In this document: positions 1 through 64,000 of the stretch, piece after piece
How positions within the stretch are numbered: the stretch's first letter is position 1
How the letters are laid out: every line of letters starts with the position of its first letter
DNA from: Eukaryota sp. TZLM1-RC
Lineage: Eukaryota; Protista; Metamonada: BaSk clade
Direction: 5' to 3'
Length of the DNA: 64,000 bases
Assembly: GCA_040285825.1 (NCBI GenBank)
Contig: JAUPSS010000001.1
Location: 3,534,001-3,598,000 of the forward strand
Made by a program: the position numbers and the translations under genes
The notes under the pieces: model-generated
What the model saw: the letters and a program-made list of their open reading frames with translations, nothing else
Databases searched by the model: none
Told to the model about the DNA's origin: nothing

Positions 1-2868
1 ATTTCTCGAGAACATTTTACAAATTAAATTATGAGGTAAATTATCAGGCCAGATAAAGGAACGAAAATCTCATATTCAGAGTCCAAGCAGAATCGGATAA
101 GAGAGTACCATAAACTTGTGGAATTGTTGTTACTAAGGCAGAAGAAGTACTGTCACACATATCTTGTAAAAGATTTGCAAAAAGCGGGATTCTTTTTCTT
201 GGCCAAGCCAAGTCTAACATCAAAATCCAAGCTTTCAAAAATCTTTGACAATTTTTTTGTTGAAGCTTTTTACAGCAAAACTGTAAATTAAATAGAGATC
301 GGTTTGGAATTTCTTGAATTGATTGAGGAAAACATTTGGTCCAAATTTGTGGCGGTAATTTTTTTCAAGTTCACAAGATAACTCATACAAATAGGGACTA
401 CAATTGGGGACTAACAGATGAGAATCATCAGGAAATCTACGAGAAAATTCATAAATAAAAATTTTTTTGCCACCACCCAAGAATGCTGATTGACACAAAA
501 ATTGAAGATTTAGTAAAATCCAATACCCCCCAAATTTGCTGAAGAAAATAAAATGGCTTTTTCAACATTCCTGGTTCTACATCCAATAAATCAGCAAAAA
601 AATTCTGTTCTCAATGAATTAAAAGAACGACAAAAATCTAATGCTATGGAAGGAGCACAAGATCTCAAAATGTGGGTTATTCTCCCAGTGTAGCAAATTT
701 TTTAAGCATAAAAAAATTTTAATATGCTTTTTCTATATCTAAAGAAGAAATTGAATCAAGTTCAATTTTTCATTTTTCCAAAAATAACTTGCAATTCATT
801 CTGAATTTGAGGCACATTTCTAACCAACAACCAAGGAACTTAAAAAGCATCACTACTATAATTAGTAAAAGGGACAATAGAATCGTTTATCACGAGGTCT
901 TGAGCAGAAGAGCCAATCAGAAGGCATTTGCTGGCATTAAGATGAAGCCCAATATTTTTCATATGAATCGGCAATTTCTTGAGCAACCAATTCTAGTAAA
1001 TCAAATGAACCAATCAAGGATATATCATCCATATAAGCAACTATTTTTTTATAGAAGGGTATTTTTTTGCTTAATGATATTTAAAAGTTTTGTGAATAGC
1101 CAAACAAAACAATAATGGACCTAAAGGGTCACCTTGCTTCACACCAGAAGATGATTTAAGAGCAAATGAATTAAAAATTAAATCTGATTCTTTACCATAA
1201 AAATGGTAGAAAAAAACTCGATAGCTCAGGAAAATCAGATTTTAATAACTTCAAAAATTGCTTCTCGCTTTACAGAATTAAAAAGCATTTTTTTAAAGTC
1301 GAGATTAAAAAAATAAAAATTATTTTTCCTCTGCATTAAAAAAAGGTATCAGAGGCAATAGCAGCAACAGAAGCACCATCAATTGTGTTGATTCCAAATT
1401 GATGAGGATTCAAAAAAATGTAGAGGCTTTTGTCTTTGACACGATCGAAGACAATTGATGCCAGCAAACGAGAAAGAGATTCACCAACAGCAATTGGGCG
1501 TATTCCATCAGGTTTGATTCCGTTTCCAGGCTTTTACTAAAAGCAATCAGACGTGCTGCGAGCAATTCAAATGGAGGATTATTTTCAAAACAATTAATTG
1601 TTGAAAATAGTGGGCTAGATCATCAGCAATTTCGGGAGCACTGGAACACGCTATTTTTAAGAGATCAAAAGAAATTCCAGATGGGCCTGCTGCTTTCCCC
1701 TTAGGTAATTTTTGAATAGCTTTAAGAACCTCAATTGCAGTAATAGGATTTTTCAATCCAAAAGGACACACTTCAGGCTTGCTGCACTTGAAATTTTTCT
1801 TGAGGATGCAACTTTTGGAGTTTTTCAAGGGTATCAGAGTTTACATCAGCCAAAGAAGAGGAAAACAAAGACTGCTTTGCGGCACCATAACGACCACGTA
1901 AGCACAATTTTTCGGCAAATTTTTGATTTTACAATTTTTTTCTATTTCCAAATTTTTTTCTTAAAAACAATTTTTTTGTTTTTCTAGCAAAAATATTTCC
2001 AGAAGGATGAAATATTCCACTTATTATTTTTTTAATTCAGAAGTAAAATTTCTCATTTCCATTGAGCAGGGGATTGTGCTGGCGGGACTTATTTCTACTG
2101 GGATCCGGATCGGGGGTCTTACGGTATCAACGGCTTTTACAATTCTGTACAAAACAGAAGTTTTTCGACCATTTCGTGAATCTGCAACATGCAAAATGGA
2201 CAACAAAAAAATTACTGTTTTTCAGAAGGGAAGAAGAGGGAACACTAGAAGCATTTAACTGTTGATCGTCAGAAACATTATTTTTCAGCACCTTTCACAA
2301 CGGCAACAGCTGGAACAGAACATTTGAGAATTTGTTGAGCAGATTTTAATTCAAATTCTCTTTTTTTGTTTCTCAGGGCACGTTCTCGAATTATGACCAC
2401 TGATACCACAAATCGAACATTTTTTTAGAACCTTTTAATGGCAGTGGTTTCATTTTTTTCAGTTCTTTCAATTTTTGTCAATTTTTTTGAGTTAAAAGTA
2501 GAAATAGACTTTTGACTTTTTGCAGTTTCAGCTGGAGAAAACAAATTTCGAGAAACGGAGTTGTTAATAGAACGCAACAGAACGCAAGGAACGTAATGGT
2601 GGTTTTTTTCTGTGTTTTTTCTGGTACAATGATCAGTTTTGAATGAAATTTTTTTGAGATGAATTTCGAGCATAGCTTGTATTGTGGGGAGAGTGGGGAA
2701 GTGGAATGGATGAGCTTGATCTGACTGGTAGAATCTTTGCTTGGGCGTTCCAATCAGTATCAGAGTCACTATCAGCCAAAGGCATCGTTTTTGACAGAGA
2801 AACAGTACGACTTTGACGCCTTGACAGAAAGTGAAATATGAAAGGGTTGACTAAGGGAGGGAGAAAAA
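1..2868 (-). mobile_element. Family A element with intact 5' end; 3' part lies outside the window; adjoins/interrupts family E
   Basis: 5' TTTTTCTCCCTCCCTTAG at 2868 downward, MPLADSDSDTDW start, RT segments; many homopolymer frameshifts. Confidence 0.92.
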
Positions 2869-4880
2869 TCCATTCAAAAAGAAAAATTTTTTTCATACCA
2901 CCAATAAAAAGCACTTTTGCATAAATACTCTGCTTTTTGAAAAACCAACTCCACCAAATTTGGACTAAAAAAATGCATGATAAGGAATTTTAGATGGACA
3001 AACTTCTACTAAATTTCCTAAGAAATTTGTTCTCAAAGTATTGAATTGACGTGCAAAATCATGAGAAATTGTGGGAGATAAAGAACGAAGAAGATGATTA
3101 ATTTTTGATCCAAAAACACACATTTAGGACCGAAAAACGCTAAATGTTTGTCAATTTCTAGATCTTGAATAGCCAAAAGTTGCTCTTCGATTTTTTTCCA
3201 AAAATACCTGACAAAAATCGATTTAACTTTTTTTCACTATTTCCAAAAATAAGATCCAAGAAACCGAATAGCATCTTCCTCGTAATCAACGTATTTGATA
3301 AAAAGTTTCATTAAATGCCACCTCCGCATGCTGATTACCAATAATGAAACACTTGGGCAATTTAATGTCTAACCCTATTTGTTTGGCCAGAAAAACAAAA
3401 TGTTGTAAACCGTGTTGTAAAAAGAGACAAAAGGGCCAATAAGTGATAAATCATCTGCATAAGCACAAATATGAATGTCAGGAAAATCCGACTTAAATTT
3501 TACCAAAAACTGATTGCAGTGCTAGGCAAAAGAAAAAAATGGACCCAATGGATCCCCTTGTTTGACCCCTCTTGACGAAACAATATTCTCAGAATGAAAA
3601 AAATTAAGTTAGAGGGTGATCCATACATCAATTTAAAATACGGCAAAAAGTGAAGGATAGTGTAGTTCAAGTTCTTGCAAAAATACTGGAGCGAAAAACG
3701 GAGTTGAAAGCATTTTTAAAATCAATGTTCAATAAATAATTTTCGCCTTTTTGATTGAAAAGTAAATCTGTACACAACGCAGCACATGTTGTGCCATCAG
3801 GAATTCCGATAGCAAACTGATAAGGACGAAAAATAATTAATTGCGGATGACTTAACTCTTTTAAAAAGAAATAATTGCTAATAATCTCGTTATGGACTCA
3901 CCAACAGCAATAGGTCTGACACCACCTCCAGGCTTATTTAAAAGCAACTAAACGAGATGCCATTAACGCTTGTGGTAACTTGAAACGTCCCATGATGACA
4001 CTATTAAAAAAAGAAAAACTAAATCATCCACGATTTCTGGACATATGTTGACTGCGGACTTCAAATGATCATAACTAAGTCCAGAAGGCCCAGCAGAACG
4101 ACCAGACGGAAGTCCTTTAATAGCTACACTAACTTCATCACAAGTGATAGGATTAGCAGTGAAGAAATCACGTTCATTATCAGAGACAATGTGATTTATG
4201 GTGAAGTCTTCAGGTGGATGAAGAGAATTTAAAGAATCCAATGTTTCATCATTGAAGGCAGCAGGAGAAGAACCAGCCAATAATTTAAGTGCTGAAGAGT
4301 ATTGTGAACGAAGAATCAAAGACTCAAAGCGCTTTTTTTGACATTTTTAGATTGTGGAACCGACTTCTTATATTTAGATTTCTTGTGTGAAGACATAGCC
4401 TTAGAAAGAAAAAAATTTCCAAAAAAATCGAAGGATTCCAAATGCCCTTTCGAAGAGAGAAGGTTAAAGATCGAATAACTGTTGCAAGAGAAGACGAATG
4501 AGCAGGAGAAACGAATTGAGGGATTGCAAATGGAGGTCTACAAGGATCAATTGGCGTGCAAGAGTCACAAAACCAAAAAGAGGTCGACCTGAAACATTGA
4601 ATCCAGAAACTGGAGAACAACAGAACAAACATGATTTTGTATTACTACTGACTGAAGACGAATGAAGTATATGTGGAGGCTCAATAGACTCAATAAGTGA
4701 AGATAATGATGCCAATACAGCTTCATCTGACAAAACTTTTCGCCGAGGACATGTTGTTTTTGTGTGACCAACAGTTTTGCACAAAGAACAGGTAGTCACA
4801 GAATTCTTAGGGCGTCCTCTAGAAGGTTTTGAAGTAACTGACTTTGGAGGCATAGATAAGCATGGAGGGAGAAAAAAAAA
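2869..4880 (-). mobile_element. Family E element, 5' two-thirds (AT-hook, CCHC knuckle, RT with YADD)
   Basis: ATG at 4853 gives MPPKSVTSKPSRGRPKNSVTTCSLCKTVGHTKTTC; GLPSGRSAGPSG; GVKQGDPLGP near 3540-3570; AYADD near 3451-3465; 5' end T9-CTCCCTCC. Confidence 0.88.
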
Positions 4881-5713
4881 TTTTTTTTTATTATTTATTT
4901 TTATTCAACAACAAATATGAAATACACAATTAAAACTCCACATCCTCAAAACCTGCCTCCCCTACATCAAAACAATTAATCGCTAAAGATTCAGAAAAAT
5001 TTCCCAAAAGAAGATAGTGAATCAGAAATTAGTGTTACCATTCCTTTTAAAAATAGAAAATACAATCCTGTTTTTGCCAGTAAACACGATTGAAAAATTC
5101 TTCCAGTTCTTTCCTTTACAACTACAACAAAATCCTCAAAGAAAGCCATAGCAGCCTTACCTAGAGATCCAAGCAAAGAAAAAACAAATGGACATAAATT
5201 ATATTGGGCATGAGAATTTTCATTAACCGAGGAAATGGGTTTCGCATATTTAGCAATTTTATATTTTTCGCCTGCAAGAAGAGGATTATTTACATCCGAG
5301 TTAATGAAATGTTCGTTAGAGGAATTACAAGGGTCAATAGACATGGCGTCCAAAATAGTAAAACTACCATTTAAACCAGAAACAACTAGATCACCTCTAG
5401 TCAGACCCATAGAAGCTCTGTTGTAACGCGTACTATCAATATTGGGATCATCAAGAATTAATTTTGATAACAGCGGTTCTAAAAAGGAATCTACACGATA
5501 TGATTTGCACATTACATAAATTTGGTCCCTGACGTTATTATGCACTTTGCTTCTAAACGTAATAAAATGTTTACAGTTCAAAAGATGAGTAAACAAAAGA
5601 GGTTTACCACATTTACAAGTTAAATGATTGGGCAAATTGTTTGGCCACAGAAAACAACGAAAACGCATGTTTAGAAGCCATTCATTGTCTTTTAACAAAA
5701 GTCCATAAACAGA
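4881..5713 (-). mobile_element. Family D, 5'-truncated (knuckle + RLE); its poly(A) abuts the 5' end of family E
   Basis: ORF 4991-5698; matches the D copy at 49939-50949; tail at 4881-4905. Confidence 0.92.
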
Positions 5714-6020
5714 AAAAGTTTGTTATTCTGGAAAATTTACTTATATTTTGAAATCAACATCACCATCAATTTCTTTTGAGTTTTGTCGAATTTTTAATGA
5801 ACAGAGAACCAATTTTTTAGCAAAATTATTTAGTAATTTTTCCAGCATAACAAATTTTCAAAAGAAAAAACTTAAGATGTTTTTCCAATTCAAGAGTCTT
5901 TATGACTTTTAGCTCTTTTTTAATTGAATTTAAATAATTTTCAAGGCTGTCAAGTGTCTTTTCGGCGGAACCTAAATAGCAACCCAGAAAGCAGAAACTA
6001 GTTTTACTCATTTACTGCGA

Positions 6021-6369
6021 ATCCTACTGCCTTTGTCCAAATTGGCCAGTCTACAGCATGCAAAATACAATTTGTATCCATTTGTATTTTCCCTTTTTGG
6101 TTCACTTGCACCAACTGCTTTACGTTTTTTGGATGATTTTGAAATGATTGTAAAGAGAAGAACTGGCAGAAATTTCAACAGATTGTTTTGGCAAAATAGA
6201 ATTGTGTTTTCTATTTTTAAGGGGATGTTGAAGATGGTTTCTGATGCTTTGCTTTCTCTTGGATCTCACTATGAGAGAGTTGCATCTAGTGTTTTTGTTT
6301 TGGGAGAGATGGATTTTTTAGATGTTGATTTATTGTTTTGGAATAAAATTAATTTTTTTAAAAAAAAAT
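6021..6369 (+). mobile_element. Family A short 3' fragment
   Basis: TSD TCATTTACTGCGA 6008-6020/6370-6382; poly(A) 6360-6368; encodes the A C-terminus. Confidence 0.9.
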
Positions 6370-6401
6370 TCATTTACTGCGATCATTACCTCCATCCCTA
6401 A

Positions 6402-8712
6402 AATATTTGACCAAAGCTGCATTTATTGGTGGTGGAAAAAATTTTGTATTTGAATTCTCTAGAAGATATCCTTTTGCCGAAAATCTTCTTGAAAATACAA
6501 ATAGCATATTCCTGGATAACTTAAGAGAAGAAATATCCAGTTTATCTCCCGACTTATGGCAATCATGTTTCCCCATATCCATTCAAGAAATTCCAGACAG
6601 AAGTTTATATTCATTAAAATTTGCGTTGAAAAGCTCCAACGACATCTTTTGAAAAATTTTGAAAACAAGGATTTTATTGTTCGACTTAGCACGGCTAAGA
6701 AAGAAAATCCTGCTTTTGCCAATTTTTTTGATTGATTTGAAGGACAGTTCTTCTGCAGTTTTGATAAATCAAATTCCCCCAGATTTATGGTCTATTTTTG
6801 AATGACGACCAATGGACCACTGCTATGAGAATGCGTTGTTATTTATGGCCTTGTAATTTGCCCAATGATTTGTTTTTGTAAATGTGGAGCTGGTTTGACA
6901 TTATCACATTTATTTAATTGTAATAGATATATTTCCTATCGTTCTACGTTGCATGATGCAGTCAGAGATCAAATCCATGCAATGTGTAATTCCTATCATA
7001 TTGAATCTTTTGTAGAACCTTTGTTGAGGTCTCTTGATATAAATGAAAGCGTAAGAGATTCAGAATATGGAAAACGACGTGCTGATGTTGTTGTGCCCTC
7101 GTTTGATGATGTCATGAATGTTGTTGATGTCGTAACAGTGGATGTATGCAAGAAAAATGCCTTGAAAAATGCTCAATCCGAAGTATCCCCCCTTGATGAC
7201 TCCGAATTGTACAAACGGAAAAAGTATGCAAATCCTTTAAAAGAATTGAAACATGTTCGCCATGTAGATTACCAAATTTGCCCATTTGCTATATCGTTGT
7301 ATGGTCGTCTTGGAAAAACTGCTTTGAATTTTATTGATGATTTTGAAAATCTTGTAAAAAAAAGAATGAATAAGCGTTTTGATCGTCGCTTGTGGCTAAA
7401 TCGTATTATGAATTTGTGAATCGTTTTCCTGAAAAAATTCATCTCATTGAAAATTGTGGCAGCTCCTATCTTATTTCTTTGCAACAGGAAATTGAAACTC
7501 TTTCACCCAATATTTGGGCTAAATGTTTCCCCTCTGATATTGTGGAACTTCCTTCAAGAAGCTTGCTCTCCTTACCATTGACTTTTGCAAAATTGCAGAA
7601 AAAAATTTTGAAAGTTTTAGAAAACTTGGATTATATTGTACGTCTTAGCTTGGCTAAGGAAAAAAATCCCGTTTTTGCAAACTTTTTGATTGATCTTGAT
7701 GACAGTTGCTCAAGCTGCTTAATCTCCCAAATTCCCAACATTTACGGCCTTCTACTTAATGATCACCAATGGACCACTGCAATGAGATTGAGATGTTTTC
7801 TATGGCCTTGCTCATTGCCAAATGATTTAATTTGTCGCTGCAAGAGTGTTGTTACGCTTTCCCATATTTTAAACTGTAAGTATTTCATAACTTATCGCTC
7901 ACTTGTTCATGACTCAGTTCGTGATCAATTATATGCCATGTGCAAAAGTTTCAATATAGAGGCATTTATTGAGCCACTAGTACGTAAGCTGTCTTCAGAT
8001 CAAACTGATGATTCCTTTGGTAAAAGAAGGGCAGATTTAGTAGCTCCAGGGATCGATGGTGTTCTCAATGTTGTAGACGTTGTCTCAGTGGATGTTTGCA
8101 AAAATTCTGCTGCTCGTTTAGTGTATTCCGCTGACTCGCCGTTATCTAACGCCGAAAAAAAGAAGATAAAAAAATATGAAGAACCTTTGGCACAGTTAGG
8201 TAGAGTGGAACATGTGAAATATCAGTTTGTGCCGTTTGCAATTTCTCTTTTTGGCAATATTGGACCTTCAGGCTTGCACTTTTTGGAAAATTTTAAAAAA
8301 GTGTTACTGAATAGGTCTGGTAAAACAATGAACTCCACTTTCTGGTTAAATAGAATTGTTTTTTGCATTTTCAAGTCTATTCCAACAATGATTTCAAAGG
8401 CACTTTTAGCTATTGGTGTAGAATATGAACGTAATGCTGTGAGTAGGTTCAGTAATAGTGACGCTTGTTTGGAGGATATTGAATTATAGATGGTTATTTT
8501 TATCTCAATAAATAAATAAATAAATAAAAAAAAATCGTATTGTTTTTACTATTTTCAAATCAATTCCTAAAATGATTTCGAAAGCTTTAATGTCTGTCAG
8601 TGCACATTATGAAAACATTGCTGCTGTAAGGTTTGATGGTGTGGAAGCTTGTTTTGAAGATATTGACTTTTAGTCTGTGGTTTTGAAAATAAATTAAAAT
8701 TAAATTAAAAAA
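6402..8712 (+). mobile_element. Family B, 5'-truncated, interrupted by a C copy; joined head to tail to full-length D
   Basis: Matches B from about 53370 to 54543; ends ACFEDIDF*, then AATAAA and A-rich tail. Confidence 0.9.
7408..8531 (+). mobile_element. Family C, 5'-truncated (knuckle + RLE)
   Basis: ORF 7392-8489 ending DACLEDIEL; TSD AAATCGTATT 7398-7407/8532-8541. Confidence 0.92.
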
Positions 8713-8812
8713 TTTTTTTATTTTTTTTTATTTTTCTCCCTCCCTTAGTCAACCCTCTCATATTTCACTTTCTGTCACGGCGTCAAAGTCGTACTGTGTC
8801 TTTGCCAAAACG

Positions 8813-11800
8813 ATGCCAGTGACTGACAGTGACTCTGATACTGATTGGAATGCCCAAGCAAAGATTCTACCCATCAGATCAAACTCATCCCCTTCACTTC
8901 TCCACTCTCCCCACCCTTCAAGCTATGCTCGAAATTCTTCTCAAAAAAATTTGAAAATTTTTAAAAAAGACTTTTTGCCTTTGTGTGATGCCCCTGATAT
9001 TACGCCTGAAAAAGTGCAAAAAGAAGACATACCTGTTCCAAATGTGGCAAGGTTGGTCATAACATTAGAAAATGTCCTGATATTATTACCGAAAAAAATG
9101 AGACTGAAAACCAATATTTCTATTGTTAATAGTTTGCAAACGCCATCCGAACTAAATCTTCCTCCTGTTCCCAATGTTTCTGCTGATGATGTTAATTATG
9201 ATTTAAATATTGATCAAACTCATTTACCAAAAACTGTTGCTCCTGATCCTACGGATAATGTCTTGAAACATAGTTGTCCTTTTTGCAAAAAAGTTCCTCT
9301 CTAATTCTTCTAATGGTCGCCCTCTATTGTTTTGTTTTGACTGTCAAACAAGTGATTCTCTTCGTACACCTGTTAAAAATTCCTGTAGAGGTGAGTCCTG
9401 CCAGTTCTGTTCCTTTGTCAATGGAAATGCGTTCTTTTTTTCTTCGCAATTGAAATTAAACAAATGGAACATAACAAGATTTTGGAAATTCTTTGCCAAA
9501 AAGAATAAGAAGAAAAATTAATTACAAACCAAAACAGAGAAAAAGCTAATTCATCTTTTCAAGCAAAAAAATTGTTTTTGAGAGGTAGATATGGAAGCGG
9601 ATTAAAAAATATTTTTTCGGGAAAACTGGCTGATACCAATCTCGAAACTGTTGAAAAATTGAAATCCCTCCATCCAACTGAACATTTTTGCCCCAGTAAG
9701 CCTTCTATTTGTCAATATTGGCTCGAAAAATCCATTTCAGGCTCACGAAGTATTGAATGCCGTTGCTAAATTACCAAAAGGAAAAGCTGCTGGTCCTTCA
9801 GGCATTTCCTTTGATTTGTTAAAAACTGCCTGTAAAAATGCTCCTGAAATTGTTGAGGATCTTGCTTCCTATTTTCAAAATTTAATGTGTTTAAATTATG
9901 TTCCTCCGCCTGAATTGACTGCTGCCCGTTTAGTTGCTTTAGTTAAACCTGGTAAAGGTGACAAACCTGATGGAGTTAGACCAATTGCTATTGGAGAGTC
10001 ATTAACCAGTTTGCTTTTCTTCGCTTATTTTTAACAGAATTTCTACTAAAGCAAGGGACTATTTGAAGCCTTTCCAATTTGGTATAAAAACTGTTGAAGG
10101 TGCTTCTGTTGCTTCAATGACTTCAGATGTTTTTTTCAATAGTCAACAGCATCAATATATTTTCAATTTGGATTTCAAAAATGCTTTCAATTCTGTGAAA
10201 CGTAATTGTATTTTTGATGTCCTTCTTCATGATTTTCCTGAACTTACTGCATATTTTTTATTTATTTTATGGAAAAAAATCAGACTTAATTTTTGACTCC
10301 TTTACCCTTGAATCTTCTTCTGGTGTGAAACAAGGTGATCCTCTAGGCCCTTTGCTGTTTTGTTTGGCTATTCATAATATTATTAAAATGACACAACAAG
10401 ATTTCCCTGATTTGCGTATTGTTGCCTATATGGATGACATTTCTATTATTGGTTCTTTTGAAAGCATTTCTAGGGTTTCTGAAGACATTGCGGCGAAATA
10501 CAAAGAAATTGGTTTAGCTTTGAACCCATCTAAATGTCTCTTGATTGGTAGAGAAAAACAATCTTTGATGATTGGTGGAGCTCAGATTCCTTTTATCAAT
10601 TATGACCATCAAGCTTTTAAGTTTCTTGGATGTTGGCTTGGCAATTTGGATGAAATTTATTCCCAGTTAAACAATTTATTGGAGAAGTTTGACATTTTTT
10701 TTTAAAATTTAATTTTATTCTAAACCTATAAATCAACATCTAAAAAATCCATCTCTCCCAAAACAAAAACACTAGATGCAACTCTCTCATAGTGAGATCC
10801 AAGAGAAAGCAAAGCATCAGAAACCATCTTCAACATCCCCTTAAAAATAGAAAACACAATTCTATTTTGCCAAAACAATCTGTTGAAATTTCTGCCAGTT
10901 CTTCTCTTTTCAATCATTTCAAAATCATCCAAAAAAACGTAAAGCAGTTGGTGCAAGTGAACCAAAAAGGAAAATACAAATGGATACAAATTGTATTTTG
11001 CATGCTGTAGACTGGCCAATTTGGACAAAGGTTCATTGTATTTTTTTGAATTTAAAATTTTCAGCATTTGAAAGGGATTATGAATTTCAGAATTAACAAG
11101 CCTTTCATTTGAGGCATTACAAGGATCAACAGACATTACATCCAATAAAAATGAAGCTTCCATCTAATCCAGGTAATATGACATCACCTCTATTATTCTT
11201 ATGAAAATCATTTTCAGCATCAAACAGATTTGACAACATAGGTTCCAAGAAGGATTCAATTCTATGAGATTTACACATACAATATAACTGGTCTCTTACA
11301 GCATCATGAACCTTGCTTCTAAAAAGTAATAAAATGTTTACAATTTAACAAATGAGTAGTTGTAATTTCTCGGGAACATTTACAAATTAAATTATGAGGT
11401 AAATTATCAGGCCAGATAAAGGAACGAAATCTCATATTCAGAGTCCAAGCAGAATCGGATAAGAGAGTACCATAAACTTGTGGAATTGTTGTTACTAAGG
11501 CAGAAGAAGTACTGTCACATATATCTTGTAAAAAGATTTGCAAAAGCGGGATTCTTTTTCTTGGCCAAGCCAAGTCTAACATCAAAATCCAAGCTTTCAA
11601 AAATCTTTGACAATTTTTGTTGAAGCTTTTTACAGCAAAACTGTAAATTAAATAGAGATCGGTTTGGAATTTCTTGAATTGATTGAGGAAAACTTTTGGT
11701 CCAAATTTGTGGCGGTAATTTTTCAAGTTCACAAGATAACTCATACAAATAGGGACTACAATTGGGGACTAACAGATGAGAATCATCAGGAAATCTACGA

Positions 11801-13495
11801 GAAAATTCATAAATAAAATTTTTGCCACCACCCAAGAATGCTGATTGACACAAAATTGAAGATTTAGTAAAACCAATACCACCCAAATTTGCTGAAGAAA
11901 ATAAATGGCTTTTCAACATTCCTGGTTCTACATCCAATAAATCAGCAAAAAATTCTGTTCTCAATGAATTAAAAGAACGACAAAAATCTAATGCTATGGA
12001 AGGAGCACAAGATCTCAAAATGTGGGTTATTCTCCCAGTGTAGCAAATTTTAAGCAATATAATATAGTTTGACAAGGATCTTAGTTTTATTGCTGAATGT
12101 GACATTGAGAAACACATCAAATTTTTTATTTTAAAAATTTGTTATTCTGGAAAAATTCACTCATATTTTAAGGTCAACTCCCCTTCGGTATCTCTCAATT
12201 TTTGCAGATCTTTTTAACAAACTTCGAGTCAAATTTTTTTCTTCTTTATTAGAAGTAAATGAATCTTTAATTCGAAGTCATGTATTTTGTTCAGCAGATT
12301 TGGGTGGAATTGGATTCACCAAATCTTCGATTCTGTGTAAAGCAGCATTTTTGGGAGGTGGTAAAATTTTGTTTTTGAATTTTTCCAAAGGTTCCCTTTT
12401 GATGTTCATCTGATCAATGGTGAATCAAATTTTTACTTGAATCAACTGCAATTTGAATTAGAAAATTTGCCTAGTGATATCTGGATTCAGTGTTTTCCTC
12501 AAAATGTTCAAGAAATTCCCACTCGATCACTTCCAAATTTACGTTTTTGCTTGAAAAAGCTTCAGCACCATCTGGTTAAATTATATGAAGGCTTGGATTA
12601 TGAAGTAAGACTTGGCTTGGCCAAAACTAAAAATCCCGCTTTCGGTAATTTTTTAAAGGATATTCGTCATAGTTCAGCTGCTGCTTTAGTAACTCAAGTT
12701 CCCTCTGTTTATGGACTTTTGTTAAAAGACAATGAATGGCTTCTAAACATGCGTTTTCGTTGTTTTCTGTGGCCAAACAATTTGCCCAATCATTTAACTT
12801 GTAAATGTGGTAAACCTCTTTTGTTTACTCATCTTTTGAACTGTAAACATTTCATTACGTTTAGAAGTAAAGTGCATAATAACGTCAGGGACCAAATTTA
12901 TGTAATGTGCAAATCATATCGTGTAGATTCCTTTTTAGAACCGCTGTTATCAATATTAATTCTTGATGATCCCAATATTGATAGTACGCGTTACAACAGA
13001 GCTTCTATGGGTCTGACTAGAGGTGATCTAGTTGTTCCTGGTTTAAATGGTAGTTTTACTATTTTGGACGCCATGTCTATTGACCCTTGTAATTCCTCTA
13101 ACGAACATTTCATTAACTCGGATGTAAATAATCCTCTTCTTGCAGGCGAAAAATATAAAATTGCTAAATATGCGAAACCCATTTCCTCGGTTAATGAAAA
13201 TTCTCATGCCCAATATAATTTATGTCCATTTGTTTTTTCTTTGCTTGGATCTCTAGGTAAGGCTGCTATGGCTTTCCTGGAGGATTTTGTTGTAGTTGTA
13301 AAGGAAAGAACTGGAAGAATTTTCAATCGTGTTTACTGGCAAAACAGGATTGTATTTTTCTATTTTTAAGGGAATGGTAACACTAATTTCTGATTCACTA
13401 TCTTCTTTTGGGAAATTTTCTGAATCTTTAGCGATTAATTGTTTTGATGTAGGGGAGGCAGGTTTTGAGGATGTGGAGTTTTTATTGTGTATTTC
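8813..13495 (+). pseudogene. Family D polyprotein (Zn knuckle-RT-RLE), disrupted by an insertion and homopolymer frameshifts
   Basis: ORF pieces 8813-9304, 9572-9769, 9753-10034, 10063-10296, 10214-10705, 12437-13369, 13329-13523. Confidence 0.88.
10695..12065 (-). mobile_element. Family A (A' subtype: IEKRR/EPML/QDIC), 5'-truncated
   Basis: TSD AGTTTGACA 10686-10694/12066-12074; AT-only filler at the 5' junction. Confidence 0.92.
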
Positions 13496-14209
13496 ATATT
13501 TGTTGTTGAATAAAAAGTTTTAGAAAAAAAAAATTAAAAAAAAAATCCCTAACTTACAATTTTTGTAGACAATTTAACAAAATACGTACCCAATTTTTGG
13601 CTTATTTAATGTCTGTTGATCCATCAATTTTGAAAAATCATATTGTTTCTGATGTTCAACTTGGCGGTGTTGGATTCAATTCATCAAAATATTTGACCAA
13701 AGCTGCATTTATTGGTGGTGGAAAAATTTTGTATTTGAATTCTCTAGAAGATATCCTTTTGCCGAAAATCTTCTTGAAAATACAAATAGCATATTCCTGG
13801 ATAACTTAAGAGAAGAAATATCCAGTTTATCTCCCGACTTATGGCAATCATGTTTCCCCATATCCATTCAAGAAATTCCAGACAGAAGTTTATATTCATT
13901 AAAATTTGCGTTGAAAAAGCTCCAACGACATCTCTTGAAAAATTTTGAAAACAAGGATTTTATTGTTCGACTTAGCACGGCTAAGAAAGAAAAATCCTGC
14001 TTTTGCCAATTTTTTTGATTGATTTGAAGGACAGTTCATCTGCAGTTTTGATAAATCAAATTCCCCAGATTTATGGTCTATTTTTGAATGACGACCAATG
14101 GACCACTGCTATGAGAATGCGTTGTTATTTATGGCCTTGTAATTTGCCCAATGATTTGTTTTGTAAATGTGGAGCTGGTTTGACATTATCACATTTATTT
14201 AATTGTAAT

Positions 14210-15932
14210 TTTTTTTAAAAAAAAAATTAATTTTATTCTAAACCTATAAATCAACATCTAAAAAAATCCATCTCTCCCAAAACAAAAACACTAGATGCAA
14301 CTCTCTCATAGTGAGATCCAAGAGAAAGCAAAGCATCAGAAACCATCATCAACATCCCCTTAAAAATAGAAAACACAATTCTATTTTGCCAAAACAATCT
14401 GTTGAAATTTCTGCCAGTTCTTCTCTTTACAATCATTTCAAAATCATCCAAAAAACGTAAAGCAGTTGGTGCAAGTGAACCAAAAAGGGAAAATACAAAT
14501 GGATACAAATTGTATTTTTGCATGCTGTAGACTGGCCAATTTGGACAAAGGTTCATTGTATTTTTTTGAATTTAAAATTTTCAGCATTTGAAAGGGGATT
14601 ATGAATTTCAGAATTAACAAGCCTTTCATTTGAGGCATTACAAGGATCAACAGACATTACATCCAATAAAATAAAGCTTCCATCTAATCCAGGTTATATG
14701 ACATCACCTCTATTATTCTTATGAAAATCATTTTCAGCATCAAACAGATTTGACAACAGAGGTTCCAAGAAGGATTCAATTCTATGAGATTTACACATAC
14801 AATATAACTGGTCTCTTACAGCATCATGAACCTTGCTTCTAAAAGTAATAAAATGTTTACAATTTAACAAATGAGTAGTTGTAATTTCTCGAGAACATTT
14901 ACAAATTAAATTATGAGGTAAATTATCAGGCCAGATAAAGGAACGAAATCTCATATTCAGAGTCCAAGCAGAATCGGATAAGAGAGTACCATATACTTGC
15001 GGAATTGTTGTTACTAAGGCAGAAGAAGTACTGTCACACATATCTTGTAAAAGATTTGCAAAAGCGGGATTCTTTTTCTTGGCCAAGCCAAGTCTAACAT
15101 CAAAATCCAAGCTTTCAAAAATCTTTGACAATTTTTGTTGAAGCTTTTTACAGCAAAACTGTAAATTAAATAGAGATCGGTTTGGAATTTCTTGAATTGA
15201 TTGAGGAAGGCATTTGGTCCAAATTTGTGGCGGTAATTTTTCAAGTTCACAAGATAACTTATACAAATAGGGACTACAATTGGGGACTAACAGATGGGAA
15301 TCATCAGGAAATCTACGAGAAAATTCATAAATAAAATTTTTGCCACCACCCAAGAATGCTGATTGACACAAAATTGAAGATTTAGTAAATCCAATACCCC
15401 CCAAATTTGCTGAAGAAAATAAATGGCTTTTCAACATTCCTGGTTCTACATCCAATAAATCAGCAAAAAATTCTGTTCTCAATGAATTAAAAGAACGACA
15501 AAAATCTAATGCTATGGAAGGAGCACAAGATCTCAAAATGTGGGTTATTCTCCCAGTGTAGCAAATTTTAAGCATAAAAAATTTAATATGCTTTTCTATA
15601 TCTAAAGAAGAAATTGAATCAAGTTCAATTTTCATTTTTTCCAAAATAACTTGCAATTCATTCTGAATTTGAGGCACATTTCCTAACCAACAACCAAGGA
15701 ACTTAAAAGCATCACTACTATAATTAGTAAAAGGGACAATAGAATCGTTTATCACGAGGTCTTGAGCAGAAGAGCCAATCAGAAGGCATTTGCTGGCATT
15801 AAGATGAAGCCCAATATTTTCATATGAATCGGCAATTTCTTGAGCAACCAATTCTAGTAAATCAAATGAACCAATCAAGGATATATCATCCATATAAGCA
15901 ACTATTTTTATATATCCATATAAGCAACTATT
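14210..15932 (-). mobile_element. Family A, 5'-truncated just upstream of YMDD
   Basis: TSD TTTAATTGTAAT 14198-14209/15933-15944; ORF 14694-16055. Confidence 0.92.
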
Positions 15933-17022
15933 TTTAATTGTAATAGATATATTTCCTATCGTTCTACGTTGCATGATGCAGTTAGAGATCAAATCCATGC
16001 AATGTGTAATTCCTATCATATTGAATCTTTTGTAGAACCTTTGTTGAGGTCTCATGATATAAATGAAAGCGTAAGAAATTCAGAATATGGAAAACGACGT
16101 GCTGATGTTGTTGCGCCCTCGTTTGATGATGTCATGAATGTTGTTGATGTCGTAACAGTGGATGTTTGCAAGAAAAATGCCTTGAAAAATGCTCAATCCG
16201 AAGTATCCCCCCTTGATGACTCCGAATTGTACAAACGGAAAAAGTATGCAAATCCTTTAAAAGAATTGAAACATGTTCGCCATGTAGATTACCAAATTTG
16301 CCCATTTGCTATATCGTTGTATGGTCGTCTTGGAAAAACTGCTTTGAATTTTATTGATGATTTTGAAAATCTTGTGAAAAAAAGAATGAATAAGCGTTTT
16401 GATCGTCGCTTGTGGCTAAATCGTATTGTTTTTACTATTTTCAAATCAATTCCTAAAATGATTTCGAAAGCTTTAATGTCAGTCAGTGCACATTATGAAA
16501 ACATTGCTGCTGTAAGGTTTGATGGTGTGGAAGCTTGTTTTGAAGATATTGACTTTTAGACTGTGGTTTTGAAAATAAATTAAAAGTATTTTAAAAAAAA
16601 GATATTGTGGAACTTCCTTCAAGAAGCTTGCTCTCCTTACCATTGACTTTTGCAAAATTGCAGAAAAAAATTTTGAAAGTTTTAGAAAACTTGGATTATA
16701 TTGTACGTCTTAGCTTGGCTAAGGAAAAAAATCCCGTTTTTGCAAACTTTTTGATTGATCTTGAAGACAGTTGCTCAAGTTGCTTAATCTCCCAAATTCC
16801 CAACATTTACGGCCTTCTACTTAATGATCACCAATGGACCACTGCAATGAGATGGAGATGTTTTCTATGGCCTTGTTCATTGCCAAATGATTTAATTTGT
16901 CGCTGCAAGAGTGTTGTTACGCTTTCCCATATTTTAAACTGTAAGTATTTCATAACTTATCGCTCACTTGTTCATGACTCAGTTCGTGATCAATTATATG
17001 CCATGTGCAAAAGTTTCAATAT

Positions 17023-19399
17023 TTTTTTTTAAAATTTAATTTTATTCTAAACCTATAAATTTTTTTTTTTTAAAATTTAATTTTATTCTAAACCTATAAA
17101 TCAACATCTAAAAAAATCCATCTCTCCCAAAACAAAAACACTAGATGCAACTCTCTCATAGTGAGATCCAAGAGAAAGCAAAGCATCAGAAACCATCTTC
17201 AACATCCCCTTAAAAATAGAAAACACAATTCTATTTTGCCAAAACAATCTGTTGAAATTTCTGCCAGTTCTTCTCTTTACAATCATTTCAAAATCATCCA
17301 AAAAACGTAAAGCAGTTGGTGCAAGTGAACCAAAAAGGGAAAATACAAATGGATACAAATTGTATTTTGCATGCTGTAGACTGGCCAATTTGGACAAAGG
17401 TTCATTGTATTTTTTTGAATTTAAAATTTTCAGCATTTGAAAGGGGATTATGAATTTCAGAATTAACAAGCCTTTCATTTGAGGCATTACAAGGATCAAC
17501 AGACATTACATCCAATAAAATGAAGCTTCCATCTAATCCAGGTAATATGACATCACCTCTATTATTCTTATGAAAATCATTTTCAGCATCAAACAGATTT
17601 GACAACAAAGGTTCCAAGAAGGATTCAATTCTATGAGATTTACACATACAATATAACTGGTCTCTTACAGCATCATGAACCTTGCTTCTAAAAAGTAATA
17701 AAATGTTTACAATTTAACAAATGAGTAGTTGTAATTTCTCGAGAACATTTACAAATTAAATTATGAGGTAAATTATCAGGCCAGATAAAGGAACGAAATC
17801 TCATATTCAGAGTCCAAGCAGAATCGGATAAGAGAGTACCATAAACTTGTGGAATTGTTGTTACTAAGGCAGAAGAAGTACTGTCACACATATCTTGTAA
17901 AAGATTTGCAAAAGCGGGATTCTTTTTCTTGGCCAAGCCAAGTCTAACATCAAAATCCAAGCTTTCAAAAATCTTTGACAATTTTTGTTGAAGCTTTTTA
18001 CAGCAAAACTGTAAATTAAATAGAGATCGGTTGGGAATTTCTTGAATTGATTGAGGAAAACATTTGGTCCAAATTTGTGGCGGTAATTTTTCAAGTTCAC
18101 AAGATAACTCATACAAATAGGGACTACAATTGGGGACTAACAGATGAGAATCATCAGGAAATCTACGAGAAAATTCATAAATAAAATTTTGCCACCACCC
18201 AAGAATGCTGATTGACACAAAATTGAAGATTTAGTAAATCCAATACCCCCAAATTTGCTGAAGAAAATAAATGGCTTTTCAACATTCCTGGTTCTACATC
18301 CAATAAATCAGCAAAAAAATTCTGTTCTCAATGAATTAAAAGAACGACAAAAAATCTAATGGTATGGAAGGAGCACAAGATCTCAAAATGTGGGTTATTC
18401 TCCCAGTGTAGCAAATTTTAAGCATAAAAAAATTTAATATGCTTTTCTATATCTAAAGAAGAAATTGAATCAAGTTCAATTTTCATTTTTCCAAAATAAC
18501 TTGCAATTCATTCTGAATTTGAGGCACATTTCCTAACCAACAACCAAGGAACTTAAAAGCATCACTACTATAATTAGTAAAAGGGACAATAGAATCGTTT
18601 ATCACGAGGTCTTGAGCAGAAGAGCCAATCAGAAGGCATTTGCTGGCATTAAGATGAAGCCCAATATTTTCATATGAATCGGCAATTTCTTGAGCAACCA
18701 ATTCTAGTAAATCAAATGAACCAATCAAGGATATATCATCCATATAAGCAACTATTTTTATAGAAGGGTATTTTTGCTTAATGATATTTAAAGTTTTGTG
18801 AATAGCCAAACAAAACAATAATGGACCTAAAGGGTCACCTTGCTTCACACCAGAAACCTATAAATCAACATCTAAAAAATCCATCTCTCCCAAAACAAAA
18901 ACACTAGATGCAACTCTCTCATAGTGAGATCCAAGAGAAAGCAAAGCATCAGAAACCATCTTCAACATCCCCTTAAAAATAGAAAACACAATTCTATTTT
19001 GCCAAAACAATCTGTTGAAATTTCTGCCAGTTCTTCTCTTTACAATCATTTCAAAATCATCCAAAAAACGTAAAGCAGCTGGTGCAAGTGAACCAAAAAG
19101 GGAAAATACAAATGGATACAAATTGTATTTTGCATGCTGTAGACTGGCCAATTTGGACAAAGGTTCATTGTATTTTTTGAATTTAAAATTTTCAGCATTT
19201 GAAAGGGGATTATGAATTTCAGAATTAACAAGCCTTTCATTTGAGGCATTACAAGGATCAACAGACATTACATCCAATAAAATGAAGCTTCCATCTAATC
19301 CAGGTAATATGACATCACCTCTATTATTCTTATGAAAATCATTTTCAGCATCAAACAGATTTGACAACAAAGGTTCCAAGAAGGATTCAATTCTATGAG
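17023..19399 (-). mobile_element. Family A short copy (17023-17060 + 18854-19399) hosting another A at its stop codon
   Basis: TSD AAGTTTCAATAT 17011-17022/19400-19411. Confidence 0.9.
17061..18853 (-). mobile_element. Family A, 5'-truncated, inserted in the same orientation into the 3' end of A
   Basis: TSD AAACCTATAAAT 17049-17060/18854-18865. Confidence 0.9.
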
Positions 19400-21255
19400 A
19401 AGTTTCAATATAGAGGCATTTATTGAGCCACTAGTACGTAAGCTGTCTTCAGATCAAACTGATGATTCCTTTGGTAAAAGAAGGGCAGATTTAGTAGCTC
19501 CAGGGATCGATGGTGTTCTCAATGTTGTAGACGTTGTCTCAGTGGAAGTTTGCAAAAATTCTGCTGCTCGTTTAGTGTATTCCGCTGACTCGCCGTTATC
19601 TAACGCCGAAAAAAAGAAGATAAAAAAATATGAAGAACCTTTGGCACAGTTAGGTAGAGTGGAACATGTGAAATATCAGTTTGTGCCGTTTGCAATTTCT
19701 CTTTTTGGCAATATTGGACCTTCAGGCTTGCACTTTTTGGAAAATTTTAAAAAAGTGTTACTGAATAGGTCTGGTAAAACAATGAACTCCACTTTCTGGT
19801 TAAATAGAATTGTTTTCTGCATTTTCAAGTCTATTCCAACAATGATTTCAAAGGCACTTTTAGCTATTGGTGTAGAATATGAACGTAATGCTGTGAGTAG
19901 GTTCAGTAATTTTTTTTTGAAAAATTTTAATTTATTATTAAACTACAGTCTAAAAGTCAATATCTTCAAAACAAGCTTCCACACCATCAAACCTCACAAC
20001 AGCAATTTCTTCGTAATGTGCACTGACAGACATCAAAGCTTTCGAAATCATTTTAGGAATTGATTTGAAAATAGTAAAAACAATACGATTTAGCCACAAG
20101 CGACGATCAAAACGCTTATTCATTCTTCTTTTCACAAGATTTTCAAAATCATCAATAAAATTCATAGCAGTTTTTCCAAGACGACCATACAACGATATAG
20201 CAAATGGGCAAATTTGGTAATCTACATGGCGAACAAAGCCTCTACATTTTTGAATCCTCATCAATTTGGAATCAAAACAATTGATGGTGTTTCTGTTGCT
20301 GCTATTGCCTCTGATACCTTTTTTAATGCAGAGGAAAATAATTTTATTTTTAATCTCGACTTTAAAAATGCTTTTAATTCTGTAAAGCGAGAAGCAATTT
20401 TTGAAGTTATTAAATCTGATTTTCCTGAGCTATCGAGTTTTTTCTACCATTTTTATGGGAAAGAATCAGATTTAATTTTTAATTCATTTGGTCTTAAATC
20501 ATCTTCTGGAGTGAAGCAGGGAGATCCTTTAGGCCCATTATTGTTTTGTTTAGCTATTCACAAAACTTTAAATATCATTAAGCAAAAATACCCTTCTATA
20601 AAAATAGTTGCTTATATGGATGATATATCCTTGATTGGTTCATTTGATTTACCAGAATTGGTTGCTCAAGAAATTGCCGATTCATATGAAAATATTGGGC
20701 TTCATCTTAATGCCAGCAAATGCCTTCTGATTGGCTCTTCTGCTCAAGACCTCGTGATAAACGATTCTATTGTCCCTTTTACTAATTATAGTAGTGATGC
20801 TTTTAAGTTCCTTGGTTGTTGGTTAGGAAATGTGCCTCAAATTCAGAATGAATTGCAAGTTATTTTGGAAAAAATGAAAATTGAACTTGATTCAATTTCT
20901 TCTTTAGATATAGAAAAGCATATTAAATTTTTCATGCTTAAAATTTGCTACACTGGAAGAATAACCCACATTTTGAGATCTTGTGCTCCTTCCATAGCAT
21001 TAGATTTTTGTCGTTCTTTTAATTCATTGAGAACAGAATTTTTTGCTGATTTATTGGATGTAGAACCACGAATGTTGAAAAGCCATTTATTTTCTTCAGC
21101 AAATTTGGGTGGTATTGGTTTTACTAAATCTTCAATTTTGTGTCAATCAGCATTCTTGGGTGGTGGCAAAAATTTTATTTATGAATTTTCTCGTAGATTT
21201 CCTGATGATTCTCATCTTTTAGTCCCCAATTGTAGTCCCTATTTGTATGAGTTAT

Positions 21256-24200
21256 TTTTTTTTTTAAAATTTAATTTTATTCTAAACCTATAAATCAACA
21301 TCTAAAAAATCCATCTCTCCCAAAACAAAAACACTAGATGCAACTCTCTCATAGTGAGATCCAAGAGAAAGCAAAGCATCAGAAACCATCTTCAACATCC
21401 CCTTAAAAATAGAAAACACAATTCTATTTTGCCAAAACAATCTGTTGAAATTTCTGCCAGTTCTTCTCTTTACAATCATTTCAAAATCATCCAAAAAACG
21501 TAAAGCAGTTGGTGCAAGTGAACCAAAAAGGGAAAATACAAATGGATACAAATTGTATTTTTGCATGCTGTAGACTGGCCAATTTGGACAAAGGTTCATT
21601 GTATTTTTTTGAATTTAAAATTTTCAGCATTTGAAAGGGGATTATGAATTTCAGAATTAACAAGCCTTTCATTTGAGGCATTACAAAGATCAACAGACAT
21701 TACATCCAATAAAATGAAGCTTCCATCTAATCCAGGTAATATGACATCACCTCTATTATTCTTATGAAAATCATTTTCAGCATCAAACAGATTTGACAAC
21801 AAAGGTTCCAAGAAGGATTCAATTCTATGAGATTTACACATACAATATAACTGGTCTCTTACAGCATCATGAACCTTGCTTCTAAAAGTAATAAAATGTT
21901 TACAATTTAACAAATGAGTAGTTGTAATTTCTCGAGAACATTTACAAATTAAATTATGAGGTAAATTATCAGGCCAGATAAAGGAACGAAATCTCATATT
22001 CAGAGTCCAAGCAGAATCGGATAAGAGAGTACCATAAACTTGTGGAATTGTTGTTACTAAGGCAGAAGAAGTACTGTCACACATATCTTGTAAAAGATTT
22101 GCAAAAGCGGGATTCTTTTTCTTGGCCAAGCCAAGTCTAACATCAAAATCCAAGCTTTCAAAAATCTTTGACAATTTTTGTTGAAGCTTTTTACAGCAAA
22201 ACTGTAAATTAAATAGAGATCGGTTTGGAATTTCTTGAATTGATTGAGGAAAACATTTGGTCCAAATTTGTGGCGGTAATTTTTTTCAAGTTCACAAGAT
22301 AACTCATACAAATAGGGACTACAATTGGGGACTAACAGATGAGAATCATCAGGAAATCTACGAGAAAATTCATAAATAAAATTTTGCCACCACCCAAGAA
22401 TGCTGATTGACACAAAATTGAAGATTTAGTAAAACCAATACCACCCAAATTTGCTGAAGAAAATAAATGGCTTTTCAACATTCCTGGTTCTACATCCAAT
22501 AAATCAGCAAAAAAATTCTGTTCTCAATGAATTAAAAGAACGACAAAAATCTAATGCTATGGAAGGAGCACAAGATCTCAAAATGTGGGTTATTCTCCCA
22601 GTGTAGCAAATTTTAAGCATGAAAAATTTAATATGCTTTTCTATATCTAAAGAAGAAATTGAATCAAGTTCAATTTTCATTTTTTCCAAAATACCTTGCA
22701 ATTCATTCTGAATTTGAGGCACATTTCCTAACCAACAACCAAGGAACTTAAAAGCATCACTACTATAATTAGTAAAAGGGACAATAGAATCGTTTATCAC
22801 GAGGTCTTGAGCAGAAGAGCCAATCAGAAGGCATTTGCTGGCATTAAGATGAAGCCCAATATTTTCATATGAATCGGCAATTTCTTGAGCAACCAATTCT
22901 AGTAAATCAAATGAACCAATCAAGGATATATCATCCATATAAGCAACTATTTTTATAGAAGGGTATTTTTGCTTAATGATATTTAAAGTTTTGTGAATAG
23001 CTAAACAAAACAATAATGGGCCTAAAGGATCTCCCTGCTTCACTCCAGAAGATGATTTAAGACCAAATGAATTAAAAATTAAATCTGATTCTTTCCCATA
23101 AAAATGGTAGAAAAAAACTCGATAGCTCAGGAAAATCAGATTTAATAACTTCAAAAATTGCTTCTCGCTTTACAGAATTAAAAGCATTTTTAAAGTCGAG
23201 ATTAAAAATAAAATTATTTTCCTCTGCATTAAAAAAGGTATCAGAGGCAATAGCAGCAACAGAAGCACCATCAATTGTTTTGATTCCAAATTGATGAGGA
23301 TTCAAAAATGTATAAGCTTTGTCTTTGACACGATCGAAGACAATTGATGCTAGCAAACGAGAAAGAGATTCACCAACAGCAATTGGGCGTATTCCATCAG
23401 GTTTGATTCCGTTTCCAGGCTTTACTAAAGCAATCAGACGTGCTGCGAGTAATTCAAATGGAGGATTAATTTTCAAAACAATCAATTGTTGAAAATTTTT
23501 TTTTTTAAAAACTGGAATATTTATTGAGATAAAAATAACCATCTAGAATTCAATATCCTCCAAACAAGCGTCACTATTACTGAACCTACTCACAGCATTA
23601 CGTTCATATTCTACACCAATAGCTAAAAGTGCCTTTGAAATCATTGTTGGAATAGACTTGAAAATGCAAAAAACAATTCTATTTAACCAGAAAGTGGAGT
23701 TCATTGTTTTACCAGACCTATTCAGTAACACTTTTTTAAAATTTTCCAAATAGTGCAAGCCTGAAGGTCCAATATTGCCAAAAAGAGAAATTGCAAACGG
23801 CACAAACTGATATTTCACATGTTCCACTCTACCTAACTGTGCCAAAGGTTCTTCATATTTTTTTATCTTCTTTTTTTCGGCGTTAGATAACGGCGAGTCA
23901 GCGGAATACACTAAACGAGCAGCAGAATTTTTGCAAACATCCACTGAGACAACGTCTACAACATTGAGAACACCATCGATCCCTGGAGCTACTAAATCTG
24001 CCCTTCTTTTACCAAAGGAATCATCAGTTTGATCTGAAGACAGCTTACGTACTAGTGGCTCAATAAATGCCTCTATATTGAAACTTTTGCACATGGCATA
24101 TAATTGATCACGAACTGAGTCATGAACAAGTGAGCGATAAGTTATGAAATACTTACAGTTTAAAATATGGGAAAGCGTAACAACACTCTTGCAGCGACAA

Positions 24201-24932
24201 ATTAAATCATTTGGCAATGAGCAAGGCCATAGAAAACATCTCAATCTCATTGCAGTGGTCCATTGGTGATCATTAAGTAGAAGGCCGTAAATGTTGGGAA
24301 TTTGGGAGATTAAGCAATTGTTGAAAATAGTGGGCTAGATCATCAGCAATTTCGGGAGCACTGGAACATGCTATTTTTAAGAGATCAAAAGAAATTCCAG
24401 ATGGGCCTGCTGCTTTCCCCTTTGGCAATTTCTGAATAGCTTTAAGAACTTCAATTGCAGTAATAGGATTTTCAATCCAAAAAGGACACACTTCAGGCTT
24501 GCTGCACTTGAAATTTTCTTGAGGATGCAACTTTTGAAGTTTTTCAAGGGTATCAGAGTTTGCATCAGCCAAAGAAGAGGAAAACAAAGACTGCTTTGCG
24601 GCACCATAACGACCACGTAAGCACAATTTACGGCAAATTTTTGATTTTACAATTTTTCTATTTCCAAATTTTTTCTTAAAACAATTTTTGTTTTTTCTAG
24701 CAAAATATTTCCAGAAGGATGAAATATTCCACTTATTATTTTTCAATTCAGAAGTAAAATTTCTCATTTCCATTGAGAAGGGGATTGTGCTGGCGGGACT
24801 TATTTCTACTGGGATCCGGATCGGGGGTCTTACGGTATCAACGGCTTTACAATTCGTACAAAACAGAAGTTTTCGACCATTTCGTGAATCTGCAACATCT
24901 TTTTTGCAAAATGGACAACAAAAATTACTGTT
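21256..24932 (-). mobile_element. Family A, long 5'-truncated copy, interrupted by C
   Basis: TSD TATTTGTATGAGTTAT 21240-21255/24933-24948. Confidence 0.92.
23497..24314 (-). mobile_element. Family C, 5'-truncated
   Basis: TSD CAATTGTTGAAAAT 23483-23496/24315-24328 (includes 3 nt of microhomology); ORF 23543-24250. Confidence 0.92.
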
Positions 24933-25727
24933 TATTTGTATGAGTTATCTTGTGAACTTGAAAAATTACCGCCACAAATTTGGACCAAATGTTTTCCTCA
25001 ATCAATTCAAGAAATTCCAAACCGATCTCTATTTAATTTACAGTTTTGCTGTAAAAAGCTTCAACAAAAATTGTCAAAGATTTTTGAAAGCTTGGATTTT
25101 GATGTTAGACTTGGCTTGGCCAAGAAAAAGAATCCCGCTTTTGCAAATCTTTTACAAGATATGTGTGACAGTACTTCTTCTGCCTTAGTAACAACAATTC
25201 CACAAGTTTATGGTACTCTCTTATCCGATTCTGCTTGGACTCTGAATATGAGATTTCGTTCCTTTATATGGCCTGATAATTTACCTCATAATTTAATTTG
25301 TAAATGTTATCGAGAAATTACAACTACTCATTTGTTAAATTGTAAACATTTTATTACTTTTAGAAGCAAGGTTCATGATGCTGTAAGAGACCAGTTATAT
25401 TGTATGTGTAAATCTCATAGAATTGAATCCTTCTTGGAACCTTTGTTGTCAAATCTGTTTGATGCTGAAAATGATTTTCATAAGAATAATAGAGGTGATG
25501 TTATATTACCTGGATTAGATGGAAGTTTCATTTTATTGGATGTAATGTCTGTTGATCCTTGTAATGCCTCAAATGAAAGGCTTGTTAATTCTGAAATTCA
25601 TAATCCTCTTTCAAATGCTGAAAATTTCAAATTCAAAAAATACAATGAACCTTTGTTCAAATTGGCCAGTCTACAGCATGCAAAATACAATTTGTATCCA
25701 TTTGTATTTTCCCTTTTTGGTTCACTT

Positions 25728-27475
25728 TTTTTTTTTTAAATTTAATTTTATTCGAAACCTATAAATCAACATCTAAAAAATCCATCTCTCCCAAAACAAA
25801 AACACTAGATGCAACTCTCTCATAGTGAGATCCAAGAGAAAGCAAAGCATCAGAAACCATCTTCAACATCCCCTTAAAAATAGAAAACACAATTCTATTT
25901 TGCCAAAACAATTTGTTGAAATTTCTCCCAGTTCTTCTCTTTACAATCATTTCAAAATCATCCAAAAAACGTAAAGCAGTTGGTGCAAGTGAACCAAAAG
26001 GGAAAATACAAATGGATACAAATTGTATTTTGCATGCTGTAGACTGGCCAATTTGGACAAAGGTTCATTGTATTTTTGAATTTAAAATTTTCAGCATTTG
26101 AAAGGGGATTATGAATTTCAGAATTAACAAGCCTTTCATTTGAGGCATTACAAGGATCAACAGACATTACATCCAATAAAATGAAGCTTCCATCTAATCC
26201 AGGTAATATGACATCACCTCTATTATTCTTATGAAAATCATTTTCAGCATCAAACAGATTTGACAACAGAGGTTCCAAGAAGGATTCAATTCTATGAGAT
26301 TTACACATACAATATAACTGGTCTCTTACAGCATCATGAACCTTGCTTCTAAAAGTAATAAAATGTTTACAATTTAACAAATGAGTAGTTGTAATTTCTC
26401 GAGAACATTTACAAATTAAATTATGAGGTAAATTATCAGGCCAGATAAAGGAACGAAATCTCATATTCAGAGTCCAAGCAGAATCGGATAAGAGAGTACC
26501 ATAAACTTGTGGAATTGTTGTTACTAAGGCAGAAGAAGTACTGTCACACATATCTTGTAAAAGATTTGCAAAAGCGGGATTCTTTTTCTTGGCCAAGCCA
26601 AGTCTAACATCAAAATCCAAGCTTTCAAAAATCTTTGACAATTTTGTTGAAGCTTTTTACAGCAAAACTGTAAATTATATAGAGATCGGTTTGGAATTTC
26701 TTGAATTGATTGAGGAAAACATTTGGTCCAAATTTGTGGCGGTAATTTTTCAAGTTCACAAGATAACTCATACAAATAGGGACTACAATTGGGGACTAAC
26801 AGATGAGAATCATCAGGAAATCTACGAGAAAATTCATAAATAAAATTTTGCCACCACCCAAGAATGCTGATTGACACAAAATTGAAGATTTAGTAAAACC
26901 AATACCACCCAAATTTGCTGAAGAAAATAAATGGCTTTTCAACATTCCTGGTTCTACATCCAATAAATCAGCAAAAATTCTGTTCTCAATGAATTAAAAG
27001 AACGACAAAAATCTAATGCTATGGAAGGAGCACAAGATCTCAAAATGTGGGTTATTCTCCCAGTGTAGCAAATTTTAAGCATGAAAAATTTAATATGCTT
27101 TTCTATATCTAAAGAAGAAATTGAATCAAGTTCAATTTTCATTTTTTCCAAAATAACTTGCAATTCATTCTGAATTTGAGGCACATTTCCTAACCAACAA
27201 CCAAGGAACTTAAAAGCATCACTACTGTAATTAGTAAAAGGGACAATAGAATCGTCTATCACGAGGTCTTGAGCAGAAGAGCCAATCAGAAGACATTTGC
27301 TGGCATTAAGATGAAGCCCAATATTTTCATATGAATCGGCAATTTCTTGAGCAACCAATTCTAGTAAATCAAATGAACCAATCAAGGATATATCATCCAT
27401 ATAAGCAACTATTTTTATAGAAGGGTATTTTTGCTTAATGATATTTAAAGTTTTGTGAATAGCTAAACAAAAAGA
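25728..27475 (-). mobile_element. Family A, 5'-truncated
   Basis: TSD TTGGTTCACTT 25717-25727/27476-27486. Confidence 0.92.
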
Positions 27476-28688
27476 TTGGTTCACTTGCACCAACTGCTCT
27501 ACGTTTTTTGGATGATTTTGAAATGATTGTAAAGAGAAGAACTGGTAGAAATTTCAACAGATTGTTTTGGCAAAATAGAATTGTGTTTTCTATTTTTAAG
27601 GGGATGTTGAAGATGGTTTCTGATGCTTTGCTTTCTCTTGGATCTCACTATGAGAGAGTTGCATCTAGTGTTTTTGTTTTGGGAGAGATGGATTTTTTAG
27701 ATGTTGATTTATAGGTTTTGAATAAAATTAAATTTAAAAAAAAACATGGCGAACATGTTTCAATTCTTTTAAGGGATTTGCATACTTTTTCCGTTTGTAC
27801 AATTCGGAGTCATCAAGGGGGGATACTTCGGATTGAGCATTTTTCAAGGCATTTTTCTTGCAAACATCCACTGTTACGACATCAACAACATTCATGACAT
27901 CATCAAACGAGGGCACAACAACATCAGCACGTCGTTTTCCATATTCTGAATCTCTTACGCTTTCATTTATATCAAGAGACCTCAACAAAGGTTCTACAAA
28001 AGATTCAATATGATAGGAATTACACATTGCATGGATTTGATCTCTGACTGCATCATGCAACGTAGAACGATAGGAAATAAATCTATTACAATTAAATAAA
28101 TGTGATAATGTCAAACCAGCTCCACATTTGCAAAACAAATCATTGGGCAAATTACAAGGCCATAAATAACAACGCATTCTCATAGCAGTGGTCCATTGGT
28201 CGTCATTCAAAAATAGACCATAAATCTGGGGAATTTGATTTATCAAAACTGCAGATGAACTGTCCTTCAAATCAATCAAAAAATTTGCAAAAACAGGATT
28301 TTCTTTCTTAGCCGTGCTAAGTCGAACAATAAAATCCTTGTTTTCAAAATTTTTCAAAAGATGTCGTTGGAGCTTTTTCAACGCAAATTTTAATGAATAT
28401 AAACTTCTGTCTGGAATTTCTTGAATGGATATGGGGAAACATGATTGCCATAAGTCGGGAGATAAACTGGATATTTCTTCTCTTAAGTTATCCAGGAATA
28501 GGCTATTTGTATTTTCAAGAAGATTTTCGGCAAAGGATATCTTCTAGAGAATTCAAATACAAAATTTTTCCACCACCAATAAATGCAGCTTTGGTCAAAT
28601 ATTTTGATGAATTGAATCCAATACCGCCAAGTTGAACATCAGAAAAAATATGATTTTTCAAAATTGATGGATCAACAGACATTAAATA

Positions 28689-29833
28689 TTTTATTTATGA
28701 ATTAAATTAAATTTTATTTATGAATTTTCTCGTAGATTTCCTGATGATTCTCATCTGTTAGTCCCCAATTGTAGTCCCTATTTGTATGAGTTATCTTGTG
28801 AACTTGAAAAATTACCGCCACAAATTTGGACCAAATGCTTTCCTCAATCAATTCAAGAAATTCCAAACCGATCTCTATTTAATTTACAGTTTTGCTGTAA
28901 AAAGCTTCAACAAAAATTGTCAAAGATTTTTGAAAGCTTGGATTTTGATGTTAGACTTGGCTTGGCCAAGAAAAAGAATCCCGCTTTTGCAAATCTTTTA
29001 CAAGACATGTGTGACAGTACTTCTTCTGCCTTAGTAACAACAATTCCACAAGTATATGGTACTCTCTTATCCGATTCTGCTTGGACTCTGAATATGAGAT
29101 TTCGTTCCTTTATCTGGCCTGATAATTTACCTCATAATTTAATTTGTAAATGTTCTCGAGAAATTACAACTACTCATTTGTTAAATTGTAAACATTTTAT
29201 TACTTTTAGAAGCAAGGTTCATGATGCTGTAAGAGACCAGTTATATTGTATGTGTAAATCTCATAGAATTGAATCCTTCTTGGAACCTTTGTTGTCAAAT
29301 CTGTTTGATGCTGAAAATGATTTTCATAAGAATAATAGAGGTGATGTCATATTACCTGGATTAGATGGAAGCTTCATTTTATTGGATGTAATGTCTGTTG
29401 ATCCTTGTAATGCCTCAAATGAAAGGCTTGTTAATTCTGAAATTCATAATCCCCTTTCAAATGCTGAAAATTTTAAATTCAAAAAATACAATGAACCTTT
29501 GTCCAAATTGGCCAGTCTACAGCATGCAAAAATACAATTTGTATCCATTTGTATTTTCCCTTTTTGGTTCACTTGCACCAACTGCTTTACGTTTTTTGGA
29601 TGATTTTGAAATGATTGTAAAGAGAAGAACTGGCAGAAATTTCAACAGATTGTTTTGGCAAAATAGAATTGTGTTTTCTATTTTTAAGGGGATGTTGAAG
29701 ATGGTTTCTGATGCTTTGCTTTCTCTTGGATCTCACTATGAGAGAGTTGCATCTAGTGTTTTTGTTTTGGGAGAGATGGATTTTTTAGATGTTGATTTAT
29801 AGGTTTAGAATAAAATTAAATTTTAAAAAAAAA
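28689..29833 (+). mobile_element. Family A, 5'-truncated
   Basis: TSD AACAGACATTAAATA 28674-28688/29834-29848. Confidence 0.92.
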
Positions 29834-30091
29834 AACAGACATTAAATAAGCCAAAAATTGGGTACGTATTTTGTTAAATTGTCTACAAAAATTGTAAGTT
29901 AGGGATGGAGGTAATGATCTCAGCAAATGAGAAATTTTTCCAGCATAACAAATTTTCAAAAGAAAAAACTTAAGATGTTTTTCCAATTCAAGAGTCTTAA
30001 TGACTTCTAGCTCTTTTTAAATTAGCAACCAAGAAAGCAGAAACTAGTTGAAGTATAATCAATATATGGAACTTCAAGGGAATTAATTATT

Positions 30092-30463
30092 TTTTTTTTT
30101 TTAAAATTTAATATTCATATATATTATTCAGAAGTAAAATTTCTCATTTCCATTGAGAAGGGGATTGTGCTGGCGGGACTTATTTCTACTGGGATCCGGA
30201 TCGGGGGTCTTACGCTATCAACGGCTTTACAATTCGTACAAAACAGAAGTTTTCGACCATTTCGTGAATCTGCAACATCTTTTTTGCAAAATGGACAACA
30301 AAAATTACTGTTTTCAGAAGGGGAAGAAGAGGGAACACTAGAAGCATTTAACTGTTGATCGTCAGAAACATTATTTTCAGCACCTTTCACAACGGCAACA
30401 GCTGGAACAGAACATTTGAGAATTTGTTGAGCAGATTTTAATTCAAATTCTCTTTTTTGTTTC
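30092..30463 (-). mobile_element. Family A insert: poly(A) + ~10 nt of 3' UTR fused to an N-terminal-region fragment
   Basis: TSD GAATTAATTATT 30080-30091/30464-30475; 30126-30463 matches A at about 46770-47108. Confidence 0.85.
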
Positions 30464-30852
30464 GAATTAATTATTAACTTAACATTTTTCCTAGAAATAC
30501 AAAAACATTTTTGAACATTCAACTCAAGACCTATGGATTGGTATAATGTAGCAGCTTCATTAGCAACCCTATTAATTGTACTTTCTGGACCAATACAAGA
30601 AATGTCATCCATGTAAGCTACCACTTGAAGGTCAGAATTTTCTTCTTTTAATTTTTTCAAAATTGGGTGAATTGCAAGACAAAAAAAAGTTCAGTAATAG
30701 TGACGCTTGTTTGGAGGATATTGAATTCTAGATGGTTATTTTTATCTCAATAAATATTCCAGTTTTTAAAAAAAAACGAATACCAGACTGATCATAATTG
30801 ATAAAGGGGACATTGACATCATTAATGAAAAAATCAATTGGTTCATGGCCAA

Positions 30853-30900
30853 TTTTTTTTAACATACTTTTAATTTATTTTCAAAACCACAGTCTAAAAT
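30853..30900 (-). mobile_element. Family B mini-insert (tail + 3' UTR + stop codon)
   Basis: Matches the B 3' end (TAGACTGTGGTTTTGAAAATAAA); the host resumes via CAAT(A) duplication/microhomology. Confidence 0.8.
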
Positions 30901-31509
30901 CAATAATCAAACATTTGGAGATATTCAATGAGAGACCAATATCTTCATAACGCTGTTGAATAAAAGTTGCTATTTGAATTGTAATAGGAGCAATTACAGA
31001 AATGTCATCCATATATGCCACAATATCTATTTCTGGGAATTTTTCTTTCAATTCGCACATTAATGGATGAGTTGCCAGACAAAAGAAAAAAGGACCAAGG
31101 GGATCACCTTGTTTTACACCTGAAGACGAAAGTAGGTCAAAGTTTTCATAGACCAATGTGGATGATTTTCCATAAAATGAATAGAAAACAGGCTCAACTT
31201 CGGGAAAATGCTTAATGGACCACTGCTATGAGAATGCGTTGTTATTTATGGCCTTGTAATTTGCCCAATGATTTGTTTTGTAAATGTGGAGCTGGTTTGA
31301 CATTATCACATTTATTTAATTGTAATAGATATATTTCCTATCGTTCTACGTTGCATGATGCAGTCAGAGATCAAATCCATGCAATGTGTAATTCCTATCA
31401 TATTGAATCCTTTGTAGAACCTTTGTTGAGGTCTCTTCATATAAATGAAAGCGTAAGAGATTCAGAATATGGAAAACGACGTGCTGATGTTGTTGTGCCC
31501 TCGTTTGAT

Positions 31510-32599
31510 TTTTTTTTTAATTTTAATTTATTTTCAAAACCACAGTCTAAAAGTCAATTTCTTCAAAACAAGCTTCCACACCATCAAACCTTACAGCAGC
31601 AATGTTTTCATAATGTGCACTGACAGACATTAAAGCTTTCGAAATCATTTTAGGAATTGATTTGAAAATAGTAAAAACAATACGATTTAGCCACAAGCGA
31701 CGATCAAAACGCTTATTCATTCTTTTTTTCACAAGATTTTCAAAATCATCAATAAAATTCAAAGCAGTTTTTCCAAGACGACCATACAACGATATAGCAA
31801 ATGGGCAAATTTGGTAATCTACATGGCGAACATGTTTCAATTCTTTTAAAGGATTTGCATACTTTTTCCGTTTGTACAATTCGGAGTCATCAAGGGGGAT
31901 ACTTCGGATTGAGCATTTTTCAAGGCATTTTTCTTGCAAACATCCACTGTTACGACATCAACAACATTCATGACATCATCAAACGAGGGCACAACAACAT
32001 CAGCACGTCGTTTTCCATATTCTGAATCTCTTACGCTTTCATTTATATCAAGAGACCTCAACAAAGGTTCTACAAAAGATTCAATATGATAGGAATTACA
32101 CATTGCATGGATTTGATCTCTGACTGCATCATGCAACGTAGAACGATAGGAAATATATCTATTACAATTAAATAAATGTGATAATGTCAAACCAGCTCCA
32201 CATTTACAAAACAAATCATTGGGCAAATTACAAGGCCATAAATAACAACGCATTTTCATAGCAGTGGTCCATTGGTCGTCATTCAAAAATAGACCATAAA
32301 TCTGGGGAATTTGATTTATCAAAACTGCAGATGAACTGTCCTTCAAATCAATCAAAAAATTGGCAAAAGCAGGATTTTCTTTCTTAGCCGTGCTAAGTCG
32401 AACAATAAAATCCTTGTTTTCAAAATTTTTCAAAAGATGTCGTTGGAGCTTTTTCAACGCAAATTTTAATGAATATAAACTTCTGTCTGGAATTTCTTGA
32501 ATGGATATGGGGAAACATGATTGCCATAAGTCGGGAGATAAACTGGATATTTCTTCTCTTAAGTTATCCAGGAATATGCTATTTGTATATTCAAAAAGA
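31510..32599 (-). mobile_element. Family B, 5'-truncated
   Basis: TSD GCCCTCGTTTGAT 31497-31509/32600-32612. Confidence 0.9.
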
Positions 32600-32752
32600 G
32601 CCCTCGTTTGATGATGTCATGAATGTTGTTGATGTCGTAACAGTGGATGTATGCAAGAAAAATGCCTTGAAAAATGCTCAATCCGAAGTATCCCCCCTTG
32701 ATGACTCCGAATTGTACAAACGGAAAAAGTATGCAAATCCTTTAAAAGAATT

Positions 32753-33003
32753 TTTTTTTAAATTAATTTTATTTTATTGTTAAACCACAGTCTAAAAGTC
32801 AATATCTTCAAAACAAGCTTCCACACCATCAAACCTTACAGCAGCAATGTTTTCATAATGTGCACTGACAGACATTAAAGCTTTCGAAATCATTTTAGGA
32901 ATTGATTTGAAAATAGTAAAAACAATACGATTTAGCCACAAGCGACGATCAAAACGCTTATCCATTCTTTTTTTCACAAGATTTTCAAAATCATAAAAAA
33001 TCA
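32753..33003 (-). mobile_element. Family B short copy (MDKRF variant)
   Basis: TSD TTTAAAAGAATT 32741-32752/33004-33015. Confidence 0.9.
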
Positions 33004-33502
33004 TTTAAAAGAATTGAAACATGTTCGCCATGTAGATTACCAAATTTGCCCATTTGCTATATCGTTGTATGGTCGTCTTGGAAAAACTGCTTTGAATTTT
33101 ATTGATGATTTTGAAAATCTTGTGAAAAAAAGAATGAATAAGCGTTTTGATCGTCGCTTGTGGCTAAATCGTATTGTTTTTACTATTTTCAAATCAATTC
33201 CTAAAATGATTTCGAAAGCTTTAATGTCTGTCAGTACACATTATGAAAACATTGCTGCTGTAAGGTTTGATGGTGTGGAAGCTTGTTTTGAAGATATTGA
33301 CTTTTAGACTGTGGTTTTGAAAATAAATATTACTTTCCAAAAAAAAGGAAAATGCTTTCGCAGCAAAGGTAAAATGGAAGAACGAGATACAGAATTGAAA
33401 GCATTCTTAAAATCTAAATTGAAGATGTAATTAGAATCACTAGAATTAAAAAAACACATCCGACGAAAGAGCAGCAGAAGAAGCACCATCAATTGTCTTG
33501 AT

Positions 33503-34295
33503 TTTTTTAAATATAATTTTATTCTAAACCAATAAATCAACATCTAAAAAATCCATCTCTCCCAAAACAAAAACACTAGATGCAACTCTCTCATAGTGAG
33601 ATCCAAGAGAAAGCAAAGCATCAGAAACCATCTTCAACATCCCCTTAAAAATAGAAAACACAATTCTATTTTGCCAAAACAATCTGTTGAAATTTCTGCC
33701 AGTTCTTCTCTTTTCAATCATTTCAAAATCATCCAAAAACGTAAAGCAGTTGGTGCAAGTGAACCAAAAAGGGAAAATACAAATGGATACAAATTATATT
33801 TTTGCATGCTGTAGACTGGCCAATTTGGACAAAGGTTCATTGTATTTTTGAATTTAAAATTTTCAGCATTTGAAAGGGATTATGAATTTCAGAATTAACA
33901 AGCCTTTCATTTGAGGCATTACAAGGATCAACAGACATTACATCCAATAAAATGAAGCTTCCATCTAATCCAGGTAATATGACATCACCTCTATTATTCT
34001 TATGAAAATCATTTTCAGCATCAAACAGATTTGACAACATAGGTTCCAAGAAGGATTCAATTCTATGAGATTTACACATACAATATAACTGGTCTCTTAC
34101 AGCATCATGAACCTTGCTTCTAAAAGTAATAAAATGTTTACAATTTAACAAATGAGTAGTTGTAATTTCTCGAGAACATTTACAAATTAAATTATGAGGT
34201 AAATTATCAGGCCAGATAAAGGAACGAAATCTCATATTCAGAGTCCAAGCAGAATCGGATAAGAGAGTACCATAAACTTGTGGAATTGTTGTTAC
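33503..34295 (-). mobile_element. Family A' 3' part, cut at 34295 by a B-variant tail
   Basis: IEKRR and EPML markers; poly(T) on + at 33502-33508. Confidence 0.88.
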
Positions 34296-35387
34296 TTTTT
34301 TTTTGAAAAATTTTAATTTATTATTAAACTACAGTCTAAAAGTCAATATCTTCAAAACAAGCTTCCACACTATCAAACCTCACAACAGCAATTTCTTCGT
34401 AATGTGCACTGACAGACATCAAAGCTTTCGAAATCATTTTAGGAATTGATTTGAAAATAGTAAAAACAATACGATTTAGCCACAAGCGACGATCAAAACG
34501 CTTATTCATTCTTCTTTTCACAAGATTTTCAAAATCATCAATAAAATTCATAGCAGTTTTTCCAAGACGACCATACAACGATATAGCAAATGGGCAAATT
34601 TGGTAATCTACATGGCGAACATGTTTCAATTCTTTTAAAGGATTTGCATACTTTTTCCGTTTGTACAATTCGGAGTCATCAAGGGGGATACTTCGGATTG
34701 AGCATTTTTCAAGGCATTTTTCTTGCAAACATCCACTGTTACGACATCAACAACATTCATGACATCATCAAACGAGGGCACAACAACATCAGCACGTCGT
34801 TTTCCATATTCTGAATCTCTTACGCTTTCATTTATATCAAGAGACCTCAACAAAGGTTCTACAAAAGATTCAATATGATAGGAATTACACATTGCATGGA
34901 TTTGATCTCTGACTGCATCATGCAACGTAGAACGATAGGAAATATATCTATTACAATTAAATAAATGTGATAATGTCAAACCAGCTCCACATTTACAAAA
35001 CAAATCATTGGGCAAATTACAAGGCCATAAATAACAACGCATTTTCATAGCAGTGGTCCATTGGTCGTCATTCAAAAATAGACCATAAATCTGGGGAATT
35101 TGATTTATCAAAACTGCAGATGAACTGTCCTTCAAATCAATCAAAAATTGGCAAAAGCAGGATTTTCTTTCTTAGCCGTGCTAAGTCGAACAATAAAATC
35201 CTTGTTTTCAAAATTTTTCAAAAGATGTCGTTGGAGCTTTTTCAACGCAAATTTTAATGAATATAAACTTCTGTCTGGAATTTCTTGATTGGATATGGGG
35301 AAACATGATTGCCATAAGTCGGGAGATAAACTGGATATTTCTTCTCTTAAGTTATCCAGGAATATGCTATTTGTATATTCAAAAAGA
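34296..35387 (-). mobile_element. Family B mosaic copy (EEIAVV-variant 3' end, remainder like 31510-32599)
   Basis: ORF 34336-34728 has EEIAVV/TAMNF; ORF 34635-35144 has MKMR as at 31846-32457. Confidence 0.85.
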
Positions 35388-36289
35388 GCCCTCGTTTGAT
35401 GATGTCATGAATGTTGTTGATGTCGTAACAGTGGATGTATGCAAGAAAAATGCCTTGAAAAATGCTCAATCCGAAGTATCCCCCCTTGATGACTCCGAAT
35501 TGTACAAACGGAAAAAGTATGCAAATCCTTTAAAAGAATTTTTTTTTAAATTAATTTTATTTTATTGTTAAACCACAGTCTAAAAGTCAATATCTTCAAA
35601 ACAAGCTTCCACACCATCAAACCTTACAGCAGCAATGTTTTCATAATGTGCACTGACAGACATTAAAGCTTTCGAAATCATTTTAGGAATTGATTTGAAA
35701 ATAGTAAAAACAATACGATTTAGCCACAAGCGACGATCAAAACGCTTATCCATTCTTTTTTTCACAAGATTTTCAAAATCATAAAAAATCATTTAAAAGA
35801 ATTGAAACATGTTCGCCATGTAGATTACCAAATTTGCCCATTTGCTATATCGTTGTATGGTCGTCTTGGAAAAACTGCTTTGAATTTTATTGATGATTTT
35901 GAAAATCTTGTGAAAAAAAGAATGAATAAGCGTTTTGATCGTCGCTTGTGGCTAAATCGTATTGTTTTTACTATTTTCAAATCAATTCCTAAAATGATTT
36001 CGAAAGCTTTAATGTCTGTCAGTACACATTATGAAAACATTGCTGCTGTAAGGTTTGATGGTGTGGAAGCTTGTTTTGAAGATATTGACTTTTAGACTGT
36101 GGTTTTGAAAATAAATATTACTTTCCAAAAAAAAGGAAAATGCTTTCGCAGCAAAGGTAAAATGGAAGAACGAGATACAGAATTGAAAGCATTCTTAAAA
36201 TCTAAATTGAAGATGTAATTAGAATCACTAGAATTAAAAAACACATCCGACGAAAGAGCAGCAGAAGAAGCACCATCAATTGTCTTGAT

Positions 36290-37475
36290 TTTTTTTAAAT
36301 ATAATTTTATTCTAAACCAATAAATCAACATCTAAAAAATCCATCTCTCCCAAAACAAAAACACTAGATGCAACTCTCTCATAGTGAGATCCAAGAGAAA
36401 GCAAAGCATCAGAAACCATCTTCAACATCCCCTTAAAAATAGAAAACACAATTCTATTTTGCCAAAACAATCTGTTGAAATTTCTGCCAGTTCTTCTCTT
36501 TTCAATCATTTCAAAATCATCCAAAAAACGTAAAGCAGTTGGTGCAAGTGAACCAAAAAGGGAAAATACAAATGGATACAAATTATATTTTGCATGCTGT
36601 AGACTGGCCAATTTGGACAAAGGTTCATTGTATTTTTTGAATTTAAAATTTTCAGCATTTGAAAGGGATTATGAATTTCAGAATTAACAAGCCTTTCATT
36701 TGAGGCATTACAAGGATCAACAGACATTACATCCAATAAAATGAAGCTTCCATCTAATCCAGGTAATATGACATCACCTCTATTATTCTTATGAAAATCA
36801 TTTTCAGCATCAAACAGATTTGACAACATAGGTTCCAAGAAGGATTCAATTCTATGAGATTTACACATACAATATAACTGGTCTCTTACAGCATCATGAA
36901 CCTTGCTTCTAAAAGTAATAAAATGTTTACAATTTAACAAATGAGTAGTTGTAATTTCTCGGGAACATTTACAAATTAAATTATGAGGTAAATTATCAGG
37001 CCAGATAAAGGAACGAAATCTCATATTCAGAGTCCAAGCAGAATCGGATAAGAGAGTACCATAAACTTGTGGAATTGTTGTTACTAAGGCAGAAGAAGTA
37101 CTGTCACATATATCTTGTAAAAGATTTGCAAAAGCGGGATTCTTTTTCTTGGCCAAGCCAAGTCTAACATCAAAATCCAAGCTTTCAAAAATCTTTGACA
37201 ATTTTTGTTGAAGCTTTTTACAGCAAAACTATAAATTAAATAGAGATCGGTTTGGAATTTCTTGAATTGATTGAGGAAAACTTTTGGTCCAAATTTGTGG
37301 CGGTAATTTTTCAAGTTCACAAGATAACTCATACAAATAGGGACTACAATTGGGGACTAACAGATGAGAATCATCAGGAAATCTACGAGAAAATTCATAA
37401 ATAAAATTTTTGCCACCACCCAAGAATGCTGATTGACACAAAATTGAAGATTTAGTAAAACCAATACCACCCAAA
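36290..37475 (-). mobile_element. Family A' copy (second duplicate), ending at a family C tail
   Basis: ORFs 36312-36620, 36506-37201, 37229-37474. Confidence 0.88.
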
Positions 37476-38532
37476 TTTTTTTTAAAAAACTGGAATATTT
37501 ATTGAGATAAAAATAACCATCTAAAATTCAATATCCTCCAAACAAGCGTCACTATTACTGAACATACTCACAGCATTACGTTCATATTCTACACCGATAG
37601 CTTAAAGTGCCTTTGAAATCATTGTAGGAATAGACTTGAAAATGCAAAAAACAATTCTATTTAACCGGAAAGTGGAGTTCATTGTTTTACCAGACCTATT
37701 CAGTAACACTTTTTTTAAAATTTTCCAAAATGTGCAACCCTGAAGGTCCAATATTGCCAAAAAAAGAAATTGCAAACGGCACAAACTGATATTTCACATG
37801 TTCCACTACCTGACTGTGCCAAAGGTTCTTCATATTTTTTTATCTTCTTTTTTTTCGGCGTTAGATAACGGCGAATCAGCGGAATACACTAAAGGAGCAG
37901 CAGAATTTTTGCAAACATCAACTGAGACAACATCTACAACATTGAGAACACCATCGATCCCTGGAGCTACTAAATCTGCCCTTCTTTTACCAAAGGAATC
38001 ATCAGTTTGATCTGAAGACAGCTTACGTACTAGTGGCTCAATAAATGCCTCTATATTGAAACTTTTGCACATGGCATATAATTGATCACGAACTGAGTCA
38101 TGAACAATTGAGCGATAAGTTATAAAATACTTACAGTTTAAAATATGGGAAAGCGTAACAACACTCTTGCAGCGACAAATTAAATCATTAGGTAATGAAC
38201 AAGGCCATAGAAAACATCTCATTCTCATTGTAGTGGTCCATTGGTGATCATTAAGTAGAAGGCCATAAGTGTTGGGAATTTGGGAGATTAAGCAACTTGA
38301 GCAACTGTCTTCAAGATCAATCAAAAAGTTTGCAAAAACGGGTATTTTTCTTTAGCCAGGCTAAGACGTACAATATAATCCAAGTTTTCTGAAACTTTCA
38401 AGATTGTTTTCTGCAGTTTTGCAAAAGTCAGTGGTAAGGAGAGCAAGCTTCTTGGAGGAAGTTCCACAATATCGGAGGGGAAACATTTAGCCCAAATATT
38501 GGGTGAAAGAGTTTCAATTCCCTGTTGCAAAA
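37476..38532 (-). mobile_element. Family C, 5'-truncated, more diverged than the other C copies
   Basis: ORFs 37830-38324 and 38321-38530; C-type tail AATAAATATTCCAGTTTTTT-An. Confidence 0.9.
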
Positions 38533-39171
38533 TTTCCTGTTGGGAAAAGCTAATTCATCTTTTCAGGCAAGAAAATTGTTTTTGAGAGGTAGATATGGAA
38601 GCGGATTAAAAAATATTTTTTCGGGAAAACTGGCTGATACCAATCTCGAAACTGTTGAAAAATTGAAATCCCTCCATCCAACTGAACATTTTTGCCCCAG
38701 TAAGCCTTCTATTTGTCAATATTGGCTCGAAAATCCATTTCAGGCTCAAGAAGTATTGAATGCCGTTGCTAAATTACCAAAAGGAAAAGCTGCTGGTCCT
38801 TCAGGCATTTCCTTTGATTTGTTAAAAACTGCCTGTAAAAATGCTCCTGAAATTGTTGAGGATCTTGCTTCCTATTTTCAAAATTTAATGTGTTTAAATT
38901 ATGTTCCTCCGCCTGAATTGACTGCTGCCCGTTTAGTTGCTTTAGTTAAACCTGGTAAAGGTGACAAACCTGATGGAGTTAGACCAATTGCCATTGGAGA
39001 GTCATTAACCAGATTGCTTTCTTCGCTTATTTTTAACAGAATTTCTACTAAAGCAAGGGACTATTTGAAGCCTTTCCAATTTGGTATAAAAACTGTTGAA
39101 GGTGCTTCTGTTGCTTCAATGACTTCAGATGTTTTTTTCAATAGTAAACAACATCAATATATTTTCAATTT

Positions 39172-39213
39172 TTTTTTAAAAACTGGAATATTTATTGAGA
39201 TAAAAATAACCAT
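39172..39213 (-). mobile_element. Family C mini-insert (3' UTR + tail only, ~42 bp)
   Basis: 22-bp duplication AACATCAATATATTTTCAATTT 39150-39171/39214-39235. Confidence 0.85.
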
Positions 39214-42061
39214 AACATCAATATATTTTCAATTTGGATTTCAAAAATGCTTTCAATTCTGTGAAACGTAATTGTATTTTTGATGTGCTTCTTCATGATT
39301 TTCCTGAACTTTCTGCATATTTTTATTTATTTTATGGAAAAAAATCAGACTTAATTTTTGACTCCTTTACCCTTGAATCTTCTTCTGGTGTGAAACAAGG
39401 TGATCCTCTTGGCCCTTTGCTGTTTTGTTTGGCTATTCATAATATTATTAAAATGACACAACAAGATTTCCCTGATTTGCGTATTGTTGCCTATATGGAT
39501 GACATTTCTATTATTGGTTCTTTTGAAAGCATTTCTAGGGTTTCTGAAGACATTGCGGCGAAATACAAAGAAATTGGTTTAGCTTTGAACCCATCTAAAT
39601 GTCTCTTGATTGGTAGAGAAAAACAATATTTGATGATTGGTGGAGCTCAGATTCCTTTTATCAATTATGACCAACAAGCTTTTAAGTTTCTTGGATGTTG
39701 GCTTGGCAATTTGGATGAAATTTATTCCCAGTTAAACAATTTATTGGAGAAGTTTGACAAGGATCTTAGTTTTATTGCTGAATGTGACATTGAGAACACA
39801 TCAAATTTTTTTATTTTAAAAATTTGTTATTCTGGAAAATTCACTCATATTTTAAGGTCAACTCCCCTTCGGTATCTCTCAATTTTTGCAGATCTTTTAA
39901 CAAACTTCGAGTCAAATTTTTTTCTTCTTTATTAGAAGTAAATGAATCTTTAATTTTTTTTAAAAAAAATTAATTTTATTCTAAACCTATAAATCAACAT
40001 CTAAAAAATCCATCTCTCCCAAAACAAAAACACTAGATGCAACTCTCTCATAGTGAGATCCAAGAGAAAGCAAAGCATCAGAAACCATCATCAACATCCC
40101 CTTAAAAATAGAAAACACAATTCTATTTTGCCAAAACAATCTGTTGAAATTTCTGCCAGTTCTTCTCTTTACAATCATTTCAAAATCATCCAAAAAACGT
40201 AAAGCAGTTGGTGCAAGTGAACCAAAAAGGGAAAATACAAATGGATACAAATTGTATTTTGCATGCTGTAGACTGGCCAATTTGGACAAAGGTTCATTGT
40301 ATTTTTTGAATTTAAAATTTTCAGCATTTGAAAGGGGATTATGAATTTCAGAATTAACAAGCCTTTCATTTGAGGCATTACAAGGATCAACAGACATTAC
40401 ATCCAATAAAATAAAGCTTCCATCTAATCCAGGTAATATGACATCACCTCTATTATTCTTATGAAAATCATTTTCAGCATCAAACAGATTTGACAACAGA
40501 GGTTCCAAGAAGGATTCAATTCTATGAGATTTACACATACAATATAACTGGTCTCTTACAGCATCATGAACCTTGCTTCTAAAAAGTAATAAAATGTTTA
40601 CAATTTAACAAATGAGTAGTTGTAATTTCTCGAGAACATTTACAAATTAAATTATGAGGTAAATTATCAGGCCAGATAAAGGAACGAAATCTCATATTCA
40701 GAGTCCAAGCAGAATCGGATAAGAGAGTACCATATACTTGCGGAATTGTTGTTACTAAGGCAGAAGAAGTACTGTCACACATATCTTGTAAAAAGATTTG
40801 CAAAAGCGGGATTCTTTTTCTTGGCCAAGCCAAGTCTAACATCAAAATCCAAGCTTTCAAAAATCTTTGACAATTTTTGTTGAAGCTTTTTACAGCAAAA
40901 CTGTAAATTAAATAGAGATCGGTTTGGAATTTCTTGAATTGATTGAGGAAAGCATTTGGTCCAAATTTGTGGCGGTAATTTTTCAAGTTCACAAGATAAC
41001 TTATACAAATAGGGACTACAATTGGGGACTAACAGATGGGAATCATCAGGAAATCTACGAGAAAATTCATAAATAAAATTTTGCCACCACCCAAGAATGC
41101 TGATTGACACAAAATTGAAGATTTAGTAAATCCAATACCCCCCAAATTTGCTGAAGAAAATAAATGGCTTTTCAACATTCCTGGTTCTACATCCAATAAA
41201 TCAGCAAAAAATTCTGTTCTCAATGAATTAAAAGAACGACAAAAATCTAATGCTATGGAAGGAGCACAAGATCTCAAAATGTGGGTTATTCTCCCAGTGT
41301 AGCAAATTTTAAGCATAAAAAAATTTAATATGCTTTTCTTTTTTTTTTTAAAAAAAATTTAATTTTATTCTAAACCTATAAATCAACATCTAAAAAATCC
41401 ATCTCTCCCAAAACAAAAACACTAGATGCAACTCTCTCATAGTGAGATCCAAGAGAAAGCAAAGCATCAGAAACCATCTTCAACATCCCCTTAAAAATAG
41501 AAAACACAATTCTATTTTGCCAAAACAATCTGTTGAAATTTCTGCCAGTTCTTCTCTTTACAATCATTTCAAAATCATCCAAAAAACGTAAAGCAGTTGG
41601 TGCAAGTGAACCAAAAGGGAAAATACAAATGGATACAAATTGTATTTTTGCATGCTGTAGACTGGCCAATTTGGACAAAGGTTCATTGTATTTTTTGAAT
41701 TTAAAATTTTCAGCATTTGAAAGGGGATTATGAATTTCAGAATTAACAAGCCTTTCATTTGAGGCATTACAAGGATCAACAGACATTACATCCAATAAAA
41801 TGAAGCTTCCATCTAATCCAGGTAATATGACATCACCTCTATTATTCTTATGAAAATCATTTTCAGCATCAAACAGATTTGACAACAAAGGTTCCAAGAA
41901 GGATTCAATTCTATGAGATTTACACATACAATATAACTGGTCTCTTACAGCATCATGAACCTTGCTTCTAAAAGTAATAAAATGTTTACAATTTAACAAA
42001 TGAGTAGTTGTAATTTCTCGAGAACATTTACAAATTAAATTATGAGGTAAATTATCAGGCC

Positions 42062-44820
42062 GTTGTAAAGCCGTTGATACCGTAAGACCCCCGATCCGGA
42101 TCCCAGTAGAAATAAGTCCCGCCAGCACAATCCCCTTCTCAATGGAAATGAGAAATTTTACTTCTGAATTGAAAAATAATAAGTGGAATATTTCATCCTT
42201 CTGGAAATATTTTGCTAGAAAAACAAAAATTGTTTTAAGAAAAAAATTTGGAAATAGAAAAATTGTAAAATCAAAAATTTGCCGTAAATTGTGCTTACGT
42301 GGTCGTTATGGTGCCGCAAAGCAGTCTTTGTTTTCCTCTTCTTTGGCTGATGCAAACTCTGATACCCTTGAAAAACTTCAAAAGTTGCATCCTCAAGAAA
42401 ATTTCAAGTGCAGCAAGCCTGAAGTGTGTCCATTTTGGATTGAAAATCCTATTACTGCAATTGAAGTTCTTAAAGCTATTCAAAAATTGCCAAAGGGGAA
42501 AGCAGCAGGCCCATCTGGAATTTCTTTTGATCTGTTAAAAATAGCGTGTTCCAGTGCTCCCGAAATTGCTGATGATCTAGCCCACTATTTTCAACAATTG
42601 ATTGTTTTGAAAATTAATCCTCCATTTGAATTACTCGCAGCACGTCTGATTGCTTTAGTAAAGCCTGGAAACGGAATCAAACCTGATGGAATACGCCCAA
42701 TTGCTGTTGGTGAATCTCTTTCTCGTTTGCTAGCATCAATTGTCTTCGATCGTGTCAAAGACAAAGCTTCTACATTTTTGAATCCTCATCAATTTGGAAT
42801 CAAAACAATTGATGGTGCTTCTGTTGCTGCTATTGCCTCTGATACCTTTTTTAATGCAGAGGAAAATAATTTTATTTTTAATCTCGACTTTAAAAATGCT
42901 TTTAATTCTGTAAAGCGAGAAGTAATTTTTGAAGTTATTAAATCTGATTTTCCTGAGCTATCGAGTTTTTTCTACCATTTTTATGGTAAAGAATCAGATT
43001 TAATTTTTAATTCATTTGCTCTTAAATCATCTTCTGGAGTGAAGCAGGGAGATCCTTTAGGCCCATTATTGTTTTGTTTAGCTATTCACAAAACTTTAAA
43101 TATCATTAAGCAAAAATACCCTTCCATAAAAATAGTTGCTTATATGGATGATATATCCTTGATTGGTTCATTTGATTTACTAGAATTGGTTGCTCAAGAA
43201 ATTGCCGATTCATATGAAAATATTGGGCTTCATCTTAATGCCAGCAAATGCCTTCTGATTGGCTCTTCTGCTCAAGACCTCGTGATAAACGATTCTATTG
43301 TCCCTTTTACTAATTATAGTAGTGATGCTTTTAAGTTCCTTGGTTGTTGGTTAGGAAATGTGCCTCAAATTCAGAATGAATTGCAAGTTATTTTGGAAAA
43401 AATGAAAATTGAACTTGATTCAATTTCTTCTTTAGATATAGAAAAGCATATTAAATTTTTCATGCTTAAAATTTGCTACACTGGGAGAATAACCCACATT
43501 TTGAGATCTTGTGCTCCTTCCATAGCATTAGATTTTTGTCGTTCTTTTAATTCATTGAGAACAGAATTTTTTGCTGATTTATTGGATGTAGAACCAGGAA
43601 TGTTGAAAAGCCATTTATTTTCTTCAGCAAATTTGGGTGGTATTGGTTTTACTAAATCTTCAATTTTGTGTCAATCAGCATTCTTGGGTGGTGGCAAAAT
43701 TTTATTTATGAATTTTCTCGTAGATTTCCTGATGATTCTCATCTGTTAGTCCCCAATTGTAGTCCCTATTTGTATGAGTTATCTTGTGAACTTGAAAAAT
43801 TACCGCCACAAATTTGGACCAAATGTTTTCCTCAATCAATTCAAGAAATTCCAAACCGATCTCTATTTAATTTACAGTTTTGCTGTAAAAAGCTTCAACA
43901 AAAATTGTCAAAGATTTTTGAAAGCTTGGATTTTGATGTTAGACTTGGCTTGGCCAAGAAAAAGAATCCCGCTTTGCAAATCTTTTACAAGATATGTGTG
44001 ACAGTACTTCTTCTGCCTTAGTAACAACAATTCCACAAGTTTATGGTACTCTCTTATCCGATTCTGCTTGGACTCTGAATATGAGATTTCGTTCCTTTAT
44101 CTGGCCTGATAATTTACCTCATAATTTAATTTGTAAATGTTCTCGAGAAATTACAACTACTCATTTGTTAAATTGTAAACATTTTATTACTTTTAGAAGC
44201 AAGGTTCATGATGCTGTAAGAGACCAGTTATATTGTATGTGTAAATCTCATAGAATTGAATCCTTCTTGGAACCTTTGTTCTCAAATCTGTTTGATGCTG
44301 AAAATGATTTTCATAAGAATAATAGAGGTGATGTCATATTACCTGGATTAGATGGAAGCTTCATTTTATTGGATGTAATGTCTGTTGATCCTTGTAATGC
44401 CTCAAATGAAAGGCTTGTTAATTCTGAAATTCATAATCCCCTTTCAAATGCTGAAAATTTTAAATTCAAAAAATACAATGAACCTTTGTCCAAATTGGCC
44501 AGTCTACAGCATGCAAAAATACAATTTGTATCCATTTGTATTTTCCCTTTTGGTTCACTTGCACCAACTGCTTTACGTTTTTTGGATGATTTTGAAATGA
44601 TTGTAAAGAGAAGAACTGGCAGAAATTTCAACAGATTGTTTTGGCAAAATAGAATTGTGTTCTCTATTTTTAAGGGGATGTTGAAGATGGTTTCTGATGC
44701 TTTGCTTTCTCTTGGATCTCACTATGAGAGAGTTGCATCTAGTGTTTTTGTTTTGGGAGAGATGGATTTTTTAGATGTTGATTTATAGGTTTAGAATAAA
44801 ATTAAATTTTAAAAAAAAAA
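42062..44820 (+). mobile_element. Family A, long 5'-truncated copy (innermost)
   Basis: TSD AAATTATCAGGCC 42049-42061/44821-44833. Confidence 0.93.
42142..44788 (+). CDS. Family A RT + Zn knuckle + RLE (N-terminally truncated; homopolymer frameshifts near 43700 and 43975)
   Basis: 535-aa ORF with RPIAVGE, LDFKNAFNSV, QGDPLGP, YMDD, FLG; 264-aa ORF with CKC-x7-H-x3-C and RGD..D..KFKKY. Confidence 0.9.
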
Positions 44821-47800
44821 AAATTATCAGGCCAGATAAAGGAACGAAATCTCATATTCAGAGTCCAAGCAGAATCGGATAAGAGAGTACCATATACTTG
44901 TGGAATTGTTGTTACTAAGGCAGAAGAAGTACTGTCACACATATCTTGTAAAAGATTTGCAAAAGCGGGATTCTTTTTCTTGGCCAAGCCAAGTCTAACA
45001 TCAAAATCCAAGCTTTCAAAAATCTTTGACAATTTTTGTTGAAGCTTTTTACAGCAAAACTGTAAATTAAATAGAGATCGGTTTGGAATTTCTTGAATTG
45101 ATTGAGGAAAGCATTTGGTCCAAATTTGTGGCGGTAATTTTCAAGTTCACAAGATAACTCATACAAATAGGGACTACAATTGGGGACTAACAGATGAGAA
45201 TCATCAGGAAATCTACGAGAAAATTCATAAATAAAATTTTGCCACCACCCAAGAATGCTGATTGACACAAAATTGAAGATTTAGTAAATCCAATACCCCC
45301 CAAATTTGCTGAAGAAAATAAATGGCTTTTCAACATTCCTGGTTCTACATCCAATAAATCAGCAAAAAAATTCTGTTCTCAATGAATTAAAAGAACGACA
45401 AAAATCTAATGCTATGGAAGGAGCACAAGATCTCAAAATGTGGGTTATTCTCCCAGTGTAGCAAATTTTAAGCATAAAAAATTTAATATGCTTTTCTATA
45501 TCTAAAGAAGAAATTGAATCAAGTTCAATTTTCATTTTTTCCAAAATAACTTGCAATTCATTCTGAATTTGAGGCACATTTCCTAACCAACAACCAAGGA
45601 ACTTAAAAAGCATCACTACTATAATTAGTAAAAGGGACAATAGAATCGTTTATCACGAGGTCTTGAGCAGAAGAGCCAATCAGAAGGCATTTGCTGGCAT
45701 TAAGATGAAGCCCAATATTTTCATAGGAATCGGCAATTTCTTGAGCAACCAATTCTAGTAAATCAAATGAACCAATCAAGGATATATCATCCATATAAGC
45801 AACTATTTTTATGGAAGGGTATTTTTGCTTAATGATATTTAAAGTTTTGTGAATAGCTAAACAAAACAATAATGGACCTAAAGGATCACCTTGCTTCACA
45901 CCAGAAGATGATTTAAGACCAAATGAATTAAAAATTAAATCTGATTCTTTACCATAAAAATGGTAGAAAAAACTCGATAGCTCAGGAAAATCAGATTTAA
46001 TAACTTCAAAAATTGCTTCTCGCTTTACAGAATTAAAAGCATTTTTAAAGTCGAGATTAAAAATAAAATTATTTTCCTCTGCATTAAAAAAGGTATCAGA
46101 GGCAATAGCAGCAACAGAAGCACCATCAATTGTTTTGATTCCAAATTGATGAGGATTTAAAAATGTAGAAGCTTTGTCTTTGACACGATCGAAGACAATT
46201 GATGCCAGCAAACGAGAAAGAGATTCACCAACAGCAATTGGGCGTATTCCATCAGGTTTGATTCCGTTTCCAGGCTTTACTAAAGCAATCAGACGTGCTG
46301 CGAGCAATTCAAAAGGAGGATTTATTTTCAAAACAATTAATTGTTGGAAATAGTGGGCTAGATCATCAGCAATTTCGGGAGCACTGGAACACGCTATTTT
46401 TAAGAGATCAAAAGAAATTCCAGATGGGCCTGCTGCTTTCCCCTTAGGTAATTTTTGAATAGCTTTAAGAACCTCAATTGCAGTAATAGGATTTTCAATC
46501 CAAAAAGGACACACTTCAGGCTTGCTGCACTTGAAATTTTCTTGAGGATGCAACTTTTGGAGTTTTTCAAGGGTATCAGAGTTTACATCAGCCAAAGAAG
46601 AGGAAAACAAAGACTGCTTTTGCGGCACCATAACGACCACGTAAGCACAATTTTCGGCAAATTTTTGATTTTACAATTTTTCTATTTCCAAATTTTTTCT
46701 TAAAACAATTTTTGTTTTTTCTAGCAAAATATTTCCAGAAGGATGAAATATTCCACTTATTATTTTTCAATTCAGAAGTAAAATTTCTCATTTCCATTGA
46801 GAAGGGGATTGTGCTGGCGGGACTTATTTCTACTGGGATCCGGATCGGGGGTCTTACGGTATCAACGGCTTTACAATTCGTACAAAACAGAAGTTTTCGA
46901 CCATTTCGTGAATCTGCAACATCTTTTTTTGCAAAATGGACAACAAAAATTACTGTTTTCAGAAGGGGAAGAAGAGGGAACACTAGAAGCATTTAACTGT
47001 TGATCGTCAGAAACATTATTTTCAGCACCATTCACAACGGCAACAGCTGGAACAGAACATTTGAGAATTTGTTGAGCAGATTTTAATTCAAATTCTCTTT
47101 TTTGTTTCTCAGGGCACGTTCTCGAATTATGACCACTGATACCACAAATCGAACATTTTTTAGAACCTTTTAATGGCACTGGTTTCGTTTTTTTCAGTTC
47201 TTTCAATTTTGTCAATTTTTGAGTTAAAAAGTAGAAATAGACTTTTGACTTTTTGCAGTTTCAGCTGGAGAAAACAAATTTCGAGAAACGGAGTTGTTAA
47301 TAGAACGCGCAACAGAACGCAAGGAACGTAATGGTGGTTTTTCTGTGTTTTTTCTGGTACAATGATCAGTTTTTGAATGAAAATTTTTTTGAGATGAATT
47401 TCGAGCATAGCTTGTATTGTGGGGAGAGTGGGGAAGTGGAGTGGATGAGCTTGATCTGACTGGTAGAATCTTTGCTTGGGCGTTCCAATCAGTATCAGAG
47501 TCACTATCAGCCAAAGGCATCGTTTTGACAGAGAAACAGTACGACTTTGACGCTTTGACAGAAAGTGAAATATGAAAGGGTTGACTAAGGGAGGGAGAAA
47601 AAAAAATGCTTTTCTATATCTAAAGAAGAAATTGAATCAAGTTCAATTTTCATTTTTTCCAAAATAACTTGCAATTCATTCTGAATTTGAGGCACATTTC
47701 CTAACCAACAACCAAGGAACTTAAAAGCATCACTACTATAATTAGTAAAAGGGACAATAGAATCGTTTATCACGAGGTCTTGAGCAGAAGAGCCAATCAG

Positions 47801-50800
47801 AAGGCATTTGCTGGCATTAAGATGAAGCCCAATATTTTCATATGAATCGGCAATTTCTTGAGCAACCAATTCTAGTAAATCAAATGAACCAATCAAGGAT
47901 ATATCATCCATATAAGCAACTATTTTTATAGAAGGGTATTTTTGCTTAATGATATTTAAAGTTTTGTGAATAGCTAAACAAAACAATAATGGGCCTAAAG
48001 GGTCACCTTGCTTCACACCAGAAGATGATTTAAGAGCAAATGAATTAAAAATTAAATCTGATTCTTTACCATAAAAATGGTAGAAAAAAACTCGATAGCT
48101 CAGGAAAATCAGATTTAATAACTTCAAAAATTGCTTCTCGCTTTACAGAATTAAAAGCATTTTTAAAGTCGAGATTAAAAATAAAATTATTTTCCTCTGC
48201 ATTAAAAAAGGTATCAGAGGCAATAGCAGCAACAGAAGCACCATCAATTGTTTTGATTCCAAATTGATGAGGATTTAAAAAAGTAGAAGCTTTGTCTTTG
48301 ACACGATCGAAGACAATTGATGCCAGCAAACGAGAAAGAGATTCACCAACAGCAATTGGGCGTATTCCATCAGGTTTGATTTCGTTTCCAGGCTTTACTA
48401 AAGCAATCAGACGTGCTGCGAGCAATTCAAATGGAGGATTTATTTTCAAAACAATTAATTGTTGAAAATAGTGGGCTAGATCATCAGCAATTTCGGGAGC
48501 ACTGGAACACGCTATTTTTAAGAGATCAAAAGAAATTCCAGATGGGCCTGCTGCTTTCCCCTTAGGTAATTTTTGAATAGCTTTAAGAACCTCAATTGCA
48601 GTAATAGGATTTTCAATCCAAAAAGGACACACTTCAGGCTTGCTGCACTTGAAATTTTCTTGAGGATGCAACTTTTGGAGTTTTTCAAGGGTATCAGAGT
48701 TTACATCAGCCAAAGAAGAGGAAAACAAAGACTGCTTTGCGGCACCATAACGACCACGTAAGCACAATTTTCGGCAAATTTTTGATTTTACAATTTTTCT
48801 ATTTCCAAATTTTTTTCTTAAAACAATTTTTGTTTTTTCTAGCAAAATATTTCCAGAAGGATGAAATATTCCACTTATTATTCTTCAATTCAGAAGTAAA
48901 ATTTCTCATTTCCATTGAGAAGGGGATTGTGCTGGCGGGACTTATTTCTACTGGGATCCGGATCGGGGGTCTTACGGTATCAACGGCTTCACAATGCGTA
49001 CAAAACAGAAGTTTTCGACCATTTCGTGAATCTGCAACATCTTTTTGCAAAATGGACAACAAAAATTACTGTTTTCAGAAGAGGAAGAAGAGGAAACACT
49101 AGAAGCATTTAACTGTTGATCGTCAGAAACATCATTTTCAGCACCTTTCACAACGGCAACAGCTGGAACAGAACATTTGAGAATTTGTTGAGCAGATTTT
49201 AATTCAAATTCTCTTTTTTGCTTCTCAGGGCACGTTCTCGAATTATGACCACTGATACCACAAATCGAACACTTTTTAGAACCTTTTAATGGCAGTGGTT
49301 TCATATTTTCAGTTCTTTCAATTTTATCAATTTTTGAGTTAAAAGTAGAAATAGACTTTTGACTTTTTGCAGTTTCAGCTGGAGAAAACAAATTTCGAGA
49401 AACGGGGTTGTTAATAGAACGCGCAACAGAACGCAAGGAACGTAATGGTGGTTTTTCTGTGTTTTTTCTGGTACAATGATCAGTTTTTGAATGAAAATTT
49501 TTTTGAGATGAATTTCGAGCATAGCTTGTATTGTGGGGAGAGTGGGGAAGTGGAGTGGATGAGCTTGATCTGACTGGTAGAATCTTTGCTTGGGCGTTCC
49601 AATCAGTATCAGAGTCACTATCAGCCAAAGGCATCGTTTTGACAGAAAAACAGTACGACTTTGACGCCTTGACAGAAAGTGAAAAATGAAAGGGTTGACT
49701 AAGGGAGGGAGAAAAAAAAAATCTTAATCTTTAATTCGAAGTCATGTATTTTGTTCAGCAGATTTGGGTGGAATTGGATTCACCAAATCTTCGATTCTGT
49801 GTAAAGCAGCATTTTTGGGAGGTGGTAAAAATTTTGTTTTTGAATTTTTCCAAAGGTTCCCTTTTGATGTTCATCTGATCAATGGTGAATCAAATTTTTA
49901 CTTGAATCAACTGCAATTTGAATTAGAAAATTTGCCTAGTGATATCTGGATTCAGTGTTTTCCTCAAAAATGTTCAAGAAATTCCCACTCGATCACTTCC
50001 AAATTTACGTTTTTGCTTGAAAAAGCTTCAGCACCATCTGGTTAAATTATATGAAGGCTTGAATTATGAAGTAAGACTTGGCTTGGCCAAAACTAAAAAT
50101 CCCGCTTTCGGTAATTTTTTAAAGGATATTCGTGATAGTTCAGCTGCTGCTTTAGTAACTCAAGTTCCCTCTGTTTATGGACTTTTGTTAAAAGACAATG
50201 AATGGCTTCTAAACATGCGTTTTCGTTGTTTTCTGTGGCCAAACAATTTGCCCAATCATTTAACTTGTAAATGTGGTAAACCTCTTTTGTTTACTCATCT
50301 TTTGAACTGTAAACATTTCATTACGTTTAGAAGCAAAGTGCATAACAACGTCAGGGACCAAATTTATGTAATGTGCAAATCATATCGAGTAGATTCCTTT
50401 TTAGAACCGCTGTTATCAAAATTAATTCTTGATGATCCCAATATTGATAGTACGCGTTACAACAGAGCTTCTATAGGTCTGACTAGAGGTGATCTAGTTG
50501 TTCCTGGTTTAAATGGTAGTTTTACTATTTTGGACGCCATGTCTATTGACCCTTGTAATTCCTCTAACGAACATTTCATTAACTCGGATGTAAATAATCC
50601 TCTTCTTGCAGGCGAAAAATATAAAATTGCTAAATATGCGAAACCCATTTCCTCGGTTAATGAAAATTCTCATGCCCAATATAATTTATGTCCATTTGTT
50701 TTTTCTTTGCTTGGATCTCTAGGTAAGGCTGCTATGGCTTTCCTTGAGGATTTTGTTGTAGTTGTAAAGGAAAGAACTGGAAGAATTTTCAATCGTGTTT

Positions 50801-51223
50801 ACTGGAAAAACAGGATTGTATTTTCTATTTTTAAGGGAATGGTAACACTAATTTCTGATTCACTATCTTCTTTTGGGAAATTTTCTGAATCTTTAGCGAT
50901 TAATTGTTTTGATGTAGGGGAGGCAGGTTTTGAGGATGTGGAGTTTTAATTGTGTATTTCATATTTGTTGTGGAATAAAAATAAATATCTTAAAAAGAAA
51001 AACTGTAAATTAAATAGAGATCGGTTTGGAATTTCTTGAATTGATTGAGGAAAGCATTTGGTCCAAATTTGTGGCGGTAATTTTTCAAGTTCACAAGATA
51101 ACTCATACAAATAGGGACTACAATTGGGGACTAACAGATGGGAATCATCAGGAAATCTACGAGAAAATTCATAAATAAAATTTTTGCCACCACCCAAGAA
51201 TGCTGATTGACACAAAATTGAAA

Positions 51224-51450
51224 TTTTTTTTTCTCCCTCCCTTAGTCAACCCTCTCATATTTCATTTTCTGTCACGGCGTCAAAGTCGTACTGTGTCTTT
51301 GCCAAAACGATGCCAGTGACTGACAGTGACTCTGATACTGATTGGAATGCCCAAGTGAAGGTTCTACCCGTCAGATCAAGCTCATCCCCTTCATTCCTCC
51401 ACTCTCCCCACCCTCCAAGCTATGCTCGAAATTCTTCTCAAAAAAATTCA
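51224..51450 (+). promoter_or_regulatory. Shared 5' module (T-tract, 77-nt 5' UTR, first ~47 codons); putative internal promoter / structured RNA. Also at 8731-8950(+), 2650-2868(-), 47385-47605(-), 49497-49721(-)
   Basis: Near-identical nucleotide block at the 5' end of families A, B and D; function is inferred. Confidence 0.6.
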
Positions 51451-54400
51451 AATTCAAAAAATGATCAGCGTGCCGTAAAAAACACAAAACTCTCAAAAAA
51501 TGTTCCCCGTTGCTCATCCTGTCATAAAGTTGGTCATAAAAAGAATTCTAAAAAATGTGAAAATTATCAAAATCCATCTATTTCTTATTCTGTAACTGCC
51601 GCTGCTGCTGAATTAAATAATTTAGAATTCAATTTACCTCCCAAAGATGAGTGCACTGCAGAAGACAATGATGCAGTGATGTTAGATATTCCCCTTGAAG
51701 CAAGTCAAATTGATAATTGTGCTATTTGTAATGAAAAAGCTGAAAGATATATTTTAAAAAATAATTTATATGTATGCCATGTTTGCTCCTCACTTGATAC
51801 ACTACGGCCTCCATGTAAGATTCCGAATGTTCTTAGTCCCAAGGCTTCCATTCCCTTTTCTGTTGCGTTTAGAACATTCAGTCTTGCTTTGAAAAAAGGA
51901 GAATGGGATATATTTTCTATTTGGAAATTCTTCCTTGAACAAAAATCAGGTTCTCGTCCCCAAAAGGTTTTCACTCCAAAGAAACAACCCAAGAATAAGA
52001 CTGTACGAAAACTTTTGCTACGTGGGAGATATGGTTCAGGGAAAAACGCTCTGTTCTCATCTGATCTTGCTCCTGTGACTGATGAAACTGTAAATCAATT
52101 AGTGGATCTGCATCCAGCTGAATTTCTTAATTTGGATAAACCATCTGCTTCACAATTTTGGAAACAAAATCCACTTTCTGAAAAAGAAGTTGAAACTGCC
52201 ATTTTCCGTCTTCCATCTGGAAAAGCTCCAGGTCCATCTGGAATTACTTTTGATATGCTGAAATCTGTGTGCCGCCAAAATTCCTTTATTATTAAAGATT
52301 TATGTTCCTTTTTTTCAAGATGTTTTGACAATGAAAATTGTTCCACCCAAAGAATTAAGTGCATCACGGTTAGTGGCTTTAACTAAACCTAATGGAAAAG
52401 TTCGCCCAATTGCCATTGGTGAAGCCATTTATCGCCTGATGTCTTCAGTAATTTTTAATCGAGTTTCAACAAAAGCTAAAGAATACTTTTCTCCATTCCA
52501 ATATGGAATCAAAACCATAGATGGAGCTTCAGTTGCAGCTTTGACATCTGATTTGTTTTTCAATTGTCACGAAAATAGTTGCATTTTTAATCTTGATTTC
52601 AAAAATGCTTTCAATTCAGTGAAAAGAGATTCAATTTGGAAAGAAATCAAATCAAATTTTCCTGAACTCGAAACCTTTTTTTATAGGTTTTATGGTAATT
52701 CATCTGATTTAATTTTTAATTCTTTTAATCTGGGCTCTTTATCAGGAGTTAAACAAGGAGACCCTTTAGGTCCTTTCTTTTTTTGTCTTGCAATTCACCC
52801 AATTTTGAAAAAATTAAAAGAAGAAAATTCTGACCTTCAAGTGGTAGCTTACATGGATGACATTTCTTGTATTGGTCCAGAAAGTACAATTAATAGGGTT
52901 GCTAATGAAGCTGCTACATTATACCAATCCATAGGTCTTGAGTTGAATGTTCAAAAATGTTTTTGTATTTCTAGGAAAAATGTTAAGTTAATAATTAATT
53001 CCCTTGAAGTTCCATATATTGATTATACTTCAACTAGTTTCTGCTTTCTTGGTTGCTATTTAGGTTCCGCCGAAAAAACACTTGATAGCCTTGAAAATTA
53101 TTTAAATTCAATTAAAAAAGAGCTAGAAGTCATAAAGACTCTTGAATTGGAAAAACATCTTAAGTTTTTTCTTTTGAAAATTTGTTATGCTGGAAAAATT
53201 ACTCATTTACTGAGATCATTACCTCCATCCCTAACTTACAATTTTTGTAGACAATTTAACAAAATACGTACCCAATTTTTGGCTTATTTAATGTCTGTTG
53301 ATCCATCAATTTTGAAAAATCATATTTTTTCTGATGTTCAACTTGGCGGTGTTGGGTTCAATTCATCAAAATATTTGACCAAAGCTGCATTTATTGGTGG
53401 TGGAAAAAGTTTTGTATTTGAATTCTCCAGAAGATATCCTTTTGCCGAAAATCTTCTTGAAACTACAAATAGCCTATTCCTCGATAACTTAAGAGAAGAA
53501 ATTTCCAGTTTATCTCCAGACTTATGGCAATCATGTTTCCCCATATCTATTCAAGGCATTCCAGACAGAAGTTTGTATTCTCTAAAATTTGCGTTGAAAA
53601 AGCTCCAACGACATCTTTTGAAAAAATTTGAAAGCAAGGATTTTATTGTTCGACTTAGCACGGCTAAGAAAGAAAATCCTGTTTTTGCAAATTTTTTGAT
53701 TGATTTGAAGGACAGTTCATCTGCAGTTTTGATAAATCAAATTCCCCAGATTTATGGTCTATTTTTGAATGACGACCAATGGACCACTGCTATGAGAATG
53801 CGTTGTTATTTATGGCCTTGTAATTTGCCCAATGATTTGTTTTGTAAATGTGGTGCTGGTTTGACATTATCACATTTATTTAATTGTAATAGATATATTT
53901 CCTATCGTTCTACGTTGCATGATGCAGTCAGAGATCAAATCCATGCAATGTGTAATTCCTATCATATTGAATCTTTTGTAGAACCTTTGTTGAGGTCTCT
54001 TGATATAAATGAAAGCGTAAGAGATTCAGAATATGGAAAACGACGTGCTGATGTTGTTGTGCCCTCGTTTGATGATGTCATGAATGTTGTTGATGTCGTA
54101 ACAGTGGATGTATGCAAGAAAAATGCCTTGAAAAATGCTCAATCCGAAGTATCCCCCCTAGATGACTCCGAATTGTACAAACGGAAAAAGTATGCAAATA
54201 CTTTAAAAGAATTGAAACATGTTCGCCATGTAGATTACCGAATTTGCCCATTTGCTATATCGTTGTATGGTCGTCTTGGAAAAACTGCTTTGAATTTTAT
54301 TGATGATTTTGAAAATCTTGTGAAAAAAAGAATGAATAAGCGTTTTGATCGTCGCTTGTGGCTAAATCGTATTGTTTTTACTATTTTCAAATCAATTCCT

Positions 54401-54505
54401 AAAATGATGTCGAAAGCTTTAATGTCTGTCAGTGCACATTATGAAAACATTGCTGCTGTAAGGTTTGATGGTGTGGAAGCTTGTTTTGAAGATATTGACT
54501 TTTAG
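51310..54505 (+). CDS. Family B polyprotein (~1065 aa): CCHC knuckle, C4 finger, RT, Zn knuckle, RLE; one frameshift at the T-run near 52309-52315
   Basis: ORFs 51310-52386 and 52325-54505 overlap at a homopolymer; CSSCHKVGHKKNSKKC, CAIC..CHVC, YMDD, CKCGAGLTLSHLFNC, RRADVV..VDV..KRKKY. Confidence 0.92.
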
Positions 54506-55751
54506 ACTGTGGTTTTGAAAATAAATTAAAATTAAATTAAAAAAAAATTGAAGATTTAGTAAATCCAATACCCCCCAAATTTGCTGAAGAAAATAAATGG
54601 CTTTTCAACATTCCTGGTTCTACATCCAATAAATCAGCAAAAAATTCTGTTCTCAATGAATTAAAAGAACGACAAAAATCTAATGCTATGGAAGGAGCAC
54701 AAGATCTCAAAATGTGGGTTATTCTCCCAGTGTAGCAAATTTTAAGCATAAAAAATTTAATATGCTTTTCTATATCTAAAGAAGAAATTGAATCAAGTTC
54801 AATTTTCATTTTTTTCAAAATAACTTGCAATTCATTCTGAATTTGAGGCACATTTCCTAACCAACAACCAAGGAACTTAAAAGCATCACTACTATAATTA
54901 GTAAAAGGGACAATAGAATCGTTTATCACGAGCTCTTGAGCAGAAGAGCCAATCAGAAGGCATTTGCTGGCATTAAGATGAAGCCCAATATTTTCATATG
55001 AATCGGCAATTTCTTGAGCAACCAATTCTAGTAAATCAAATGAACCAATCAAGGATATATCATCCATATAAGCAACTATTTTTATAGAAGGGTATTTTTG
55101 CTTAATGATATTTAAAGTTTTGTGAATAGCTAAACAAAACAATAATGGGCCTAAAGGATCTCCCTGCTTCACTCCAGAAGATGATTTAAGACCAAATGAA
55201 TTAAAAATTAAATCTGATTCTTTCCCATAAAAATGGTAGAAAAAACTCGATAGCTCAGGAAAATCAGATTTAATAACTTCAAAAATTGCTTCTCGCTTTA
55301 CAGAATTAAAAGCATTTTTAAAGTCGAGATTAAAAATAAAATTATTTTCCTCTGCATTAAAAAAGGTATCAGAGGCAATAGCAGCAACAGAAGCACCATC
55401 AATTGTTTTGATTCCAAATTGATGAGGATTCAAAAATGTAGAAGCTTTGTCTTTGACACGATCGAAGACAATTGATGCTAGCAAACGAGAAAGAGATTCA
55501 CCAACAGCAATTGGGCGTATTCCATCAGGTTTGATTCCGTTTCCAGGCTTTACTAAAGCAATCAGACGTGCTGCGAGTAATTCAAATGGAGGATTAATTT
55601 TCAAAACAATCAATTGTTGAAAATAGTGGGCTAGATCATCAGCAATTTCGGGAGCACTGGAACACGCTATTTTTAACAGATCAAAAGAAATTCCAGATGG
55701 GCCTGCTGCTTTCCCCTTTGGCAATTTTTGAATAGCTTTAAGAACTTCAAT

Positions 55752-58504
55752 TTTTTTTAATAATTTTAATTTTATTCTAAACCTATAAATCAACATCTAA
55801 AAAATCCATCTCTCCCAAAACAAAAACACTAGATGCAACTCTCTCATAGTGAGATCCAAGAGAAAGCAAAGCATCGGAAACCATCTTCAACATCCCCTTA
55901 AAAATCCACATATTAATTTATTGAATTTGCACACTTGATTAAATTAAATCATAACTAATGGGACGACTATCATTAAACCAAGATTTCCTCTACAAAATCT
56001 TGATTTGCTTGCTGTCTAGCTAAAGCTTCTCTAATTCGATTGAAAAACCGCGGTAATCTATTAATAATGGCAAATTGAATCCGTGAACGCCATAAAAAAA
56101 TATCAAATCTTTTCATTGTTTTTTCTTTCACCAATTTTTGGAAGTCATCCAAAAAGTTTCTGCTTCAACTGATAATCTTCCATTTATCGAAAATGGAAAA
56201 GCAATAAAAACCAGCTGTGTATTTCTATCGATATTTGCATCTTCAATTTCTTTATCATATTTTCTATGTTTTTCTTTTGCTTTAAAAATCCAGAGCAGCC
56301 ACAGGATTAAGTTTTTCTTCTGTGAACCAAAGTATCGTTTGCAACATTACATGAGACAAAGTCAACAATAGCTTCAGAATTATCAATCCAATCACAGTAT
56401 ACATCACCTCTATCATCAGAACTAAAATTATTCAGAGAAAGTGTTTCTTTCAGCAGGGGCTCTTTGATACACGATATCCTTGCAGTTTGTGCCATATTGA
56501 AAACAGTGTCTCTAACAGCATCATGTAATGAAGAACGATAAGTTATCAATTTAGAGCAATTTAGAGCATGGCGCAAAGTGAGTTGAGGTGAATTCGAACA
56601 AATACATTTTTCTTTTGATAATAATTGGTTAATGGGGATGTTCAAATATAATCTCATTTTTGTTACAAATGCTTCATTAGTAGCACACAATCCAAATCTT
56701 CGTGGTACAATGGTTACAAAAAGTGAAGAATCTGACACCTTGTTTTCACAAACACCCTTTTCCAATAACAATGAGTGAAGATCTTGATTTAAAACAGCCG
56801 AGCTGCAAATATTATTATAAAGATCTTTTTCATACATTCCAGTCAATCTTTTCTGTAATGTTCGAAGAGTGTACTTCAAATTTAAAACATTTTTTTCTGG
56901 AATATTGCCATTGAATGATTGGGGAAAACATCGACCCCATTTCCTTAAAAATAGAAAACACAATTCTATTTTGCCAAAACAATCTGTTGAAATTTCTGCC
57001 AGTTCTTCTCTTTACAATCATTTCAAAATCATCCAAAAAACGTAAAGCAGTTGGTGCAAGTGAACCAAAAAGGGAAAATACAAATGGATACAAATTGTAT
57101 TTTGCATGCTGTAGACTGGCCAATTTGGACAAAGGTTCATTGTATTTTTTGAATTTAAAATTTTCAGCATTTGAAAGGGGATTATGAATTTCAGAATTAA
57201 CAAGCCTTTCATTTGAGGCATTACAAGGATCAACAGACATTACATCCAATAAAATGAAGCTTCCATCTAATCCAGGTAATATGACATCACCTCTATTATT
57301 CTTATGAAAATCATTTTCAGCATCAAACAGATTTGACAACAAAGGTTCCAAGAAGGATTCAATTCTATGAGATTTACACATACAATATAACTGGTCTCTT
57401 ACAGCATCATGAACCTTGCTTCTAAAAGTAATAAAATGTTTACAATTTAACAAATGAGTAGTTGTTATTTCTCGAGAACATTTACATATTAAATTATGAG
57501 GTAAATTATCAGGCCAGATAAAGGAACGAAATCTCATATTCAGAGTCCAAGCAGAATCGGATAAGAGAGTACCATAAACTTGTGGAATTGTTGTTACTAA
57601 GGCAGAAGAAGTACTGTCACATATATCTTGTAAAAGATTTGCAAAAGCGGGATTCTTTTTCTTGGCCAAGCCAAGTCTAACATCAAAATCCAAGCTTTCA
57701 AAAATCTTTGACAATTTTTGTTGAAGCTTTTTACAGCAAAACTGTAAATTAAATAGAGATCGGTTTGGAATTTCTTGAATTGATTGAGGAAAACTTTTGG
57801 TCCAAATTTGTGGCGGTAATTTTTCAAGTTCACAAGATAACTCATACAAATAGGGACTACAATTGGGGACTAACAGATGAGAATCATCAGGAAATCTACG
57901 AGAAAATTCATAAATAAAATTTTTGCCACCACCCAAGAATGCTGATTGACACAAAATTGAAGATTTAGTAAAACCAATACCACCCAAATTTGCTGAAGAA
58001 AATAAATGGCTTTTCAACATTCCTGGTTCTACATCCAATAAATCAGCAAAAAAATTCTGTTCTCAATGAATTAAAAGAACGACAAAAATCTAATGCTATG
58101 GAAGGAGCACAAGATCTCAAAATGTGGGTTATTCTCCCAGTGTAGCAAATTTTAAGCATGAAAAATTTAATATGCTTTTCTATATCTAAAGAAGAAATTG
58201 AATCAAGTTCAATTTTCATTTTTTCCAAAATAACTTGCAATTCATTCTGAATTTGAGGCACATTTCCTAACCAACAACCAAGGAACTTAAAAGCATCACT
58301 ACTATAATTAGTAAAAGGGACAATAGAATCGTTTATCACGAGGTCTTGAGCAGAAGAGCCAATCAGAAGGCATTTGCTGGCATTAAGATGAAGCCCAATA
58401 TTTTCATATGAATCGGCAATTTCTTGAGCAACCAATTCTAGTAAATCAAATGAACCAATCAAGGATAAATCATCCATATAAGCAACTATTTTTATAGAAG
58501 GGTA
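55752..58504 (-). mobile_element. Family A, 5'-truncated (55752-55905 + 56943-58504)
   Basis: ORFs 56830-58038 and 58043-58792 (in part); rejoined by TSD CCTTAAAAAT. Confidence 0.9.
55906..56942 (-). mobile_element. Divergent family (probably E) 3' part: Zn knuckle + RLE, no poly(A)
   Basis: CICSNSPQLTLRHALNC, HDAVRD, DRGDVY..VDF; ends QDFVEEILV* (stop 55973-55975); TSD CCTTAAAAAT 55896-55905/56943-56952. The link to 2869-4880 is inferred because the two do not overlap. Confidence 0.82.
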
Positions 58505-58513
58505 AAACGATAT

Positions 58514-58750
58514 AGAAGACGAAAGTAGGTCAAAGTTTTCATAGACCAATGTTGATGATTTTCCATAAATTGAATAGAAAAAAGGCTCAACTTCAGGAAA
58601 ATGCTTTCGCAGCAAAGGTAAAATGGAAGAACGAGATACAGAATTGAAAGCATTCTTAAAATCTAAATTGAAGATGTAATTAGAATCAGTAGAATTAAAA
58701 AACACATCCGACGAAAGAGCAGCAGAAGAAGCACCATCAATTGTCTTGAT
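58514..58750 (-). mobile_element. Probable family C RT fragment, uninterrupted version of 31123-31213 + 33347-33502
   Basis: KTIDGASSAALSSDVFF..LDFKNAFNSVSRSS..VYENFDLLSS. Confidence 0.78.
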
Positions 58751-60140
58751 TTTTTTTAAATATAATTTTATTCCAAAACAATAAATCAACATCTAAAAAA
58801 ATCCATCTCTCCCAAAACAAAAACACTAGATGCAACTCTCTCATAGTGAGATCCAAGAGAAAGCAAAGCATCAGAAACCATCTTCAACATCCCCTTAAAA
58901 ATAGAAAACACAATTCTATTTTGCCAAAACAATCTGTTGAAATTTCTGCCAGTTCTTCTCTTTTCAATCATTTCAAAATCATCCAAAAAACGTAAAGCAG
59001 TTGGTGCAAGTGAACCAAAAAGGGAAAATACAAATGGATACAAATTATATTTTGCATGCTGTAGACTGGCCAATTTGGACAAAGGTTCATTGTATTTTTT
59101 GAATTTAAAATTTTCAGCATTTGAAAGGGATTATGAATTTCAGAATTAACAAGCCTTTCATTTGAGGCATTACAAGGATCAACAGACATTACATCCAATA
59201 AAATGAAGCTTCCATCTAATCCAGGTAATATGACATCACCTCTATTATTCTTATGAAAATCATTTTCAGCATCAAACAGATTTGACAACATAGGTTCCAA
59301 GAAGGATTCAATTCTATGAGATTTACACATACAATATAACTGGTCTCTTACAGCATCATGAACCTTGCTTCTAAAAGTAATAAAATGTTTACAATTTAAC
59401 AAATGAGTAGTTGTAATTTCTCGGGAACATTTACAAATTAAATAATGAGGTAAATTATCAGGCCAGATAAAGGAACGAAATCTCATATTCAGAGTCCAAG
59501 CAGAATCGGATAAGAGAGTACCATAAACTTGTGGAATTGTTGTTACTAAGGCAGAAGAAGTACTGTCACATATATCTTGTAAAAGATTTGCAAAAGCGGG
59601 ATTCTTTTTCTTGGCCAAGCCAAGTCTAACATCAAAATCCAAGCTTTCAAAAATCTTTGACAATTTTTGTTGAAGCTTTTTACAGCAAAACTGTAAATTA
59701 AATAGAGATCGGTTTGGAATTTCTTGAATTGATTGAGGAAAACTTTTGGTCCAAATTTGTGGCGGTAATTTTTCAAGTTCACAAGATAACTCATACAAAT
59801 AGGGACTACAATTGGGGACTAACAGATGAGAATCATCAGGAAATCTACGAGAAAATTCATAAATAAAATTTTGCCACCACCCAAGAATGCTGATTGACAC
59901 AAAATTGAAGATTTAGTAAAACCAATACCACCCAAATTTGCTGAAGAAAATAAATGGCTTTTCAACATTCCTGGTTCTACATCCAATAAATCAGCAAAAA
60001 AATTCTGTTCTCAATGAATTAAAAGAACGACAAAAATCTAATGCTATGGAAGGAGCACAAGATCTCAAAATGTGGGTTATTCTCCCAGTGTAGCAAATTT
60101 TAAGCATGAAAAATTTAATATGCTTTTCTATATCTAAAGA

Positions 60141-61543
60141 TTTTTTTTAATTTTAATTTATTTTCAAAACCACAGTCTAAAAGTCAATATCTTCAAAACA
60201 AGCTTCCACACCATCAAACCTTACAGCAGCAATGTTTTCATAATGTGCACTGACAGACATTAAAGCTTTCGAAATCATTTTAGGAATTGATTTGAAAATA
60301 GTAAAAACAATACGATTTAGCCACAAGCGACGATCAAAACGCTTATTCATTCTTTTTTTCACAAGATTTTCAAAATCATCAATAAAATTCAAAGCAGTTT
60401 TTCCAAGACGACCATACAACGATATAGCAAATGGGCAAATTTGGTAATCTACATGGCGAACATGTTTCAATTCTTTTAAAGGATTTGCATACTTTTTCCG
60501 TTTGTACAATTCGGAGTCATCAAGGGGGGATACTTCGGATTGAGCATTTTTCAAGGCATTTTTCTTGCAAACATTTTTTTTAATTTAATTTTAATTTATT
60601 TTTCAAAACCACAGTCTAAAAGTCAATATCTTCAAAACAAGCTTCCACACCATCAAACCTTACAGCAGCAATGTTTTCATAATGTGCACTGACAGACATT
60701 AAAGCTTTCGAAATCATTTTAGGAATTGATTTGAAAATAGTAAAAACAATACGATTTAGCCACAAGCGACGATCAAAACGCTTATTCATTCTTTTTTTCA
60801 CAAGATTTTCAAAATCATCAATAAAATTCAAAGAAGTTTTTCCAAGACGACCATACAACGATATAGCAAATGGGCAAATTTGGTAATCTACATGGCGAAC
60901 ATGTTTCAATTCTTTTAAATGATTTTTTATGATTTTGAAAATCTTGTGAAAAAAAGAATGGATAAGCGTTTTGATCGTCGCTTGTGGCTAAATCGTATTG
61001 TTTTTACTATTTTCAAATCAATTCCTAAAATGATTTCGAAAGCTTTAATGTCTGTCAGTGCACATTATGAAAACATTGCTGCTGTAAGGTTTGATGGTGT
61101 GGAAGCTTGTTTTGAAGATATTGACTTTTAGACTGTGGTTTAACAATAAAATAAAATTAATTTAAAAAAAATTCTTTTAAAGGATTTGCATACTTTTTCC
61201 GTTTGTACAATTCGGAGTCATCAAGGGGGGATACTTCGGATTGAGCATTTTTCAAGGCATTTTTCTTGCATACATCCACTGTTACGACATCAACAACATT
61301 CATGACATCATCAAACGAGGGCACAACAACATCAGCACGTCGTTTTCCATATTCTGAATCTCTTACGCTTTCATTTATATCAAGAGACCTCAACAAAGGT
61401 TCTACAAAGGATTCAATATGATAGGAATTACACATTGCATGGATTTGATCTCTGACTGCATCATGCAACGTAAAACGATAGGAAAAATATATATGCAAAC
61501 ATCCACTGTTACGACATCAACAACATTCATGACATCATCAAAC
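60141..61543 (-). mobile_element. Family B short copy (60141-60574 + 61494-61543)
   Basis: TSD ATATCTAAAGA; ORF 60177-60554. Confidence 0.9.
60575..61493 (-). mobile_element. Composite B element containing the antisense MDKRF mini-B (about 60920-61170)
   Basis: Own tail and TSD TGCAAACAT 60566-60574/61494-61502. Confidence 0.88.
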
Positions 61544-61737
61544 ATATCTAAAGAAGAAATTGAATCAAGTTCAATTTTCATTTTTTCCAAAATAACTTGC
61601 AATTCATTCTGAATTTGAGGCACATTTCCTAACCAACAACCAAGGAACTTAAAAGCATCACTAATATAATTAGTAAAAGGGACAATAGAATCGTTTATCA
61701 CGAGGTCTTGAGCAGAAGAGCCAATCAGAAGGCATTT

Positions 61738-63657
61738 CCCCTTAAAAATAGAAAACTTTTTTTTTATTAATTTATTGAATTTGCACACTTGATTAAATTA
61801 AATCATAACTAATGGGACGACTATCATTAAACCAAGATTTCCTCTACAAAATCTTGATTTTGTATTGGTTTTGTGTTTTGATTTTTTTTTATTTAAATTT
61901 AATTTTATTCTAAACCTATAAATCAACATCTAAAAAATCCATCTCTCCCAAAACAAAAACACTAGATGCAACTCTCTCATAGTGAGATCCAAGAGAAAGC
62001 AAAGCATCAGAAACCATCTTCAACATCCCCTTAAAAACAGAAAACACAATTCTATTTTGCCAAAACAATCTGTTGAAATTTCTGCCAGTTCTTCTCTTTA
62101 CAATCATTTCAAAATCATCCAAAAAACGTAAAGCAGTTGGTGCAAGTGAACCAAAAAGGGAAAATACAAATGGATACAAATTGTATTTTGCATGCTGTAG
62201 ACTGGCCAATTTGGACAAAGGTTCATTGTATTTTTTGAATTTAAAATTTTCAGCATTTGAAAGGGGATTATGAATTTCAGAATTAACAAGCCTTTCATTT
62301 GAGGCATTACAAGGATCAACAGACATTACATCCAATAAAATGAAGCTTCCATCTAATCCAGGTAATATGACATCACCTCTATTATTCTTATGAAAATCAT
62401 TTTCAGCATCAAACAGATTTGACAACAAAGGTTCCAAGAAGGATTCAATTCTATGAGATTTACACATACAATATAACTGGTCTCTTACAGCATCATGAAC
62501 CTTGCTTCTAAAAGTAATAAAATGTTTACAATTTAACAAATGAGTAGTTGTTATTTCTCGAGAACATTTACATATTAAATTATGAGGTAAATTATCAGGC
62601 CAGATAAAGGAACGAAATCTCATATTCAGAGTCCAAGCAGAATCGGATAAGAGAGTACCATAAACTTGTGGAATTGTTGTTACTAAGGCAGAAGAAGTAC
62701 TGTCACACATATCTTGTAAAAGATTTGCAAAAGCGGGATTCTTTTTCTTGGCCAAGCCAAGTCTAACATCAAAATCCAAGCTTTCAAAAATCTTTGACAA
62801 TTTTTGTTGAAGCTTTTTACAGCAAAACTGTAAATTAAATAGAGATCGGTTTGGAATTTCTTGAATTGATTGAGGAAAACATTTGGTCCAAATTTGTGGC
62901 GGTAATTTTTCAAGTTCACAAGATAACTCATACAAATAGGGACTGCAATTGGGAACTAACAGATGAGAATCATCAGGAAATCTACGAGAAAATTCATAAA
63001 TAAAATTTTTGCCACCACCCAAGAATGCTGATTGACACAAAATTGAAGATTTAGTAAAACCAATACCACCCAAATTTGCTGAAGAAAATAAATGGCTTTT
63101 CAACATTCCTGGTTCTACATCCAATAAATCAGCAAAAAATTCTGTTCTCAATGAATTAAAAGAACGACAAAAATCTAATGCTATGGAAGGAGCACAAGAT
63201 CTCAAAATGTGGGTTATTCTCCCAGTGTAGCAAATTTTAAGCATGAAAAATTTAATATGCTTTTCTATATCTAAAGAAGAAATTGAATCAAGTTCAATTT
63301 TCATTTTTTCCAAAATAACTTGCAATTCATTCTGAATTTGAGGCACATTTCCTAACCAACAACCAAGGAACTTAAAAGCATCACTACTATAATTAGTAAA
63401 AGGGACAATAGAATCGTTTATCACGAGGTCTTGAGCAGAAGAGCCAATCAGAAGGCATTTGCTGGCATTAAGATGAAGCCCAATATTTTCATATGAATCG
63501 GCAATTTCTTGAGCAACCAATTCTAGTAAATCAAATGAACCAATCAAGGAAATAGAAAACACAATTCTATTTTGCCAAAACAATCTGCTGAAATTTCTCC
63601 CAGTTCTTCTCTTTACAATCATTTCAAAATAATCCAAAAAACGTAAAGCAGTTGGTG
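61738..63657 (-). mobile_element. Small family A host fragment (61738-61756 + 63550-63657)
   Basis: Collinear A 3' sequence on both sides of the E+A insert. Confidence 0.8.
61757..63549 (-). mobile_element. Chimeric insert: ~100 nt of E 3' end with poly(A), a 21-nt filler, and a 1.67-kb family A copy with its own poly(A)
   Basis: Single TSD AAATAGAAAAC 61746-61756/63550-63560; ORF 61916-63661 has no frameshift. Confidence 0.87.
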
Positions 63658-64000
63658 CCAATCATTTAACTTGTAAATGTGGTAAACCTCTTTTGTTTAC
63701 TCATCTTTTGAACTGTAAACATTTCATTACGTTTAGAAGCAAAGTGCATAATAACGTCAGGGACCAAATTTATGTAATGTGCAAATCATATCGTGTAGAT
63801 TCCTTTTTAGAACCGCTGTTATCAAAATTAATTCTTGATGATCCCAATATTGATAGTACGCGTTACAACAGAGCTTCTATGGGTCTGACTAGAGGTGATC
63901 TAGTTGTTCCTGGTTTAAATGGTAGTTTTACTATTTTGGACGCCATGTCTATTGACCCTTGTAATTCCTCTAACGAACATTTCATTAACTCGGATGTAAA
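63658..64000 (+). mobile_element. Family D fragment running off the window
   Basis: Matches D from about 50253 on (NHLTCKCGKP..). Confidence 0.9.

Follow-up and report, generated by a model that had tools for sequence, protein, structure and literature searches.

The 5′ end of a non-LTR retrotransposon, consisting of a T-run, a 77-nt UTR and the first 46 codons of the ORF, is carried by four lineages whose reverse transcriptases (RTs) are strongly diverged, and we conclude that this module has almost certainly been exchanged between them. The best explanation for our observations as a whole, which we consider probable, is that a retrotransposon 5′ end was passed between co-active lineages by recombination and was then copied with each family.

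A nest of RLE-type retrotransposons

The window (the whole 64-kb stretch of DNA that was analysed) comes from strain TZLM1-RC, which we take to be Skoliomonas litria. It is a gene-free nest of single-ORF non-LTR retrotransposons of the restriction-like endonuclease (RLE) type, constantly inserted into one another (Table 1). Families A, B and D are those of the initial annotation, E, F and G were added in this analysis, A2, B2 and D2 are subfamilies, and loci L001-L008, L011 and L012 are other stretches with related elements that were used for comparison. Two other candidate groups were abandoned: a separate "family C" (12066-13514, 4900-5713, 49726-50979) is the 3′ half of D, and a D subfamily "D3" is family F. 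The TZLM1-RC genome is a Nanopore assembly corrected with Illumina reads, and junctions at A-runs are blurred by Nanopore homopolymer errors (PMC11316075). Several database proteins are spliced models from a gene caller (P0090 skips a stop), and junctions were read from the DNA of the retrieved loci.

The B ORF was searched as two pieces. Its RT-endonuclease part is 92-99% identical to proteins of Eukaryota sp. TZLM1-RC and belongs to a non-LTR RT: it matches Pfam RVT_1 (E=2e-24), R2 proteins are among its PDB matches (E about 1e-6), and the QGDPL and YMDD motifs are present. Read by pattern, a C-terminal CCHC knuckle is followed by a PD-(D/E)xK-type endonuclease (motifs at 53843, 53918, 54044, 54092 and 54179), and a Pfam search of B gave no match to the APE endonuclease family. 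The general architecture is thus that of N-terminal Cys motifs, RT, CCHC and RLE motifs in a single ORF, and not the two ORFs with APE of the L1 clade. 3′ A tails, target-site duplications (TSDs) and 5′-truncated copies, as expected for the RLE type, are all found. No fixed, R2-like target site was seen for A, B, D, F or G, whose flanks differ at every complete 5′ and 3′ end and which are inserted into one another and into host genes. By their motifs, the elements may be CRE-like, resembling CRE, SLACS and Cnl1.

The nest also holds a tandem duplication of a 2.8-kb nested block with 99% identity (31510-37085) and a fragment of a further family (55906-56923, minus strand; 30-38% amino acid identity to B), the 3′ end of which recurs at 61765-61860. 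The proteins of B, F and D end in acidic-hydrophobic C-terminal tips (EDIDF, EDIEL and EDVEF; 54470-54505, 8460-8489 and 50920-50949, respectively). Elsewhere, another element has T9 and a C-rich run at its start and an unrelated ORF behind them (L001:5863-6200), three tandem 270-aa zf-CCHC (gag-like) genes adjoin a nest (L004:6401-9131), and a DJ-1/PfpI gene holds a 5′-truncated G flanked by a 12-bp TSD (L011:9715-12570).

Table 1. Positions of elements and of their 5′ modules (window coordinates unless a locus is named)
Feature	Position	Strand	Remarks
Left 9-bp TSD of B	51214-51222		Right copy 54544-54552; B is inserted antisense within an A copy
T9 run, 5′ end of full-length B	51224-51232	+	Inside the element, between left TSD and first C
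B 5′ UTR, 77 nt	51233-51309	+	Begins CTCCCTCC; 1 difference to D; candidate internal promoter
B leader, 46 codons	51310-51448	+	ATG 51310; reaches up to the A7 run that ends the B/D identity
Predicted stem, UTR/start codon region	51262-51329	+	51262-51281 pairs with 51309-51329; weak support
B and A extension, missing from D	51449-51489	+	Older, more diverged layer; ends at an A-run
B body	51490-54545	+	Zinc knuckle 51511, Cys motif 51718, one frameshift at a T-run near 52310, RT about 52382-53056 (YMDD 52850); 3′ part: CCHC 53843, RLE-type RADV..D 54044, stop 54505, A tail
D T-rich 5′ junction	8712-8735	+	Directly after the 3′ end of a B
D module	8736-8951	+	UTR 8736-8812, ATG 8813, 46 codons
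D body	8952-13545	+	Full-length D split by an antisense A insertion, 10695-12065, flanked by a 9-bp TSD (10686 and 12066)
Module, A copy 1	2608-2868	-	T-run 2864-2868, ATG 2785
Module, A copy 2	47341-47606	-	ATG 47520
A segment in common with G	47168-47340	-	To about nt 428; ends just before the A zinc knuckle
Module, A copy 3	49455-49721	-	ATG 49634
E 5′ end	4864-4880	-	Only T-run and CTCCCTCC (eight bases) shared; ORF start 4853
F 3′ part	7406-8514	+	Family without the module, common in the nest
T-run start of E	4864-4880	-	
T-run start of F	L002:9916-9925		
T-run start of RCL element	L007:9960-9987		

One 5′ module on four RT lineages

B and D align without gaps over the 216 nt of the module and differ by 9 substitutions, close to the roughly ten positions that the initial annotation had counted; one substitution falls in nt 1-123 and eight fall in nt 124-216 (Fisher p=0.006). 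The three A copies (5′ C at 2863, 47597 and 49711, minus strand) are slightly more diverged: identity is 86% in the roughly 265 nt that align with B and 88-90% in the roughly 226 nt that align with D. In B/D, sliding identity drops sharply at nt 216, from about 90% to background; in A/B, the drop comes near nt 257 (close to B 51489), so that the A/B similarity does run about 40 nt beyond the end of the B/D similarity, as had been noticed by eye. The shared coding part amounts to 46 codons and 1 nt, one codon short of the 47-aa leader first described. In B, this disordered leader consists of an acidic SDSDTDW block and then an HSPH..AR.S..KN block.

Downstream, the RT cores differ strongly, as previously remarked. 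Amino acid identity is 58% for B/D, 56-58% for B/A and 60-62% for D/A (55-62% across families), with pS of 0.62-0.66. Between B and D, the leader (46 codons) has a pS of 0.06 and a pN of 0.057 vs a saturated pS of 0.64 and a pN of 0.30 in the RT, and four-fold sites differ at 0/21 in the leader vs 34/51 in the RT (p=4e-8). Synonymous divergence is therefore unequal in the two parts, the reverse of what the initial annotation had named as an argument against a swap.

The fourth carrier, G, was found at other loci. At L003:9924, it is 92-94% identical to A over 428 nt and then continues with its own knuckle, and its RT is 78% identical to that of F and only 55-58% identical to those of A, B and D. 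In the L003 copy, the join carries a stop, and G might have been a one-off dead chimera, a reading that we rejected as four other G copies read through in frame: G with an A-type leader is represented by 5 proteins on four contigs, 4/5 of them in frame through the join. Altogether, the leader is found on 12 D, 7 B, 5 G and 22 A proteins, showing that the chimeras were amplified as families.

The initial annotation had asked whether the D 5′ end might be a one-off chimera, and an assembly artefact had also to be considered, since the repeat nest was assembled from long reads and contains homopolymer errors. We see practically no chance of either: D with the module occurs at L001, L004 and L008, with other flanks and subfamily variants, and in 12 proteins on six contigs, and a short-read contig spans 8919-9290, across the D module/body junction, in both runs of the sample. 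Two frame-breaking D indels, at 9017 and 9092, are missing from this short-read contig, suggesting that many frameshifts of the nest are probably homopolymer assembly errors. Short-read contigs (window 8826, 8888, 9018 and 9157) also revealed more module variants, together with a more diverged D-like family that is not in the window.

Relatives of these elements have other 5′ ends. F has a different UTR and a leader that is only 41% identical in amino acids, with DTDW and HSPH retained. In the S. sp. RCL element whose RT is related to that of B, the UTR measures 14 nt and such a leader is missing, and the GEM-RC1 loci gave truncated copies only. Leader matches were found in TZLM1-RC proteins only, by a word search that is weak for 50 residues. 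E is a very distant element, with 28% amino acid identity to B in the RT.

Module and RT trees conflict

The comparison of module and RT trees that had been proposed as a check brought out a clear conflict. In the RT tree, ((B,GEM),RCL),((A,D),(G,F)), the groups A+D and G+F are each supported at 100%, while the unrooted module tree splits A/A2/G from B/D at 100%. AU tests on the RT reject B+D (p=2e-4), A+G (p<1e-30) and the monophyly of all carriers (p=2e-7). Such a conflict between 5′ end and RT is the mark of L1-type 5′-end recruitment, and it means that the module crossed lineages at least two or three times. If inheritance was vertical, one of the crossing lineages (B) would have split from the others before the host species split. 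A PHI-like recombination test inside the module was marginal (p=0.045).

Nested breakpoints and chimeric copies

The shared segments end at nested breakpoints, at nt 216 (D), about 257 (B) and about 428 (G); each of these is located at an A-run or next to one, and the zinc knuckle is downstream in every case. By parsimony of these breakpoints, with a module tree that is unrooted, the order of transfer may have been A to B to D and A to G, as the nesting suggests.

A further chimera was found at locus L012 (5958-9400), where nt 46-402 of F run in frame into a G that starts at nt 420, which puts the junction only a few bases from that between A and G. This single copy has two zinc knuckles, lies inside one 12-bp TSD and interrupts a host P-loop kinase-like ORF; no F remainder was found behind it at that locus. 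L012 thus shows that inter-family chimeras inserted as one unit. It could nevertheless have been copied from a chimeric RNA transcribed at a nested source locus and is therefore no proof of a template switch.

Exchange mainly by RT template switching is the route that we moderately favour, and template switching during target-primed reverse transcription has been described for L1 chimeras (PMC13174262). In the proposed mechanism, an RT near the end of copying the RNA of one family at the insertion site would jump, at an A-run or a short microhomology, to the RNA of another family and would finish on the 5′ end of the latter. Since a working protein would be left only by in-frame joins upstream of the zinc knuckle, only those joins would found families. 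Once homologous, modules would be homogenised in patches by further switches or by conversion, and a candidate internal promoter or start site in the UTR would make the swap viable and perhaps favoured.

The exchange could also have taken place at the DNA level, if a 5′-truncated copy inserted in sense and in frame behind the 5′ end of another family in the nest, transcription started from that 5′ end, the resulting chimeric RNA founded a family and gene conversion then patched the modules. The families do insert into one another constantly, the patchy identity within the module fits conversion, and the first 737 nt of B2 are found joined to a truncated G from nt 1143, with a 2-nt microhomology (L003:19629-21482, L005:9924-11513). 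The two copies of this B2-G join have identical flanks, making them one duplicated block, and have lost the pre-RT sequence, which is what would be expected if such downstream joins are dead ends. Against this DNA-level route, the A/G and F-G joins coincide within a few bases, which is unlikely for two independent random insertions, and L012 has no nested remainder. DNA-level recombination was also discounted for mouse L1 (PMC3600994), an argument that is weaker in dense nests. We therefore regard this route as rather unlikely.

Constraint as an unlikely main cause of the shared module

The initial annotation had offered unusually strong nucleotide constraint as an alternative to a swap: without any exchange, an ancestral module would have been frozen by an RNA stem over the start codon, a promoter or an overlapping peptide. 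If so, the module should be better conserved than the body within families, which is not what we found. In B/B2 and D/D2, nt 1-120 are 92% identical and the downstream sequence reaches 85-100%, in most cases at least 95%; in A/A2, identity is 89% in the module vs 90% in the body. Since the module varies within families as much as the body does, constraint is not the main cause of its similarity between families.

Some features do fit a frozen module. F has a homologous leader that keeps the DTDW and HSPH blocks, nt 94-115 are almost invariant, and a predicted 27-pair stem is 97% paired across 13 copies. Yet this stem shows one compensatory pair only and is broken in G, D2 and A2, while B2 refolds; its folding z is about -1.3 to -2.1, the covariation term is 0.1, and 25/500 shuffles reach the consensus stem. 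The UTR/start-codon stem is thus a lead only, weak and not established. Moreover, F, the RT sister of G, has a different 5′ end while G matches A for 428 nt, the RCL relative of B does without the leader, and the breakpoints are sharp. Tree conflict and F largely refute a module frozen without exchange, which we judge very improbable, and a residual constraint on the DTDW block and on the stem is possible.

Recurrent exchange, in contrast, is visible within the module. The B and D of the window are nearly identical in nt 1-123, where each has 9-10 differences to its own subfamily (B2 or D2), and protein P0153 combines a D body with a wholly B-type leader. This patchiness and P0153 indicate that exchange recurs in layers. 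The recent swap between lineages that had been suggested at the outset is thus more extensive than described: it reaches four lineages, has left nested breakpoints and repeated patches, and includes a chimera within one TSD.

A T-run marks complete 5′ ends

In the window, a run of at least 5 T stands before each complete 5′ end and before no other match start. A T-run and then a C open the complete 5′ ends of all families observed, E, F and the S. sp. RCL element among them, regardless of flank and orientation. The TSD does not include the T-run in B, in F (L002) or in the RCL element; in D (L008), it takes in part of the run. A non-templated addition at any 5′ junction is disfavoured, given that truncated junctions lack the run. 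The T-run/C at all complete 5′ ends, missing from truncated ones, implies a defined RNA start and fits a candidate internal promoter, a role for the module that we consider reasonably likely from the sequence. The run itself may come from a 5′ oligo-U of the RNA, from an initiator or from an end-specific addition. That T-run/C is a host initiator is a weak hint at most, with few of 17 checked genes showing it.

In GEM-RC1, one host gene (L006:4189-4200, minus strand) has a T-run, CTCA and ATG like the starts of F and of the RCL element. A bacterial promoter scan was set aside, the host being a eukaryote. The module gave no meaningful match in Rfam at the gathering and E-value thresholds, no HDV-like ribozyme was found in 10 5′ ends with a crude descriptor used without a positive control, and neither the non-element sequence of loci L001-L008 nor the stretches before 17 host genes matched the module. 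Within Rfam and these stretches, there was no sign of a captured host RNA or of a spliced leader.

It had also been suggested that the module lets these families home to this domain. F lacks the module and nevertheless has about ten fragments in the window, leaving a homing role unsupported, and G-bodied copies lie in dispersed host genes. A bolder and more doubtful idea, which we put forward tentatively, is that of a self-spreading cassette: a strong candidate start recognised by the host and an acidic SDSDTDW peptide recruiting a host factor would have swept through lineages older than the host species by means of an A-run switch hot spot. If true, lineages would compete with different enzymes while sharing one regulatory head.

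Discussion

Exchange of 5′ ends is a process known from mouse LINE-1, for which 5′ UTR recruitment and inter-family recombination have been described (Sookdeo et al. 2013, PMC3600994), and what is new here is that the partner families are far more distant. As in mouse L1, co-active families exchange their 5′ termini and parts of the N-terminal coding region, chimeras found families and template switching is one proposed route (PMC3600994). Unlike the two-ORF, APE-type L1, the elements studied here are of the single-ORF RLE type, their partners share 55-62% RT protein identity with saturated silent sites, and the RT of B is closer to elements of two other species than to its partners. Furthermore, the co-existence of mouse L1 lineages is tied to non-homologous promoters (PMC3600994), whereas four co-existing lineages here converge on one 5′ end.

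The module also recalls the Pr77 or 79-bp signature of the trypanosomatid L1Tc/ingi clade, a short 5′ hallmark of about 77 nt on different protist retroposons that is a candidate promoter; Pr77 contains an HDV-like ribozyme, is non-coding and has been explained by common origin (PMC4035085, PMC3383444). The module, in contrast, runs 46-117 codons into the ORF, moved laterally, starts with T-run/C and has no HDV-like match by the crude descriptor. Common descent of a non-coding signature, as for Pr77, therefore does not apply, given the tree conflict and the extension into the ORF.

With the RLE clade (R2, CRE, NeSL, the Cnl1 arrays of Cryptococcus, and GilM/GilT of Giardia), these elements share the single ORF with N-terminal Cys motifs, RT, CCHC and restriction-like endonuclease, as well as A tails, TSDs, 5′ truncation and arrays, and they differ in that no fixed target site was seen for A, B, D, F and G. 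A limited literature search found no published case of 5′-end swapping between distant RLE families.

Exchange of 5′ ends is thus not limited to close LINE relatives and crosses RLE lineages that have no DNA homology in the body, providing a natural counter-case to the view, based on mammalian L1, that lineages can co-exist only if their promoters differ. Since the organism is cultured and RNA-seq is on record, the promoter claim is directly testable. The nested breakpoints, all before the zinc knuckle, map the freely exchangeable N-terminal part of an R2-like protein, and this map is useful for understanding and engineering RLE elements.
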